This document shows positions 1 through 42,470 of a stretch of 42,470 nt of DNA, piece by piece; position 1 is the first letter of the stretch, and the number at the start of each line of letters is the position of its first letter. The translations under genes and the position numbers were made by a program. The stretch lies in IMG/VR virus record IMGVR_UViG_2690316243_000004. One strand, given 5' to 3'. The DNA is from a virus. Taxonomy: Duplodnaviria > Heunggongvirae > Uroviricota > Caudoviricetes. The notes below the pieces were generated by a model. It was not told the DNA's origin. It searched no databases and worked only from the letters and a program-made list of their open reading frames with translations.

Positions 1-918
1 TTACGAGAACTCGGCACAAGCGGGGAGAAAATACCGTTACTCAGTACAGCGAATACCTGGACTAATCGACAAACATTCAGCGGTGGCCTTTCTGGTGAAC
101 TATCCGGCAATGCTTCTACAGCTGCAAAATTAAAAACTGCCAGGAAAATAAGCAATGTGGCTTTTGATGGTTCCTCCGATATCACATTAAAAGCAAGTCA
201 TGTTGGTGCGTTTGCCTTAGGGAAAACAGGAAGCACCGTTGCGAATGATAAAGCAGTTGGATGGAACTGGAGTAGCGGAGCCTATAACGCAACTATTAGT
301 GGTGCATCAACGTTAATTATTCATTTTTATATGGGAGAAGGAAGTTGTCCTGCAGCTCAGTTTCGGATTAATTATAAAAATGGCGGTATTTTTTATCGTT
401 CAGCCCGTGATGGTTATGGTTTTGAAGCCGACTGGTCCGAATTTTACACCACCAGAAAACCTTCAGCAGGAGATGTTGGTGCACTGCCGTTATCTGGTGG
501 TCAACTGAATGGTGCACTGGGTATCGGAACATCCAGTGCTCTTGGCGGTAATTCGATTGTATTGGGTGATAATGACACGGGCTTTAAACAAAAAGGCGAT
601 GGTAATCTGGATGTTTATGCTAATAACGTCCATGTTATGCGCTTTGTCTCCGGAAGCATTCAAAGTAATAAAACCATAAATATTACGGGACGTGTTAATC
701 CCTCGGATTACGGTAACTTTGATTCCCGCTATGTGAGAGATGTCAGACTTGGCACACGAGTTGTTCAGACCATGAAGAAAGGCGTGATGTATGAAAAATC
801 AGGCCATGTAATCACGGGGCTTGGTATTATCGGTGAAGTCGATGGTGATGATCCGGCAGTATTCAGACCAATACAAAAGTTAATTAACGGAACATGGTAT
901 AACGTATCGCAGGTATAA
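1..918 (+). CDS. Tail fibre protein, C-terminal receptor-binding portion (5' end lies outside the window)
   Basis: Frame 1 is open from base 1 into the listed 157-918 ORF (which begins at GTG). The translation has tail-fibre-like glycine/serine-rich repeats and ends with [14 protein letters not shown], the C-terminal motif shared with the two other fibre cassettes in the window. Confidence 0.7.
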
Positions 919-920
919 TC

Positions 921-1454
921 ATGCAGCATTTAAAAAACATTGTCGCAGGTAATCCAAAAACCGTTGAACAATACCAGCTAACAAAGAATTTTGATGTTAT
1001 CTGGTTATGGTCCGAAGATGGAAAAAATTGGCATGAGGAATTAAAAAACTTTCAGGAGGATACAATAAAACTGGCTTACACAGTTGAGGGAATAATTATT
1101 GCTATAGACAAGGATGTATCAGCAATTAATCCAGAAGGTTTAAGTGTCGTTGAGTTGCCTGATATTACAGCAAATCGCCGGGCTGATATTTCGGGCAACT
1201 GGATGTTCAAAGATGGTGCGGTGATAAAGCGAACTTATACCGAGGAAGAGCAAAGGCAACAAGCGGAAAATGAAAAGCAGAGCCTGCTGCAGCTCGTCAG
1301 GGATAAAACCCAGCTGTGGGACTCTCAGCTACAGCTGGGCATCATTTCCGATGAGAATAAACAAAAATTAACCGAGTGGATGCTCTATGCGCAGAAGGTT
1401 GAATCCACAGACACCTCCAGCCTGCCAGTAACGTTTCCCGAACAACCAGAATGA
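921..1454 (+). CDS. Tail fibre assembly chaperone (Tfa / gpG-like)
   Basis: 177 aa, starts 3 bp after the fibre C-terminus. Its C-terminal half ([24 protein letters not shown]...) is repeated at 2492-2860 and 14730-15074, typical of mosaic tail fibre assembly proteins. Confidence 0.8.
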
Positions 1455-1460
1455 GAGAAG

Positions 1461-1481
1461 GCCCGCTATCGGGCCTTAATT
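1461..1481. terminator. Hairpin between convergent chaperone genes (possible bidirectional terminator); same element recurs at 2866-2886 and 15081-15101
   Basis: aaggcccg-ctat-cgggcctt stem-loop followed by a T-rich tract, placed between convergently transcribed genes. Confidence 0.4.
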
Positions 1482-1482
1482 T

Positions 1483-2046
1483 TTATTCAGGCTTTTGTGG
1501 CCATTCAGGATTTGCCGTATCCACACGGCTGACCAGAACACTGTAGCGTTCCCATGCTTCCAGTCGTGTGCGTTCCTCGTCTGTTGCCATATTCAGCCTG
1601 ACAGCGCGTTCCAGCGGCTGGATGACTGATTCAGCTTCGGAAAGCAATGCGGCCTTTTGTGATTCGGCCTGTTGTTGCAGTTCCTGTTCTGTATATTCCC
1701 TCTTTACTACTTTACCATCCAGAAACATCCATTTTCCGTTATTGTCTGCGTGACGATTTGCCGTAATATCAGGAACTTCAACTATGCTTAGCCCTTCAGG
1801 ATTAATAGTTGAAACGTCTTTACTGACAGCAACGATGATGTTGTTCTCATCGTAAGCAATTTTTATGGTGTCTGGCTGAAAATTCTTTTGTTCCTCATAC
1901 CAGTTTTTGCCATCTTCGCAAAAGAGCCATACCACGCCCGCTTTTTTAGTTAGCTGGTATTGTTCCGGTGTTTTCGGATTCCCGGCCTTAATATTTTTCA
2001 GGTGCATCATCTTAAACACTCCCCACGTTGTACCATATTCCCCCAA
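1483..2046 (-). CDS. Tail fibre assembly chaperone (Tfa/gpG-like), identical copy of 15103-15666
   Basis: 187 aa protein identical to that of 15103-15666; convergent with 921-1454. Confidence 0.8.
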
Positions 2047-2490
2047 TCAATTTCTGAATTGGCCTTCTGGCAACAGTGTCGACAATATCATCCGCATTGC
2101 TGTTAATTGCGGCTGTTAAAACATAACCTGACGCATCGCCAAAGCCGTAGTCGCGCCATACGTTTTTATATTCAATGCTGCCAAGACGAATATCCCGAAC
2201 GACATGATTATGCAGCCATGTGCTTAACCAGTTGTTTTCCCACACTGAACCATAAATATCGCCACTAGACGCAACTTGCGCACCACTTCCCAGCGCAAAT
2301 CCCCCATCTGTTTTAAAAATGAAATCACCACCACCATCTGAACCGTTATTAATATGAACACCATCACCACCGTTATCTTTCCACAAAAACATACGAATTC
2401 TTCCGTCTTCGTTGGCGAATGTAATGTGGTGGCGGTAATTACTTTTTAATCTAAAATTGCTGCCATTAGATTCAATATCTTTATAAAGAT
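2012..2490 (-). pseudogene. Silent or truncated copy of the 3' end of tail fibre gene H (C-terminal cassette)
   Basis: Translation matches the last ~150 aa of H ([16 protein letters not shown]...[18 protein letters not shown]). Homology stops abruptly at the n at 2491; the listed ORF 2012-2686 is a chimeric read-through. Confidence 0.6.
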
Positions 2491-2491
2491 N

Positions 2492-2860
2492 AATAATATT
2501 ATTGTCGCCATCACCAAAGATGCCTCCACGCTTAACCCTGAAGGTTATAGCGTCGTTGAGGTTCCTGATATTACAGCAAATCGCCGGGCTGATATTTCGG
2601 GCAACTGGATGTTCAAAGATGGTGCGGTGATAAAGCGAACTTATACCGAGGAAGAGCAAAGGCAACAAGCGGAAAATGAAAAGCAAAGCCTGCTACAGCT
2701 CGTCAGGGATAAAACCCAGCTATGGGACTCACAGCTACGGCTGGGCATTATTTCCGACGAGAATAAACAAAAATTAACCGAGTGGATGCTCTATGCGCAG
2801 AAGGTTGAATCCACAGACACCTCCAGCCTGCCAGTAACGTTTCCCGAACAACCAGAATGA
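2492..2860 (+). pseudogene. Tail fibre assembly chaperone, 5'-truncated C-terminal fragment
   Basis: In-frame translation from the junction reads ...[40 protein letters not shown]..., a third near-identical copy of the chaperone C-terminal half. Its first ~70 bp are an inverted repeat of part of 2889-3449. Confidence 0.55.
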
Positions 2861-2888
2861 GAGAAGGCCCGCTATCGGGCCTTAATTT

Positions 2889-3449
2889 TTACTCAGGCTT
2901 TTGTGGCCATTCTGGCTTTGCCGTATCCACACGGCTGACCAGAACACTGTAGCGTTCCCATGCTTCCAGTCGTGTGCGTTCCTCGTCTGTTGCCATATTC
3001 AGCCTGACAGCGCGTTCCAGCGGCTGGATGACTGATTCAGCTTCGGAAAGCAATGCGGCCTTTTGTGATTCGGCCTGTTGTTGCTGTTCGTCAGCCGTAT
3101 AAATCCGTTTAACCACAGCTCCGTCCTTAAACATCCACTTACCGGAATCATCAGCACGACGATTAGCTGTAATATCAGGAACCTCAACGACGCTATAACC
3201 TTCAGGGTTAAGCGTGGAGGCATCTTTGGTGATGGCGACAATAATATTATTTGCATCGTAAACAATCTTTATTGTGTCTGGCTGAAAGTTCTTCACTTCC
3301 TCATACCAGTTTTTTCCGTCCTCAGAGTAAAGCCAGATGACTCCGTGCTTCTTTGTTAACTCATACTGCTCCACTGTTTTAGCATTACCTGCTTTTATGT
3401 TCTTTAAGTGCATCATATTAAATACTCGCCACATTATACCAAGTGCCAT
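2889..3449 (-). CDS. Tail fibre assembly chaperone (Tfa/gpG-like), variant partner of the 3418-4428 cassette
   Basis: 186 aa; N-terminal half diverged from, C-terminal half nearly identical to, the 1483-2046 and 15103-15666 copies. Confidence 0.8.
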
Positions 3450-4428
3450 TTATATACTTTTGCACTGGCCTGTAATGAACGCCTGCAATATTATCGGCAG
3501 AGTTTTTTCCGGTATCCTGTACGTTAATCCCCGTCAGTACATAGCCTGACGGGCACTGAAAATTCCATGTTTGCCAGTTGTTCACTCCATAATATTGCTG
3601 TGAACCAAGTCGAACATCTTTCACATATCTGGAATCAAAATTGCCATAGTTGCCGGGAATAACTTGCGAGCCGCAAAGCCAGTTCCCGTTATTATCCATG
3701 TACGCCTGACCATCGGTGCCATTGGCTGTCCTTGAGTTATTAATCATGTAGATGCCAAATTGCTTATTTCCCAGACCGCCAATCATAAATTTGCGGTCGG
3801 CATGGTCCTGACGGAGCAAAGCCTGAGCACCATCAGTGGATACCGCATTACGTCCCAAAATAACATTCTGGTCACGCATATGAATCCACATGCCGGTACT
3901 ACTGTTAATTGCAAAACGGTTTGCAAATATATCCCCTGTAACATCAAGACCATGCCCCATGCTTATCCGGCCAGTTCTGAGATTAAGCGTAAAGGGGCGT
4001 AGTGGCCCTATATTACCATTTTCCCCTTCATTCTCTCGTGTAGGGATGATATGCAGGCATTCTTCAGAACGACGAAAAATGGCACCAAAAGATGAATTAA
4101 ATATCCTCAGTGCATTGACTGTCGATATTTTCACTTCACTGCTGAAAAGGGCTTCAACAAGAACAGACAAAGCATTCCATTTAAGATTCATCAGGTCTTT
4201 AGGCCGGGTGCCAATGATGCGGTGTCTCCATTTGAAATATTCATTGCCGTTGTTGCCTGTTTCAAACCACATGTAGGAATCGGTGTCTGCATCCGAATTA
4301 TTTTTAAACCCAATCTTTGCCCAGTCAGTATTTCGAATCCAGGCAAGGATTGAGTCGTTTTCAAAAGTAAGTCCACCGGACAACGTATCGCCATTTTTTT
4401 GCACGGCGTTACCAGCCTTGTTTACCGT
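3418..4428 (-). CDS. Alternative tail fibre C-terminal cassette (silent variable region)
   Basis: Begins directly at the crossover site with [20 protein letters not shown] (compare H: [20 protein letters not shown]) and ends [15 protein letters not shown]. An in-frame TAA at 4447-4449 inside the site closes the frame upstream, so it is not expressed as a fusion in this configuration. Confidence 0.7.
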
Positions 4429-4454
4429 TTCCTGTAAACCGAGGTTTTAGATAA
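4429..4454. promoter_or_regulatory. Recombination crossover site of the Gin/Cin/Pin/Hin (gix-like) type
   Basis: Minus strand reads TTATCTAAAACCTCGGTTTACAGGAA, one mismatch from the classical gix sequence as remembered. It sits at the fibre variable-region boundary about 55 bp upstream of the invertase 5' fragment. Confidence 0.6.
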
Positions 4455-4490
4455 TGGCCGTTTCCGGCCTGCATGGCATGATTTGCGCTT

Positions 4491-4715
4491 TTGGACGGGA
4501 GATTCAGCGTGCTGATTGGCTATGTAAGGGTATCAACAAATGACCAGAATACAGACCTGCAACGAAACGCTCTTGTTTGTGCAGGATATGAACAAATATT
4601 TGAAGATAAATTAAGCGGAACAAGGACAGGCCGACCTGGATTAAAACGTGCTTTAAAGCGCCTTCAAAAAGGTGACGCACTGGTTGTCTGAAAACTGGAC
4701 TGACTGGGTCACTGT
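4491..4715 (+). pseudogene. Serine invertase 5' fragment (truncated duplicate of 5687-6274)
   Basis: Encodes (M)LIGYVRVSTNDQNTDLQRNALVCAGYEQIFEDKLSGT... then a stop after ~66 codons. About 95% identical to 5649-5905, after which similarity is lost. Confidence 0.7.
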
Positions 4716-4889
4716 ATGCGGCATCTTGTCGTGCTGGTGGTGGAAGCCTAGAAAAAGTATCGGGTGTTGCTGAACCGTGTTGATACATCAACTGCACCTG
4801 ATATTGAGTGGCCTACGAACCCTGTCAGGGAGTAATCATTGGGATTATGCCGCAGCACGTCTTAAGCAAGAACGTGCTGCGGTTGGATG

Positions 4890-5474
4890 CTATTTTTTCC
4901 CTGAAGCGGAAAACATTACTACAGTACCTTGAACCCTGGTTTTAACATTCTCGAAATGCTCTGAGAGTATATGTGTTAAGCCTTCTTCGGAATCTTTTGT
5001 GTTTGAAAAGATGCCTTTCTGATTGTAAATGCGCATCAGTTTTTGACCGAAGCTATTGTGCACAACTCCATCGCCAAGAATTGTGGCTCCGTATAGAGTT
5101 CCATCGTCAGTTAAGGCCTGCGCCGCATTGCGTATTACACAGCTTTTTGTAGATATATTTCCAGGCAGGCAGTGAAGAAGGTAAAACATGGAAATGGAAT
5201 CAAATTGACCATGTAACGCCGCGGGATAAGGTTCAAAAACATCATGGCTAATTTTATGTTTAATTTTTGATTCCCCAGCCCTTGTAGATGCCGCGTTCAG
5301 GCTAGCTTCGTTCAAATCCATTAAAGATATCAGACTACTCTCAGGTACGTGAGTAAGGTAAAACCCAGTTCCAACACCAATATCCAGATGGTTGTTACCT
5401 AAATGTTCCAGAAAGTGTGGAAGAAGGTGTTCCTTTGTAGGACATCCCCATGCAAGCCGATTTGATACTCCCAA
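4890..5474 (-). CDS. Class I SAM-dependent methyltransferase, substrate unknown
   Basis: Motif I LDIGVGTG (DxGxGxG) near the N-terminus. The listed start is TTG; the frame stays open upstream to about 5556 with no in-frame ATG, so the true start is uncertain. Local sequence is AT-richer than the phage genes. Confidence 0.6.
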   Translation of the reverse strand: MGVSNRLAWGCPTKEHLLPHFLEHLGNNHLDIGVGTGFYLTHVPESSLISLMDLNEASLNAASTRAGESKIKHKISHDVFEPYPAALHGQFDSISMFYLLHCLPGNISTKSCVIRNAAQALTDDGTLYGATILGDGVVHNSFGQKLMRIYNQKGIFSNTKDSEEGLTHILSEHFENVKTRVQGTVVMFSASGKK

Positions 5475-5686
5475 AACCCACCAGTCATAAAGCTTTAGGG
5501 TAAGTGGTGTGTAAATTTTAGCCCCATCATCTGTGTTTTTTTCATTGATTTCACCATGTTATAGTTTTATTTGTGAATTAAATCAATTATGGCGATGAAT
5601 TACAAGGGGTTAAATGCTGCCGCAGCATAGCGATATTGAAATAGCCTNGCATGGCATGATTTGCGCTTTTGGACGGGAGATTCAGC

Positions 5687-6274
5687 GTGCTGATTGGCTA
5701 TGTAAGGGTATCAACAAATGACCAGAATACAGACCTGCAACGAAACGCTCTTGTTTGTGCAGGATGTGAACAAATATTTGAAGATAAATTAAGCGGGACA
5801 AAGACAGACCGACCGGGATTAAAACGCGCTTTAAAGCGCCTTCAAAAAGGTGACACGCTGGTTGTCTGGAAACTGGATCGCCTCGGGCGAAGCATGAAAC
5901 ATCTGATTTCTCTCGTCGGGGAACTACGGGAGCGAGGAATTAATTTTCGCAGTCTGACCGACAGCATAGATACATCTTCTCCAATGGGGCGTTTTTTCTT
6001 CCACGTGATGGGTGCCCTGGCTGAAATGGAACGTGAATTAATTGTTGAACGTACACTGGCCGGACTGGCGGCAGCACGCGCACGGGGGCGCACAGGCGGA
6101 CGTCGACCGAAGCTGACAAAAGAACAGCATGAGCAAATAGCAAGGCTGATCAAAAACGGGCACGACAGAAAACAACTGGCAATAATTTACGGCATTGGTA
6201 TATCGACGATTTATCGTTACCACCCCGCAGGAGAATCAATCGGAACAATAGAGAAGAGTCAGGAAACAAAATAA
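5687..6274 (+). CDS. pin: Serine recombinase, DNA invertase of the Pin/Gin/Cin/Hin family
   Basis: From the GTG start the protein reads MLIGYVRVSTNDQNTDLQRNAL... with the catalytic serine region and a C-terminal helix-turn-helix (GISTIYRY); closely resembles E. coli prophage Pin as recalled. Confidence 0.9.
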   Translation: MLIGYVRVSTNDQNTDLQRNALVCAGCEQIFEDKLSGTKTDRPGLKRALKRLQKGDTLVVWKLDRLGRSMKHLISLVGELRERGINFRSLTDSIDTSSPMGRFFFHVMGALAEMERELIVERTLAGLAAARARGRTGGRRPKLTKEQHEQIARLIKNGHDRKQLAIIYGIGISTIYRYHPAGESIGTIEKSQETK

Positions 6275-6309
6275 CCGCTAATCTGACCATTAGCGGTTTT
6301 TGTGTTAAA

Positions 6310-6804
6310 TCAGAACAACCCTTTAACTGAACTGGCCGCGCTGTTAAGGGATGATGTTACCTTATCTTTGAAGCCGGACAGCATATCGCTGAACGATGAG
6401 GATTGCAGGCGCTCCCGCAAATCCTCATCACAGCGTTCAAGAGTCAGTGAAAATTCTATCTTTTTCGCCTTACCGTAGCGATCAAACTCGGAGCGGGTCG
6501 TATTCGTTTCGGTCAGGACATACATGCCGTAAATCTGCCCGACGCCATCAATCAGAGGCCAGGGTCGTCCTGTATACGCCTGCGTGGTCAGCAGCGACAG
6601 CGACACTTCGCCACCTGTAATTTCAGGATAAAGCACACCAGAAAGAACGATGCGCTCATCACCTGCACCGATATACTGCCAGCTTGCCGAACGGTTAACG
6701 CGTTCATTTTTCACATGCCGCCAGCTTTTGTTTTGCTGTAACTGCTGATGCGGCAATGTACGCAGCTCAAAAACAAACATGCCGTAGATCATCATCATGG
6801 CCAT
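6310..6804 (-). CDS. Tail protein gpU-like
   Basis: 164 aa, immediately downstream of the tape measure gene in the FI-FII-E-T-U order; size matches P2 gpU. Confidence 0.7.
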   Translation of the reverse strand: MAMMMIYGMFVFELRTLPHQQLQQNKSWRHVKNERVNRSASWQYIGAGDERIVLSGVLYPEITGGEVSLSLLTTQAYTGRPWPLIDGVGQIYGMYVLTETNTTRSEFDRYGKAKKIEFSLTLERCDEDLRERLQSSSFSDMLSGFKDKVTSSLNSAASSVKGLF

Positions 6805-6810
6805 GACTCC

Positions 6811-9704
6811 TCAATCTTTATCGTAAAAACTGCCACGCCCGGCACGGGCGCGCCGTTCCATTTCTGCCCTGACCATTTCACCGACCAGTTTCGCCAGTTC
6901 GCGGGGATTCTGCGTAACAACGTTATGCAGATGAACATGAATTTCACCACCAAATCCGGAGGCAACAGGCTCCCGGTTACGGGAAGTTACAGGAACTGAT
7001 GCCACTGGAGAGCGTATGGCCTCCGCCACCGGGCGGGAGCTGGCCGCAACAACAGGGACCAGCGCCGGAGGCAGCGGAGCCGGGACCACGGGTGTGATAT
7101 TAATTGCGGGGGCAGGCTTACTGACCTGCGCAATCTTCCGCTCCTGCCACTCCCCACGAACAGCAAGTGCGCGGGGCAGGTTCTTAAAGACAATATCGCC
7201 GGGGCCAATGCGTTTTTTCGTCTCATCAACCAGCTTACCTGTGTTATCAGCAATTTTGCTGAGTCTGCGTAGCGTCCCGGTATTGCTGTCTGTGAGCGGT
7301 TTGTTGTCTTTGGGTTTATCACCTCCGGTGCCATTGCCATTTTCCACAGGCTTCGGCGGATTGATTTTCGCCAGGTCCCCCTGAAGCAAGGCAACCTTGT
7401 CCTGAAGAATGGCCGCACGCTGTGCGTCTTCGATTTTCTTGCGCGCCCTTTCCGCTTCATCCGGAAGGACGCCAAGTTTTTCAAGTATCCACGCCAGCGT
7501 ATCCAGTAGCATTTTTGCAGGTGTCAGAACAAGTTGTAACGCACCGCCAAGAACGTTACCGAATATCTCGCCAGCACTGGCACATTTATCCAGCGTTTCC
7601 TTGCTGGACTCCATCGGTGACAGCAGCGATTTAAACCAGTTAAAGACCTGAATAATCCCATCGCGCACGACATCAAAAACAGGGCCAAACCGTTCAAAGG
7701 TTTCGCGCAACGGGGTCAGCCTTTCCATAATCCCGCTGAACACCCCGGCAAAAAATGCCCTGATGGGATCCCAGTATTTCCAGATAAGAACGGCAGCTCC
7801 GGCAAGCGCAGCCACGATAAGACTAACCGGACTGAACAGCGCCCCGATAGCGCCACCAAGTAAAGAAACGGAACCCGTCACCATTCCCCATAATGCAGGC
7901 AGAACCCTGACAACATTCATTGATTCGGTCAGGAGAGAAAAACCGAGACGCAACGTAGCCAGCTTCCCGTGAAGCACCCCAATAACCAGAGACAACGAAC
8001 CAACCGTTGCTGTTGTCGCCAGCAGTGCGCCTCCCGCTATCAGTAACTGGCGCGTCAGTGCCGGGTGGGCCTGCGCCAGCGCCGTCACCTTTGAGACAAC
8101 CCGCGTGAGCCACTGCGTGACAGAACGCAGCGGACCGTCAACCAGATCACTGATGCGAATACGCAGACCTTCCCATGCACTGCCGAGTGATTTCAGGTTG
8201 CCATCAAGGTTATTGGCCATAACCTTTGCCGTGCGTTCTGCCTCACCGCGCGCGCCTTCAAGTTCTTTTCTCAGTTTGGCTAAGAAGCCGTCACCTGCCG
8301 CATCAACGAGGCCCATAAATGATGTGAAAGCCTCTTCTCCGGCAATGTCCTTAAAGAACGATACCCGGTCAACCTCCCCGTATTTGCGGGTGGCTTTATA
8401 GAGATCGGCCAGCACATTCTCCATCGGGCGCATTTTGCCTTTGGCGTCAGCAACTGACACCCCCAGCTCTTTCAGTGCTTCTGCCGCTGCCTTTGGCGGT
8501 GATGACAGATTGGCCAGGCTTTTACGCAACGCTGTACCTGCATCACTCCCCCTGATACCCATCTTCGCCAGCACGCCCGCCATCGCTGCGGCCTGCTCCA
8601 GCGATATTCCCAGCTTACCCGCCACCGGACCTGCATATTTCATGGTTTCGCCCAGTGCGCGAAGGTCAGTGTTGGTACGGGTAAACGCTGCGGTAAGTGT
8701 GTCACCGACCCGGTCCATCTGGTCAGCAGAGAGGCCGAACTGCGTCAGGATATTGGAACCAATATCCGCCGTCTCGCCGAGGTCCATACCGCCAGCCGTT
8801 GCCATGCTCAGCACGCCGGGAAGCGCAGCCTGAATGGCCTGCGGTGTGAAACCAGCCATTGCAAGAAATGCCTGTCCACTGGCGGCATCGCCTGCGGTGA
8901 ACTGCGTTTCAGAGCCAAGTTTTAACGCCTGCTCACGCAGCGCCTTAAACTGCGGGCTGTTTTTATCGATTCGCGTCAGTGCCTGAACACGGGACATCTC
9001 TTTCCCGAACCCGATAGCGGGCTGCAAAAAACGCCNNNNNNNNNNNNNNNNNNNNNNNNNNNNNNNNNNNNNNNNNNNNNNNNNNNNNNNNNNNNNNNNN
9101 NNNNNNNNNNNNNNNNNNNNNNNNNNNNNNNNNNNNNNNNNNNNNNNNNNNNNNNNNNNNNNNNNNNNNNNNNNNNNNNNNNNNNNNNNNNNNNNNNNNN
9201 NNNNNNNNNNNNNNNNNNNNNNNNNNNNNNNNNNNNNNNNNNNNNNNNNNNNNNNNNNNNNNNNNNNNNNNNNNNNNNNNNNNNNNNNNNNNNNNNNNNN
9301 NNNNNNNNNNNNNNNNNNNNNNNNNNNNNNNNNNNNNNNNNNNNNNNNNNNNNNNNNNNNNNNNNNNNNNNNNNNNNNNNNNNNNNNNNNNNNNNNNNNN
9401 NNNNNNNNNNNNNNNNNNNNNNNNNNNNNNNNNNNNNNNNNNNNNNNNNNNNNNNNNNNNNNNNNNNNNNNNNNNNNGGCGTCGTGCTTTCACGATGCCC
9501 GCATCCGCTTTACTGACAGCGTCACGGGCGCGCTCAAATGAACGCGCCTGACGCTCGAGATTTTTGATCGCCCCCTGCGTTCGCTGGATGGAGTCACCAA
9601 ACTGCCCCATCAGGCGGCGGGCGTTTTCGGCAGGGNNNNNNNNNNNNNNGCCGGGTCAGCCTGTCAACGGCGCTGAAAGCGACCCGGATATCAAGAGTCT
9701 TCAT
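6811..9704 (-). CDS. Tail tape measure protein (gpT-like), interrupted by assembly gaps
   Basis: Long alanine/glycine-rich, helix-rich protein. The listed 738 aa ORF continues through the N run to an ATG at 9704-9702 (MKTLDIRVAFSAVDRL...). Confidence 0.75.
9036..9477. other. Run of N (sequence gap) inside the tape measure gene; a second short N run is at 9636-9649
   Basis: Directly visible as n characters. Confidence 0.99.
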
Positions 9705-9909
9705 TGTCTGCATTCCCGCTGCGAAGTGCCGCCCGCTCACGCCAGCTAACCACTTCGCCGGGCGTCATCATGAAGATTTCGGCGGGCGACCAGTTAAAAA
9801 TGGCGGCAATATCCGCCACAAAGTCTTCTATGTGCTCAAAGCACACAACCGTGATCAGGCTTCCGTCGCCTGTTCGTTCTTCTCGCCAGAGTCCGCACCG
9901 CTCAAAAAA
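9691..9909 (-). CDS. E-prime extension, made as an E+E' fusion by -1 programmed frameshifting
   Basis: Minus strand reads gta aaT TTT TTG agc (heptamer at 9903-9909). The -1 frame then gives ERCGLWREERTGDG...NEDS, ending 14 bp inside the tape measure start. Confidence 0.6.
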   Translation of the reverse strand, partial: FFERCGLWREERTGDGSLITVVCFEHIEDFVADIAAIFNWSPAEIFMMTPGEVVSWRERAALRSGNADNEDS

Positions 9910-10220
9910 TTTACGGCAACCACACATAACTGAATAAAGTCACGGGATGCCATTTTTTTGATCGTCACTTCATCCAGTCGCGGTGATGTCACGCGTGACA
10001 GCAGCGTAAACATGGATTCCGCTTTCAAATTCAGCACATCAGACAGCGACAAATCTCGCAGAGATCCAGCCTGCTCAATAGCCCCGGTGATCTCCACATA
10101 CGTGATTTTTTCGCCGCCTCGCTCAATTGGTTGGGTAAGTTTTACGCCACGCTCACTGGTTTCTTTCACAGTGTCAGCAACGACCGTGTTTTCGGTATCG
10201 ATGTTTTTCGTCTCTTTCAT
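9855..10220 (-). CDS. Tail assembly chaperone gpE-like (zero-frame product)
   Basis: 121 aa ORF between the tail tube and tape measure genes; contains a T TTT TTG slippery heptamer near its 3' end. Confidence 0.7.
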   Translation of the reverse strand: MKETKNIDTENTVVADTVKETSERGVKLTQPIERGGEKITYVEITGAIEQAGSLRDLSLSDVLNLKAESMFTLLSRVTSPRLDEVTIKKMASRDFIQLCVVAVNFLSGADSGEKNEQATEA

Positions 10221-10274
10221 CAGGAAACTCCTTTCAGTCAGAGGCGACGCACTGCGCCGCCTGCATATTACTTA

Positions 10275-10787
10275 TCAGCCAAGCCCGAGCGCGGAACGGA
10301 TGCGATCGGGCACAATGTCCCTGCCGTCCTTCCGGTAAATGAAGTTCAGCAGGTCAATCTCCCACAACGGGCGATCGTTAACACTCAGCTTGTAGTAGGT
10401 GTTTTTAATGGCGTAAGTGTGTGATGTGGCTTCGCCCTGTTTGGCTTCCCCCATATCAATTTCCGTCACACGTCCGCGCATTTCGACTTCATACAGGTCG
10501 CTTTCAGCGTCGGTGTAGTATTCACCCGCAAAACGCAGCAGCGTACCGTCAATCGTGCCGCCATACTTAAGGAACAGCTCACGAACTGCGCCCCCCATGA
10601 CAAAGCTCGCATCAAGCGCGGAGTCATCCAGGCCGAGATCAATACTTACCGCTCCCATCATGCCACCACCCCGGTAGCTGTCGGTTTTGCGCGTCAGCTT
10701 AGGCAGAGTGACGGACGTCACCTTACCCACTTCGTTTTCACCATCCACAAACAGCGTAAAAAAGCGAAGATGTTTTGGTACAGCCAT
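10275..10787 (-). CDS. Tail tube protein (FII-like)
   Basis: 170 aa, immediately downstream of the sheath gene with overlapping stop/start; size and position match P2 FII. Confidence 0.8.
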   Translation of the reverse strand: MAVPKHLRFFTLFVDGENEVGKVTSVTLPKLTRKTDSYRGGGMMGAVSIDLGLDDSALDASFVMGGAVRELFLKYGGTIDGTLLRFAGEYYTDAESDLYEVEMRGRVTEIDMGEAKQGEATSHTYAIKNTYYKLSVNDRPLWEIDLLNFIYRKDGRDIVPDRIRSALGLG

Positions 10788-11971
10788 CAGGCACCTCCCA
10801 GCACCGCAAATGCGGGACCAAAGAATTCATCAGTAAACGACTGGTAAAGCTCCATGTCTTCCAGCGGGGGAACAGGCGTATATTTGTAGCGAATACGCAC
10901 GCGCCCCTGACGTAAATTCGTGGTGCCGTTATCCACCACGTCATACCAGCACGACGCCCCAATCAGTTTCCCGGCAGTAACCAGTGAATCCAGTTTTGCC
11001 CTGATGGCACCGATAACATCCTTCACGTTCGCAGGCGTCAGTGGACTGTCGATGGTTTCAAACTGCGCTTCCGCAATTGAATCAGCCAGCACCTGTGCGG
11101 TTCGGGTATACACCTCAAAGATGTAGGCGTTCGTTTCCGGTGTGCGGTTGCCCCAGAAGCGGAACCCGTTGCGACGAATAATGGTCGTGATTTCTTTGTT
11201 GTTGAGGCTGTTGGCATCACTGTCTTCGGCCTGCAACGACCAGAACACATGCCTGGACATCCCCAGCACATTTTTAACCGGAACGTTGGACAGCGATTTG
11301 TGCCAGCCCTGCTCATGGTCAATGTACGCACGAAGGCCGCACGCATAGGCAGGCGCGGGGAACGTTTCGTTTTTGCCACTTTTCGGGTTGTAGGCGATGA
11401 AGTCCGGCCATAAGAGCATCACCTCACGTTCGTTGAATTTCTGGCGGTAGGTAATTGCCTCAGCCATCGTGTTACAGTCATGACATGAGGCATACACAAA
11501 CGCGCGCAGTTTACCCGCAATCACGCACAGGGATTTTGTCACCGCCTCCGTGTCCAGCTCCGGCGCGGCCAGAATACGCGGACGGTATCCGATGCTTTCA
11601 TCCTGCTCTGCAACAAGCAGCGCATACATCCCCGTATAGCTGCCGTCAGATTCAGAACCACCGATAACCAGTTGATCCTGCGTTTTTCCGTCTTCTTCTT
11701 TGTGTTCAGCCACGCGAACGACGATCACCTTTGTGCTCACCTGGTCTGCGATGGCCTTAAGCGCACGATAAAGCGTCCCCGTTGTTCCGCATTTTCCCAG
11801 CACGTCATTGACGCGGGGCAGCAGTGTGGGCTTGTTCAGCGAGAACAGCTCCGCGTCCGCATCATCCGCCGTTGCCACGATACCGATAACGCTGGAATCA
11901 ACATCGTTAATCGCTGTTACCAGGTCGGTATTTTCCGTAACACGGGCACCATGAAAACGAGTTTCACTCAT
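10787..11971 (-). CDS. Contractile tail sheath protein (FI-like)
   Basis: 394 aa; size and position match P2 FI. Confidence 0.85.
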   Translation of the reverse strand: MSETRFHGARVTENTDLVTAINDVDSSVIGIVATADDADAELFSLNKPTLLPRVNDVLGKCGTTGTLYRALKAIADQVSTKVIVVRVAEHKEEDGKTQDQLVIGGSESDGSYTGMYALLVAEQDESIGYRPRILAAPELDTEAVTKSLCVIAGKLRAFVYASCHDCNTMAEAITYRQKFNEREVMLLWPDFIAYNPKSGKNETFPAPAYACGLRAYIDHEQGWHKSLSNVPVKNVLGMSRHVFWSLQAEDSDANSLNNKEITTIIRRNGFRFWGNRTPETNAYIFEVYTRTAQVLADSIAEAQFETIDSPLTPANVKDVIGAIRAKLDSLVTAGKLIGASCWYDVVDNGTTNLRQGRVRIRYKYTPVPPLEDMELYQSFTDEFFGPAFAVLGGA

Positions 11972-12128
11972 AGCTTCAACCCCTTGTATCCGTTAAATGA
12001 TTCGGCAACAATCATCACCCACCACGCGCGTAATCTCACCCCTGCGCCATTCTCCCGCCACGGCGACAACAAAAAGCAGTAACCCCCTCCGCACGCACAT
12101 GCGACCATGCCACACAGGGAGGGAGCAG

Positions 12129-13238
12129 ATGACCGACACCACCATGCAATTGCTCAGTCAGGGCACAGACCCCGTGAAAATGCCGGATTTTGATATTCTC
12201 GCGGAGGGTAAAACGCTGTCAGGCGTGGCAGAGCGCCTGATGAGCCTGTCACTGACCGACAACCGGGGATTTGAGGCGGACCAGCTCACCATCACGCTGG
12301 ATGATGCGGATGGTCAGTTGCAGCTACCGCCACGGGGCGCGCGCCTGACGGTTCTCATTGGCTGGAAGGGAGAACCGCTGACAGAAAAAGGCACTTACAT
12401 TGTTGATGAAATCGCTCACGAAGGACCGCCGGACAGGCTGACTGTTTCAGCCAGAAGCGCAGATTTTCGGGCTGAATTTAACGTTAAACGTGAGGTGTCC
12501 TGGCATGATGTGACCGTTGAGCGTGTGGTATCCGCCATCGCTCATCGGTATGGTCTGAAACCGCAAATCAGCGAAATGCTGATGGATATCGAAATCGACC
12601 ACGCCGACCAGACCGAAGAAAGCGACATGTCCTTCCTTACGCGCATGGCGGAAATGCTGGGCGCAATCACCACGGTAAAAAGCGGTAATCTGTTATTCAT
12701 CATGCCCGGTGGTGGCGTGAACGCACAGGGCCAGCCGTTGCCCTCGTTCGCCATCACACGCAGCAGCGGCGATCGCCATCAGTTCCGCATTGCTGACCGC
12801 GAAGCGTATACGGGGGTACGCGCTTACTGGCTTGATCTTAATTACGGGAAAAAGAAAAAAGTCAGCGTGAAACGCCGCAAACCGTCAAAACCAAAAAAGG
12901 AGAAAAGCAGCAGCCGGGAAGGCGACTATATGGAAGGTGCGGAAGGCAACGTGTTTGTGTTACGCAAAACTTATCAGAACGAGCAGGCAGCAAGACGTGC
13001 AGCGGCGGCAAAGTGGCAGCAGCTACAACGCGGAGCCGCATCATTCTCCATCACACTGGCGCATGGACGTGCAGAACTCTACCCCGAAATGCATGGCACG
13101 GTAACAGGATTTAAAAGCGAGATTGATAATCAGGACTGGATTATTGCAAAAGCCGAGCACACCATTGATAACAGCGGCTTTACCACGCAGCTTGAGCTTG
13201 AGGCAAAAATCCCGGAATGGATAGCAGAAACAGAGTGA
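12129..13238 (+). CDS. Tail protein D (late control gene D family)
   Basis: The listed ORF starts at 11997, but the ATG at 12129 follows a GGAGGG ribosome-binding site. It is divergent from FI, which is not the P2 order. Confidence 0.75.
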   Translation: MTDTTMQLLSQGTDPVKMPDFDILAEGKTLSGVAERLMSLSLTDNRGFEADQLTITLDDADGQLQLPPRGARLTVLIGWKGEPLTEKGTYIVDEIAHEGPPDRLTVSARSADFRAEFNVKREVSWHDVTVERVVSAIAHRYGLKPQISEMLMDIEIDHADQTEESDMSFLTRMAEMLGAITTVKSGNLLFIMPGGGVNAQGQPLPSFAITRSSGDRHQFRIADREAYTGVRAYWLDLNYGKKKKVSVKRRKPSKPKKEKSSSREGDYMEGAEGNVFVLRKTYQNEQAARRAAAAKWQQLQRGAASFSITLAHGRAELYPEMHGTVTGFKSEIDNQDWIIAKAEHTIDNSGFTTQLELEAKIPEWIAETE

Positions 13239-13478
13239 GCAACTTAAATGTATTAACTCAGAACGGATCAACACACTCACAACATAGAGTCAATATAGCT
13301 GCTCGCTTTGTTCCAGCAAGGATGCCTATTTCTAAGGAAAAACAGAGCAGAAACATATGGTGTTTTCCTACCTGACATCAGGGGTGGTAGACTGGCCCCC
13401 TGAATCTCCAGACAACCAGTATCACTTAAATAAGTGATAGTCTTAATACTAGTTTTTAGACTAGTCATTGGAGTACAG

Positions 13479-13844
13479 ATGATTGATGTCTTAGGGCCGG
13501 AGAAACGCAGACGGCGTACCACACAGGAAAAGATCGCAATTGTTCAGCAGAGCTTTGAACCGGGGATGACGGTCTCCCTCGTTGCCCGGCAACATGGTGT
13601 AGCAGCCAGCCAGTTATTTCTCTGGCGTAAGCAATACCAGGAAGGAAGTCTTACTGCTGTCGCCGCCGGAGAACAGGTTGTTCCTGCCTCTGAACTTGCT
13701 GCCGCCATGAAGCAGATTAAAGAACTCCAGCGCCTGCTCGGCAAGAAAACGATGGAAAATGAACTCCTCAAAGAAGCCGTTGAATATGGACGGGCAAAAA
13801 AGTGGATAGCGCACGCGCCCTTATTGCCCGGGGATGGGGAGTAA
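13479..13844 (+). CDS. insC: IS2 transposase OrfA (InsC)
   Basis: [56 protein letters not shown]... helix-turn-helix protein. Confidence 0.85.
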
Positions 13845-14707
13845 GCTTAGTCAGCCGTTGTCTCCGGGTGTCGCGTGCGCAGTTGCACGTCATTCTCAGA
13901 CGAACCGATGACTGGATGGATGGCCGCCGCAGTCGTCACACTGATGATACGGATGTGCTTCTCCGTATACACCATGTTATCGGAGAGCTGCCCACGTATG
14001 GTTATCGTCGGGTATGGGCGCTGCTTCGCAGACAGGCAGAACTTGATGGTATGCCTGCGATCAATGCCAAACGTGTTTACCGGATCATGCGCCAGAATGC
14101 GCTGTTGCTTGAGCGAAAACCTGCTGTACCGCCATCGAAACGGGCACATACAGGCAGAGTGGCCGTGAAAGAAAGCAATCAGCGATGGTGCTCTGACGGG
14201 TTCGAGTTCTGCTGTGATAACGGAGAGAGACTGCGTGTCACGTTCGCGCTGGACTGCTGTGATCGTGAGGCACTGCACTGGGCGGTGACTACCGGCGGCT
14301 TCAACAGTGAAACAGTACAGGACGTCATGCTGGGAGCGGTGGAACGCCGCTTCGGCAACGATCTTCCGTCGTCTCCAGTGGAGTGGCTGACGGATAATGG
14401 TTCATGCTACCGGGCTAATGAAACACGCCAGTTCGCCCGGATGTTGGGACTTGAACCGAAGAACACGGCGGTGCGGAGTCCGGAGAGTAACGGAATAGCA
14501 GAGAGCTTCGTGAAAACGATAAAGCGTGACTACATCAGTATCATGCCCAAACCAGACGGGTTAACGGCAGCAAAGAACCTTGCAGAGGCGTTCGAGCATT
14601 ATAACGAATGGCATCCGCATAGTGCGCTGGGTTATCGCTCGCCACGGGAATATCTGCGGCAGCGGGCTTGTAATGGGTTAAGTGATAACAGATGTCTGGA
14701 AATATAG
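13802..14707 (+). CDS. insD: IS2 transposase OrfB (InsD), DDE catalytic domain
   Basis: 301 aa ORF overlapping insC in the -1 frame, as in IS3-family OrfAB frameshift fusions. Confidence 0.85.
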
Positions 14708-14729
14708 GGGCAAATCCANAGCATCAAGC

Positions 14730-15074
14730 CAAGATAAACGCTATCACATTGTTGAAGGCGCAAGCGTCGTTGAGGTTCCTGATATTACAGCAAATCGCCG
14801 GGCTGATATTTCGGGCAACTGGATGTTCAAAGATGGTGCGGTGATAAAGCGAACTTATACCGAGGAAGAGCAAAGGCAACAAGCGGAAAATGAAAAGCAG
14901 AGCCTGCTGCAGCTCGTCAGGGATAAAACCCAGCTATGGGACTCACAGCTACGGCTGGGCATTATTTCCGACGAGAATAAACAAAAATTAACCGAGTGGA
15001 TGCTCTATGCGCAGAAGGTTGAATCCACAGACACCTCCAGCCTGCCAGTAACGTTTCCCGAACAACCAGAATGA
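14730..15074 (+). pseudogene. Tail fibre assembly chaperone, C-terminal fragment truncated by IS2
   Basis: Begins just past the IS2 right end and encodes only the conserved C-terminal half (...[24 protein letters not shown]...PEQPE). Confidence 0.6.
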
Positions 15075-15102
15075 GAGAAGGCCCGCTATCGGGCCTTAAT
15101 TT

Positions 15103-15666
15103 TTATTCAGGCTTTTGTGGCCATTCAGGATTTGCCGTATCCACACGGCTGACCAGAACACTGTAGCGTTCCCATGCTTCCAGTCGTGTGCGTTCCTCGT
15201 CTGTTGCCATATTCAGCCTGACAGCGCGTTCCAGCGGCTGGATGACTGATTCAGCTTCGGAAAGCAATGCGGCCTTTTGTGATTCGGCCTGTTGTTGCAG
15301 TTCCTGTTCTGTATATTCCCTCTTTACTACTTTACCATCCAGAAACATCCATTTTCCGTTATTGTCTGCGTGACGATTTGCCGTAATATCAGGAACTTCA
15401 ACTATGCTTAGCCCTTCAGGATTAATAGTTGAAACGTCTTTACTGACAGCAACGATGATGTTGTTCTCATCGTAAGCAATTTTTATGGTGTCTGGCTGAA
15501 AATTCTTTTGTTCCTCATACCAGTTTTTGCCATCTTCGCAAAAGAGCCATACCACGCCCGCTTTTTTAGTTAGCTGGTATTGTTCCGGTGTTTTCGGATT
15601 CCCGGCCTTAATATTTTTCAGGTGCATCATCTTAAACACTCCCCACGTTGTACCATATTCCCCCAA
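15103..15666 (-). CDS. Tail fibre assembly chaperone (gpG-like), cognate to H
   Basis: 187 aa, immediately downstream of H on the same strand; identical to 1483-2046. Confidence 0.85.
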
Positions 15667-17545
15667 TCAATTTCTGAATTGGCCTTCTGGCAACAGTGTC
15701 GACAATATCATCCGCATTGCTGTTAATTGCGGCTGTTAAAACATAACCTGACGCATCGCCAAAGCCGTAGTCGCGCCATACGTTTTTATATTCAATGCTG
15801 CCAAGACGAATATCCCGAACGACATGATTATGCAGCCATGTGCTTAACCAGTTGTTTTCCCACACTGAACCATAAATATCGCCACTAGACGCAACTTGCG
15901 CACCACTTCCCAGCGCAAATCCCCCATCTGTTTTAAAAATGAAATCACCACCACCATCTGAACCGTTATTAATATGAACACCATCACCACCGTTATCTTT
16001 CCACAAAAACATACGAATTCTTCCGTCTTCGTTGGCGAATGTAATGTGGTGGCGGTAATTACTTTTTAATCTAAAATTGCTGCCATTAGATTCAATATCT
16101 TTATAAAGATGTAATCCTAACTCATCAATATGTCCGATGCGCGAACCATTTGAATAGAAGCTAATAATACCATCTCCATCTTGCCTAAATCCGGTGTCGT
16201 TATCTCCCAGAACAATGGAGTTTTCACCCAGTGCGTTATCAGTAGCTCCAATAGCTAGACCTCCTTTAATTTTGGCCCCGTGGCTGACAGATATAGCACC
16301 TGTTCTCAGATTTATAGCGAATGGCCTTAATGGGCCGATATTACCGTTTTCGCCTTGTCCTTCAGCCGTCGGAATGAAATGAAGAAAATCTTCTGAACGA
16401 CGGAAAATTAGACCGAAGGTATCATTGAAAATTCGCAGCGCATTCACCGTGCCAATTTTCAGTTCTCCGGTCATTTTATCGCCGGAACGCTGAACGGCGT
16501 TACCAGCCTTGTTTACCGTTTCCTGTAAACCGAGGTATTCGATAACGGCAGCAACGGTCGATTTCGCAAGAATATCCCGCCCGACTTTTGTCAGGGTTGC
16601 CAGGCTGGCGACATCATTCCCCGTAAAATACGGAAACCTGTCTGCCGCAGTAGCAAGCCCCGCCAGCGCCGTCAGAGTGGCATCTTTCGGTTGCTTACCC
16701 GCAAGCGCGTTAGTCATGGTGGTCGCAAAATTCGGGTCGTTGCCCAGCGCCGCCGCCAGCTCGTTCAGTGTGTTCAGTGCATCAGGCGAAGAGTCTACAA
16801 GTGCGGCAATCGCAGCCATAACGAAAGCCGTGCTTGCGATTTGGGTATTATTCGTTCCCTGTCGCGCAGTTGGTGTTGTTGGCGTTCCGGTCAGTGCCGG
16901 GCTGTTTAATGGGGCTTTCTTGTTCGTTTCATCCATTACTGCCTTAACGGCTTTTGGTGTCGCTGCCAGCGTTTCAGACGTGCTGTTGGTGGCGTTGCTG
17001 AGCTGGACAAGGCCTTTTGCGGTCAGCGAGGCGTCCGGGTGACGTCGTGACTGTTCATGCTCTTTCAGTTTGTCATCCACGTAATTCACTGTGGCCATCA
17101 CCATGGTGTTATCCACGGTAAGCGCCACAGTGGCAGTGCTGGATACGGTCAGAATGGTGCGAAATGTTTGTGCACGTCCGGATCCTTCGGCAACGGTTGG
17201 CTTGTAACTTTCGGCAGTATTGCCTACCGCGATCAAATCGCCGTGCTCATCAAACACACCAATTTCCCGGATCCAGAATCCGCCCGTTTCAGGAGGAATA
17301 ACCAGCTCCGCAATAATGTGGTTCTGATGTGTTGCGTCCAGGGTGACGCGATTAACGGTATGTCGCCACACCTCATGCACAAGACGGGTCTGCTTACTGT
17401 CTGGCGTGGGTAAAGTACCGCCGCCGTCACCCACGGCCATATGTGTCAGGCGGACAGGTTTCCCATCTGGCGCGGTTGCCTGCGCTAATTTTTTTGCACC
17501 CGTATCGGTGATAATGGTTTTAAATTTTCGTGTTGTGGTACTCAT
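15632..17545 (-). CDS. Tail fibre protein (gpH-like), constant N-terminal part fused to a variable C-terminal part
   Basis: 637 aa; a gix-like site sits in the coding sequence at the constant/variable boundary ([21 protein letters not shown]); ends [18 protein letters not shown]. Confidence 0.85.
16520..16545. promoter_or_regulatory. gix-like invertase crossover site embedded in tail fibre gene H
   Basis: ttcctgtaaaccgaggtattcgataa on the plus strand. Together with about 30 bp upstream it matches 4401-4440 and is in the same (direct) orientation as the 4429-4454 site. Confidence 0.55.
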
Positions 17546-17547
17546 GC

Positions 17548-18111
17548 TTAATCGTCCGGATAAATGGTAATGACTTCACCGTCGTAAGTTGCTGCTGCCG
17601 CGAAAATATCTCCCTGAATCTCCTGAATGATATTCAGCCCTGTCATGTGGCGGCTGACCGGGCGGGCATCAGCAATCAACCGCTCCATTTCCAGATACAT
17701 TTCCTCCGTCACGCCACTGTCCAGCGTGCCAACATCAATCTTGAATGTTCCGGGTTCGCCGTTGAACTCCCACCACTCAGACACGCGAATGAGGTATCCC
17801 AGCGGCTCAATGGCCCGTCGCAGGGCGCTGATGGTTCCTTTGTGTCGGTGTATCAGCCATGCATCACGAATCACCTGTCGCTTTGTCTCTTCCGGCCAGT
17901 TGCGATCCCAGCGGTCAACGGAAAACGCCCAGGCGAGATAAGGCAGCAGATGCACCGGGCAGGTGTCCGGCGACCACAGCGTGTTGAGGTCTGCCGGAAT
18001 GTCTGTAATGCGTGTTCCGACGGCTTCGGCACAACGCATGAAATTGCTGGCTGATGGTGGTAACAGTGAATTACTCATTACGCCCACCTTCGCTGATGGT
18101 GAATGACTCAC
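17548..18111 (-). CDS. Baseplate protein gpI-like
   Basis: 187 aa, between J and H in P2 late-gene order. Confidence 0.7.
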   Translation of the reverse strand: MSHSPSAKVGVMSNSLLPPSASNFMRCAEAVGTRITDIPADLNTLWSPDTCPVHLLPYLAWAFSVDRWDRNWPEETKRQVIRDAWLIHRHKGTISALRRAIEPLGYLIRVSEWWEFNGEPGTFKIDVGTLDSGVTEEMYLEMERLIADARPVSRHMTGLNIIQEIQGDIFAAAATYDGEVITIYPDD

Positions 18112-18967
18112 AGCGCGCCGCCTGTATGTCGCTGATGGCCATATTCTGTGTGGGTTCGATTATCTCCACGCGTTGCACACCGTGCACATGCAGTGCGGCA
18201 GCAATGGCGGACAACGCCACGTCCTGACCGATAAGCCCCTGCTCAGCCAGCCACTTCCTGAACGACGATTCAGCCGCAGCCAGAATAGGTTCGGATTCCG
18301 GACCGGGGTAAAAGTACAGTTTTGCATTCAGCCGCCATGTCACGATTCTGGCACTCTGTACGGTCAGGCGGTCGGCCACCGGGCGGGTATCCTCTGCATT
18401 CAGAACGGCGCGAACGGTATTAAGCAACGCCTCCGTTGCTGTGCCGTCGCCCTCAGTGGACAGGATGGAAACCGTCACATTTGCCGGAGACGGACTGATG
18501 GCCCGCGCATCGCGCACCAGACCGCTGGCGCTGCGGGCAAAATACTCGTATGCGCCTGACGGGCCTGCAACACTCAGGCCGTCATACGCCCGCTGCGCCC
18601 GCAGTCTCAGCGAGGTGTCGTTCTCCATCACCACGTCGGTGGTATCCGTTGCCGGAGTGATAACCAGGCGCTTTGTGTTCATATTGCCCGCGAGGTTGTC
18701 CAGGTCTGTTCCGGCGCTGTGGCTCAACATGCAGGCGCGTGCGGCCTCATTGACCCGCTGGCGTAACAGCATTTCACGAAACGACATGGTTTGAGCGATA
18801 ACGTTCAGGGGTTCCGATTCCAGTTCCAGTGCGGCGGAGACGACTTCACGCTGTTCGGCGGGATAAGCTGCAATCATCATGGCCTTTGTGTCAGCCAGAA
18901 TTGCCTCAAAGTCAGGCTCCGCGATGATGGCGGGTTCCGGTAACTGGGAAAGGTCAACGGCAGGCAT
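18071..18967 (-). CDS. Baseplate protein gpJ-like
   Basis: 298 aa, between W and I. Confidence 0.75.
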   Translation of the reverse strand: MPAVDLSQLPEPAIIAEPDFEAILADTKAMMIAAYPAEQREVVSAALELESEPLNVIAQTMSFREMLLRQRVNEAARACMLSHSAGTDLDNLAGNMNTKRLVITPATDTTDVVMENDTSLRLRAQRAYDGLSVAGPSGAYEYFARSASGLVRDARAISPSPANVTVSILSTEGDGTATEALLNTVRAVLNAEDTRPVADRLTVQSARIVTWRLNAKLYFYPGPESEPILAAAESSFRKWLAEQGLIGQDVALSAIAAALHVHGVQRVEIIEPTQNMAISDIQAARCESFTISEGGRNE

Positions 18968-18970
18968 GAT

Positions 18971-19321
18971 TTACTCCCTCAGCGTGATGGTTAATTCAAC
19001 ATTCTGCATGGTCTGCATGACAGTGCCCGACAGCGTCACCCCGGCGTGGCCTCCTGCCTTCCAGACAACGTCGATGGCGTTCAGGGCAATGCGTGGTTCC
19101 CATCGTGTCAGTGCAATCACGGTAGCACTCATGCATTGCAGACGCGTGGTGTTATTCATGGGTTCGTCAATCAAATCAGGCACAAGGCTGCCATATTCCC
19201 GTCGCATAACCCGGCTTGCCAGCGGGGTGGTCAGGATGTCCCTGACTGACTGTTTCAGGTGCGCCATATCGTTCAGGTTTCCCGTCCCGTCCGGGTTCAT
19301 TCCTGTGTAGCGGGTTGTCAC
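18971..19321 (-). CDS. Baseplate protein gpW-like
   Basis: 116 aa, between V and J. Confidence 0.7.
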   Translation of the reverse strand: MTTRYTGMNPDGTGNLNDMAHLKQSVRDILTTPLASRVMRREYGSLVPDLIDEPMNNTTRLQCMSATVIALTRWEPRIALNAIDVVWKAGGHAGVTLSGTVMQTMQNVELTITLRE

Positions 19322-19899
19322 TGCGGGCCTCCTGTCGAATCGCTGCCACCTTTAACGCCACCGTGCTTATGCGTATGCACTGTGATGCCGTTTGAGGTGA
19401 AATCGCCGCCGCTGTGCGTGATATTGCCGCTCATCGTTCCCCCTTTTGTGACGTCAAGCGTCGCTGTTCTCAGAAGGTCTGTGCATTCCACGACAGGCGT
19501 GTTCAGTGTCACGCTGATGGATGCCTGCAAAGTGGCCGTTTTCATGCCGCTTGCGCTCAGTGCGCCTGCGTCCGCGTCGTAGCGGAACACCGCGCCGTCC
19601 GGCGCGCTGACCACGATTTCTTTCAGGCTTTTGCCGGGTGCCGGAATGGCATCACTCCACAGGCTGCCGATTATCATGGCGGTTTCCGGGTTGCCGCCGA
19701 TGCAGGCAATTGCCACCTGTTCGCCTGGTGATGGCGGAAACCACACGTTGAAGTCTCCCGCGCGCGTGGTGTTCCAGCGCAGCCAGCCTGTTTCCAGTTC
19801 GCCGCTGCGAACGCGCACGCACCAGGATTCCTCATCAACTTCAGAGATGATCCCGGTGCGGATGATATTGCTCAGCAGTCGCATGAGTTCTGCGCTCAT
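19318..19899 (-). CDS. Baseplate spike/assembly protein gpV-like
   Basis: 193 aa, upstream of W with overlapping stop/start. Confidence 0.7.
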   Translation of the reverse strand: MSAELMRLLSNIIRTGIISEVDEESWCVRVRSGELETGWLRWNTTRAGDFNVWFPPSPGEQVAIACIGGNPETAMIIGSLWSDAIPAPGKSLKEIVVSAPDGAVFRYDADAGALSASGMKTATLQASISVTLNTPVVECTDLLRTATLDVTKGGTMSGNITHSGGDFTSNGITVHTHKHGGVKGGSDSTGGPQ

Positions 19900-20531
19900 C
19901 GTACAGCCTCCGCAATCCGGCCCAGCACCGTGTTATAAATCAGGCGCTCATCTGCCTGGCTGATACCCAGCAGCTCACGTACCGGGTAATCGGTGAAAAT
20001 GCCCGGCGCAACCTGATCGCGCTCACCGAACTGATGAACGCGTGCAATACGTGCGGCCACGCCGCTGTAACCCACCGTCACACCGGAAGCATCTGCACGG
20101 GCTTTCAGGTAGCGGGCGGTGCGCAGTTTTACGAACATGGAGACGCGCCTGGTGCTGTCCTGGTTGATGCGCCGGGTGCGTATTTCCAGAAAACGGTCGA
20201 TGTCATCCCGGTAAAACGTGCGGATATTGTTTTTATCCTCATCCCACCCGGTGATGGTTCGCCCGTATTTCCCCGTGTCGTGATGCCAGTTTTTCAGCGT
20301 GCGTGCTTCGTTATTCCAGATAAAGCGAATGCGCTCCTGTATCCGGGTTACGCGGCGTCTGCGTGGTGTCCATGCGGTCCCGTCCGGCGCTTTCTGTGAC
20401 CGGATACGCGCCTGCTGGGCGCGGCGTAAATCCTGTGCCAGCTTTCTGGCGATGTTATTAATGGCCTGCTGATTCAGGCTGTCGCGGATAGCCTCAAAGG
20501 TTTCATCCACGCGGGTGAATGCCTTATCCAT
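19896..20531 (-). CDS. Virion morphogenesis / tail completion protein (gpS-like)
   Basis: 211 aa basic protein between R and V. Confidence 0.6.
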   Translation of the reverse strand: MDKAFTRVDETFEAIRDSLNQQAINNIARKLAQDLRRAQQARIRSQKAPDGTAWTPRRRRVTRIQERIRFIWNNEARTLKNWHHDTGKYGRTITGWDEDKNNIRTFYRDDIDRFLEIRTRRINQDSTRRVSMFVKLRTARYLKARADASGVTVGYSGVAARIARVHQFGERDQVAPGIFTDYPVRELLGISQADERLIYNTVLGRIAEAVR

Positions 20532-20991
20532 CGCTTTCCCCCCACGTCACATCCTGGAATACATGCGACCAGTCGCCTTCGGAAGAGGGCAGGCGGGGTT
20601 TTGGCTCCGGCAGGTGTTCTGCCTGCGGTGTGCCCTGACTGCTGCGCGTGATGCGAACGCGTTCCCGCAGGGGGAGCGTAAACAGGAGATCGGCGCTGTC
20701 ATCGTCATTGATAACGGCGGAAAATTTGATGTCCTGATTACGCTCCGGATTGAGCAACAACTGTGGCTGATTTTCGGATAACCACGCCAGCAGCGGCAGC
20801 GTGAGGTCGTCCAGCTCTCCGGCGTAATCCATGACAAACATCACTATCTGATAGCGGTAAACAAACGATGGGGTTTCTCCGGTCGTTTCAATGTTGCCGC
20901 TCTCCACGAAAATGGTGAATTTTTCCGGGTTGGCATGACACCACCGGCATGAACGGGTCATGGCTTCACGCAGGGAATCAGTTTTCAGCAT
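20524..20991 (-). CDS. Tail completion protein gpR-like
   Basis: 155 aa, immediately downstream of the lysis cassette. Confidence 0.65.
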   Translation of the reverse strand: MLKTDSLREAMTRSCRWCHANPEKFTIFVESGNIETTGETPSFVYRYQIVMFVMDYAGELDDLTLPLLAWLSENQPQLLLNPERNQDIKFSAVINDDDSADLLFTLPLRERVRITRSSQGTPQAEHLPEPKPRLPSSEGDWSHVFQDVTWGESDG

Positions 20992-21268
20992 GGTTGTTGT
21001 CCTCGTTGTTCAGTCGTTGCAGCCTGCGCTGTTCCAGTAATTCAATGGCCCGCTTATCGGCGTTACAGGTTTCCAGTGCGTCCATGAGGCTGTCGCTCCA
21101 TATCCCGATGTTTCCCCATGATGGCGTCACCGGAAACGGCGGGGGAAGTACGGGGGCGGTCAGCCCTTCCGGGATGAAACGGAACGACGGCGGCGGCGCG
21201 GACGCGTTCTGCGTGCTGGTGCAACCGCTCAGTAAAGCGAGCGTCAGGAACAGCGCGGGCACATGCAT
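20978..21268 (-). CDS. Outer-membrane spanin lipoprotein (LysC/Rz1-like)
   Basis: From the internal ATG: MHVPALFLTLALLSGCTSTQ... with a signal peptide, LSGC lipobox and proline-rich body; the reading frame overlaps the i-spanin gene. Confidence 0.6.
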   Translation of the reverse strand: MHVPALFLTLALLSGCTSTQNASAPPPSFRFIPEGLTAPVLPPPFPVTPSWGNIGIWSDSLMDALETCNADKRAIELLEQRRLQRLNNEDNNHAEN

Positions 21269-21536
21269 CTGTCGTGATATCGTTGCGTAGCTGTTCACGT
21301 CGGATTTCCCCTTCCTGTTGTCGGTTCTGGCGCGCTGTCATGACGTCACGCAGTACACCGGATGCGGTGCTGATGATGGTGCCGGCCTCTTTCAGGGTCC
21401 GGCTGTAATCGTCCAGTTGCGCCTGTGTATAACGGTTGTGTCCGTCTTCCTGCCCCAGTCTGAATGTCTGCCAGAGTGTTATGGTCAGCAGCGTGAGGAC
21501 GGTCAGTGCCATCATCAGGATGTAACGCACTTTCAT
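21063..21536 (-). CDS. Inner-membrane spanin (LysB/Rz-like)
   Basis: 157 aa with an N-terminal transmembrane helix (ILMMALTVLTLLTITLW) and a charged helical periplasmic domain; directly downstream of the endolysin. Confidence 0.65.
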   Translation of the reverse strand: MKVRYILMMALTVLTLLTITLWQTFRLGQEDGHNRYTQAQLDDYSRTLKEAGTIISTASGVLRDVMTARQNRQQEGEIRREQLRNDITTDACARAVPDARFTERLHQHAERVRAAAVVPFHPGRADRPRTSPAVSGDAIMGKHRDMERQPHGRTGNL

Positions 21537-22081
21537 GACTGGCCTCCGGTGTCACGTAAGCACCATGCACGAAAATCAGTACGACGGTTAACCAGTCCCT
21601 GTGAGCGTTCGCCGCCGCTGTTCACGAAGTCAGTCAGTCTGTTGCACATGTCAGGCCAGTTGTGCGCCTGTGCATGTTTCCAGATAGTGGTGCGGTGGTA
21701 GTTACGGTTCTTATCCCTGAACCACATAAGATTTCTGCATCCAAGATTAAAGGCGGCATCTGTCATTGCCTCAAACGCGGACTGTGGCATGGCGTTGCCG
21801 CTGAAGTTCTGATTTATGCAGTTTTCTGCATGTTGCATATCATTAACCCAGCGCCCGGCGACTTCCGTTTCGGTGTACAGACGATTTTCCACATGCCCGG
21901 TCGAGCCGCACCCCACGGTCATTACCCCGGCAATATCCCGGTAAGGCGTTGCGCGACAGTCCTCCCATGTGGCAATGCGGATTTGCGCTTCCGGGCTGGT
22001 CCGGAGTTTGTGAGGGGCAATGGAGAACCCCAGCGCCACAATGGCGGCTACGGCGTAACGTTTAACGGGCAGCTTTATCAT
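21533..22081 (-). CDS. Endolysin (phage lysozyme), possibly signal-anchor-release type
   Basis: 182 aa with an N-terminal hydrophobic segment (YAVAAIVALGFSIA) and a lysozyme-like catalytic region; sits in the holin-endolysin-spanin order. Confidence 0.75.
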   Translation of the reverse strand: MIKLPVKRYAVAAIVALGFSIAPHKLRTSPEAQIRIATWEDCRATPYRDIAGVMTVGCGSTGHVENRLYTETEVAGRWVNDMQHAENCINQNFSGNAMPQSAFEAMTDAAFNLGCRNLMWFRDKNRNYHRTTIWKHAQAHNWPDMCNRLTDFVNSGGERSQGLVNRRTDFRAWCLRDTGGQS

Positions 22082-22364
22082 GTGTATCGTTATCCCGCAG
22101 AATGTTCAGAGCCTGACGCTCACTGTCGTGAAGTGGCCGTGCGTCTGACTGCGCCAGGATACTGGCGATGAGTTCATTGCGACGCTGCATGGCGGTTTCC
22201 ATCAGGCGGCGATGTCGCCAGGCATGTAATGCAGACAGAGAACCGAGTAACAACCCGGCAAGGGCGATTTTTTCACTGATGGTCATCACGCCTATTGTGG
22301 TGGCTGTGACTGATGCCCAGAAGGTGATCCAGTCACTCACCCGCTGAAAAAAACCTGTTACCAT
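22062..22364 (-). CDS. Holin (gpY-like)
   Basis: Internal ATG of the 22062-22571 ORF gives a ~100 aa protein with hydrophobic helices (FWASVTATTIGVMTI, IALAGLLLGSLSALHAW) and a charged C-terminus, immediately upstream of the endolysin. Confidence 0.55.
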   Translation of the reverse strand: MVTGFFQRVSDWITFWASVTATTIGVMTISEKIALAGLLLGSLSALHAWRHRRLMETAMQRRNELIASILAQSDARPLHDSERQALNILRDNDTHDKAAR

Positions 22365-22555
22365 AGCTGTATCATCTCTCGTTGTTTTTTCTTCTCCGGC
22401 TCCGGCATTTCCACCTCCTGTCCGGCTTCCAGAAATACCTGTCGGCAGAGTCCGGGGTTGGCATCCAGCACCTTTTCGGTGACGCCCTGCGTCGTGCCGT
22501 AGTACCGGAAACAGAGCGAATCCACGGTGTCGCCTTCCAGTGTCTTCACTTTCAT
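22358..22555 (-). CDS. Tail protein gpX-like
   Basis: 65 aa from the ATG at 22555 (MKVKTLEGDTVDSLCFRYYG...); size and position between L and the holin match P2 X. Confidence 0.6.
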   Translation of the reverse strand: MKVKTLEGDTVDSLCFRYYGTTQGVTEKVLDANPGLCRQVFLEAGQEVEMPEPEKKKQREMIQLW

Positions 22556-23058
22556 CAGCACAACTCCGCAAAGATTCGCGGGCGGCACAGAATGTCAGAG
22601 ATGGCCCAGCTCACATCGCGCCACAAATCCGATGTCTGTATATCCAGTGCGTCCGCCCGGCGGTCGCCCTTGTCCGTTGTGTCCGCATCGCGGTAACGCT
22701 CCAGAATCAGGGCGCGTGTGGCGGTATAAACAGCATTGCGCCAGTGCCAGAGATTGACGCTTTCTCCGTTAATTACAGGTGCCGGAACATCGGCCAGCGT
22801 CTGATGGCCAGCCGCCTGCTGTTCCTGCTGCCATGCTTCCAGCTCGCGGGTAACGTGTGCCACGGCCCCGGTGGCGGTATGCAGCAGGCGGGAGGTGGTC
22901 ACGCGGCCCGGCAGTCGTACCGCCAGACGCAGCTCGCGCAGCACAATATCCGGCCAGAATGCACCCGCTGAAATACGGGTATCGCCATCTTCGGTGTCGG
23001 TGATGTCGTCCTCTGCGGGTCCGGGTTCAGTTCTGGCAACCATACTCATGGGGTTCAC
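22555..23058 (-). CDS. Head completion/stabilisation protein gpL-like
   Basis: 167 aa, downstream of the terminase endonuclease subunit gene. Confidence 0.7.
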   Translation of the reverse strand: MNPMSMVARTEPGPAEDDITDTEDGDTRISAGAFWPDIVLRELRLAVRLPGRVTTSRLLHTATGAVAHVTRELEAWQQEQQAAGHQTLADVPAPVINGESVNLWHWRNAVYTATRALILERYRDADTTDKGDRRADALDIQTSDLWRDVSWAISDILCRPRIFAELC

Positions 23059-23150
23059 TCCTGAAAAAATCGGGCGGTGGGTGCGCGGTGTAAACGGTCA
23101 CGGAGCCAAACCGGAACACCGCGCACGCCGCCCGCTGACGGGGTCAGTCG

Positions 23151-23951
23151 TTAACCGCGCTTCGCCTTCTGCGTCGCGGTGGTTTTTCGTGTTGCAGGCT
23201 TCCGCGTTGTCTTTTTACTTTCGCTGCTTTCGTCCTGCGCCTGCTGTGCGCTGGCGTCTTCTGGTGCGGCTGCGGAATCGGCTTTTTTCAGGGCGCGGGA
23301 AAGGGTTGCAATCTCGCGTTTCACACCTGCGTTCTGGTTCAGATGCATCGCTTCGCGCAGCAGCTTCAGTGATGAGGCCATGCTGTCCGCATCGCTCAGG
23401 CCACGGCGGGCAAAGGCGCACGCCTTGCATAATTTGGCGCGCACTTCGTCCGGCATATCCTGGTTGGCGACAATTTCCCAAAGTGTGTCCAGTGGTTCGA
23501 TAAAGACGGACAAATCCGCGTCGGCATCCGTCCCGGCCTGCGTCAGTACCGGATTGCAGATTTCTTCGGTCAGCACTGTGGCAGCAGTACGGCCAAAGTT
23601 ATCCGGCATGATGAGGTTGTGACGGACCGCATACGCACCAATACGCAGCGCAAGCGGAAGATCGCCGCAGTCAATCGCCCACACCATCAGCGTGGCAATC
23701 ACTTCGTCCTGTTGCCCGCCGTCAGCCTCCAGCGTTCCCTCAATCCAGCCGGAAAAGTCCGGCAACAACGCTTTTTTGATGTCGGCTTTCGCGCTTCTGG
23801 CCTGTACGCCCTTAAGCCGGGCCTGTGCCAGACGCAGACGATACAGCACCTCTTCATGCGCGGTACGCGCGGCGTGGTCCACACCTTCATTCGCCCGGCC
23901 TGCGCGCTGTGCCATCACGTTCTGCCAGTGTTGCTGTGCAGGAGTAATCAT
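23151..23951 (-). CDS. Terminase endonuclease (small) subunit gpM-like
   Basis: 266 aa with a basic low-complexity C-terminus, between capsid N and L. Confidence 0.75.
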   Translation of the reverse strand: MITPAQQHWQNVMAQRAGRANEGVDHAARTAHEEVLYRLRLAQARLKGVQARSAKADIKKALLPDFSGWIEGTLEADGGQQDEVIATLMVWAIDCGDLPLALRIGAYAVRHNLIMPDNFGRTAATVLTEEICNPVLTQAGTDADADLSVFIEPLDTLWEIVANQDMPDEVRAKLCKACAFARRGLSDADSMASSLKLLREAMHLNQNAGVKREIATLSRALKKADSAAAPEDASAQQAQDESSESKKTTRKPATRKTTATQKAKRG

Positions 23952-23996
23952 TTTTTCTCTCCGTTACAGGCGGGCATGATGCCCGCCGTGAGTTGA

Positions 23997-25049
23997 TTAG
24001 CTGTCGGCGAACTTCAGGCCAGTGACCATCGCGCACTTGCCATAGTCTTCAACGACATAAGCGTCATTGATGGACTGGTAGGTGGCGATGCGGTTGTATT
24101 CCGGTTCGTCTTTCATCAGACGACGCATTGAACCTTTCTGCCAGTAAATCGACAGGTTGTTGAATGAGGTGATCAGCATCGTTGCATCCGGGAAGAACGG
24201 TGCAAGGAACACACCCAGCCCGCCAATGGTGCGCGATGACAGGATGAGCTGCCCGGCAAGTAATTCCGCATTGGGATTCTGGCCGCTGATGCTGTTCAGC
24301 ACTGGCAGACGCAGCGAGTTAAACAGGTTGCGCCCCATAATCACCACGAGGTCGTCAGCTTCCTTGTGCCATTCATCCAGCAGAGATGAGCGCGCGTCCT
24401 GTACCAGTGCATCAGGGTTCGCGTATTTACCCGCGTGCGCCACGGTGTTGTCCATGTTGCGGGAAGTCAGCGTCACGTCATTCATTACGCGCTCGCTGGC
24501 ATTGGTTCTGATGTGCTCCAGCCACCCCACGTTAACGTCCTGAAGCAGCTTGTTGGTGCTGAAGTTGGACTCATCCGCGTGAGATGTGCCGTTGAAACCG
24601 ATCATGATGCGGTCAAGTGCCACCTGTCGGGCAATCTGTGCGCTGATGCGGGACTGAAAATCGCTGTGTGCCGACCAGGCATCAAGCTGCGGATACGAAA
24701 TAAACGTGTCGTAGTTCACCTGTTCGCACTGGTATTTGCGGTTTTTCAGATCAACCACGTTATTCGGGTTACGGCGTTTTGTTCCGTCATAACTGGTATT
24801 TGTGCGTGCAATCGGTCCTGTGGTGTCCAGGAGGATTTTTTCGCCTTTCTGGTCGGTCACGCCGATCACGTTAATTTTTTTTGTAAGTTCGGTGCTATCC
24901 TTTGAGGCGTTTTCAAAACGTTGCTGCACCGCAGGTTCCACGGTAAATCGCGATACCAGTGCAGAAACCGGGATATTGTTAAGCGACGCCTGCTGCGCCA
25001 TATAGCAACCCAGCTTGTTGCGGGTAATATCTGACATCACCAGATTCAT
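23997..25049 (-). CDS. Major capsid protein gpN-like
   Basis: 350 aa, between scaffold O and M; size matches P2 N. Confidence 0.85.
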   Translation of the reverse strand: MNLVMSDITRNKLGCYMAQQASLNNIPVSALVSRFTVEPAVQQRFENASKDSTELTKKINVIGVTDQKGEKILLDTTGPIARTNTSYDGTKRRNPNNVVDLKNRKYQCEQVNYDTFISYPQLDAWSAHSDFQSRISAQIARQVALDRIMIGFNGTSHADESNFSTNKLLQDVNVGWLEHIRTNASERVMNDVTLTSRNMDNTVAHAGKYANPDALVQDARSSLLDEWHKEADDLVVIMGRNLFNSLRLPVLNSISGQNPNAELLAGQLILSSRTIGGLGVFLAPFFPDATMLITSFNNLSIYWQKGSMRRLMKDEPEYNRIATYQSINDAYVVEDYGKCAMVTGLKFADS

Positions 25050-25072
25050 AAAAAATTTGCTCCTTTGTCTTA

Positions 25073-25942
25073 TCAGAAGTCAGCCAGCTGGTCGGAGGCT
25101 GCGCCCGTTGCGGTGAACCGGTTCTGCGGATCGCCGTCCTGCGTGCGCAGTTTTTCCTTCAGTGCTGTCAGCTCCGTGGTCAGTAAAGTGATTTTCTGGC
25201 TGTCCTGCTGATGGCGTGTTTCCAGCGCATTAAAACGGTCGATAATGTCGGCCTGTGACGTTGCGACGCTTTCCACCGCTTCCTGAATACGGGAGAAACT
25301 GGCGTCATCCGCTTTGCGGCCACGACCAATAATCCCCATTACGCGGTTAAACCACTGGGTGCCTTCTTCCTGGCGTTGTTCTGCCATTTCGATGATTTCA
25401 GACTCGATGGCTTCGGAGATAAGCGGTGCTTCACCCTGGATACTGTTGAACGTCATCACCGCCTGACGTTGCTGTGCCGTGAATTTCAGGCGCTCAGTGC
25501 CCAGGCTTGCCGGGGTGTCGGTCATCGCCAGCCCGACCAGATAGGCGCGCCCGTTAACGGAGAACTGCGGGTGCAGTTCGATACTGGAATAGATTTTCTT
25601 GCCGTCCGCGACAAGCTGCTTCATGCGCTCGGTCGGTTCGATTTCTGCATACAGCGCAGTACGTCCGGCCAGCGGACCTTCCGTAATGTCTTCCGTACTC
25701 AGTGCGGTGACATCGCCCATTGCGGAAAATTCGCTTGACGGGCATGGCGAGAGATAGTGCTCAACGTTCACGCGGGCAGCGTAAACATCCGGGTTGAAGT
25801 TCTCGGCGGCTTCACGCAGATGCACCGGACTGATTTCACGGCCATCAACAGTTGATCCGGAGACAGCCACGCGAAACTTTTTGCGGGATGTCTTTTTTTC
25901 ATTAGCCATAGTTTTTGCCCCTCTGACTGGTTCTTCAGTCAT
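25073..25942 (-). CDS. Capsid scaffolding protein gpO-like
   Basis: 289 aa, divergent from terminase P as in P2. Confidence 0.8.
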   Translation of the reverse strand: MTEEPVRGAKTMANEKKTSRKKFRVAVSGSTVDGREISPVHLREAAENFNPDVYAARVNVEHYLSPCPSSEFSAMGDVTALSTEDITEGPLAGRTALYAEIEPTERMKQLVADGKKIYSSIELHPQFSVNGRAYLVGLAMTDTPASLGTERLKFTAQQRQAVMTFNSIQGEAPLISEAIESEIIEMAEQRQEEGTQWFNRVMGIIGRGRKADDASFSRIQEAVESVATSQADIIDRFNALETRHQQDSQKITLLTTELTALKEKLRTQDGDPQNRFTATGAASDQLADF

Positions 25943-26063
25943 GATGGCAAAGCGTAACAGGCTGATACAAAGGGCTTTTGTTGTAAGAAAACGGCCAGAA
26001 CAGGGGGTTAAGGAGAACGGTTTCGCGCGCGGGTAATCTTCCTGTAATTACTCAGGGGGAGCA

Positions 26064-27815
26064 ATGATTCAGGACGCTTTTGTGCGCCAGCGTGCGCGGC
26101 AACTTTACTGGCAGGGTTATCCGCCCGCAGAAATATCACGTCTGATGGGAATAAACCCGAACACGATTTATGCGTGGAAAAAACGCGACCAGTGGGATGA
26201 AACGCCACCCGTGCAGCGTGTCACGCAGTCCATCGATGCGCGCCTCATCCAGCTTACTGAAAAACAGAATAAAACAGGTGGTGACTTTAAGGAAATAGAC
26301 CTGCTGACCCGGCAGCTTAAAAAACTGCATGATGGCCAGCCGGATGCGACGGCCACAGGAAAGAAAGGCCGGGCGAAAAAACTCAAAAATCATTTCACGC
26401 CGGAACAGATTGCCGCACTGCGGGAAAAAATCATCAGCAGGCTGGAGTGGCATCAGCGGGGCTGGTTTGACTCCCTGACGCTTTGCAGGGAAGCCGGGAT
26501 ACGTAACAGGATGATCCTGAAATCCCGACAGATTGGGGCGACCTGGTATTTTGCACAGGAAGCACTGCTGATGGCGCTGCGTGACGATGTGGCACAACCT
26601 TACCAGCGTAACCAGATTTTTTTGTCTGCGTCGCGTCGTCAGGCGTTCCAGTTTAAAAGCATTATTCAGAAGGCCGCGGCTGAAGTCGATGTGGAGCTGA
26701 AAGGGGGCGATAAAATCATCCTCTCCAACGGCGCAGAGATGCATTTTCTCGGCACTTCTGCTGCGACGGCGCAATCTTACACGGGCAATTTTTATTTTGA
26801 TGAATTTTTCTGGGTCAGTCGCTTTGCTGAACTGCGCAAGGTGGCTGGCGCTATGGCAACCCTCAGCGGACTGCGGCGCACCTGCTTCTCCACGCCATCC
26901 ACCGAAACGCACGAGGCATACGCCTACTGGAACGGCGACCGCTGGAACGAGAAAAAGGCCGCGCATAAACGCCAGCGTTTTTCTGTGGACTGGAAAACGC
27001 TGCATAACGGGCTTATCTGCCCTGACCGGACGTGGCGGCAAATTGTCACGCTGGAAGATGTGGTTAATCACGGCTGGAAACACACCGATATTGATGAAAT
27101 TCGTGATGAAAACACCGAAGACGAGTTCCGCAATCTCTATATGTGTGAGTTTGTCCGCGAAGGGGAATCGGCATTTAACCTGAATATCCTGATTGGCTGC
27201 GGTGTTGACGGATACGACGACTGGAAAGACTGGAAACCCTTTGCCCCCCGCCCGATGGGGAATCGTCCGGTATGGATTGGGTATGACGCAAACGGCAGCA
27301 GTGGTAACGGCGACAGCGGCGCTGTGTCCGTGGTGGTTCCTCCGGCTGTTCCTGGTGGTCGTTTCAGAACGGTGGAGACGCGACGCGTTCAGGGGCTGGA
27401 ATTTGAAGAGCAGGCCAGAGTTATTGAAGAGTTCACGTATCGCTACAACGTGGAACACATCGGCATTGATGCGACGGGCGGGCACGGGGATGCCGTCTAT
27501 CAGATAGTGAAACGGTTTTTTCCCGCCGCCATCCCTTACACCTTCACGCTGTCATCAAAACGGTCGCTGGTACTGAAAATGCTGCAAATAATGCGTGCCG
27601 GGCGGTGGGAATACGATCGCGCCGAACGCGAGCTGGTTGCGGCCTTTAACGCCGTGCGTAAGGTGAAAACACCGGGCGGTTTTATCACTTACGAAACGGA
27701 CCGCGCGAGGGGGATCAGCCACGGCGACCTTGCGTGGGCAACCATGCTTGCTGTCATTAACGAACCGATTGGCGGCGAAGGAGAAAACGAGCGTTTCACG
27801 GTTATGGAGTTCTGA
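26064..27815 (+). CDS. Terminase ATPase (large) subunit gpP-like
   Basis: 583 aa, divergent from O and followed directly by the portal gene, reading towards the presumed cos region. Confidence 0.85.
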   Translation: MIQDAFVRQRARQLYWQGYPPAEISRLMGINPNTIYAWKKRDQWDETPPVQRVTQSIDARLIQLTEKQNKTGGDFKEIDLLTRQLKKLHDGQPDATATGKKGRAKKLKNHFTPEQIAALREKIISRLEWHQRGWFDSLTLCREAGIRNRMILKSRQIGATWYFAQEALLMALRDDVAQPYQRNQIFLSASRRQAFQFKSIIQKAAAEVDVELKGGDKIILSNGAEMHFLGTSAATAQSYTGNFYFDEFFWVSRFAELRKVAGAMATLSGLRRTCFSTPSTETHEAYAYWNGDRWNEKKAAHKRQRFSVDWKTLHNGLICPDRTWRQIVTLEDVVNHGWKHTDIDEIRDENTEDEFRNLYMCEFVREGESAFNLNILIGCGVDGYDDWKDWKPFAPRPMGNRPVWIGYDANGSSGNGDSGAVSVVVPPAVPGGRFRTVETRRVQGLEFEEQARVIEEFTYRYNVEHIGIDATGGHGDAVYQIVKRFFPAAIPYTFTLSSKRSLVLKMLQIMRAGRWEYDRAERELVAAFNAVRKVKTPGGFITYETDRARGISHGDLAWATMLAVINEPIGGEGENERFTVMEF

Positions 27816-28861
27816 TGAGCAGAAAAAATAAAAAAGTGCGCATGAGTTCACGCATTGATCTCGCTGATGCGCTCAGGAAAGAATCGTCGCTCAGTGCATT
27901 CACATTTGATGGTCCTTACCGCCTGACCGGGCATGACCTGCTGGACAATATGTACTGTGCTGATAACGGGCGGTGGTATGAAACCCCGGTGGACTGGTAC
28001 GGTCTGGCAAGAGCTGCCCGGCAAACGTCCTGGCATCAGTCTGCGCTTTACTTTAAGCGCAATGTATTGCTCGGCTGCTATATTCCGCACCCGCTGCTTT
28101 CCCGGCAGGATTTCTCGGCGCTGGCGCTGGACTGGTTTGTGTTCGGTAACGCATTCCTTGAGCTTCGGAGCAATATGCTCGGCGAACCGCTTAAATTACG
28201 GCACGCCCTGGCGAAATACATGCGACGCGGAAGCGATCTTGAATCATGGTGGTATGTGCAGGATGGCAAGGATGCGTTTCAGTTTCGTCCTGGCAAAGTG
28301 TGCCACCTGATGAATCCGGATATTAACCAGGAAATCTACGGCATGCCGGAATATCTTGGCGCATTACTCTCGGCCAGCCTTTCTCATTCGGCGGACATGT
28401 TCAGAAAACTGTACTACGACAACGGATCCCACGCCGGGTGCATCATCTACATCGGTGCAGCGCAGGTAAACCGCGAAAGCATGGACTCCCTGAAAGAAAC
28501 GCTACAGGGGGCACGTGGTGGTGGTGCGTTTAAAAACGTGCTCATTCATGCGCCCAACGGGGGCAAAGAGGGGGTGCAAATTTTGCCGTTCCAGCAGATC
28601 ACCGCAAAGGATGAGTTCATGAATGTTAAGGCGGCATCCCGTGATGATGTGCTGGCTGCGCACCGCGTTCCGCCGCAACTGATGGGGGCGATGCCGGGCG
28701 AAAAAAGTGCGTTTGGTGATGTGGAGAAGGCCGCGCGGGTTTACGCAATTAACGAGCTGATGCCCGTCATGGAGGCCATGAAGCACATCAATGACTGGCT
28801 TGGCGAAGAGGTGATCCGCTTTAACCCTTACGCACTGTTAGACACCCAGCCCACATCCTGA
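27815..28861 (+). CDS. Portal (capsid vertex) protein gpQ-like
   Basis: 348 aa, start overlaps the terminase stop; size matches P2 Q. Confidence 0.85.
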   Translation: MSRKNKKVRMSSRIDLADALRKESSLSAFTFDGPYRLTGHDLLDNMYCADNGRWYETPVDWYGLARAARQTSWHQSALYFKRNVLLGCYIPHPLLSRQDFSALALDWFVFGNAFLELRSNMLGEPLKLRHALAKYMRRGSDLESWWYVQDGKDAFQFRPGKVCHLMNPDINQEIYGMPEYLGALLSASLSHSADMFRKLYYDNGSHAGCIIYIGAAQVNRESMDSLKETLQGARGGGAFKNVLIHAPNGGKEGVQILPFQQITAKDEFMNVKAASRDDVLAAHRVPPQLMGAMPGEKSAFGDVEKAARVYAINELMPVMEAMKHINDWLGEEVIRFNPYALLDTQPTS

Positions 28862-29352
28862 CGCGCTTCGCTTGTCTGCTGCTTCGCCGGGGCATAAAAA
28901 ATTTATGCCCCGACTCTCCAGCTCCTGTATCAGTCAGATAATTTCACGACGCTTTCCTGCTGATTGCCATCATCGACAGTCAGACTCTTACGCAATCCCA
29001 CCTCGTTGACTGCATATTCTCGCCGTCTCAGTGCGATTTTGACGGCCTTACCTTTCACCCCATCAAATCAAAAGCCCTCACGTCTTTTTCACGCTCAGCG
29101 TGAGAAATACAGCCATTCTGTTGTATCTCTGCGACATCGTTCAGGGAATGCTATTTACCCCCTGAAACGCGGGCTGTTCCCCCGTCACCTGCGCGCAGAA
29201 AAAACGCGTTTTTTTGTGCATGCACGGATCCTTGACGGATCCAGCCGCCACGCGGGCCGGAAGGGCAAAAAGTCGTTCAAAAAAATTGTGCAAATTTGTG
29301 CACTATTGTGCATTTATAAAATCAACTAAAAAACACCTAGTGTGACTTACCT
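28862..29352. promoter_or_regulatory. Non-coding region where P2-type genomes place cos; contains hairpins and phased TTGTGCA repeats
   Basis: No convincing ORF. Inverted repeats at 28891-28913 and 29086-29107, and three TTGTGCA motifs about 10.5 bp apart at 29288-29315. The 19-nt cos sequence itself was not identified. Confidence 0.3.
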
Positions 29353-29538
29353 CTACCACTCGATCGGCACGTAGTCATTAAGTTCCGGAGACCAATTGCA
29401 CTTTTCACATCTGTGTTTTCCATTCTGGCAGATACATAAACGATAACGGCCACAATGCGGGCACCCATTTTCACCATTATCATAATCACCGAGCGACCAT
29501 TCCTGCATAAGCAGCTCTTCTTCATCATCATTTAGCAT
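29353..29538 (-). CDS. Small cysteine-rich (zinc-binding type) protein, function unknown
   Basis: 61 aa with an acidic N-terminus and CPHCGRYRLCICQNGKHRCEKC; AAGGGGGA ribosome-binding site before the ATG; last gene of the cargo operon. Confidence 0.5.
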   Translation of the reverse strand: MLNDDEEELLMQEWSLGDYDNGENGCPHCGRYRLCICQNGKHRCEKCNWSPELNDYVPIEW

Positions 29539-29552
29539 TAATCCCCCTTGAG

Positions 29553-29792
29553 CTATTTACTCTTCTCGGCCCTCAAAATCATACGAGAACCATCATCCAG
29601 CTCCCAATTAATTTCACCGCCTTCTGCCATGACTAGATGCCAAACGAGTTGAGCGGCCTCGTTGGTTACATCGCGACCGCGATCATTTCCTACGCGGCGT
29701 TTTGTTCCGTCTCCTAAGTCACGCATTTTTGCCAATACGATGGTTTTTGATAGCGGTGAAAAACCAAGCTGTAGTCGTGCTGAATTACTCAC
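29553..29792 (-). CDS. Hypothetical protein, 79 aa
   Basis: GTG start overlapping the stop of the upstream gene (GTGA); no recognisable motif. Confidence 0.45.
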   Translation of the reverse strand: MSNSARLQLGFSPLSKTIVLAKMRDLGDGTKRRVGNDRGRDVTNEAAQLVWHLVMAEGGEINWELDDGSRMILRAEKSK

Positions 29793-30313
29793 TGGCTGCC
29801 CCCTTTGTACTGTGTTAACTCTTCCTGCTCCTGCATCATGCGATTGACCTGAACGCGTGTGCGTCGAACGGCAAAATTAAATTGAAACATGAGCCGGAAC
29901 ATTTCTGATGCTTCCGTGTGAGCATCACGGATAGGTGACAGGCGGTACAGTTCTGCCTCCGTAGCTTGTTGAATCAATGACAGATCAAATTGAAGTGCGG
30001 GTCTGGTACATTTTGCACATCTGGCAGCAAGCTCCGGTATTAGTCTCTTAACGAAGGTGTTTTGCACCGCTTTGTTGATTTGTGTCTGCATCCAAATCGC
30101 AAATTTCAGCGAACGCATAAGTTTGATAGCCTCGGGCAGCGGCAGATAGATCATGCTGGTAGATTTGGGTGGTTGGTGAACCATCTTCACGGATACGCGA
30201 TTTCGCAGCGTTCGGAAAATCGTGTTCCCAACAACAGCTTCTACGGATACAGGACAGGGAGCCAGACCAGCCCGCAGTGCTTCTTTCATTAGCATGTATT
30301 CGTATTTTTTCAT
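29789..30313 (-). CDS. Hypothetical protein, 174 aa
   Basis: GAGGAAAA ribosome-binding site before the ATG; no recognisable motif; stop-start coupled to the next gene. Confidence 0.5.
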   Translation of the reverse strand: MKKYEYMLMKEALRAGLAPCPVSVEAVVGNTIFRTLRNRVSVKMVHQPPKSTSMIYLPLPEAIKLMRSLKFAIWMQTQINKAVQNTFVKRLIPELAARCAKCTRPALQFDLSLIQQATEAELYRLSPIRDAHTEASEMFRLMFQFNFAVRRTRVQVNRMMQEQEELTQYKGGSQ

Positions 30314-30373
30314 CGTGTTTTCCTCGTGCGGGGCGACAGTGCACCCCGATAAAATTAAAAGCCGTCAAATTCG

Positions 30374-30685
30374 TCATTCAGGAAATAATGCCCGGATATT
30401 CCCTGCTATCTGACTGGTTATCTGTGCGGTTGGTACTGGCTGTGGCACGGGGCGTTCTGTCCTGGTTTGTGTCACCGATAACGCCTCATCGTCAGCCCAT
30501 GCAGCCAGTCGGTAAGCCTCTGCTGGATTCATTTTCAGAAGTGCCAGCCCGGCCAGAAAAGCCACGCGTTGGCCGCTTTTGCGGGCTTCTGGTGTAAGGC
30601 TGCCCAGCCAGGCGCATGCTTCGCTTTCGTTCTTGACGGCCGCAGGCTTCAGATAGAAACTTATCCGTCTGGTTGGTGTCGTCAT
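30374..30685 (-). CDS. ParR-like centromere-binding adaptor
   Basis: About 103 aa from the internal ATG preceded by AAGGAG. The segment SGQRVAFLAGLALLKMNPAEAYRLAAWA resembles the remembered plasmid R1 ParR core (RAALTAGLALYRQDP) and sits directly after the ParM-like gene. Confidence 0.5.
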   Translation of the reverse strand: MTTPTRRISFYLKPAAVKNESEACAWLGSLTPEARKSGQRVAFLAGLALLKMNPAEAYRLAAWADDEALSVTQTRTERPVPQPVPTAQITSQIAGNIRALFPE

Positions 30686-30689
30686 TGGT

Positions 30690-31649
30690 TTACTCCTTGT
30701 CCATTGCGTACAGCCCATTAACCAGAGCAAACTGTGGCACCCCGTCCGCGATGAAAGTCGCATTAACTCCGCAGGCTTCGCGGATAGCGGGTGCCACAAT
30801 CTCCGCCCCTCCACCGACAACCATCACCCGCCCGTAACCCGAAAAACCCGCCAGCGCGCGGATCACGCGTTGTTTCAGTGTTTCTTCCTTTTCACGAATA
30901 ACCGCCATCAGGCTGGCGTAATGCGCGTCATTGTGGATGTGCTGGCGCAGCCAGGCTTCATCATGGCGATGTTCGATAATGGTATTGGCGATGTGGTGAC
31001 TGGTGCGCATACCGTTAGTGGCCATCACCGACAGTACGGCATCGGCCATCAGAGAAACGCCTACGTGTGGATCGCAAAACACCTGGCTGATACCTGCCAG
31101 TTGCCCCTGAACCTTTGCCACATCCAGCGTGGTTCCGCCCAAATCCACAATCAGCAGGGATTCAAACGGACTCATGTCAGCCAGTGCCTTAAAGCCAGCC
31201 GGAATGGATTCAGGCATAACCCGCACGTTACGGATAGTGAATGCTTCGCCGTTCTGGTACTCCACCGGGCGCATAACGTTCGCTTTTTTGCGGTTGATGT
31301 TGGCCATGTCCGGCTGTGCGTTTGTGTCGAAATACTCGCTCAGTGGCAGGGTGACAACCACATCCACCTCCTGTGGCGTGATGCCTGATTTGACCAGCGC
31401 GTGATGAATGGCAATGACATTTACATCGCTGTACTGGTATTGCGTGTCGGTTGTCTGGACAAAGCGATCGCTGACCGGATCAAAACCATAGCGCACGCCA
31501 TCAAGCATGTAGTTCGCGGGCTGCATGCCACCGAACGGCGCAGACCATTCCGACTTGAAGCTGTTCGGGCTGATGGCGTTGCGGCGTTCGCCGTTCTCAG
31601 TCCATGCCAGCTTGATGTTGGTGGAGCCGTCGTCGATACAAATTTTCAT
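30690..31649 (-). CDS. ParM/StbA-family actin-like segregation ATPase
   Basis: 319 aa with IDDGSTNIKLAW, QYSDVNVIAIHHAL, VMPESIPAG, LLIVDLGGTTLDV, VMVVGGGAEIV and ALVNGLYAM, collinear with plasmid R1 ParM as recalled. Confidence 0.8.
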   Translation of the reverse strand: MKICIDDGSTNIKLAWTENGERRNAISPNSFKSEWSAPFGGMQPANYMLDGVRYGFDPVSDRFVQTTDTQYQYSDVNVIAIHHALVKSGITPQEVDVVVTLPLSEYFDTNAQPDMANINRKKANVMRPVEYQNGEAFTIRNVRVMPESIPAGFKALADMSPFESLLIVDLGGTTLDVAKVQGQLAGISQVFCDPHVGVSLMADAVLSVMATNGMRTSHHIANTIIEHRHDEAWLRQHIHNDAHYASLMAVIREKEETLKQRVIRALAGFSGYGRVMVVGGGAEIVAPAIREACGVNATFIADGVPQFALVNGLYAMDKE

Positions 31650-31679
31650 GTCGCTTTTCCTTATGTTGATTAATTAATC

Positions 31680-31795
31680 GTTTACGGGATTCTGAAATCC
31701 CGTTTTTGCCTGTTTTGTGCGCGCTTCATATATCGCTGCGCGTTTTTTGCTCATTTACGGGATTCGTGAGTCCCGTTTCTGTCTGTTTTTTGTTT
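31680..31795. repeat. Two copies of a ~20 bp imperfect palindrome upstream of the ParM-like gene (possible parC-like site or hairpins)
   Basis: acgggattctgaaatcccgt at about 31686-31705 and acgggattcgtgagtcccgt at about 31757-31776, each followed by a T-rich tract; the second lies inside the last codons of gene A. Confidence 0.35.
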
Positions 31796-34548
31796 CCACT
31801 GGTCAGGCCACCCCGCAGCAGGTCTGCTTTGCGGCGGGCGCGTTCAGTGGTTTCACTGATTCTCTGTGCGTGCTCTGCGTCGCGGATGGCGCGCAGCATG
31901 TCAGAAAGCACGGTAACGGGTGTTTTCATGGTGTTCTGGTCCTGCTGAAGTGTGGATGCCAGGCGTGCGGCGGCTTCAGGGTCTGATGCCCCCAGCTGTG
32001 TCAGATAGCTGGCGACCGGGTTATGGCGGATCTCCGTGCTGCTTACGCCATGATTACGGCTCAGGCGCTGCCAGAGCTGCGTGATTCGGCTGTCCGGGCG
32101 GGTATCCGGTTTGCGTACAATTTCAAATCCCTGCGGTGCAATGATGCTGCCGTCAACGTACAGACTGCCGCCCCGTAACAGGTGCTGCATCTGTTGTTCA
32201 CCGATATGCAGGCCGAGAGATTCAGCAGACTCCCGCCATTCTTTAGCGAGTAATTCGTGGTTATCAGGCAAAGGCCGCTGCTGTTTGCGGCTCTGTGTCC
32301 AGCTCTGCATTTCATCACTGCTGTTTTTTGCCTGTTTGTCACGAAGCGAACGCATCAGCGCCCGGCGTTCGTGCCGTTTCAGTGAGCGCATCCATTCATC
32401 CACATCAACGCCGTCAGGGAGCTGCGGCCACGGTGCTGGCCGTTCTTCCGGCTGTTCTGTCCCGTTGTTGTCCGTTTCCTGTACACGGGGACAGTTATTG
32501 CCACGAGTCCAAGGGGCGGCAGGGCCGCCCTGAAGGTCAAAACCATTTTCGCGGGCGCTGTCTTCCGCTTCCGGTTTGCGTCTTACCAGCTTCCAGTTAT
32601 CCGGATGCGTGCACACACGGGAGGATTCCCCGATGAGTGGTGACCAGATCCCGTAAATCTGTACGCTCTGTTCGCCGTAATCGTTCAGCTCATCGGCGAG
32701 GTCGTAGGCGGTGCGAATCAGGTAGTCTTTGCGTGGAACAAGTACGCCGCCCTGTTTCTCTATGTAGGTGGCAAAACATCCGGCATCAGCGGCGGCAAGA
32801 ACCGCATCCATTGCGTCATCCTTCAGCCGTTGCGGGCCTTCCGGGTTGCGTGCCATCTGGCTGGCAAGGCGGCGCAGTTCACGCCATACCTGGCGGGAGG
32901 GGATGCCAAAGAACTGGAACTGGCGGACCCGGTGAAGGCGCGCCCAGCCGATGGCGCGTTCCACGCTCTCGGCCATTGATTTTCCGGTTTCGTGGTCAAC
33001 GCGTGGCTTGCCCGTTTTCGGGTCGATGCCATCCACGGCGCGGCTGTCCAGGTTTTTCCCGATGTAGGTGGCGATGTAGCTGGTTGGCGTGCCTTTTGAG
33101 CCGTCTACATACTCCGCCTTAAAGCGCGGAGTTATGTCATCGCCCAGCTCGTGACGATCTTCCTGAATGGCAATATCGCGGGTGTGGGACACAATGGTGT
33201 CGATTTCTTCCGGATGAGCAAAGACCATCATATGCCAGTGCACGGTGCCGTCATGGTGAGGCTCCGCCGTGCGGATGCCATACCAGCGCAGGCCGTCGCG
33301 GTTCAGTTTTTTGCGGACCGTCGCAAAAAACGTGTTAACCAGGTAATCGCTGGAGTCGCGCATTGTGGCCCCGTTCCATTTGGGATTCGGATGACCGTTC
33401 TCCGTTGTGGCGTGGTATTTTGACGGGCAGGTGACAGTCAGAAACACCGCTTTGTCGCCACGGGCTTCGGCCAGAAGTTCCAGCCCCTTCATGGTGGCCA
33501 TCATTTCTGCCTTACGGTGAACCGGGTTACTTACTCCCGCGTAATACACCGTCTCGAGATCAATCGTGAACCCGTCTTCATTTTCCAGCATGAAACTTTT
33601 CAGGAAATCGCGTGTTTTCTCGCGCTGTGCGCGAAACTCGCTTAACGCGTCCTGGCTCAGATAGGGCGATGTTTTTCTGGAAACCAGACAGGCGGCGCGA
33701 AGTTGTTCTTCTCTCCACTCGCAACGTAACAGCCACAGTTTGCGTTTCCACCATTCCGCACAGGTCAGGCGAAGGATTGCGCCCGGCAGCAGTTCTGTGT
33801 CCGGTTCGTGCCTCCGGTCTTTGTCTGTTGTCAGTGCGTCATAATGCGGAGGCATGGCGTGTAAGTGTAACGCCATGCGGGCCAGCATCTGATACGCCTT
33901 CAGCGTTACATCCATGGTCAGCTCGCCATCAGTCGCGCCAAAACCATCGCAGAGTTTTTCGAAGGTGCTGCTGAACATCGCCGCCGTCATGGTGGCCAGC
34001 GTCTGTATCTGGTGTTTGTTGAGTTGCGGCAGGTAAAGCAAATCGTCCAGGCGTTCACGTCCGGCAAGGGAGCGATAACCCGGTGTCAGCCAGTGTCCGT
34101 CAGTGCGATCCAGACGTTCGAATATTTTGCGCAGGGTTCCGCGTGCATAGCGTTCCGCCTGCCAGCTCTTTTTGCCTTTCCGGCGATCGGCTTCCTGTTT
34201 TTTGCGCAGGAAGGAGAGGTGGCGAATAAGCGGATCGCGCAGATAGGACGGCAGCAGGCGCAGCGAGGCCATGGCTTCATCCACCGCGCCGCGTGCCTGT
34301 TTTCTGGCGTCTCCTGCCAGTGTGATGGTTTTGTCCTGTTTTTCCTGTGCGTCCAGGCTTTTATTAATCAGGTTGCCCAGTGGCGTGGCGGAGAACGCCG
34401 CATCAGCCATTTCCTGGCGGCGCTCGTTCTCTGCCCGGTGGGCATCCAGCCAGGAGGAAAGCGCGGATTCAGGAGCGGGGATCCCCGTTCCTTCACGCCC
34501 CACTGCGTGGCGCGGTTGTTGCCAGTCCCTGATGTACTCTGCCGTCAT
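31726..34548 (-). CDS. Replication initiation protein gpA-like (rolling-circle, HUH endonuclease type)
   Basis: 940 aa with HWHMMVF (His-hydrophobic-His) and YIATYIGK tyrosine motifs; longer than P2 gpA (~760 aa as recalled). Confidence 0.85.
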   Translation of the reverse strand: MTAEYIRDWQQPRHAVGREGTGIPAPESALSSWLDAHRAENERRQEMADAAFSATPLGNLINKSLDAQEKQDKTITLAGDARKQARGAVDEAMASLRLLPSYLRDPLIRHLSFLRKKQEADRRKGKKSWQAERYARGTLRKIFERLDRTDGHWLTPGYRSLAGRERLDDLLYLPQLNKHQIQTLATMTAAMFSSTFEKLCDGFGATDGELTMDVTLKAYQMLARMALHLHAMPPHYDALTTDKDRRHEPDTELLPGAILRLTCAEWWKRKLWLLRCEWREEQLRAACLVSRKTSPYLSQDALSEFRAQREKTRDFLKSFMLENEDGFTIDLETVYYAGVSNPVHRKAEMMATMKGLELLAEARGDKAVFLTVTCPSKYHATTENGHPNPKWNGATMRDSSDYLVNTFFATVRKKLNRDGLRWYGIRTAEPHHDGTVHWHMMVFAHPEEIDTIVSHTRDIAIQEDRHELGDDITPRFKAEYVDGSKGTPTSYIATYIGKNLDSRAVDGIDPKTGKPRVDHETGKSMAESVERAIGWARLHRVRQFQFFGIPSRQVWRELRRLASQMARNPEGPQRLKDDAMDAVLAAADAGCFATYIEKQGGVLVPRKDYLIRTAYDLADELNDYGEQSVQIYGIWSPLIGESSRVCTHPDNWKLVRRKPEAEDSARENGFDLQGGPAAPWTRGNNCPRVQETDNNGTEQPEERPAPWPQLPDGVDVDEWMRSLKRHERRALMRSLRDKQAKNSSDEMQSWTQSRKQQRPLPDNHELLAKEWRESAESLGLHIGEQQMQHLLRGGSLYVDGSIIAPQGFEIVRKPDTRPDSRITQLWQRLSRNHGVSSTEIRHNPVASYLTQLGASDPEAAARLASTLQQDQNTMKTPVTVLSDMLRAIRDAEHAQRISETTERARRKADLLRGGLTSGNKKQTETGLTNPVNEQKTRSDI

Positions 34549-34554
34549 AGTGAT

Positions 34555-34920
34555 TTACTTCGTCATGCCATTCAGGGTGTCGCGGCAGACTGTAGCCAGC
34601 CGCTGAATTTCCAGCACGGTGTCTTCTGTGTCGGCATGGCGATGTGTGATGCGGATGCTGTCGGCAATCACATCGACGATTGCAGAGGATGGGCGCTGGT
34701 AAATGCCAATAACGGACGGGGTGCCACCTTCAATGCGGTAAAGCCTGTAATTTCCCTCGTGGCTGTCAATCATGTAGCGACCATCAATAACAATCTTTCC
34801 GTCAGCGAGCTGCGGTACAGGCAGGGATTTCAGGTACATGTCATAACGATCACGCACGCGAGCGGCAAGATCACGCTCTGTGTTGAGCAGGTATTCAAGA
34901 AAGTCGTTGGCGAGAATCAT
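34555..34920 (-). CDS. Hypothetical early protein, 121 aa
   Basis: Ends 6 bp upstream of gene A on the same strand. Confidence 0.45.
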   Translation of the reverse strand: MILANDFLEYLLNTERDLAARVRDRYDMYLKSLPVPQLADGKIVIDGRYMIDSHEGNYRLYRIEGGTPSVIGIYQRPSSAIVDVIADSIRITHRHADTEDTVLEIQRLATVCRDTLNGMTK

Positions 34921-35061
34921 TGCGGCAATCCTCTTGTTACAGATGTGCGAAGGCCTCCCGCCGCAAGGTGCAGGAAAGGCCCGGAACAGGAATTAATGGA
35001 GTTTGTTTTGCTGCCGGATGAGCTGCTGAAGCCCGACGTGGTTTCCGGCAGTTGGAGGTGC

Positions 35062-35307
35062 TCATGCTCTGATTTCCCTCAGTAGCTGGTTGAACATCTG
35101 GGTTAGTGGGTTGCTACACCCAAACGGCATCAGGTTTACCTGATAAGAAAAGCGACCGCCTGTTTTGCGCTCTTTTCTTGTGACTAAACCGCTGCGCCAG
35201 AGACGGCGTAGCTCCGCATTAATGGTTGTGGTTGGTGTATTCAGTGCTGCGGCGATTTCTCCACTGCTACAACCCGGATTGGCAGCGATGTAGTCCAGAA
35301 TGGTCAT
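35062..35307 (-). CDS. Small DNA-binding-like early protein (winged-helix type), 81 aa
   Basis: SSGEIAAALNTPTTTINAELRRLWRSGLVTRKER resembles a helix-turn-helix/winged-helix recognition segment. Confidence 0.45.
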   Translation of the reverse strand: MTILDYIAANPGCSSGEIAAALNTPTTTINAELRRLWRSGLVTRKERKTGGRFSYQVNLMPFGCSNPLTQMFNQLLREIRA

Positions 35308-35507
35308 CTGCGTGACTCCTGTACCTGTCTGATAAGATTCACCTGCACCACGTTGGTGGCGCAGAAGTAAGTGCCGTCAGTGAGATAGATATGATGTGCA
35401 TCCTTTTCTGAACGGTGTTTGTCGATTGTGGTAATCAGGCGTTCGTCAACTTCGTATTCACGTCCTCTGGAGGTGAAACGAACGACAGGAAAATGCTTAA
35501 TTGCCAT
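35304..35507 (-). CDS. Hypothetical small early protein (~67 aa from internal ATG)
   Basis: Stop-start coupled to the next gene; internal start MAIKHFPVVRF... Confidence 0.35.
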   Translation of the reverse strand: MAIKHFPVVRFTSRGREYEVDERLITTIDKHRSEKDAHHIYLTDGTYFCATNVVQVNLIRQVQESRR

Positions 35508-35703
35508 TACGCCTCCTTGGCGTGTGCGAATACCTCCGCGAATGCGGATTGTTTTCACATTTTCTTATTTAACCTGGGGTCTTATTTGCGCGGTTATTCT
35601 TCAGTGAAAAAGCGTTCAATCTTTTTTACTGAATTAATAATTCGCATAATCCCAATGGCGCAGACCACCGAAATAATCAGAACAAGCCATGAAATAAATA
35701 TAC

Positions 35704-35949
35704 TCATGCGATATTTCCCAGCTTATACGGTTCAATATGTTCCCCGCATTCTGCGGCACAGATCAGCTCGGAAAGTTCGTTAAGTGCATCCAGATCATCA
35801 GCGTAAAAAGCCACGTCATACAGACTTCGGATTGCTCTGGTCAATGAGTCACGGGCCGCACGTTCAGCATGAGCGCCTGATGCACTTAAGCGAAAATAAA
35901 AACGCTCAAGTGCTTTGTTAATGAGAGTTTTATATTCTTTGCCCATCAC
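35704..35949 (-). CDS. Hypothetical early protein, 81 aa
   Basis: ORF in the early operon, same orientation. Confidence 0.4.
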   Translation of the reverse strand: MMGKEYKTLINKALERFYFRLSASGAHAERAARDSLTRAIRSLYDVAFYADDLDALNELSELICAAECGEHIEPYKLGNIA

Positions 35950-35957
35950 AACGCCCT

Positions 35958-36245
35958 TTAATCTGCTTTCTGTATTTCAGCTTCTGAATCCATACAAATA
36001 ATTTCGATATAGGGTTCATCGCCATTAACCTGGCGTGCCTTTTCATCTTCGCTGATGATTTCTCGTACGGTCTGGTACGGAAGTTCCACAAGCAGTCGCG
36101 TGCCGTTCAGATAAACGTAAGTGGCTTCGTCGGCTCCGTTTTTACCCGCCGGAGTCACTCCGTCAATAGCGGATGCACGTAATAACAGTTCACCGCGAAA
36201 ATCAATAAAACGGATAAATACACCTTGTGCATTGTCTTTGGTCAT
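35958..36245 (-). CDS. Hypothetical early protein (~95 aa from internal ATG)
   Basis: The internal start avoids overlap with the upstream ORF. Confidence 0.4.
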   Translation of the reverse strand: MTKDNAQGVFIRFIDFRGELLLRASAIDGVTPAGKNGADEATYVYLNGTRLLVELPYQTVREIISEDEKARQVNGDEPYIEIICMDSEAEIQKAD

Positions 36246-36255
36246 AAAGCACCTG

Positions 36256-36594
36256 TTATAAATCAGCCTGTTTAATAAAACTTTGCCCGCGAAGCAGACG
36301 ATCAACCGTGCGAAGTGCTTCGTATAATGTGAAATCCTGCCCGAACTGATTGTCGCCACAGCTCAGTGCAAAAATGCGGTTTCCGGTAAACGGATTGCGT
36401 GGGCATTTGTGGATCACGATTCCAGCTTTCTCAATCAGCCAGGCGTGCTCGCCGATTTGTTTTACTGGGTAGCCATCCGGCGTTGCGTGTGTATCACTCA
36501 GGCTGTAGCGGATGTTGCTGCGTGATGCACTGGTAGTGAAACGGTTAGCGTGGCGTTCTGTTCCGGTACAAAAATTACGGCGTTGCTTCAGCAT
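36256..36594 (-). CDS. Hypothetical early protein, 112 aa
   Basis: ORF in the early operon downstream of the Cox-like gene. Confidence 0.4.
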   Translation of the reverse strand: MLKQRRNFCTGTERHANRFTTSASRSNIRYSLSDTHATPDGYPVKQIGEHAWLIEKAGIVIHKCPRNPFTGNRIFALSCGDNQFGQDFTLYEALRTVDRLLRGQSFIKQADL

Positions 36595-36608
36595 AAAATG
36601 ACACCTCG

Positions 36609-36887
36609 TTATTTTGTCATCTGCACGTATTTCTCTGCGTTTCTGATGGTTTTCAGGAAAATTGCGAAGAGATTTACTTTGCGTTTTGTGTTTCTTCCTT
36701 CTTGAGTAACGGGAATTACCGATCTATCAGCCTGCCTTCTTACAGCGAGAATGCTTTGATTTGTGCGTTTCGCATAATCCTCTAGGCTTTCTTCAAGTAC
36801 CGGTAGCCCATGTTCATTACGGTATGGGTAGAACGCCGCCAAACGCTCAAAATCCGCTTGTTCGTATGTGTTAAGGACTTTTGCCAT
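36609..36887 (-). CDS. Cox/Apl-like excision and transcription control protein
   Basis: 92 aa, first gene of the early operon, divergent from the repressor. EDYAKRTNQSILAVRRQADRSVIPV resembles the P2 Cox helix-turn-helix region as recalled. Confidence 0.55.
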   Translation of the reverse strand: MAKVLNTYEQADFERLAAFYPYRNEHGLPVLEESLEDYAKRTNQSILAVRRQADRSVIPVTQEGRNTKRKVNLFAIFLKTIRNAEKYVQMTK

Positions 36888-36982
36888 GGTGTGATAACCT
36901 ATTCAATCTGGTGCTATTTGTGGCTCTTTGTAGCGTCAAGTGGTACTCAACTGATAACCAATATAGTATTCAGGTGCACACC
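36888..36982. promoter_or_regulatory. Immunity switch region: divergent early and repressor promoters with candidate operator repeats
   Basis: 95 bp between the divergent Cox-like and C-like genes; direct repeats TGATAACC at 36890-36897 and 36950-36957. Confidence 0.4.
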
Positions 36983-37294
36983 ATGTCAATAGAGATATCA
37001 AAGAAGCTAAAAGCAATTCGAGAATCTGAGGGGCTTAGTCAGGCAAAGTTCGCGGATTCAATAGGTATTGCGGTTGGTACGGTTAAGCAATACGAGACTG
37101 GTATTCGAGGTGTGGGAACGGAGGTTTTACTGAAAATCACAATGCACCCGGAATTTAAAAAATACACTACGTGGTTGATGAGTAACGAAACAAATGAGGC
37201 TGCTGGGCAGATCAGTCCTTCTCTCTCCCCTGATGGGCCAGAAAACACATCGTCTTCTCAAAAATCCCGCAAGACTGGCACACAGCCCGGCTAA
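36983..37294 (+). CDS. Immunity repressor (P2 C-like)
   Basis: From the internal ATG: MSIEISKKLKAIRESEGLSQAKFADSIGIAVGTVKQYETG... (helix-turn-helix), tail ...GQISPSL...SSQKSRKTG similar to P2 C as recalled; sits immediately upstream of int. Confidence 0.75.
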   Translation: MSIEISKKLKAIRESEGLSQAKFADSIGIAVGTVKQYETGIRGVGTEVLLKITMHPEFKKYTTWLMSNETNEAAGQISPSLSPDGPENTSSSQKSRKTGTQPG

Positions 37295-37343
37295 TCATGG
37301 AACGCTGGGGGCATGGTGGTCTTGTAACGCTGGGGCTTCACGA

Positions 37344-38321
37344 ATGAGCATAAAATCAATTCCGGGAGGGTATCTTCTTGACATGCGTCCTGAGGGGCGT
37401 AAAGGCAAACGCATTCGCAAAAAATTTAAAACGAAATCGGATGCAGTTTTATATGAGCGGTGGGTGCTGGCGCAACAGCATAACAATGAGTGGAAAGGAA
37501 ACTCCATTGATCGCCGTCCGCTGTCAGTGCTTATTGACTTGTGGTGGAAATACCACGGCCAGCTAATGAAGTCAGGGCATAACACGCGCCTTAAATTGCT
37601 GCGCTTGAGTGAGGCAATGGATGACCCGTGCGTGCATAAACTTAATACAACGATGCTCACCGAGCTACGTGTGTCCAGGATAGAGCAGGGGATACAGCCC
37701 AGCACCATAAATCGAGAGATTGGGGCGTTAAGCGCGATGTTTACCGCACTCATCTCATCCGGCCATTTTCTTAACGATAACCCCGTTCAAGGCCTTAAAG
37801 GAATGAAGGTTAACGAGCGTGAAATGGGATATCTGAGTAAGTCTGAATGTGTTCAGTTGCTGGATGCACTGGCTGAAAATCCCGATGAACGGCTGGCCGT
37901 CGAAATCCTTCTGTCGACCGGGGCGCGATGGGGCGAGGTAGCGGCACTGGAGCAGCGCCGTGTTCTTCATTGTCGAATCACTTTTTCAAAAACGAAGAAC
38001 AGCAAAAACCGTACCGTTCCTATTTCTGAAAGCCTGTTTGAAAAGATCAAAAAACGGGGCGGGAAACTGGTGTTTCCGACGCTGGATTATTCATTGGTTC
38101 GCGATGTCATCAAAACGGTCGCACCTGATGTTCCTGACGGCCAGGCTGTTCATGCGCTGCGCCACACCTTCGCCAGTCATTTCATGATGAACGGCGGCAA
38201 TATTCTGACGCTCCAGAAAATTCTGGGGCACGCAAAGATTCAGACAACGATGATTTATGCCCATCTTGCGCCGGATTACTTGCAGGATGCGGTGAGGTTT
38301 AATCCCTTGGGAGGAATGTAA
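37344..38321 (+). CDS. int: Tyrosine integrase, P2/186 family
   Basis: 325 aa from the ATG at 37344; C-terminal catalytic region HALRHTFASHFMMNGGNILTLQKILGHAKIQTTMIYAHL carries the conserved Arg/His/Tyr residues. Confidence 0.9.
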   Translation: MSIKSIPGGYLLDMRPEGRKGKRIRKKFKTKSDAVLYERWVLAQQHNNEWKGNSIDRRPLSVLIDLWWKYHGQLMKSGHNTRLKLLRLSEAMDDPCVHKLNTTMLTELRVSRIEQGIQPSTINREIGALSAMFTALISSGHFLNDNPVQGLKGMKVNEREMGYLSKSECVQLLDALAENPDERLAVEILLSTGARWGEVAALEQRRVLHCRITFSKTKNSKNRTVPISESLFEKIKKRGGKLVFPTLDYSLVRDVIKTVAPDVPDGQAVHALRHTFASHFMMNGGNILTLQKILGHAKIQTTMIYAHLAPDYLQDAVRFNPLGGM

Positions 38322-38323
38322 CT

Positions 38324-38824
38324 ATGGAAATAAAAAAACCTACAAAAAAAGAGTTATATGACTATTTACTATCGAAATATATAGAAGATAAATGCAAAGA
38401 AGAAGCTGATGAAATCAATAAGAAGTCGATGAGTCGTGTCAAAAAACATAAAGAGCGGCTGATGGAGATTACGCCAGAAATCTTCTTCCGTTTCTTGTCT
38501 GAGAAGGGGGTCTCCAGTGTCTGCCCTTCATGTGGATCGTCGCGATTATCTGTTCCAGAAAGTATGGATCTTTGCTGGGATAAAAATAAGAAACCAGAAA
38601 ATTTTAACAATCTACCCCTGGAGGAACAGAGTGAGTTAATTAAAGAGAACATAAAGCATTATGTATCTTATGCTTTTTTGGGTGATGTTAAGAGCATACC
38701 TGATATGCGCAAAACTTATTACACGCTGCATTGCCTGAATTGTGGTTACCTGAGCCTTTATCGTACGTCTGCGGTGCTGAAGTGGTTGGAGAAAGACAAA
38801 GCGCAGGATGGTGATAATGGGTAA
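38324..38824 (+). CDS. Hypothetical zinc-ribbon-like protein, AT-rich cargo gene
   Basis: 166 aa, starts 2 bp after the int stop with GGGAGGAA inside the int 3' end; lysine-rich N-terminus; CPSCGSS...HCLNCGY cysteine pairs; much AT-richer than the phage genes. Confidence 0.5.
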   Translation: MEIKKPTKKELYDYLLSKYIEDKCKEEADEINKKSMSRVKKHKERLMEITPEIFFRFLSEKGVSSVCPSCGSSRLSVPESMDLCWDKNKKPENFNNLPLEEQSELIKENIKHYVSYAFLGDVKSIPDMRKTYYTLHCLNCGYLSLYRTSAVLKWLEKDKAQDGDNG

Positions 38825-39362
38825 TGTAGCAAGAAATCTTTTCGGTAATTCAGCAGGTAGTGTGTCGCATTCTGAGCGTGATGTGCTTTATCATGGTGGC
38901 GATGGCGGCAGTAGTGGAGGCGGAATGTCAGATAAACTTGAAAGGCGAATTGAGCGGCTCGAAGGTGATTTATCGCTAACAAGAAACGACCTTGCGACGC
39001 TTGCTGAACGCACTACAAACCTCTCAACTAAAGCCGATGTTGGTGAGGTGAAAGGTGAACTCAAAGCAGACATAGCACATCTGAAAGGTGATCTTGAATG
39101 CGATATTGCGAATCTGAAAGGTGAGCTTAAATCTGATACAGCTAACCTGAAAGAGCAGCTCAAATCAGACATTAACAGCCTGAAGGGTGAGCTTACCGAA
39201 GCGATGGATAAACGCTTTGACAAGATTATGGATGAGATGAATCGGCGGTTTGACAAGGTTGATGATAATACGAAGTGGCGTTGGAGTGGCATTATTGTGC
39301 CAGTGTGCACAACCATTTTCACAGCGGCGGTTGCTGTATTTGTTGCTAAATTTGTTGGCTGA
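38808..39362 (+). CDS. Hypothetical coiled-coil protein with C-terminal transmembrane anchor
   Basis: 184 aa overlapping the upstream gene. Glycine-rich N-terminus, four 11-residue repeats (DIAHLKGDLEC / DIANLKGELKS / DTANLKEQLKS / DINSLKGELTE), then WSGIIVPVCTTIFTAAVAVFVAKFVG. Confidence 0.5.
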   Translation: MVIMGNVARNLFGNSAGSVSHSERDVLYHGGDGGSSGGGMSDKLERRIERLEGDLSLTRNDLATLAERTTNLSTKADVGEVKGELKADIAHLKGDLECDIANLKGELKSDTANLKEQLKSDINSLKGELTEAMDKRFDKIMDEMNRRFDKVDDNTKWRWSGIIVPVCTTIFTAAVAVFVAKFVG

Positions 39363-39471
39363 TGATCCACAAATTGACCACATCTCTGTTATTTGTTGTG
39401 GTTGGCTGTGTTTTTGTGTGTCTGTAAGTCTTTGATAATTACCTAACTTATTGATTTTTGTTTGTGTTTAT

Positions 39472-39494
39472 GGCCGCTCTGCGGCCTTTTTTCT
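39472..39494 (+). terminator. Rho-independent terminator-like hairpin upstream of btuC
   Basis: ggccgc-tctg-cggcc followed by ttttttc. Confidence 0.5.
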
Positions 39495-39554
39495 TTTCAC
39501 TGTCGAAGAGTCACCGTAAAATCAACGCCATGACACTTCAGCAGAACGGATACC

Positions 39555-40535
39555 ATGCTGACACTTGCCCGCCAACAACAGCGACAAAATATTCGCTGGT
39601 TATTATGCCTGTCAGTTTTGATGCTGCTGGCGCTTCTCTTAAGCCTTTGCGCCGGTGAACAATGGATTTCGCCAGGTGACTGGTTTACTCCTCGTGGCGA
39701 ACTGTTCGTCTGGCAAATTCGCCTGCCACGTACGCTGGCTGTATTGCTGGTTGGTGCGGCGCTGGCTATATCCGGCGCTGTAATGCAGGCGTTGTTTGAA
39801 AATCCTCTGGCAGAACCTGGACTACTTGGCGTCTCTAACGGCGCAGGCGTGGGGCTTATCGCCGCGGTATTGCTTGGGCAAGGGCAACTCCCCAACTGGG
39901 CGCTAGGGCTGTGTGCGATTGCTGGCGCGCTTATCATCACTTTAATACTCTTACGTTTCGCCCGTCGTCATCTTTCGACCAGTCGGTTATTGCTGGCTGG
40001 CGTTGCATTAGGGATTATCTGTAGCGCACTAATGACGTGGGCTATCTACTTTTCCACCTCTGTTGATTTACGTCAGCTGATGTACTGGATGATGGGCGGT
40101 TTTGGCGGCGTAGACTGGCGGCAAAGCTGGCTGATGCTGGCATTGATCCCCGTGTTGTTGTGGATCTGTTGTCAGTCCAGGCCGATGAATATGTTAGCAC
40201 TTGGCGAGATCTCGGCGCGGCAACTGGGTTTACCCCTGTGGTTCTGGCGCAATGTGCTGGTGGCAGCGACCGGCTGGATGGTTGGCGTCAGTGTGGCGCT
40301 GGCGGGTGCTATCGGCTTTATTGGTCTGGTGATCCCACATATTCTTCGGTTGTGTGGTTTAACCGATCATCGCGTATTACTTCCCGGCTGCGCGCTGGCA
40401 GGGGCGAGCGCAGTGCTGCTGGCCGATATTGTAGCGCGCCTGGCATTAGCTGCCGCAGAGCTGCCTATTGGCGTGGTCACCGCAACGTTGGGTGCGCCGG
40501 TGTTTATCTGGTTATTGTTAAAAGCAGGACGTTAG
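39555..40535 (+). CDS. btuC: Vitamin B12 ABC transporter permease BtuC
   Basis: 326 aa multi-pass membrane protein beginning [17 protein letters not shown]...; recognised as E. coli BtuC and followed by btuE and btuD. Confidence 0.95.
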
Positions 40536-40597
40536 CCGCAAAAAGACGGTCTATGATTAAAAGCTAAGATTTTTACTGACCACACCCAGGAGAAACG

Positions 40598-41149
40598 ATG
40601 CAAGATTCCATTCTGACGACCGTAGTGAAAGATATCGACGGTGAAGTGACCACGCTGGAGAAGTACGCCGGTAATGTGCTGTTGATTGTCAATGTCGCCT
40701 CAAAGTGTGGCTTAACGCCGCAATATGAGCAGTTGGAGAATATTCAGAAAGCCTGGGCCGATCGAGGTTTTGTGGTGCTGGGATTCCCGTGCAACCAGTT
40801 TCTGGAACAAGAACCGGGCAGCGATGAAGAGATTAAAACTTACTGTACCACCACATGGGGGGTGACGTTCCCGATGTTCAGTAAGATTGAAGTTAACGGC
40901 GAAGGACGCCATCCGCTGTATCAAAAATTGATTGCCGCAGCGCCGACCGCAGTCGCGCCGGAAGAGAGCGGATTCTATGCCCGTATGGTCAGCAAAGGTC
41001 GTGCACCGCTGTACCCTGATGATATTTTATGGAATTTTGAGAAATTTTTAGTTGGCAGGGACGGATTGGTCATCCAGCGTTTTTCCCCGGATATGACGCC
41101 GGAAGACCCCATTGTGATGGAAAGCATTAAACTGGCGTTGGCAAAATAA
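40598..41149 (+). CDS. btuE: Glutathione peroxidase-family protein BtuE
   Basis: 183 aa with the thiol peroxidase motif ([13 protein letters not shown]) and FPCNQF, between btuC and btuD. Confidence 0.95.
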
Positions 41150-41898
41150 TGTCTATTGTGATGCAGTTACAGGATGTTGCGGAATCTACCCGCCTGGGGC
41201 CACTTTCTGGCGAGGTTCGGGCTGGGGAGATCCTGCACCTGGTGGGGCCGAATGGCGCGGGTAAGAGTACCTTACTGGCACGAATGGCCGGAATGACCAG
41301 CGGTAAGGGAAGTATTCAGTTCGCGGGGCAACCACTGGAAGCATGGTCCGCAACAAAACTCGCGCTGCATCGCGCCTATCTTTCACAACAGCAGACGCCG
41401 CCGTTTGCAATGCCGGTCTGGCACTATCTGACACTGCATCAGCACGATAAAACGCGTACCGAACTACTGAATGATGTCGCAGGGGCGCTGGCTCTTGATG
41501 ACAAACTCGGACGTAGCACCAATCAACTTTCCGGCGGTGAATGGCAACGCGTACGTCTTGCTGCGGTGGTGCTGCAAATCACACCACAAGCCAATCCCGC
41601 AGGCCAATTGCTGCTTCTTGATGAGCCGATGAACAGTCTTGATGTTGCGCAACAAAGTGCGTTAGACAAAATTCTGAGCGCTCTGTGTCAGCAAGGACTG
41701 GCGATTGTGATGAGCAGTCACGATCTCAACCACACATTGCGTCATGCGCATCGGGCGTGGTTGCTAAAAGGTGGAAAAATGCTGGCCAGTGGACGCAGAG
41801 AAGAGGTGCTCACGCCGCCAAATCTGGCGCAGGCCTATGGGATGAATTTTCGCCGTCTGGATATCGAAGGTCACAGAATGCTGATTTCGACCATCTGA
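41149..41898 (+). CDS. btuD: Vitamin B12 ABC transporter ATP-binding protein BtuD
   Basis: 249 aa with Walker A (GPNGAGKST), ABC signature (LSGGEWQR) and Walker B (LLLLDEP). Confidence 0.95.
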
Positions 41899-41975
41899 TT
41901 TCATTAGTATCTTGAAAATCGGGTAATTACGACGCTAAATTAATGCAAGAATAAAAAACAGAGGAACCGTACGGA

Positions 41976-42440
41976 ATGCGTTTCTGCCTTATTTTGATCA
42001 CAGCACTGTTTCTGGCCGGGTGTAGCCACCATAAAGCACCGCCGCCAAATGCCAGACTTTCTGATTCGATTACCGTTATTGCCGGTTTGAACGACCAGCT
42101 ACAAAGCTGGCATGGCACGCCGTATCGTTATGGTGGCATGACGCGGCGCGGTGTGGACTGTTCGGGATTTGTGGTTGTAACGATGCGCGATCGTTTCGAT
42201 TTGCAGCTGCCCCGAGAAACCAAAGAACAAGCCTCTATCGGCACGCAAATTGATAAAGACGAGTTGCTGCCTGGTGACCTGGTCTTTTTCAAAACGGGTT
42301 CCGGACAAAATGGTTTGCATGTAGGTATTTACGATACCAACAACCAATTTATCCACGCCTCTACCAGCAAGGGAGTGATGCGTTCCTCACTTGATAATGT
42401 CTATTGGCAGAAAAATTTCTGGCAGGCGAGACGAATCTAA
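41976..42440 (+). CDS. nlpC: NlpC/P60-family lipoprotein
   Basis: 154 aa with a lipoprotein signal peptide (LFLAGCS) and an NlpC/P60 cysteine peptidase core (DCSGFV ... H); lies after btuD as in E. coli. Confidence 0.9.
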   Translation: MRFCLILITALFLAGCSHHKAPPPNARLSDSITVIAGLNDQLQSWHGTPYRYGGMTRRGVDCSGFVVVTMRDRFDLQLPRETKEQASIGTQIDKDELLPGDLVFFKTGSGQNGLHVGIYDTNNQFIHASTSKGVMRSSLDNVYWQKNFWQARRI

Positions 42441-42470
42441 ATAGCTGCGCGGAATAGTAGATCACTTTGA

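Follow-up and report, generated by a model that had tools for sequence, protein, structure and literature searches.

Our analysis indicates that a 1.35 kb direct repeat in a Shigella sonnei short-read draft scaffold is probably one invertible tail fiber cassette represented redundantly, and that the 13.6 kb spacing between its two copies is probably not physical. The scaffold, here called the window, is 42,470 nucleotides long and constitutes the entire record CXCY01000026.1 of assembly GCA_001258795.1. It appears to stitch together contigs of two co-resident prophages, one P88-like and one lambdoid, with homologous invertible tail fiber cassettes. The record's gaps, the identity its pieces share with closed genomes, the mosaic alleles and the merging of the copies in sister drafts are direct observations; the history of the assembly and the true copy number of the block are what we infer from them. 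Duplication of the block by the assembler, the outcome against which the first-pass annotation had set its own reading, is the likeliest case.

Sequence and content of the repeat

Self-BLAST aligned 1134-2490 with 14754-16110 on the same strand over 1357 bp, at 99.19% identity with 11 mismatches and no gaps. This similarity is far beyond chance, and the near-identical direct repeat reported earlier is thereby borne out. All 11 mismatches fall at 1139-1352 (14759-14972 in the second copy), that is, within the first 219 bp; the remaining 1138 bp (1353-2490 and 14973-16110) match at every position, right up to the end of the contig. Copy 1 begins within the chaperone gene G_B, at 1134. As had been described, the repeat comprises the last 159 codons of a fiber gene, a 175-aa Caudo_TAP chaperone, a hairpin (GGCCCGCTATCGGGCC) followed by a T-run, and the 3' half of a convergent chaperone gene. 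The hairpin occurs at 1455-1482, 2861-2888 and 15075-15102 and is identical at all three sites. A third copy of the repeat lies at 2532-3441 (87-88% identity), and the additional chaperone fragment noted at 2492-2860 is indeed present. The three fiber tips do all end in the motif RP(I/V)QK(L/Y)I(N/G)G(T/I)WYNV; the statement that they share only this motif was slightly too strong, because (R/K)D(V/I)RLG is also common to them. The features of the region are as follows.

1-918, plus strand: side tail fiber variable C-terminal part (cassette B), open at the scaffold start (Pfam gp37_C)
1-9: inner part of a crossover site, TTACGAGAA (register taken from relative locus L045, 7002-7027)
921-1454, plus strand: chaperone G_B, 177 aa, Tfa/gpG type, partner of cassette B (Caudo_TAP, E = 5e-34)
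1455-1482: bidirectional terminator hairpin GGCCCGCTATCGGGCC between convergent chaperone genes, with A/T runs on both sides
1483-2010, minus strand: chaperone G_A copy 1, 175 aa (Caudo_TAP), identical to 15103-15630
2012-2490, minus strand: fiber tip Hv_A, last 159 codons, truncated by the gap at 2491, identical to 15632-16110
2492-2860, plus strand: chaperone 3' fragment G_y, a G_B/G_D allele mosaic that starts at a contig end
2889-4404, minus strand: cassette C, comprising chaperone G_C (2889-3416) and fiber tip Hv_C (3418-4404, 328 aa)
4429-4454, plus strand: 26-bp Gin-type crossover site, TTCCTGTAAACCGAGGTTTTAGATAA
4467-5647: lambdoid prophage end module, comprising a pin 5' stump (4467-4699), a tfa fragment and a methyltransferase gene
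4890-5549, minus strand: class I SAM methyltransferase gene (Pfam methyltransferase)
5687-6274, plus strand: Gin-family serine DNA invertase, intact, 195 aa (Pfam Resolvase, E = 1.5e-50, and HTH_7)
6310-13238 (block), minus strand: P88-like tail genes U, T, E, FII and FI (Pfam), with T interrupted by N runs
12129-13238, plus strand: gene D (Pfam)
13388-14718, plus strand: IS2, 1331 bp, 99.6% identical to IS2, with InsC/InsD (HTH_Tnp_1 and rve domains); the final base of the contig is the IS2 end
14720-14757, plus strand: 38 nt of the ycjY interior, a 100% match within intact ycjY in 60 closed E. coli genomes
14758-15074, plus strand: chaperone 3' fragment G_x, a G_B/G_D allele mosaic; repeat copy 2 starts here, at 14754
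15103-15630, minus strand: chaperone G_A copy 2 (Caudo_TAP), identical to copy 1
15632-17545, minus strand: H fiber gene, 637 aa, with a P88-type constant part and the lambdoid-type tip Hv_A (Pfam Phage_tail_fib and Phage_fiber_2)
16520-16545, plus strand: 26-bp crossover site at the H constant/variable boundary, TTCCTGTAAACCGAGGTATTCGATAA

The Ns, IS2 (13388-14718), the invertase gene (5687-6274) and the crossover sites had been overlooked in the first-pass annotation.

Gaps and joins

Scanning the window for Ns gave three isolated ones (2491, 5648 and 14719) and two longer runs (9036-9477 and 9636-9649). The noncanonical junctions all sit on single Ns: the end of copy 1 (2490), the end of IS2 (14718) and the start of the invertase contig (5649), the last of which lies directly past sequence common to the pin stump. 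Copy 1 stops exactly at the N at 2491, and what looks like its right border is therefore the place where a contig ends, with no biological meaning; the chaperone fragment 2492-2860 starts immediately after the same N, and copy 2 starts 34 nt past the N at 14719. The uninterrupted sequence expected of a genuine repeat is thus not what the record holds, since Ns lie in the interval of the two copies and copy 1 runs into a gap. The description of a published large-scale assembly pipeline (Velvet, SSPACE and GapFiller) cautions that its greedy steps may create false joins, and CXCY01000026.1 was presumably produced by that pipeline.

Origin of the pieces

In closed S. sonnei genomes, the pieces of the window are found at 99.6 to 99.96% identity, distributed over two prophages that lie ca. 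0.5 Mb apart in CP032523 and CP026802. A decayed lambdoid prophage near trpA accounts for positions 1-2490 (99.96%) and 4434-5647, and a P88-like (P2-family) prophage at btuC/ihfA for 2549-4454 and 5649-14718, in canonical order. Positions 2549-4699 and 5644-13668 are collinear with the P88-like prophage, and the sequence from 16505 onward matches the same prophage on the opposite strand. Between btuC and ihfA, the P88-like order is I, the H constant part, a crossover site, a tip-chaperone pair convergent with a chaperone-tip pair, a second site and a Gin-like invertase, followed by U-T-E-FII-FI on the opposite strand, D, IS2, a PIN-domain gene, ogr and hok. The lambdoid locus reads side tail fiber constant part, site, cassettes A and B, site, pin stump and methyltransferase gene. 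The tail block at 6310-13238 is collinear with, and 99.6 to 99.97% identical to, S. sonnei 53G and other closed genomes; 4434-5653 is 99.2 to 99.5% identical to relative loci L003, L023 and L051 and 99% identical to the lambdoid phages 2G7b and ev243. In closed S. sonnei genomes, 4434-5653 corresponds, at 99.5% identity, to the pin-stump/methyltransferase end of the lambdoid locus.

The encoded proteins sort in the same way. Among the matches listed, the exact G_A protein was found in closed genomes in the lambdoid context only (10/10), and the exact G_B protein in lambdoid remnants adjoining the pin stump and methyltransferase gene (10/10 contexts). For Hv_C, all 10 listed matches to the exact 328-aa protein, closed chromosomes included, had canonical P88-like surroundings (I, H, G, G', Hv', invertase, U). 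In the contexts listed, each closed genome has a single cassette A (fiber tip plus chaperone), and it lies in the lambdoid element every time. In the window, 14973-16637 matches the lambdoid locus of closed genomes without a difference, and P88-type sequence takes over at 16638. Neither the arrangement of the window nor its junctions were found among 5426 complete E. coli genomes.

IS2 occupies the same insertion site as in 53G (HE616528), where it is a simple insertion with a 5-bp target duplication (GGTGG). There, the PIN-domain gene, ogr, hok and ihfA come next; what comes after IS2 in the window is an N and then the ycjY piece, which is joined to the chaperone fragment through 10 nt of microhomology.

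The two other chaperone fragments are G_y and G_x, the latter with 2 mismatches to 2549-2866. From 2551 and 14765 onward, G_B and G_D alleles alternate in blocks: each variable column has one or the other, with no private alleles. Private bases sit at the 5' edges (2536, 2539, 2547 and 2548 in G_y; in C6, within the ycjY-derived start), and closed genomes have a full 177-aa gene at the position of G_y. Both fragments are mosaics that combine alleles of two real paralogues, the pattern that a collapsed-paralogue consensus would give.

The inversion system

The invertase shares 154 of 182 residues (85%) with Mu Gin (PDB 3UJ3/4M6F; E = 1e-100). The phage Mu region that matches the crossover site is annotated "G-segment boundary," and the region made up of the crossover site and the invertase 5' end, where a Fis-dependent enhancer would sit, is 93 to 95% identical in DNA to Mu and D108. 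With up to 8 mismatches allowed, only two crossover sites were found in the window; closed relatives have two at each locus. In the latter, the sites are inverted and ca. 3 kb apart (7951 on the minus strand and 11026 on the plus strand in L017, and likewise in L045 and L051). Both orientations of the segment occur, with swapped outer half-sites (L045 and L051) and an H of 678 aa in 53G versus 656 aa in other closed genomes; the evidence for this comes from relatives rather than from the window strain itself. In the window as scaffolded, both sites lie on the plus strand, 12.1 kb apart, without inverted bracketing; this missing orientation reflects the scaffold and not the element.

The real biology, Gin-type fiber-tip switching in a P2-family and a lambdoid prophage, is a classical invertible tail fiber switch of the Mu Gin type and already textbook material. 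Inversion changes the fiber tip and chaperone that are fused to the fiber constant part, and host range is altered as a result. The first-pass annotation, which saw in the repeat raw material for host-range switching, was right in spirit, in that alternative tip-chaperone cassettes exist; what it missed was the mechanism, Gin-type site-specific inversion, with both orientations represented in closed relatives.

How the repeat may have arisen

We propose that the assembler broke or mis-threaded contigs at sequences common to both loci, and that the scaffolder then linked the pieces by single Ns. The shared sequences in question would be the crossover sites with 87 to 126 nt of identical flank, a 133-nt identical chaperone 3' end, the invertase 5' end and IS2. 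Cassette A would have been written twice, once in its lambdoid context (1-2490, up to the gap) and once spliced onto the P88-type H (14973-16637), and the "direct repeat" is consequently most likely one locus shown redundantly. The sister drafts (L007 to L009) have a single copy, in which 1-2490, as its reverse complement, runs uninterrupted into H, I and J, and their scaffold orders vary between drafts. The allele switches of the window (16551-16637 and 4487-4587) fall in identical stretches outside the crossover sites. The proposed homologous deletion or duplication of the 13.6 kb between the copies therefore finds no support: the spacing depends on three single-N scaffold joins, the pieces come from two prophages, and the sister drafts merge the copies.

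Several observations run against an artifact. Contig 6 extends without Ns from gene I through the H constant part into Hv_A, and the same H fusion gene is present in four independent drafts, so a recombinant H specific to this lineage may really exist. The switch point of the sister drafts (16512-16549) spans the crossover site, which is compatible with genuine site-specific exchange. The ycjY/chaperone junction lies inside a contig. Finally, some of the allele switches in the mosaics are merely 26 to 27 nt apart; this is beyond simple k-mer path switching, so bubble-popping or consensus polishing must be assumed.

One alternative that we consider unlikely is that two genuine copies of cassette A reside in the two prophages ca. 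0.5 Mb apart, the P88-like H having gained the lambdoid cassette by homologous recombination or gene conversion within the flanking homologies. Even so, the 13.6 kb adjacency would still be a scaffolding error. The fusion of H constant part, crossover site and Hv_A is free of Ns in the window and in three sister drafts, and a reciprocal-looking Hv_C/pin stump junction, with P88-type giving way to lambdoid alleles at 4487-4587, is likewise N-free in contig 2. Both of the window's switch points (16551-16637 and 4487-4587) fall in identical stretches of 87 to 101 nt that RecA could use, and the sister drafts carry two copies of the V-W-J-I-H constant-part block. However, cassette A is in a P88-like context in no closed genome, the switch points differ between the window and the sister drafts (which also retain the parental junctions), and the adjacent chaperone fragments are consensus-like mosaics. 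Moreover, the exact 637-aa fusion protein was found in 4 draft assemblies only, whose CX/FT-series ENA record names hint at a possible common submitter. A related and quite unlikely possibility is real exchange or copying of invertible fiber segments between the two prophages in this sublineage, such that a P2-type H reads into the lambdoid A tip, the pin stump abuts the P88 C tip and one Gin-like invertase serves both loci in trans. If true, two prophages of one host would have been caught in the act of exchanging host-range cassettes.

It is very unlikely that the extra copies are alternative junctions from a culture of mixed inversion isomers, produced by the intact invertase flipping segments, possibly in both prophages. 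The enzyme is 85% identical to Gin; closed genomes show each of the two segments in either orientation, with the half-sites exactly swapped, including cases in which the pin at the locus is a 60-aa stump; and in sister drafts the H constant part continues into Hv_A as well as into Hv_C or Hv_D. Yet no inversion confined to one locus can bring the P88 H constant part together with the lambdoid cassette A, and the window's allele switch points lie outside the crossover sites, so those junctions are not Gin products.

That the scaffold is right as written, with IS2-mediated and illegitimate rearrangements having inverted and relocated the invertase-to-D block, removed ogr and produced a true 1.35 kb repeat with copies 13.6 kb apart that could recombine, is barely credible: read pairs were by definition found for each join, and S. 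sonnei genomes are rich in IS elements and rearrangements, but three separate noncanonical joins all fall on single Ns, the right side of IS2 has the 38-nt ycjY piece in place of a target duplication in a window with only one IS2 copy (self-BLAST), closed relatives with the same IS2 are canonical, and the sister scaffolds disagree on order.

Were the repeat real, frequent loss or duplication of the prophage tail-tube, sheath and tape-measure block would be predicted, along with an unusual expansion of fiber cassettes. On the preferred reading, redundant representation of one cassette, the lesson is a cautionary one: invertible paralogous fiber cassettes, IS elements and greedy scaffolding can together produce convincing repeats in draft records, and single Ns are the telltale of such false repeats.

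Comparison with known systems

Among the closest counterparts of the switch is the G segment/Gin system of Mu (also found in D108 and SfMu), which has a similar invertase and crossover-site DNA and shares the convergent fiber tip and chaperone pairs, as well as the placement of one site at the fiber constant/variable boundary and the second beside the invertase gene. Mu is a transposable phage, however, whereas the switch here resides in a P2-family (P88-like) prophage and in a lambdoid remnant, and its cassettes differ in sequence from S/U and S'/U' of Mu. Escherichia phage P88 (Xuanwuvirus P88_4B11, Peduoviridae) has the same gene order, with the invertase between the fiber cassettes and the opposite-strand U-T-E-FII-FI block followed by D, and is 94 to 95% identical in DNA over the tail genes. 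Related prophages in E. coli use the same btuC/ihfA integration site. The window's version differs in having IS2 after D (then the PIN-domain gene, as in 53G), and its fiber region is scrambled as scaffolded.

The lambdoid locus resembles the e14 P segment/Pin, P1 C segment/Cin and lambdoid stf/tfa modules in its side tail fiber with an invertible tip, its chaperone pairs and its adjoining pin-type gene. Unlike in those modules, all that is left of pin here is a decayed stump of 60 aa, beyond which lies a methyltransferase gene. The invertases of such systems are well established to be interchangeable, which fits the observed flipping of the lambdoid segment despite the state of its own pin. 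The shufflon-like Min system of p15B is similar in offering several alternative fiber tips of one family, but Min has six crossover sites per region, in contrast to two per locus here; a Min-type multiple inversion system was ruled out, as only two sites per locus are present in the window and closed relatives. Like H and G of P2, the H gene has an N-terminal tail-collar domain and a Caudo_TAP chaperone downstream, although P2 is without an invertible segment. Horizontal exchange of such fiber and chaperone cassettes between P2, Mu, P1 and lambda is long established and was reportedly described by Haggard-Ljungquist et al. in 1992.

Results

Self-comparison of the window bears out the near-identical, same-orientation repeat claimed by the first-pass annotation: the alignment pairs 1134-2490 with 14754-16110, same strand, across 1357 bp at 99.19% identity, with 11 mismatches and no gaps. 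All 11 mismatches fall within 1139-1352 (14759-14972 in copy 2), and from 1353 to 2490 copy 1 is identical to copy 2 over 1138 bp. A further copy, 87-88% identical, was found at 2532-3441 in the same comparison. The proposed make-up of fibre, chaperone, hairpin and convergent chaperone agrees with the open reading frames and Pfam matches, which give the last 159 fibre codons, a Caudo_TAP chaperone of 175 aa, a GC-rich hairpin bearing T-runs, and a second chaperone gene in convergent orientation, of which the block holds the 3' half; the RP(I/V)QK...WYNV ending is indeed present on all three fibre tips. The tip and chaperone within the repeat (Hv_A and G_A) are referred to here as cassette A.

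The window comprises the whole of record CXCY01000026.1 (42,470 bp) from assembly GCA_001258795.1. This is a draft record containing Ns (single Ns at 2491, 5648 and 14719; runs at 9036-9477 and 9636-9649), and hence a six-contig scaffold.

Contigs of the scaffold (window coordinates)
1-2490, contig C1
2492-5647, contig C2
5649-9035, contig C3
9478-9635, contig C4
9650-14718, contig C5
14720-42470, contig C6

Copy 1 of the repeat terminates precisely at the end of C1, and copy 2 begins 34 nt into C6. The first base of the "third chaperone fragment" is the first base of C2, the final base of C5 is also that of an IS2 element (13388-14718), and the scaffold opens 9 nt inside a crossover site. The two N runs (442 and 14 bases) break the tape-measure gene T; since a related prophage has 372 bp at the matching place, they are taken as estimated scaffold gaps and not as masked sequence. 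The 5' stump of a lambdoid pin gene (4467-4699) and the 5' end of the intact invertase gene (5644-5877) form a 234-bp direct repeat, 95.7% identical, and the first base of C3 is exactly where the two sequences cease to be identical upstream.

Positions 14720-38321 are a P2-family prophage of P88 (Xuanwuvirus) type, integrated beside btuC. In P88_4B11, in E. coli prophages and in closed Shigella sonnei chromosomes (the last, including 53G (HE616528), found through exact-protein look-ups), the canonical order is I, H and chaperone G; a convergent second chaperone and fibre tip; the DNA invertase gene; U-T-E-FII-FI on the opposite strand; D, ogr and hok; and chromosomal ihfA. The window departs from this in three ways, with a single N at each: the invertase-to-D block (C3-C5) is inverted and wrongly sided relative to H-I-J...int (C6); ogr and hok are absent; and the left 5.6 kb carries sequence from the end of a lambdoid prophage, including a methyltransferase gene and the stump of pin. 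Two 42-nt direct repeats (31678-31719 and 31751-31792) lie between a parM-like gene and a 940-aa replication gene; they are 81% identical with a distance of 73 nt, each contains a small hairpin, and they could be terminators or a partition site.

C1 matches a lambdoid remnant near trpA in closed S. sonnei at 99.96% identity; there the order is side fibre constant part, crossover site, Hv_A, G_A, convergent G_B and Hv_B (cassette B), crossover site, pin stump and methyltransferase gene; 4434-5653 is 99.5% identical to the pin-stump/methyltransferase end of that locus. Positions 2549-4699 and 5644-13668 are collinear, on a single strand, with the P88-like prophage of closed S. sonnei, which is matched on the opposite strand from 16505 onward. 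The two prophages lie ~0.5 Mb apart (CP032523, CP026802). Exact-protein look-ups placed G_A and G_B in the lambdoid context only (10 of 10 places each) and Hv_C, a tip of the P88-like prophage, in its canonical context only (10 of 10); the 83-aa chaperone fragment matched no record in its look-up besides CXCY01000026.1.

The IS2 lies between gene D and a PIN-domain gene, with its insertion site exactly as in S. sonnei 53G, where a GGTGG target duplication flanks it and the PIN-domain gene, ogr, hok and ihfA come next. At this shared site it is a lineage marker that gives the source species as S. sonnei. Downstream of it, the window has one N and then 38 nt (14720-14757) that exactly match an internal part of ycjY, an unrelated chromosomal gene, fused to the chaperone fragment via a 10-nt microhomology (GAAGGCGCAA) with no N at the junction; this piece may be an extension that is chimeric, or it may have flanked another IS2 copy. 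We rejected an IS2-mediated inversion of the invertase-to-D block, given that the window holds a single IS2, that its right side lacks a target duplication, and that relatives with the same IS2 are canonical. Truncation of the chaperone by IS2 at 14719 fails because the 38 nt past the N derive from ycjY and not from a chaperone gene.

The chimeric contigs can be read base by base. In C6, 14973-16637 is identical to the closed lambdoid locus, with the lambdoid allele at 16550, immediately outside the crossover site, and from 16638 the contig agrees with the P88-like prophage without a difference. C2 matches that prophage exactly as far as 4587, a stretch that takes in three P88 alleles past the crossover site, and is lambdoid from 4588. 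Both switches fall in stretches common to the two loci (87 and 101 nt identical), and their position beyond the 26-bp sites means that neither is a Gin crossover. A Gin-mediated inversion of ~0.5 Mb between the prophages, which would yield both junctions, was rejected for the window on the position of the switch points (16551-16637 and 4487-4587).

The chaperone fragments at 2545-2863 (G_y) and 14759-15077 (G_x) carry, from 2551 and 14765 on, only alleles of G_B or of G_D (the cassette D chaperone), in alternating blocks. Private bases are few and sit at the 5' edges (2536, 2539, 2547 and 2548 in G_y; within the ycjY-derived start in the C6 fragment). Judged by these alleles, the mosaics have the look of a collapsed-paralogue consensus, and a third real paralogue behind both fragments is disfavoured on the same grounds.

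A 637-aa H protein, joining the P88 constant part to the lambdoid tip Hv_A, occurs in only four draft assemblies, the window's included. In the other three, the reverse complement of 1-2490 runs N-free into H, I and J, so that the two "copies" are one sequence there; this merged cassette carries the C1 alleles.

Sister draft scaffolds
L007, CXDL01000021
L008, FTUZ01000029
L009, CXBQ01000042

Neighboring pieces on these scaffolds are ordered unlike the window and unlike one another. Each scaffold also has a second V-W-J-I-H constant-part block (1.5 to >3.4 kb), identical to the first up to the crossover site and joined to another fibre tip (Hv_C, Hv_D or an IS-truncated tip); this block could be an assembler duplication or a second P88-like element.

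Discussion

Cassette A probably has a single true copy, that of the lambdoid remnant, which the scaffold displays twice. One displayed copy would be in its true lambdoid context, cut by a gap, while the other would have been threaded onto the P88-type H gene, and the 13.6-kb interval would be a product of scaffolding. With a single-copy cassette shown twice, the spacing becomes artefactual, and the homologous deletion or duplication of 13.6 kb predicted by the first-pass annotation would be left without a physical basis. A published account of one large-scale Velvet/SSPACE/GapFiller pipeline warns that greedy steps can produce false joins. We infer that the present record came from this pipeline and that its single Ns mark unresolved joins.

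A genuine second copy of cassette A in the P88-like prophage, acquired by recombination in the flanking homologies, is unlikely: although the hybrid H gene is read without Ns in the sister drafts, the exact G_A protein was placed in the lambdoid context only. On this reading the adjacency in the scaffold would still be false. Both orientations of the P88-like C/D segment occur among closed S. sonnei genomes, as do both of the lambdoid A/B segment, with outer half-sites swapped exactly (4086-4111 and 7002-7027 in the closed loci L045 and L051). That the culture was mixed for such inversion isomers is nevertheless very improbable; the switches in C2 and C6 lie outside the crossover sites. That the scaffold is correct as written is hardly credible. 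Neither its arrangement nor its junctions turned up in the complete E. coli genomes searched with 1-20000, 14720-17600 and 13090-13690.

Beneath the probable misassembly lies a recognizable system. The invertase (5687-6274; Resolvase and HTH_7 domains) shares 154 of 182 residues with Mu Gin (PDB 3UJ3/4M6F), and two 26-bp Gin-type crossover sites are present (4429-4454 and 16520-16545). Across site and invertase, identity to Mu and D108 is 93-95%, and the annotation there is that of the G-segment boundary. Together these features make the underlying biology a classical invertible tail-fibre switch. A Mu/Min-like multi-cassette shufflon within one prophage was rejected, as the crossover sites number only two and closed genomes split A/B and C/D between different prophages. 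In P88-like phages (window 6310-13238 compared with the loci L001 and L002), U-T-E-FII-FI lie on the strand opposite to the baseplate genes, fibre genes and D, and the invertase gene sits between the fibre cassettes and U, a gene order unlike that of P2. The lambdoid A/B segment (corresponding to window 1-2490) adjoins its own pin, merely a 60-aa stump; that it has flipped despite this suggests that it is inverted in trans, the presumed enzyme being the intact Gin-like invertase that the P88-like prophage encodes ~0.5 Mb away. Gin, Cin, Pin and Hin have long been known to be interchangeable, and inversion in trans would be consistent with that.

Follow-up and report, generated by a model that had tools for sequence, protein, structure and literature searches.

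A P88-like prophage of the genus Xuanwuvirus and a probably mis-scaffolded late-gene region in a draft assembly, most likely of Shigella lineage

Late-gene order in P2-family phages

In phage P2 the late genes H-G-(Z/fun)-FI-FII-E-E'-T-U-D-ogr all lie on a single strand, and P2 has, to our knowledge, neither an invertase nor alternative fibre cassettes. The genus Xuanwuvirus is arranged differently, as H> G> <G' <Hv' cix inv> <U <T <E <FII <FI D> cargo> ogr> (arrowheads denote strand), and in prophages at the locus studied here this order continues with hok> <ihfA. It is seen in P88, phage 520873, E. coli T28R, O26 RM8426 and O111 11128, and likewise in closed Shigella-lineage chromosomes, among them that of S. 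sonnei ATCC 29930 (named in PMC9430107); P88 is both inducible and plaque-forming (PMC5285337). Colinearity with this order extends to 619 of 5,426 complete E. coli genomes for inv-U-T and to 1,117 of them for the FI/D pair.

The window, that is, the whole 42,470-nt stretch analysed here, was described in a sequence-only reading as having a non-canonical late-gene order, for which IS2-mediated inversion or deletion was proposed and scaffolding error considered. We regard it as very probable that the window instead holds an ordinary Xuanwuvirus prophage in a mis-scaffolded draft, its appearance being due to the genus-typical order together with chained contigs. A P88-like (P2-family) prophage would be integrated between btuC and ihfA and would have the layout of its genus, the FI-U operon lying on the opposite strand between the invertase (with fibre cassettes) and a divergent D, followed by cargo, ogr and hok; a copy of IS2 would have inserted simply between D and the PIN cargo gene. 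Short-read contigs ending in repeats would then have been chained by the scaffolder, with single-N placeholders marking the joints. Three kinds of repeat would be involved: the multicopy IS2, the crossover site with the invertase 5′ end, and the tfa/fibre cassettes that this prophage has in common with a lambdoid remnant at trp. Because repeat-ended contigs were chained, the adjacencies IS2/tfa fragment, methyltransferase/invertase and fibre/tfa would have arisen.

The prophage genes of the window

A serine DNA invertase of the Gin/Cin/Pin type (5687-6274, plus strand, alternative start at 5669; Pfam Resolvase 1.5e-50 and HTH_7), in the position of P88 gp43, abuts U (6310-6798), with which the minus-strand tail operon FI-FII-E-E'-T-U (6310-11971) ends. 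This operon, which further comprises T (6811-9704), E' (9691-9846), E (9855-10220), FII (10275-10787) and FI (10787-11971), is colinear with those of P88 (95–97%) and S. sonnei ATCC 29930 (99.97%). D, the tail/baseplate hub (12129-13238, plus strand; Pfam Phage_GPD), diverges from FI. The earlier observations on D and on the invertase following U were thus accurate, and the order is indeed non-canonical when held against P2, as the P2-type arrangement of FI-FII-E-T-U-D-ogr on one strand after H-G is not found, FI-U being on the strand opposite to D. Against Xuanwuvirus it is not: FI-U is opposite to D in every P88-like relative examined, and the internal order invertase-U-T-E-FII-FI-D is identical to the P88-like order. 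Since this order is typical of the genus, neither the D/FI divergence nor the invertase beside U needs a rearrangement. The best phage matches carry the ICTV genus label Xuanwuvirus; window positions 5649-13246 and 14754-36558 match P88 26939-34441 and 25736-2089 at 91–98%. What does differ from the relatives is the orientation of the invertase-to-D block relative to H-G, and this change falls at an N joint.

The P88-like left arm (16551-38321, minus strand), 99.94–99.96% identical to closed P88-like prophages over 16505-28079 and colinear with P88 2089-23880, encodes the constant part of H, then I, J, W, V, S, R, lysis, X, L, M, N, O, P and Q, and further partition and replication genes, a regulatory switch and, on the btuC side, the integrase; the integrase/btuCED flank is 99.7% identical to O26 chromosomes. 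An R-type tailocin or tail-only element was considered and rejected, as portal, terminase, scaffold, capsid, head completion, replication endonuclease and integrase genes are present (18–38 kb). The suggestion that D and ogr might be inexpressible and the prophage defective or tailocin-like likewise finds no support, the genes for head, portal and terminase being present along with those for lysis, replication and integration. No homologs of ogr, PIN or hok were found by tblastn in the whole window; ogr is merely off the scaffold, the exact D protein being followed by PIN-ogr-hok-ihfA in closed chromosomes. The odd order indicates no defective or rearranged phage.

The window as a draft scaffold

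The window corresponds in full, with identical sequence, to CXCY01000026.1, a multi-contig draft scaffold whose source is most likely a Shigella sonnei-lineage isolate. Two N runs, at 9036-9477 (442 N) and 9636-9649 (14 N), interrupt T, as had been reported; in N-free relatives they replace 372 and 0 nt, respectively, and runs of such wrong length imply that the record was scaffolded. Single Ns stand at 2491, 5648 and 14719, each at a repeat or IS2 junction in agreement with the earlier reading. Position 2491 directly follows a 14-bp palindrome, ATCTTTATAAAGAT, which closes a 1138-bp exact repeat (1353-2490, duplicated exactly at 14973-16110); here a fibre gene cut after the palindrome meets a tfa gene cut mid-frame. 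Position 5648 is the start of a repeat covering the 5′ part of the invertase, where the invertase-proximal crossover site is expected and missing; relatives have cix and TGGCCGTTTCCGGCCT at the equivalent site. Position 14719 is the first base beyond the right end of IS2. None of the three joints is spanned in any of the 5,426 complete E. coli genomes (0 for each).

Single Ns could also arise as ambiguous calls from a mixed population carrying the invertible segment in both orientations and would then not be joints. Flipping does occur, both states being present among closed genomes, and 5648 adjoins the expected crossover site. However, no N lies within the crossover core (~4429-4448, 16518-16535), every N separates sequences of different genes or loci that break off within a gene, one N sits at an IS2 terminus, and the wrong-length N runs show the record to be scaffolded; ambiguous calls are therefore extremely improbable as the source of these Ns.

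Origin of the scaffold pieces

Mis-scaffolding, the explanation preferred here, agrees with the origins of the pieces. The first (1-2490) derives from the lambdoid prophage remnant found at the trp locus in closed genomes and differs by one mismatch (99.96%) from positions 6081-8570 of the remnant at 4.27 Mb in CP032523 (L031). It comprises Hv_A, the variable part of a side-tail fibre (1-918, plus), tfa G_A (921-1454, plus), tfa G_C (1483-2010, minus) and the 3′ part of Stf (2012-2490, minus); its closed-genome setting is trpB-trpA...MTase-pin'-Hv_A-G_A-<G_C-<Stf-<Lom. Beyond the joint, 2492-4466 is the right-hand half of the invertible P88-like tail-fibre segment, 99.65% identical to positions 14177-15894 of the P88-like prophage of CP032523 and matching that of S. 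sonnei ATCC 29930 as well, with a tfa 3′ fragment (2492-2860, plus), a tfa gene (2889-3416, minus), the alternative fibre tip Hv_B (3418-4404, minus) and a cix-type crossover site (~4429-4448). In two N-free contigs (L012 and L015) this cix-Hv_B block adjoins the invertase directly. In the window an interloper from the lambdoid remnant (4467-5647) lies between them, 99.5% identical to L031 6084->4864 and 99.1% to the ompW/trp lambdoid end of NCTC86; it holds a truncated pin-type invertase fragment (~4491-4745, plus), a tfa fragment and a SAM-dependent methyltransferase (4890-5549, minus; Pfam methyltransferase match). In the closed genome it has the opposite orientation, its L031 counterpart adjoining the sequence of window position 1.

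Taken over CP032523, the trp remnant accounts for 1-2490 (99.96%) and 4434-5653 (99.5%), and the P88-like prophage for 2730-4447, 5644-8995 and 16505-28078 (99.65–99.94%). The N joints unite pieces of two loci that a closed genome of this lineage places ~527 kb from each other, the P88-like prophage at btuC-ihfA and the lambdoid remnant at trp, which strongly supports the scaffolding error that the earlier reading had allowed for.

Remnant-derived sequence recurs at 14720-16637, there fused to the P88-like left arm, and includes a tfa 3′ fragment after IS2 (14720-15074, plus), the complete G-type gene tfa G_C (15103-15630, minus), a Stf-type fibre tip, Hv_C, and a cix core (16518-16535). The "G" previously named beside IS2 is the mere 3′ fragment of a tail-fibre-assembly gene, the complete G-type gene coming next. 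The 34 nt after the joint (14720-14753) match nothing else found and could be a genuine strain-specific junction. There are no mismatches to L031 over 14973-16637, and none to the P88-like prophage of ATCC 29930 from 16551 to 16992; the switch from P88-like to lambdoid sequence within H therefore falls in 16551-16637, an 87-nt stretch common to both and outside the crossover core. The resulting 637-aa H is found in four records only, three of them with the same CX or FT accession prefixes, whereas the neighbouring protein I occurs in 1,250 collection blocks; the truncated 83-aa tfa product is seen in no record but that of the window. Three sister scaffolds with the same chimeric H carry the pieces in other orders around their own N joints, and they contain chimeric as well as native Hconst junctions, with duplicated I-Hconst copies.

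Real recombination between the P88-like prophage and the trp lambdoid remnant, through tail-fibre/tfa sequences or crossover sites and entailing a ~0.5-Mb chromosomal inversion, would join the two without an N, as is the case at 16551-16637 and ~4434-4470. The same H(637) junction appears in four assemblies, a recurrence that could reflect shared ancestry instead of repeated assembly error, and an invertase acting on sites in both prophages is possible in principle. Yet the switch at 16551-16637 is not an invertase product, because it falls beyond the crossover core; exact repeats such as this one of 87 nt are what short-read graphs mis-join; the coexisting junctions and duplicated copies of the sister scaffolds are incompatible with one clean exchange in a genome with one prophage of this kind; and four records stand against the 1,250 blocks for protein I. 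Such an exchange is very unlikely.

The IS2 insertion

IS2 (13388-14718, plus strand, 1331 bp) occupies the D-PIN intergenic region. It is full-length, with terminal inverted repeats, orfA/orfB and HTH_Tnp_1 and rve domains, and its E. coli matches are annotated "IS3-like element IS2". In the window no target duplication is visible, as had been noted: GGTGG borders the element on the left, and N plus AGCA, behind the scaffold joint, on the right. An N-free contig of 207 kb from a related assembly, ADUU01000015.1, carries this IS2 insertion at an identical site and in the same orientation (2 of 1331 nt differ). There the element is bounded by a perfect GGTGG duplication, beyond which lie PIN, an intact ogr, hok and ihfA. 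Ogr and the matching duplication, for which a search had been proposed, are thus both absent from the window and both present in this relative; the proper 5-bp duplication, which the earlier reading had named as evidence that would refute it, is thereby seen, albeit in the related assembly and not in the present isolate's record. The continuation expected past IS2, GGTGGTAAGAATCATG..., is absent from the window. To judge from these flanks, the IS2 is a simple insertion of which only the left junction is genuine in the scaffold; the true right flank presumably lies on another contig of GCA_001258795.1.

This also bears on a real IS2-mediated inversion, in which an inverted IS2 within tfa would have recombined with the IS2 past D, flipping the invertase-D block and splitting the duplications. 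With P88 and every closed relative as reference, block 5649-14718 indeed runs opposite to 14754-36558; the flanks of IS2 are also unmatched, and closed genomes of the lineage have real IS insertions in the prophage. The joint is, however, an N placeholder exactly at the end of a multicopy IS2, and what follows it (14973-16637) is an exact match to another locus, that of the lambdoid remnant. The far side predicted by an inversion (cix, Hv', the tfa 5′ half and IS2) is not found left of the invertase, where the lambdoid methyltransferase piece lies behind another N. A relative has the same IS2 as a simple insertion with duplication, and an assembly walk through a collapsed IS2 copy yields the same picture with no need for an inversion. 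With the order genus-typical, including in the viable P88, the proposed inversion or deletion is not supported, and we consider such an inversion highly improbable.

Genuine IS insertions do occur within the invertible segment and close to it in closed genomes of this lineage, so an IS-driven change here would not, in principle, be implausible. All told, there is a slim chance that the isolate truly recombined its P88-like prophage with the trp remnant via fibre cassettes and/or IS2 copies, with a ~0.5-Mb inversion; D would then be separated from ogr and fibre cassettes would be swapped between the two prophages.

Implications

Under the mis-scaffolding explanation, the main value of the locus is a caution: P2 is an unsuitable template for some prophages of its family, and the Xuanwuvirus arrangement of inverted tail operon and invertase is both normal and viable. 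Where IS-rich, poly-lysogenic genomes are scaffolded from short reads, single-N joints can mimic rearrangements and also create chimeric "proteins", here a 637-aa tail fibre and an 83-aa tfa fragment, both of which are in public collections. No new biology is implied; the sole real strain-level feature is the IS2 between D and the PIN-domain cargo gene, common to a related assembly.

Comparison with known systems

P88 and the btuC-ihfA prophages of ATCC 29930, RM8426 and 11128 have the same gene content, order and btuC flank as the prophage of the window, which shares with P88 the succession int...Q P O N M L X lysis R S V W J I H G, G'/Hv', invertase, <U-FI, D>. Its identity is 91–98% with P88 and 99.9% with closed prophages of the Shigella lineage. 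Unlike these relatives, the window copy carries an IS2 that separates D from the cargo gene, its record is without the right end (PIN, ogr, hok and attR are missing), and its fibre cassettes appear mixed by the scaffolder with pieces of another prophage.

The IS2 itself is a typical member of the IS3 family in length and in its ends, TAGACTGGCC... and ...GGGGCAAATCCA, and the usual 5-bp duplication is GGTGG in the N-free relative; the right-hand copy is hidden in the window by the attachment of an unrelated contig to the end of IS2.

A tail-fibre switch is predicted from the serine invertase and the crossover sites flanking opposed fibre-tip/tfa cassettes, and closed genomes show both flip states (H of 656 aa with G of 177 aa, and H of 678 aa with G of 175 aa). 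As in the Gin/Cin/Pin/Hin switches (the Mu G, P1 C and e14 P segments), a serine invertase (Resolvase and HTH_7) lies beside a segment of two opposed fibre-tip and tfa cassettes, with a crossover site within the fibre gene; unlike in Mu G, P1 C and e14 P, the switch is embedded in a P2-type tail module, and in the window its invertase-proximal site is lost at an N joint. The late region of P2 (Peduovirus) has homologous structural genes of the same Pfam families (sheath, tube, E, T, U, D and baseplate); compared with P2, the FI-U operon is reversed in strand in the window and throughout the genus Xuanwuvirus, where the invertase and D flank it.

Gene content and order

ORF and Pfam scans bear out the description of the genes, the IS2 flanks and the Ns in the sequence-only reading: a serine invertase (5687-6274, plus strand) is followed by U (6310-6798, minus), T (from 6811, with N runs within), E (9855-10220, minus), FII (10275-10787, minus), FI (10787-11971, minus), D (12129-13238, plus) and IS2, which occupies exactly 13388-14718 (1331 bp) between GGTGG on the left and N plus AGCA on the right. 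The chromosomal btuCED flank takes up 37-42 kb; single Ns stand at 2491, 5648 and 14719, longer runs of 442 and 14 N at 9036-9477 and 9636-9649, respectively. Homologs of ogr, of the PIN cargo gene and of hok were sought across the window and none was found.

The late genes of P2 follow a single-strand order, and the gene order of the window had been called non-canonical by that measure. It does differ from P2, but P2 is the wrong template, as divergence of D and FI and an invertase beside U are the norm of the genus. Window 5649-13246 is colinear with 26939-34441 of phage P88 (NC_026014, genus Xuanwuvirus), and 14754-36558 with the opposite strand of P88 25736-2089; the btuCED flank shares 99.7% identity with chromosomes of E. 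coli O26 in which btuC and ihfA enclose a P88-like prophage. In P88-like elements H and G run forward, G′ and the alternative fibre-tip part Hv′ in reverse (invertible), the invertase forward, U, T, E′, E, FII and FI in reverse, and D, cargo, ogr and hok forward, up to a reverse ihfA. This order is present in P88, phage 520873, E. coli T28R, O26 RM8426 and O111 11128, and also in closed Shigella-lineage chromosomes encoding identical D or I proteins, including that of S. sonnei ATCC 29930 (CP026802.1; strain named in PMC9430107). Of 5,426 complete E. coli genomes, 619 are colinear over invertase-U-T and 1,117 over the divergent FI/D pair. Because the order is typical of P88-like relatives, no rearrangement is necessary to account for either arrangement; P88 can be induced with mitomycin and makes plaques (PMC5285337), so the layout does not in itself preclude a functional phage. 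Nor does the gene order hint that D or ogr could not be expressed, as had been suggested. When a late promoter of its own was sought for D in the FI-D intergenic region, the P2 Ogr-type motif TGT-N12-ACA had four matches in the window versus about ten by chance, none of them in late intergenic regions, FI-D included.

Assembly joints and source loci

An exact-protein look-up identifies the window with the whole of record CXCY01000026.1 (42,470 bp), which belongs to GCA_001258795.1. The N runs are present in the tape-measure gene T, as had been noted, but T is not truly interrupted, since N-free relatives have 372 nt in place of the 442 N and zero bases in place of 9634-9649 (GG plus 14 N), which makes the latter a spurious gap.

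SSPACE-type scaffolders write a single “n” for a contig overlap left unresolved. Genes are cut mid-frame on the sides of every single N. At 2491, a fibre gene breaks off behind the palindrome ATCTTTATAAAGAT and a 3′ fragment of a tail-fibre-assembly gene (tfa) follows; at 5648, a lambdoid methyltransferase region meets the invertase 20 nt ahead of its start, the crossover site being missing; at 14719, the IS2 terminus meets a further tfa 3′ fragment. The palindrome is perfect over 14 bp and lies in the fibre gene at 2477-2490 and 16097-16110; it is the end of a 1138-bp exact repeat of 14973-16110. That the first scaffold piece stops exactly at ATCTTTATAAAGAT points to the palindrome as the cause of a break in the assembly graph.

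The pieces were mapped onto the closed genome CP032523.1, which carries both loci from which they derive. Window 1-2490 (99.96%) corresponds to a lambdoid remnant beside trpA/trpB, comprising a methyltransferase gene, truncated pin′, the invertase crossover site (cix), the fibre-tip part Hv_A and the tfa gene G_A, followed in reverse by the tfa gene G_C, the side tail fibre gene Stf and Lom; 4434-5653 (99.5%) belongs to the same trp-side remnant in opposite orientation, directly abutting position 1. Window 2730-4447 (99.65%), 5644-8995 (99.91%) and 16505-28078 (99.94%) belong to the P88-like prophage, ~527 kb from the remnant. A multi-cassette (Min/shufflon-like) invertible region was also considered for the three tfa copies and dismissed, because closed genomes put the extra cassettes in the separate lambdoid remnant, at that distance.

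The three joints have no spanning match among the 5,426 complete E. coli genomes. Two of the joints create a truncated tfa product of 83 aa, which within the collection is unique to this assembly. Three sister scaffolds (CXDL01000021, FTUZ01000029 and CXBQ01000042) share the chimeric H gene of the window, and each orders the same pieces differently around its own N joints; some of these orders are biologically senseless, for example baseplate-H-G running into a fragment of a lambdoid J gene. Wherever the sister scaffolds are N-free, the invertase block has the canonical orientation relative to I-H-G. Pieces from two loci, joints without a counterpart and divergent sister scaffolds together uphold the scaffolding error that had been offered as one explanation of the n-marked junctions; true recombination between the two prophages in this isolate, which would also unite their pieces, is very improbable. 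If the joints are scaffolding errors, the canonical invertase-side junction would be expected on other contigs, as the fibre-tip part Hv_B followed by cix, TGGCCGTTTCCGGCCT and GCATGGCATG.

The IS2 insertion

In O111 11128 the uninterrupted site reads CATCAGGGGTGG directly followed by TAAGAATCATG, then the PIN-domain gene, ogr, hok and ihfA. Contig ADUU01000015.1 (207 kb; N-free over the fetched stretch), which encodes an identical D protein, carries an IS2 that agrees with that of the window in site and orientation and differs from it in 2 of 1331 nt; GGTGG stands on either side, followed by TAAGAATCATG, PIN, intact ogr, hok, ihfA and pheT. An IS2-mediated inversion or deletion had been proposed for the gene order and unmatched flanks in the window; IS2 within a proper 5-bp duplication, named in the same reading as the result that would speak against it, is thus seen in a related assembly, albeit of another isolate. 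The expected right flank, TAAGAATCATGCTTTGATAACC, is absent elsewhere in the window.

The likeliest history would be a simple insertion of IS2 between D and the cargo gene. The contig would then stop at the right terminus of the multicopy IS2, where a second contig was added in scaffolding; supposing that this second contig truly borders on another copy of IS2, reading through the collapsed element would yield the flipped orientation seen here with no true inversion. An IS2 end followed by GGTGGTAAGAATCATGC and then PIN-ogr-hok-ihfA would be expected elsewhere in GCA_001258795.1.

Residual doubt about an artefact stems from real IS insertions known in the P88-like prophage of closed lineage genomes, and from the 34 nt at 14720-14753, which match nothing in the fetched loci, IMG/VR or the GTDB species representatives; complete E. 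coli genomes match past the IS2/N joint only from 14754 onward. These 34 nt continue the reading frame of the tfa fragment and could stem from an uncommon tfa allele, from sequence beside another copy of IS2 or from an artefact of gap filling. Even so, there is little chance indeed that IS2 mediated a true inversion in the window's isolate.

A chimeric fibre gene

Window 14973-16637 has zero mismatches to the lambdoid remnant and 16551-16992 zero to the P88-like prophage of ATCC 29930, so that the switch between sources lies within the 87 nt common to both (16551-16637). The crossover core (16518-16535) is outside this zone, and position 16550 is already a lambdoid base; invertase-mediated inter-prophage exchange was therefore rejected for the junction of the H constant part with the fibre-tip part Hv_C, because it would switch at the core. 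The pattern found is what a wrong join at an exact repeat would give in a short-read graph. Judged by this switch, the 637-aa “H” gene (15632-17545, minus) is an assembly chimera of the P88-like H constant part and a lambdoid Stf C-terminal part, and the “G” and fibre tip beside IS2 are by the same measure foreign to the P88-like prophage. Four public assemblies list the product of the 637-aa ORF among their proteins; a chimeric tail fibre has thus entered public sequence collections.

Fibre switch and cargo in relatives

The window's element has a Gin/Cin/Pin-type switch, which would alternate the C-terminal fibre tip together with its chaperone. Both states are found in closed genomes, H of 656 aa with G (tfa) of 177 aa and H of 678 aa with G of 175 aa, and the fetched loci fall into two orientation groups (L022, L024, L025, L027 and L029 versus L023, L026 and L028), which indicates a switch that is presumably active, now or recently. 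In five closed Shigella-lineage loci (L013, L014, L022, L023 and L026) IS3-family elements (385-aa transposase) lie beside the crossover site and invertase, and in some such genomes also inside tfa, truncating it to 137 aa; in this lineage IS elements have thus genuinely eroded the fibre switch, at sites other than the one proposed for the window. Two closed relatives are natural deletion variants of the module: in L025 (13099-13329) and L027 (13128-13329) the invertase is gone along with the greater part of the invertible segment, and U follows almost directly after G. L025 also has D followed by ogr with no cargo gene between.

Cargo in the D-ogr slot varies among P88-like prophages (fetched loci L006, 20565-22067; L002, 13653-14822; L005, 35440-36942): the O111, O26 and Shigella lineages have a PIN_4-domain gene of 500 aa, and E. 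coli T28R an opposite-strand DUF3800 gene. The slot looks like a variable cargo hotspot, possibly with a role in defence. In the window's lineage IS2 sits just upstream of the PIN gene.

Relation to known elements

The earlier interpretation is thus partly supported, in its scaffolding-error alternative and not in that of IS2-mediated inversion or deletion. The suggestion of a tailocin-like element fails on gene content: in contrast to a tailocin, the element carries head, packaging, lysis, replication and integration genes. It is a P2-family temperate myovirus, a kind of prophage already known, with an ordinary IS2 insertion.

Follow-up and report, generated by a model that had tools for sequence, protein, structure and literature searches.

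The ParMRC systems (parA/stb) of the low-copy plasmids R1 and R100 have parM followed by parR, with repeats upstream of parM; the parC of R1 consists of ten 11-bp iterons, which flank a promoter. Actin-like systems have also been described from integrating elements, namely SrpMRC from the SXT/R391 ICEs and AlpAC from the prophage CGP3. After its excision, when ICE R391 replicates as a rolling circle, it is stabilised by srpMRC (Carraro et al. 2015, PMC4489591). In Corynebacterium glutamicum, both components of AlpAC are needed for the excised circle of CGP3 to replicate efficiently (Donovan et al. 2015, PMC4446434). By analogy, these two appear to be the closest counterparts of the role that we propose below for the ParM/ParR pair (ParMR) of a P2-like prophage.

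The interval between genes A and Q of P2-like phages is a known hotspot, as the original prediction for this DNA had stated (Rousset et al. 2022, PMC9122126). The same study reported a putative partition system in about one-quarter of P2-like phages, and its Table S5 contains the entry 'StbA + Plasmid_stab_B + hypothetical (WP_000759755) + Ead_Ea22', which corresponds to ParMR plus a homologue (WP_000759755) of the ORF174 described here. The presence of ParMR in these prophages has thus already been reported; we found no functional study of ParM in P2-like or P88 phages in the literature.

Comparison of the locus with described systems

The window (the whole stretch of 42,470 nucleotides analysed) carries an integrated prophage, the tyrosine integrase of which adjoins the host btuC. 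Its gpA-ParM-ParR-slot-cos-portal-terminase synteny is near-identical to that of P88 (Xuanwuvirus, Peduoviridae), where gp17 and gp18 form the pair. The two differ in the slot, which holds a ClpX-type zinc finger and small ORFs in P88 but ORF174, a DUF7446 protein and ORF61 in the window.

The pair shares with ParMRC of R1/R100 (i) both Pfam domains of ParM, an end-to-end alignment and all nucleotide-binding motifs, (ii) a ParR of the StbB family PF10784, with the N-terminal strand and the C-terminal N..LFP tail of a plasmid ParR, and (iii) the order parM to parR with repeats upstream of parM. Unlike the plasmid systems, it resides on an integrating phage found here as an integrated prophage; its ParM is at most 52% and its ParR ~20% identical to the plasmid proteins, and it has two 42-nt repeats, no detected promoter and an early-operon setting. 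SrpMRC is similar in being a ParM-type partition system on an integrating element with a transient rolling-circle circular form, whereas SrpM and SrpR are distant from ParMR, SrpR is not ParR-like and the element is an ICE; the phage ParMR is canonical in sequence. The likeness to AlpAC, which is one by description, lies in an integrated prophage with an early-induced actin-like protein and a DNA-binding adaptor binding upstream of the operon; AlpAC belongs to another actin-like family and a Gram-positive host, and AlpA is not a PF10784 protein. The same gpA-cos interval of P2 contains Orf91, sense-oriented and overlapping the gpA stop, in the manner of the co-transcribed genes of the window, and the exclusion genes old and tin, which are antisense, have their own promoter and act in lysogenic conversion; the slot of the window has neither such a layout nor a match to a defence model.

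Organisation of the operon

The features discussed below are as follows.

36960..36989, minus strand: Pe-like early promoter TTGACA-18-TATATT, heading the leftward early operon (consensus match only, 11/12)
31726..34548, minus strand: replication endonuclease gpA, 940 aa (Phage_GPA, E=6.6e-131)
31751..31792, unstranded: distal 42-nt repeat, candidate half of parC, with the 20-bp palindrome ACGGGAyTC..GAgTCCCGT at 31757-31776
31678..31719, unstranded: proximal 42-nt repeat, candidate half of parC, palindrome at 31684-31703
30690..31649, minus strand: parM, actin-like segregation ATPase, 319 aa (StbA_N, E=2.7e-82; ParM C-domain, E=1.3e-68)
30374..30685, minus strand: parR/stbB adaptor, 103 aa (PF10784, E=5e-23; phrog_2515, E=7.1e-56)
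29789..30313, minus strand: ORF174, orphan-like cargo, present in 11/61 slots
29553..29792, minus strand: ORF79, DUF7446 small protein (PF24233, E=9.7e-17; phrog_1578)
29353..29538, minus strand: ORF61, cysteine-rich (CxxC...CxxC) small protein (phrog_24897, E=2.6e-46)
29288..29303, minus strand: operon terminator hairpin GTGCACAAATTTGCAC plus T-run, overlapping three TGCACAA repeats (29282-29312)
29236..29256, unstranded: putative cos cleavage region, proposed from sequence resemblance only
27815..28861, plus strand: portal protein (gpQ homologue) bordering the interval, so annotated in 100% identical relatives

The original prediction described a five-gene minus-strand operon between gpA (ending at 31726) and the presumed cos region, each gene being preceded by a ribosome-binding site (RBS) or a stop-start overlap. 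Both points were borne out: an ORF check of the window recovered all five closely packed ORFs (ParM, ParR, ORF174, ORF79 and ORF61, followed by the terminator and the putative cos), and an RBS or a GTGA overlap was read ahead of each. The gene content of the operon is far beyond chance expectation. gpA itself shares only 30% identity with P2 gpA and has ~140 extra amino acids at its C-terminus. At the other end, the terminator after ORF61 is the conserved end of the variable slot, and the block 28862-29314 keeps 95-99% identity across more than 1200 genomes; within the putative cos region, the window sequence CGCGTGGCGG... is similar to the opening 10 nt of P2 cosR (GGCGAGGCGG).

The Pe-like promoter is located between an HTH repressor gene (36881-37294, plus strand) and the first early gene. 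Consensus scans detected neither a promoter nor a sense-strand terminator in the gpA-parM interval and no promoter belonging to any of the five genes, all of which are sense-oriented in the early lytic operon. As parMR lacks a promoter of its own in an operon headed by the Pe-like promoter, its products would appear after infection or induction, while the phage DNA replicates outside the chromosome, and would be absent from the integrated, repressed prophage. This expression timing is deduced solely from the consensus scans.

ParM and ParR

The ParM/StbA-family assignment made in the original prediction was supported. Besides the StbA_N and ParM C-terminal domains, residues 2-316 match the structures of R1 ParM (E=8.5e-93) in an end-to-end alignment that includes 1MWK; the identity to R1 ParM is ~50%, and the nucleotide-binding motifs DDGSTNIK, PESIPAG, DLGGTTLD and GGGAE are intact in the alignment. 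The protein is 99.7% identical to P88 gp17. As no plasmid ParM exceeded 52% identity, the ParM here represents an old phage lineage rather than a recent capture. The gene is full-length and intact in 1279 genomes, and its pN/pS of 0.051 among 70 distinct copies, a sample picked by ParM similarity and hence with lowered pN, points to strong purifying selection.

The ParR-like adaptor was correctly identified as to family (PF10784 and phrog_2515). As phrog_2515 covers only residues 46-148 of the long ORF that was listed mechanically with a TTG start at 30820, the true start is ATG 30685, 4 nt after the parM stop. ParR begins with a ribbon-helix-helix-type strand, in which R6, S9, F10, Y11 and P14 are invariant; the linker that follows is hypervariable, and the C-terminus is a conserved N..(L/F)FP tail. 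In the alignments, this tail is invariant in the phage alleles, in four other genera and in one plasmid ParR. A sequence search against solved structures gave no match for ParR at E<=1.

We assign a probability of roughly 55% to the reading that parM-parR and the two upstream repeats constitute a type II (ParMRC-like) module for the segregation or positioning of phage circles outside the chromosome, following infection or induction, and that ORF174, ORF79 and ORF61 are a separate, alternative filling of the hotspot. In such a module, parMR would be co-transcribed with the early replication operon from the Pe-like promoter, directly after gpA. ParR dimers would bind the repeats on the phage circles and capture ParM filaments with their C-terminal tails, and filament growth would drive sister circles apart. 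The monomeric circles arising from gpA rolling-circle replication would thereby spread in the cell, and each daughter cell would receive a circle before integration or lysis. It speaks against segregation that the candidate sites number only two, compared with the ten iterons of R1, that their palindromes score as antisense terminators, and that P2 does without the module.

It is tempting to go further, albeit at somewhat less than even odds, and to regard the P88-type ParMRC as a dedicated viral machine that positions genomes during the rolling-circle phase. Its centromere would be a minimal one of two sites, perhaps with a second role as a pair of antisense terminators, and would enable ParM filaments to spread or partition the monomeric circles. 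Lysogenisation, burst size or the survival of the element after an abortive induction would increase as a result. In this view, the module is inherited with the gpA cassette and moves between phages whose head genes are unrelated. If this is the case, an integrating tailed coliphage would for the first time have been shown to possess a working actin-like segregation system. P88 is inducible and genetically manipulable, and the function of ParMR is therefore easily testable there.

Distribution of the pair and the question of plasmid-like lysogeny

ParM and ParR were regarded in the original prediction as cargo, and as unexpected in an integrated P2-like prophage. Neither view holds. The pair lies beside gpA in 80/80 related IMG/VR viral contigs, including nine in which the portal and terminase are only 30-35% identical and the gpA-ParM-ParR synteny is still kept. 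The variant head module of locus L026 matched no isolated phage. In P2-like prophages of Hafnia, Plesiomonas, Serratia and Enterobacter, the same position (gpA...ParM-ParR...portal) is occupied by ParM relatives of 54-63% identity; ParMR is absent from P2, 186 and other relatives. Of 5426 complete E. coli genomes, 1303 (24%) carry parM at 95-99.7% DNA identity, some in up to 3 copies, so that about one E. coli genome in four has ParMR inside an integrated P2-like prophage. Within the phage lineage, ParM and ParR are therefore ordinary conserved genes of most relatives. Judged from gene order, the pair is not variable cargo but a conserved component of the replication module, both in P88-type phages (Xuanwuvirus) and in related temperate phages of the P2 kind. 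The map is thereby corrected, in that ParMR is assigned to the replication backbone and the defence/cargo hotspot starts only after parR. This is relevant to hotspot mining and to the annotation of P2-like prophages.

In functional terms, the choice is between transient partition of phage circles and plasmid-like lysogeny. The latter, in which ParMR would maintain the phage as a stable low-copy plasmid prophage (episomal lysogeny as in P1/D6), fits the completeness of the partition module and its plasmid character. Among isolated phages, a ParM homologue is otherwise found only in D6 (48% identity; a 91-kb record with a StbA-type gene), which is presumably a P1-like plasmid prophage. Moreover, one complete 34.5-kb P88-like genome has been deposited as a circular 'plasmid' (NZ_CP148288.1), and episomal lysogeny was the proposal of Rousset et al. 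(PMC9122126). Nevertheless, 1441 of the 1443 parM places in the 5426 genomes are chromosomal and 2 are on plasmids, and parM occurs in merely 7 of 72,556 plasmid records, mostly very large ones. The phages encode an integrase, and the present copy is integrated beside btuC. Furthermore, no promoter specific to parMR was detected, and the pair belongs to an early operon that the immunity repressor should silence, and gpA-type rolling-circle replication is part of the lytic programme, as known from P2. We thus consider maintenance as a plasmid prophage unlikely.

Paired repeats upstream of parM

The distal 42-nt repeat falls within the final codons of gpA. The proximal one, with its palindrome 35-54 nt ahead of the parM start codon (ATG), lies in the spacer of 76 bp that separates gpA from parM. 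Only these two sites in the whole window fit the palindrome pattern (0.02 expected), and repeats and palindromes are kept in all related loci. Equivalent paired elements lie within ~150 bp upstream of parM in the Plesiomonas, Hafnia, Serratia and Enterobacter prophages as well, i.e., in all five lineages regardless of the upstream gene. The two repeats are a candidate centromere (parC). No sigma-70 promoter match overlaps them, and the plasmid parC region of L087 consists of T-rich iterons without clear relation to the phage repeats. A centromere at the three TGCACAA repeats (29282-29312) was also considered and dropped, since these overlap with the terminator of the operon, which is part of the conserved block near cos, and are ~2.3 kb away from parM.

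Both palindromes score as intrinsic terminators on the plus strand as well, i.e., antisense to the operon, and this reading is equally possible as that of parC. Antisense terminator-like hairpins of differing sequence recur upstream of parM in the Serratia and Enterobacter loci, whereas in Plesiomonas the repeats retain the direct-repeat core GCGGGACAACA but form no stable hairpin and were not called as terminators. Natural variants do not separate an RNA hairpin from a DNA site: the proximal site favours wobble pairs on the sense strand and the distal site on the antisense strand, and no compensatory or strand-consistent changes were seen among them.

These hairpins invite the explanation that exclusion, incompatibility or regulation is the main task of ParR and the repeats. 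Rival P88-like circles or IncF-type plasmids might be mis-partitioned, for example, or the palindromes might merely be antisense terminators shielding gpA from transcription entering from cos-side cargo. Multiple parM copies in single genomes (up to 3) and the presence of two ParR allele classes would suit incompatibility. The DNA-contact strand of ParR is, however, invariant across the alleles, so that the classes define no specificity groups; allele class showed no association with palindrome sequence either, the same sites occurring with both classes. Plasmid ParRs are merely ~20-25% identical to the phage protein, the Plesiomonas core without a hairpin does not fit a terminator, and the strong selection on the ParM ATPase would be left unexplained. 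An exclusion or regulatory role is accordingly improbable in our judgement.

The variable slot and its three small genes

The true hotspot extends from the end of parR to the operon terminator, with at least 29 architectures in 61 slots. The description of the interval as variable cargo hence stands for ORF174, ORF79 and ORF61, and fails for ParMR. In some relatives, slot genes match AbiLi/AbiLii, IetA, RmrA and PDC-M04A in PADLOC, and Doc/Phd-like and YafO cassettes occur there too.

The original prediction entertained an ATPase-led anti-phage defence or addiction module of all five genes. These cassettes of relatives, and the position in an interval known to hold defence systems, would suit such a module. 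The five genes do not vary together, however: ParMR is always present, and each of the three ORFs is exchanged on its own against other small genes, the exact five-gene combination being present in 3/80 IMG/VR loci and ORF174 + ORF79 + ORF61 as one block in 0/5426 complete E. coli genomes. PADLOC returned zero matches at E<=0.1 for all five proteins, and ParM is a canonical partition ATPase, ~50% identical to that of R1. All five genes are in sense orientation in the early lytic operon without a promoter of their own, whereas old and tin of P2 are antisense with a promoter, and several, not all, defence-like cassettes of the relatives are antisense too. A five-gene defence or addiction module is therefore very hard to sustain. 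That ParMR is an inactive relic of a plasmid-phage fusion, as its apparent dispensability in P2, 186 and other relatives might suggest, is barely credible in view of the pN/pS of parM, its intact full-length copies in 1279 genomes, its intact motifs and its retained position across five genera at 54-63% ParM identity.

By profile comparison, ORF174, ORF79 and ORF61 are not a recognised defence system. They rather resemble early accessory ("ea"-type) phage genes, and would be expressed early as in the 'ea' regions of lambdoid phages, as one of many fillings of the hotspot. While profile searches found families for ParM, ParR, ORF79 and ORF61, ORF174 had no Pfam, PHROG or PADLOC match. It is rare, with no more than 8 clusters (90% identity) among 5.8e9 proteins, and an exhaustive profile search of 1.84e9 proteins yielded no remote family and just 3 representatives; its AlphaFold2 model, from a 5-sequence alignment, is poor (mean pLDDT 49.9). 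ORF79, the GTG start of which overlaps the ORF174 stop, belongs to a family of 372 clusters across Enterobacterales, for which (as DUF7446) no papers were found in the literature and of which one member lies in the early-left 'ea' region of a P22-like Salmonella phage. Its model is likewise poor (pLDDT 58.6, 18 sequences). ORF61 is cysteine-rich as originally noted, showing the CxxC...CxxC pattern; its Zn_ribbon match is weak (E=0.0053, below the cutoff). An ORF61 of 100% identity is present, though unannotated, in E. coli FDAARGOS_943.

Gene content of the interval

The window is an integrated P88-like prophage (Xuanwuvirus, Peduoviridae). The region is 94-97.5% identical to P88 and related phages, whose tail genes also match the left part of the window; on the right side, a tyrosine integrase gene (37194-38321) lies ~1.2 kb from host btuC. 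The five genes described in the original prediction at 29353-31795 are all present on the minus strand, and sequence inspection found a ribosome-binding site or stop-start overlap at every gene.

36989-36960, minus strand: Pe-like promoter, TTGACA-18-TATATT, a strong consensus match
31726-34548, minus strand: gpA, the first gene, 940 aa, Phage_GPA E=6.6e-131; followed by a 76-bp spacer to parM
30690-31649, minus strand: parM, 319 aa, both ParM Pfam domains (StbA_N 2.7e-82, ParM C-domain 1.3e-68)
30374-30685, minus strand: parR, 103 aa, ParR/StbB, PF10784 5e-23, phrog_2515
29789-30313, minus strand: ORF174, no library match
29553-29792, minus strand: ORF79, DUF7446, GTG start overlapping the ORF174 stop
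29353-29538, minus strand: ORF61, phrog_24897 match, CxxC...CxxC pattern
29303-29288: terminator hairpin and T-run just past ORF61, from a pattern scan

Residues 2-316 of ParM align with the sequence of the R1 plasmid ParM crystal structure (E=8.5e-93), and the phosphate-binding and adenosine motifs are kept in that alignment. In the mechanically listed ORF, the PF10784 profile and phrog_2515 match only from residue 46 onwards, which puts the true start of parR at the ATG at 30685, four bases past the parM stop. Judged from its sequence, ParR is built as expected across all lineages and in a plasmid homologue: the N-terminal strand (R6, S9, F10, Y11, P14) and the C-terminal N..(L/F)FP tail are invariant, and the linker between them is hypervariable.

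The identified early-region genes from the Pe-like promoter to ORF61 are co-directional on the minus strand, and a consensus scan of the gpA-parM interval found neither a promoter nor a sense-strand terminator. By these consensus criteria, the early replication operon probably ends with the five genes.

Related loci (L006-L085) carry two ParR allele classes, with 90-100% versus ~52% identity to the window copy, next to ParMs that are 99-100% identical. The alleles share the N-terminal 18 residues and an NI(R/Q)A(L/F)FPE tail and differ in the linker (~residues 65-92); nucleotide diversity rises from ~0.02 in parM to 0.14-0.24 in parR.

ParM and ParR as phage backbone

Among 80 IMG/VR contigs recovered by ParM, gpA, ParM and ParR were adjacent in each one long enough to show it. 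The next-closest ParMs in a collection of 5.8 billion proteins (54-63% identity) came from Hafnia, Plesiomonas, Serratia and Enterobacter; each of the four belongs to a P2-like prophage, with a Phage_GPA gene on one side of it and a portal/terminase pair on the other, and a PF10784 ParR gene adjoins parM in every case. Being constant in this position in the contigs and in the prophages of these genera, ParM and ParR are backbone and not the cargo that they had been taken for. Plasmid ParMs reach at most 52% identity to the window ParM, and the homologues among 50,697 isolated phage records were confined to Xuanwuvirus members and phage D6, which we take to be a P1-like plasmid prophage.

Nine of the 80 contigs combine the gpA-ParM-ParR block (ParM 99% identical) with portal and terminase proteins of only 30-35% identity, which retain P2-type domains and are accompanied by an Ogr-like gene, so the block is mobile as a replication module. 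The divergent head module had no megablast match among the isolated phage records. In these contigs (L026, L037, L040, L043, L046, L053, L057, L067 and L084; e.g. L026:6276-10158), the Ogr/Delta zinc-finger gene and an Rrf2-type regulator lie between the block and the head genes.

The pN/pS ratio was 0.051 for parM, indicating strong purifying selection, against 0.16-0.36 in parR and 0.22 in the C-terminal part of gpA; the sample was picked by ParM similarity, which lowers pN. The module is old, under selection and of a phage lineage.

The pair had also been called unexpected, a view that does not survive comparison with E. coli: parM is present in 1303 of 5426 complete genomes (24%), nearly always at 95-99.7% DNA identity, and 1441 of its 1443 places are chromosomal. 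The module is already in print as well. Rousset et al. 2022 analysed 18,150 gpA-gpQ loci, and their supplementary table lists ParMR with an ORF174 homologue (PMC9122126), whose accession is also annotated in relatives of the window. The finding is hence real but mostly ordinary, a common and previously reported partition module among genes 94-100% identical to annotated P88-type phage genes; a functional study of the P88-type module was not found in the literature. To this we add a corrected hotspot boundary, which begins after parR, evidence for gpA-ParMR as an ancient replication module common to several genera and head-gene lineages, a specific candidate centromere, and an argument for a role in a transient extrachromosomal phase rather than plasmid lysogeny.

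Some complete E. coli genomes carry up to three parM copies, that is, several P88-type prophages per cell, which raises the question of partition interference among co-induced relatives sharing the same ParR DNA-contact strand.

A variable slot after parR

The original prediction had assumed a variable slot between A and cos. This is true of the region downstream of parR, and not of ParM/ParR: across 61 loci, the DNA from the parR stop to the conserved cos-proximal block measured 535-3713 bp and held 45 ORF clusters in at least 29 architectures. Slot content is of two kinds: small sense-strand genes (ead/Ea22-like, ClpX-type zinc finger, ORF174, DUF7446), and larger cassettes in either orientation whose proteins match models for AbiLi/AbiLii, IetA (with an S8 peptidase next to it), RmrA-type proteins and PDC-M04A; Doc/Phd-like and YafO genes are found as well. 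AbiL, PDC-M04A and Doc/Phd-like genes run antisense to the operon, unlike the Iet, RmrA-like and YafO genes, which are sense-oriented. PADLOC gave no match for the DUF4760-like membrane proteins or a 176-aa membrane protein in the slots. The cassettes are AbiLi/AbiLii-like in loci L016/L042/L074, IetA with the S8 peptidase in L061/L066/L071, RmrA-like with a PIN-like protein in L052/L058, and PDC-M04A (DUF3800-like) in L080.

The five genes do not travel as one unit. ORF174, ORF79 and ORF61 recur in other combinations among relatives: ORF174 is accompanied elsewhere by Ea22-like genes, YafO or a preceding ClpX zinc-finger gene, and E. coli FDAARGOS_943 has ORF79 and ORF61 without ORF174. The exact trio was found in 3 of the 80 viral contigs and, as one block, in none of the complete E. 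coli genomes. PADLOC models gave zero matches for all five proteins. In P2, old and tin run antisense from a promoter of their own near cos, and Orf91 is sense-oriented and overlaps the gpA stop; the three small genes of the window are all on the sense strand and appear to be of the co-transcribed kind. On these grounds the defence-cargo reading fails.

The ORF174 family is very small, with 8 clusters at 90% identity, and an exhaustive search through 1.84 billion proteins yielded 3 representatives; the AlphaFold model of ORF174 is unreliable (pLDDT 49.9). DUF7446 is widespread and well conserved in Enterobacterales (372 clusters, ~80% identity across genera) and in Salmonella phage 29485 lies in the early-left region between erf/anti-RecBCD genes and EaD/EaA; the ORF79 model is weak (pLDDT 58.6). 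The small, cysteine-rich ORF61 is known only as a PHROG without assigned function. We regard all three as accessory genes of the lambdoid "ea" type, expressed early, and a host-takeover or counter-defence role is speculation.

Paired repeats upstream of parM

A pair of 42-nt repeats with 81% identity, 73 bp apart, is found upstream of parM.

31678-31719: proximal repeat, in the gpA-parM spacer
31751-31792: distal repeat, within the final gpA codons

Each contains a 20-bp palindrome, ACGGGAyTy....rAATCCCGT, a pattern with two sites in the window against 0.02 expected, absent elsewhere in the window and kept in all related loci alongside either ParR allele class. In Plesiomonas, the same two positions hold a pair of 26-nt GCGGGACAACA... 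repeats, 72 bp apart; Hafnia shows a pair of GGGAT..ATCCC-type elements ~77 bp apart despite a different upstream gene; and Serratia and Enterobacter have inverted arms of 14-20 nt, 26-28 nt apart, in a 150-bp spacer, with two extra genes separating gpA and parM in Enterobacter. The element therefore goes with parM and not with gpA, which fits the usual position of parC. The ParM-type SrpMRC system of ICE R391 functions with only four short repeats (PMC4489591). Counting against a centromere, the palindromes also score as antisense-strand intrinsic terminators, and the Serratia and Enterobacter loci, too, have antisense terminator-like hairpins ahead of parM. Natural variants of the palindromes showed neither compensatory changes nor a consistent strand preference. 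The repeats are thus candidates for parC, antisense terminators, or both.

Possible role of the module

The ParM-ParR pair is complete, intact and under selection. It holds a fixed place next to gpA in what is probably the early operon of an integrating phage, and conserved paired repeats precede it. We favour, at a probability of roughly 55%, that ParMR segregates or positions extrachromosomal phage circles. ParM and ParR would be made when the immunity repressor is absent, i.e., after infection or induction, when the phage DNA would be a free circle under gpA replication. Rolling-circle replication by P2 gpA yields monomeric circles, the packaging substrate. Repeat-bound ParR would link such circles to ParM filaments, which would drive sister circles apart, so that templates would be dispersed across the cell and each daughter cell would get a copy before integration or lysis. 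As precedents, SrpMRC stabilises the excised, replicating ICE R391 (PMC4489591), and efficient viral replication of the Corynebacterium glutamicum prophage CGP3 depends on its actin-like system AlpAC (PMC4446434).

Stable plasmid lysogeny, as proposed by Rousset et al. 2022, seems unlikely to us: one complete P88-like genome of 34.5 kb is deposited as a circular plasmid, but parM is chromosomal almost everywhere, the module occurs on only 7 plasmid records, the phage encodes an integrase, and no separate promoter for parMR could be detected. The deposit (NZ_CP148288.1, 34,461 bp, from an E. coli isolate from a cat) carries int, C, cox, gpA, ParM, ParR, head, tail and ogr genes with hok and a com/methyltransferase pair, and could represent the phage excised and replicating, or a rare episomal state. 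We give somewhat less credence to a mainly regulatory, terminator or exclusion role of the repeats and ParR. A five-gene defence or addiction unit is very improbable given the shuffled trio and the PADLOC result, and an inactive relic, which the conservation data contradict, hardly merits consideration.

Other features of the prophage

Three TGCACAA repeats with a spacing of 10-11 bp (29282-29312) overlap the hairpin of the operon terminator. They lie ~30-50 bp from the putative cos site and may be a binding array for terminase or another protein. The gpA product has 30% identity to P2 gpA and an extra C-terminal ~140 aa; the P2 ori nick position would fall by alignment near 32500, remote from the 42-nt repeats. 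Between the integrase gene and btuC (38324-39362) are two ORFs without a confident family, of 166 aa (weak Zn-ribbon match) and 184 aa (coiled-coil look), perhaps cargo on the att side or what is left of the integration target. A sharp AT-rich island in the tail-gene region (9001-10000, GC 0.31 versus ~0.53 on either side) surrounds a 215-aa ORF (8963-9610) and looks like a foreign insertion or moron. Finally, a serine recombinase/DNA invertase gene (5669-6274), annotated in P88 too, lies amid tail-fibre genes, which suggests that tail fibres are switched by inversion, as in Mu or P1.

What the first reader, a model, noticed from the sequence alone, without database searches (positions are those of the whole stretch)
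38324..39362. AT-rich two-gene module translationally coupled to the integrase at the prophage-host junction
Two overlapping genes begin 2 bp after the int stop, with a ribosome-binding site inside int, and are much AT-richer than the phage. One is a lysine-rich protein with two CxxC pairs; the other is a coiled-coil protein with four 11-residue repeats and a C-terminal transmembrane anchor. Canonical P2 has attP directly next to int, so these look like acquired cargo. Tail-anchored coiled-coil proteins at prophage ends are often superinfection-exclusion or abortive-infection effectors.
Basis: partly seen in the sequence, partly recalled or inferred. Interest (0 to 1): 0.65.

Follow-up and report, generated by a model that had tools for sequence, protein, structure and literature searches.

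The report
Paired zinc-ribbon and membrane-stalk prophage genes
Between the integrase and the attachment site of a P2-like prophage lie two coupled genes, a small zinc-binding protein and a membrane-anchored stalk protein, that form a widespread, always-paired phage cassette of unknown function, most plausibly used by the resident prophage against competing phages.

Summary
ORF1 (38324-38824) starts 2 nt after the int stop, with a GGAGG ribosome-binding site inside int. It has two CxxC pairs and 38.5% GC, against 52.9% for the phage. ORF2 (38817-39362) overlaps the ORF1 stop by 8 nt, carries five 11-residue repeats and ends in a transmembrane helix.

The att core (39472-39496) is the ihfA terminator hairpin, so both genes lie inside the prophage. 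K-12's empty site lacks them.

The pair is a conserved cassette. In each of the roughly 20 loci examined, a member of this four-cysteine zinc-ribbon family was followed by an overlapping or abutting partner. The loci come from Escherichia, Salmonella, Klebsiella, Providencia, unnamed hosts, and two isolated siphophages. Nearly all partners share one layout: a variable N-terminal peptide, a glycine run, an invariant Met, a coiled coil with the DUF1640 beta-layer motif, and a C-terminal anchor. The zinc-ribbon gene and the partner's N-terminal peptide are exchanged as one unit.

No allele matches any known defence, Pfam, PDB or viral-structure family.

Function is inferred, not shown. My best guess is a lysogen-expressed inner-membrane complex that excludes other phages, comparable in logic to lambda RexAB.

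The parts
36983..37294 (+). Immunity repressor C (HTH, 103 aa). First gene of the presumed lysogenic transcription unit C-int-ORF1-ORF2.
   Evidence: ORF. The homologous gene is annotated as an HTH protein in O103:H2 12009. The divergent early promoter is found at 36989-36960 on the minus strand.
37344..38321 (+). P2-type tyrosine integrase (context gene).
   Evidence: Pfam Int_N 1.5e-28 and Phage_integrase 1e-19.
38310..38314 (+). GGAGG ribosome-binding site for ORF1, inside the last codons of int, 9 nt before the ATG.
   Evidence: Sequence read directly.
38324..38824 (+). ORF1: 166-aa Lys-rich zinc-ribbon protein (ZnR) with CxxC pairs at 38522-38533 and 38732-38743. Member of PHROG 4293.
   Evidence: Four Cys, G141 and W154 are invariant across 29 diverse relatives. 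phrog_4293 E=8e-23. AF2 model pLDDT 82.8. No PDB or viral fold match.
38817..39362 (+). ORF2, long form: 181-aa tail-anchored coiled-coil protein of DUF1640/CCDC90-like type. Its start overlaps the ORF1 stop by 8 nt (ATGGGTAA).
   Evidence: The upstream frame is open in 14 of 14 diverged loci, joint chance about 1e-14.
38817..38894 (+). Variable N-terminal peptide of ORF2 (26 aa). Predicted disordered on its own. Co-inherited with the ZnR type.
   Evidence: AF2 pLDDT below 50 for residues 1-38 of the 184-aa numbering, which counts from ATG 38808. 2x2 mosaic comparison.
38895..38924 (+). Glycine run GGDGGSSGGG. Its codons contain GGAGG (38916-38920), 4 nt upstream of the internal ATG.
   Evidence: A Gly run is present in 16 of 17 partner proteins. 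GGAGG lies within 21 nt of the internal ATG in 14 of 16.
38925..38927 (+). Invariant internal Met codon. This is PGAP's annotated start and a possible second initiation site giving a 145-aa short isoform.
   Evidence: M40 (184-aa numbering) is an invariant column. It is present in every Gly-run locus. PGAP start shown.
39021..39038 (+). Beta-layer motif L-S-T-K-A-D, the DUF1640 signature [aliphatic]-A-T-K-[polar]-[D/E]. It coincides with the only helix break in the stalk.
   Evidence: T, K and D are invariant. Motif definition from PMC4786415. The AF2 helix breaks at T74-K75, 184-aa numbering.
39051..39215 (+). Five tandem 33-bp units encoding 11-residue (hendecad) repeats, KGELKADIAHL and variants. 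Copy number varies between alleles.
   Evidence: TRF period 33. Units listed. Homologue lengths differ by multiples of 11 residues.
39276..39347 (+). C-terminal transmembrane helix (WRWSGIIVPVCTTIFTAAVAVFVA), followed by only KFVG. This is a tail anchor.
   Evidence: Hydropathy 2.43. AF2 helix 156-183, 184-aa numbering. A C-terminal TM is present in every complete partner examined; the L022 partner is cut off by the contig end.
39363..39471 (+). Phage-derived attachment-site arm, 32% GC.
   Evidence: It lies between the ORF2 stop and the att core and is not homologous to K-12. It is shared by 301 E. coli genomes at this site.
39472..39496 (+). att core GGCCGCTCTGCGGCCTTTTTTCTTT, which is the ihfA terminator hairpin. 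It is the only strong plus-strand terminator after ORF2.
   Evidence: 25-bp direct repeat between attL and attR of the complete O103:H2 prophage. K-12 homology starts at 39472. Terminator scan.

Best explanation
The two genes are a self-contained accessory cassette carried by temperate phages of Enterobacterales. In this window it sits at the end of the prophage's lysogenic operon (C, int, ORF1, ORF2, then the att-core terminator).

**Shown**
- ORF1 is a small four-cysteine zinc-ribbon protein (ZnR).
- ORF2 is a tail-anchored protein with a fixed layout. It has a 20-35 residue variable N-terminal peptide, a glycine run and an invariant Met. These are followed by a coiled-coil stalk with the DUF1640 beta-layer motif, 11-residue repeats of variable number, and a C-terminal transmembrane helix.
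- The two reading frames are joined stop-to-start in nearly every lineage.
- The ZnR gene and the partner's N-terminal peptide are exchanged together, independently of the stalk and anchor.

**Inferred**
- ORF2 forms a probably trimeric stalk standing on the cytoplasmic face of the inner membrane. ZnR docks on its flexible N-terminal peptide.
- The gene may yield two isoforms: a long one coupled to ZnR translation, and a short one from the internal Met that cannot bind ZnR.
- The complex is made in lysogens from the repressor promoter.

**Most likely role (conjecture)**
- Exclusion of other phages. ZnR would act as the variable sensing or specificity part. The membrane stalk would act as the constant effector or platform. 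This is the same logic as lambda RexA/RexB, without homology to them.
For: **Position**
- The pair lies inside the prophage, between int and the att core. It is absent from the empty K-12 site.
- No plus-strand promoter-like site was found from int to ORF2. The only strong terminator downstream is the att-core hairpin.

**Conserved pair**
- Every locus examined shows a ZnR gene followed by an overlapping or abutting tail-anchored partner.
- The ZnR family is small and always standalone: 90 representative clusters among 1.84 billion proteins.

**Long form of ORF2**
- The upstream frame is open in 14 of 14 diverged loci, with a joint probability of about 1e-14 under shuffling.
- The glycine run is in frame as repeated GGN codons.

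**Cassette exchange**

| Comparison | ZnR | N-peptide | Stalk + anchor |
|---|---|---|---|
| Two E. coli alleles | 34% | 4% | 98% |
| Two Salmonella alleles | 24% | 4% | 89% |
| Same ZnR type across genera | 58-70% | 27-54% | 45-49% |

**Stalk and anchor**
- The beta-layer motif residues T, K and D are invariant. The motif is described for DUF1640 membrane proteins alongside trimeric coiled-coil families (PMC4786415).
- AF2 gives a disordered N-terminus, a helix break exactly at the motif, and a terminal TM helix.

**Accessory and diversified**
- 301 E. coli genomes share this attachment arm, and 37 of them carry this stalk type.
- Nine others were sampled. Four carry the 120+145-aa pair, one the 127+99-aa pair, one the short-ZnR pair with a diverged stalk, and three an unrelated 131-aa gene.

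**Context**
- The int-att interval of P2-like phages is a reported minor defence hotspot, holding 3% of P2 defence systems (PMC13586616).
- In SPN3UB the pair lies beside Arc/Ant immunity genes and a lipoprotein moron.
Against: - No experiment or homology ties either protein to phage exclusion.
- PADLOC gives only coiled-coil noise (LmuB, ZorA tail) for all allele classes.
- No enzymatic or pore-forming domain is recognisable. The only candidate effector element is a single TM helix.
- The cassette appears in most sampled prophages of this lineage. That would also fit a role in the phage's own lysogeny or induction rather than defence.
- Co-inheritance of ZnR and the N-terminal peptide could follow simply from adjacency, with recombination at the conserved glycine-run DNA. 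It need not reflect physical binding.
- The N-terminal peptide evolves fast, with dN/dS 0.39-0.84.
- The internal start is inferred only from the invariant Met and a GGAGG. GGA-GGN glycine codons could produce that GGAGG fairly often by chance in AT-rich genes.
- Transcription from the repressor promoter is assumed from P2 biology and was not measured.
Confidence: 0.4

Rival explanations
1. Toxin-antitoxin or addiction pair. The tail-anchored protein is a membrane toxin held in check by the zinc-ribbon protein, and the pair stabilises the prophage. It may double as an abortive-infection switch.
For: - Two small genes are translationally coupled in a fixed order, soluble partner first.
- Cognate-looking co-variation of ZnR with the partner's N-terminal peptide suggests specific neutralisation.
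- Many orthogonal allele classes occur in one species.
- A possible short isoform lacking the ZnR-binding peptide could be a free, active form.
Against: - No similarity to any known toxin or antitoxin family.
- In most loci no dedicated promoter is evident. The pair is embedded in the C-int operon, and the promoter scan was run on this window only.
- The stalk is long and repeat-rich, unlike small membrane toxins such as Hok or TisB.
- P2-like prophages are already stably integrated.
Confidence: 0.17
2. A function in the phage's own lysogenic life cycle, or in host physiology, rather than against other phages. Examples are membrane tethering or sequestration of a regulator affecting integration, excision or induction. 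Another is a conversion function like the host tail-anchored ribosome-associated proteins ElaB, YqjD and YgaM.
For: - The pair is always placed beside lysogeny genes: C or cI, int, or Arc/Ant.
- It is present in a majority of sampled prophages of this lineage.
- The architecture, a cytoplasmic coiled coil on a C-terminal anchor, matches the host ElaB/YqjD/YgaM proteins. This comparison is from my own knowledge and was not tested.
Against: - The cassette is dispensable. P2 lacks it and O104:H4-type prophages have an unrelated gene there.
- It also occurs in tail-gene moron positions far from int, and without any adjacent int.
- The same repressor protein (WP_000904674) accompanies both the pair and the unrelated gene, so the cassette is not tied to immunity type.
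- Extreme allelic diversity within one species fits conflict better than housekeeping.
Confidence: 0.2
3. A lysis-timing or envelope accessory, holin- or antiholin-like, that uses a dual-start membrane protein.
For: - Weak PHROG hits to holin and Rz-like spanin families over the TM and coiled-coil parts, E 0.004-0.03.
- A conserved internal start recalls the dual-start design of lambda holin S. That comparison is from my own knowledge.
Against: - The pair is never next to the lysis genes of these phages. The P2-type lysis cassette lies elsewhere in the complete O103:H2 prophage.
- Its orientation and position place it in the lysogenic operon, not the late operon.
- The PHROG hits are at noise level.
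Confidence: 0.04
4. Chance ORFs or decaying remnants at the prophage end.
For: - Low GC.
- Inconsistent public annotation. The short ZnR gene is not called in some genomes, and ORF2 starts are annotated differently.
Against: - Both proteins are conserved down to 25-45% identity, with invariant Cys and motif residues, across several genera.
- Stalk dN/dS is 0.15-0.39.
- The paired architecture is present in every locus examined.
Confidence: 0.01

Closest known systems
Phage lambda RexA/RexB exclusion system
   Same: - Two genes co-transcribed with the repressor in the lysogen (from my own knowledge).
- One soluble component plus one inner-membrane component.
- Accessory to the phage.
   Different: - No sequence or fold similarity.
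- RexB is a polytopic channel-like protein (from my own knowledge), whereas ORF2 has one C-terminal helix and a long stalk.
- An exclusion phenotype is untested here.
DUF1640 / CCDC90-like family (Pfam PF07798; includes mitochondrial MCUR1 and CCDC90B)
   Same: - Coiled-coil stalk with the beta-layer motif x-(A/S)-T-K-x-(D/E) near its start.
- A C-terminal membrane anchor.
- NCBI names ORF2 homologues 'DUF1640 domain-containing' or 'CCDC90 family'.
   Different: - The window protein scores 24.1 bits, below the Pfam gathering score of 33.5.
- The phage proteins add a variable N-terminal peptide, a glycine run and an obligate zinc-ribbon partner.
- No function is known for any bacterial or phage member.
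Defence hotspots of P2-like phages: A-Q interval, Z/fun position and, as a minor site, the int-att interval (Rousset 2022 PMC9122126; PMC13586616)
   Same: Same genomic position, between int and att. That position is reported to hold 3% of recognisable P2 defence systems. Its content varies between related prophages.
   Different: This cassette is not recognised by PADLOC. At this site the variation is mostly between alleles of one family, rather than between unrelated systems.
Dual-start holin/antiholin genes (lambda S105/S107)
   Same: One membrane-protein gene with two conserved in-frame starts that could give antagonistic or differently regulated isoforms. For ORF2 this is inferred, not shown.
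   Different: - The two ORF2 starts are 36 codons apart, not 2.
- ORF2 is not in a lysis cassette and has no holin topology.
Host tail-anchored coiled-coil proteins ElaB, YqjD and YgaM (DUF883)
   Same: A cytoplasmic helical domain on a single C-terminal anchor.
   Different: No detectable homology in the Pfam scan. Those proteins have no zinc-ribbon partner. The comparison rests on my own knowledge of them.
Zorya ZorA cytoplasmic tail
   Same: A long coiled-coil tail projecting from the inner membrane into the cytoplasm. The ZorA tail is the region hit weakly by ORF2 in PADLOC, E about 1e-4.
   Different: The hits are compositional. There is no MotA-like membrane domain and no ZorB, ZorC or ZorD partner.

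Membership tests
Pfam PF07798 (DUF1640 / CCDC90-like) | HMM score at or above the gathering threshold (33.5 bits) | tested here: not met
   The window ORF2 scores 24.1 bits, E=3.7e-5. Several close homologues do carry a precomputed PF07798 hit.
Pfam PF07798 (DUF1640 / CCDC90-like) | Beta-layer motif [aliphatic]-A-T-K-[polar]-[D/E] at the start of the C-terminal stalk (Hartmann et al. 2016) | tested here: met
   L-S-T-K-A-D at 39021-39038. T, K and D are invariant in 23 homologues. Motif definition from PMC4786415. S replaces A in this allele.
Pfam PF07798 (DUF1640 / CCDC90-like) | Integral membrane protein with a C-terminal transmembrane segment | tested here: met
   Hydropathy 2.43 at residues 159-177 of 181. 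AF2 TM helix.
PHROG 4293 (ORF1) and PHROG 9415 (ORF2), both of unknown function | Significant profile match | tested here: met
   E=8.1e-23 and E=6.5e-15.
Zinc-ribbon proteins (generic) | Two CxxC knuckles conserved across the family | tested here: met
   C67, C70, C137 and C140 are invariant in 29 diverse sequences. Named Pfam zinc-ribbon families score only below threshold. Metal binding itself was not tested.
Known anti-phage defence systems (PADLOC-DB v2.0.0) | Match of either protein to a system component model | tested here: not met
   Only weak coiled-coil hits to LmuB, LeoBC and the ZorA tail. There were no hits for any ZnR allele.
Lambda RexAB-type lysogen-expressed exclusion | Co-transcription with the immunity repressor in the lysogen | tested here: inconclusive
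   Same strand, tight spacing, no predicted internal promoter, and first terminator at the att core. No expression data.
Lambda RexAB-type lysogen-expressed exclusion | Exclusion of superinfecting phage through membrane depolarisation | not testable with these tools
   Needs phage challenge and membrane-potential assays.
Type II-like toxin-antitoxin pairs | Toxicity of one partner, neutralised by the other | not testable with these tools
   Only the two-gene coupling is seen. No TA family match.
Cargo of the P2 int-att hotspot | Located between int and the att core, inside the element, with variable content among related prophages | tested here: met
   The hotspot is described in PMC13586616.

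The most novel reading that the evidence does not exclude
The cassette is a previously unrecognised family of two-component phage-exclusion systems specific to temperate phages. A trimeric stalk anchored in the inner membrane displays an exchangeable zinc-ribbon sensor on a flexible N-terminal peptide. The stalk's length is tuned by 11-residue repeats. Activity is set by the ratio of a sensor-binding long isoform to a sensor-free short isoform made from a conserved internal start.
Probability: 0.3. Interest if true: 0.8.

Novelty: new variant of a known kind. Interest (0 to 1): 0.58.

Why it matters
- **Scope.** If the pair acts in phage-phage competition, it adds a compact, domain-poor system to the catalogue of prophage defences. 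Current detection tools do not see it.
- **Prevalence.** It appears to occupy most prophages of one common E. coli and Salmonella P2-like lineage at the ihfA-btuC site. It also recurs in lambdoid-size phages.
- **Testable design.** Three features lend themselves to experiment. The sensor and its docking peptide form a swappable unit. The stalk has variable length. A possible dual start offers a regulatory principle that can be checked directly.
- **Annotation.** Public records are inconsistent. ORF2 is often started at the internal Met, and the short zinc-ribbon gene is sometimes not called. Surveys based on those annotations will therefore under-count the pair.

Tried and rejected
**Family and structure searches that found nothing useful**
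- Pfam, NCBIfam and PADLOC scans of both proteins and of four other allele classes gave nothing above noise.
- The AlphaFold database library was unavailable.
- Profile searches of PDB sequences found nothing significant for ORF1 and only marginal hits (E 0.015 and 0.036) for ORF2.

**Attempts that were blocked or limited**
- The search for related loci could not use the broad alignments. With the narrow alignment it returned only two species-representative genomes.

**Literature and phage records**
- Searches on DUF1640, tail-anchored exclusion proteins, zinc-ribbon plus transmembrane defence, and the RefSeq protein accessions found no functional study.
- tblastn of this ORF1 allele against isolated phages found no match.

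**Ideas rejected**
- That the pair is host DNA. The K-12 empty site and the att repeat rule this out.
- That it is an int accessory or excision factor. The pair occurs without an adjacent int and in tail-gene positions.
- That only the 145-aa form of ORF2 is real. The upstream frame is open, and starts at the ZnR stop, in 14 of 14 diverged loci.
Full report
**1. Observation**

The window is E. coli DNA with the right end of a P2-like prophage next to btuC-btuE-btuD-nlpC.
- int (37344-38321; Int_N and Phage_integrase) ends in TAA.
- ORF1 starts 2 nt later at 38324. A GGAGG at 38310-38314 lies inside int.
- ORF1 (166 aa) has 23 lysines and two CxxC pairs (CPSC 67-70, CLNC 137-140).
- ORF2 is open from 38808. 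The start used by homologues is ATG 38817, which overlaps the ORF1 stop by 8 nt.
- ORF2 has five 33-bp, 11-residue units at 39051-39215 and a C-terminal hydrophobic helix with four residues after it.
- GC content is 38.5% for ORF1 and 45.2% for ORF2, against 52.9% for the rest of the prophage.

The description is confirmed.

**2. Inside or outside the prophage**

Homology to the uninterrupted K-12 ihfA-btuC region begins at window 39472. In the complete prophage of O103:H2 12009, attL and attR share the 25-bp repeat GGCCGCTCTGCGGCCTTTTTTCTTT. This is the ihfA terminator hairpin plus its T-run. In the window it lies at 39472-39496.

So the two genes, plus a 109-bp AT-rich phage arm (39363-39471), are inside the element. 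A 32-kb Klebsiella record (CP052639, deposited as a plasmid) is a P2-like genome. It carries int, the pair, then tail genes in that order. That is what an excised phage genome with the cassette inside it would look like.

In phage P2 itself the P' arm overlaps the int 3' end and the attP core is 79 bp from the int stop. The cassette is therefore an insertion relative to P2.

All 23 E. coli genomes that hold the full module have a phage integrase beside it.

**3. What the proteins are**

*ORF1*
- It matches only PHROG 4293, of unknown function (E=8e-23).
- It belongs to a small family. There are 18 clusters in the 5.8-billion-protein search, and 90 representatives at 50% identity among 1.84 billion proteins.
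- All members are standalone proteins of about 60-180 aa (most 100-180).
- Across 29 diverse members the invariant positions are the four cysteines, G141 and W154.
- The AF2 model (pLDDT 82.8) has a long N-terminal helix followed by a helix/beta zinc-ribbon body. It has no significant match in PDB or in viral predicted structures.

*ORF2*
- It matches PHROG 9415 (6.5e-15). It matches Pfam DUF1640/CCDC90-like below threshold, at 24.1 bits against a cut-off of 33.5.
- It carries the DUF1640 beta-layer motif (LSTKAD, with T, K and D invariant). That motif was described by Hartmann et al. for DUF1640 membrane proteins and for other coiled-coil families, including trimeric adhesins (PMC4786415).
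- The monomer AF2 model (184-aa numbering from ATG 38808) is disordered for residues 1-38. It is helical for 40-73 and breaks exactly at T74-K75. It is helical again for 76-150 and ends in a helix at 156-183.
- Homologue lengths fall in steps of 11 residues, for example 112/123/134/145/156 and 148/159/170/181/192. The repeat number, and hence stalk length, varies between alleles.

**4. The pair is a conserved cassette**

I examined about 20 loci.

| Source | Loci |
|---|---|
| E. coli, four allele classes | window, L012, L002/L003, L031, L032-type |
| Salmonella | L007, L026, L028 |
| Klebsiella | L015 |
| Providencia | L010 |
| Hosts I cannot name | L018, L020, L022-L025, L040 |
| Isolated phages | Salmonella phage SPN3UB gp24/gp25; Klebsiella phage ST101-KPC2phi6.1 |

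In every one of these loci the ZnR gene is followed by a partner whose start overlaps or abuts the ZnR stop.

The partner has the same layout in all but one. It starts with a variable 20-35 residue peptide, followed by a glycine run and a Met. Then come the coiled coil, usually an ATK(A/S)D motif, and a C-terminal TM helix. L031 lacks the glycine run.

The position varies:
- after int (most loci);
- between cI and int (L018);
- next to ogr without an adjacent int (L010);
- inside a tail-gene cluster (L040);
- beside an Arc/Ant region (SPN3UB).

The unit is therefore autonomous and is not an int accessory.

**5. Long form and possible short form of ORF2**

PGAP starts ORF2 at ATG 38925. Three findings favour the long form.
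- The frame upstream of that Met is open back to the ZnR stop in 14 of 14 diverged loci.
- Shuffling gives 0.04-0.18 per locus, about 1e-14 jointly if the loci are treated as independent.
- The glycine run is a set of in-frame GGN codons.

So the long form is under selection.

The Met is invariant, while other coiled-coil core positions vary. GGAGG lies within 21 nt upstream of it in 14 of 16 loci, and in the window it is at 38916-38920. I therefore propose, as an inference, that the gene gives two isoforms. The codon-usage argument for the GGAGG is weak on its own.

The N-terminal peptide evolves fast, with dN/dS 0.39-0.84 against 0.15-0.39 for the stalk.

**6. Modular exchange**

| Comparison | ZnR | N-peptide | Stalk + anchor |
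|---|---|---|---|
| Two E. coli alleles (window vs STEC388) | 34% | 4% | 98% |
| Two Salmonella alleles (L007 vs L026) | 24% | 4% | 89% |
| Same ZnR type across genera | 58-70% | 27-54% | 45-49% |

(All values.)

- In all nine loci checked, long ZnRs go with an (E/D)RDV-type peptide and short ZnRs with a G(V/I)T(P/L)I(R/L)-type peptide.
- ZnR plus the N-terminal peptide therefore move as one unit, with the joint at the glycine run.
- This fits ZnR docking on the peptide. It could also follow from adjacency alone.
- I could not model the complex.

**7. Population picture**

- 301 of 5426 complete E. coli genomes carry this phage arm at btuC, and 37 carry the E. coli-type stalk.
- Nine others were sampled.
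  - Four have the 120+145-aa pair.
  - One has the 127+99-aa pair.
  - One has the short ZnR with a diverged DUF1640 gene.
  - Three, including O104:H4 2011C-3493, have an unrelated 131-aa ORF.
- The same repressor protein (WP_000904674) occurs with both the pair and the unrelated gene. The cassette is thus not tied to immunity type.
- The int-att interval of P2-like phages is listed as a minor defence hotspot in PMC13586616.

**8. Mechanism**

*Shown:* gene order, coupling, domain layout, conservation and cassette exchange.

*Inferred:*
- transcription with C and int from the repressor promoter, as in P2 (my own knowledge);
- no predicted internal promoter, and termination at the att-core hairpin;
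- a tail-anchored, probably trimeric stalk on the cytoplasmic side;
- ZnR held on the flexible N-terminal peptide;
- long and short isoforms.

*Role (conjecture):* exclusion of competing phages, with ZnR as the variable part. I give this about 0.4.

*Rivals:* a toxin-antitoxin or addiction pair (0.17), a role in the phage's own lysogeny or host physiology (0.2), a lysis accessory (0.04), and non-genes (0.01).

**9. Comparison and novelty**

By motif and topology, ORF2 is a divergent relative of DUF1640/CCDC90-like proteins. It fails the Pfam threshold. ORF1 has no named family beyond a PHROG of unknown function. Neither protein matches a known defence system. No paper was found on them.

The general kind is known: a lysogen-expressed accessory cassette in a phage hotspot. 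This particular two-protein design is not. I rate it a new variant of a known kind, with interest 0.58.

Noticed in passing
window 13434-14707: An IS3-family insertion sequence (HTH_Tnp_1 ORF plus rve integrase-core ORF) sits in the tail-fibre region. A tail-fibre-assembly fragment (14682-15074) lies immediately after it.
   Followed up: partly
window 1-6274: The left end holds a cluster of tail-fibre C-terminal and assembly-gene cassettes on both strands. It includes a near-duplicate segment (about 1130-1454 and 2540-2860), an N at 2491, a methyltransferase ORF (4890-5474, minus strand) and a resolvase-type invertase (5669-6274). This looks like an invertible host-range region.
   Followed up: partly
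window 5669-13238 compared with L006 (O103:H2 12009 prophage): The block from invertase through U, T, E, FII, FI to D is inverted relative to the complete O103:H2 prophage. ogr, attL and ihfA are not in the window at all, even though about 39 kb lie left of attR. The prophage seems rearranged, or the assembly is.
   Followed up: no
window 30374-31649 (minus strand): ParM-like actin (StbA_N and ParM domains) and a Plasmid_stab_B protein lie between the replication gene A and the portal gene. This is the classical P2 cargo hotspot, here holding plasmid-type segregation genes in an integrated P2-like prophage.
   Followed up: no
window 39472-39496; L006 attL: The att core is the ihfA intrinsic terminator. 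Integration duplicates it, so one copy still terminates ihfA. The other closes the phage C-int-ORF1-ORF2 unit and insulates btuC.
   Followed up: partly
L003 (TUM1880) 2617-3015 approx.; L026 2602-3000: Intact short-type zinc-ribbon genes are present but not annotated in these records. ORF2 homologues are annotated from the internal Met in RefSeq and in the Klebsiella phage ST101-KPC2phi6.1 record.
   Followed up: yes
L030 3609-4004 (O104:H4 2011C-3493); also L033 and L034: An unrelated 131-aa ORF with no family match occupies the same int-att interval in place of the pair.
   Followed up: partly
L018 2804-3896: In one 186-like prophage, the lysogenic operon holds two further membrane proteins upstream of the pair. 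One is a 135-aa protein with an N-terminal hydrophobic segment, probably a signal sequence. The other is a 203-aa tail-anchored protein with an Flk_N domain.
   Followed up: no
L019 4431-4983 compared with L018 4431-5063: The partner gene is split in two within its ATKADLQ repeat tract in one genome. The cause is a frameshift or a repeat-length error. In this allele the beta-layer motif itself is tandemly repeated.
   Followed up: no
L020 5056-6840: A 594-aa ORF with no Pfam or PADLOC match follows the pair at the prophage end in one locus. It may be additional cargo.
   Followed up: no
L036 (E. coli E110019) 1-1585: An IS3-family transposase lies directly upstream of the 120+145-aa pair, where int is expected. 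The pair can therefore persist next to a disrupted integrase.
   Followed up: no
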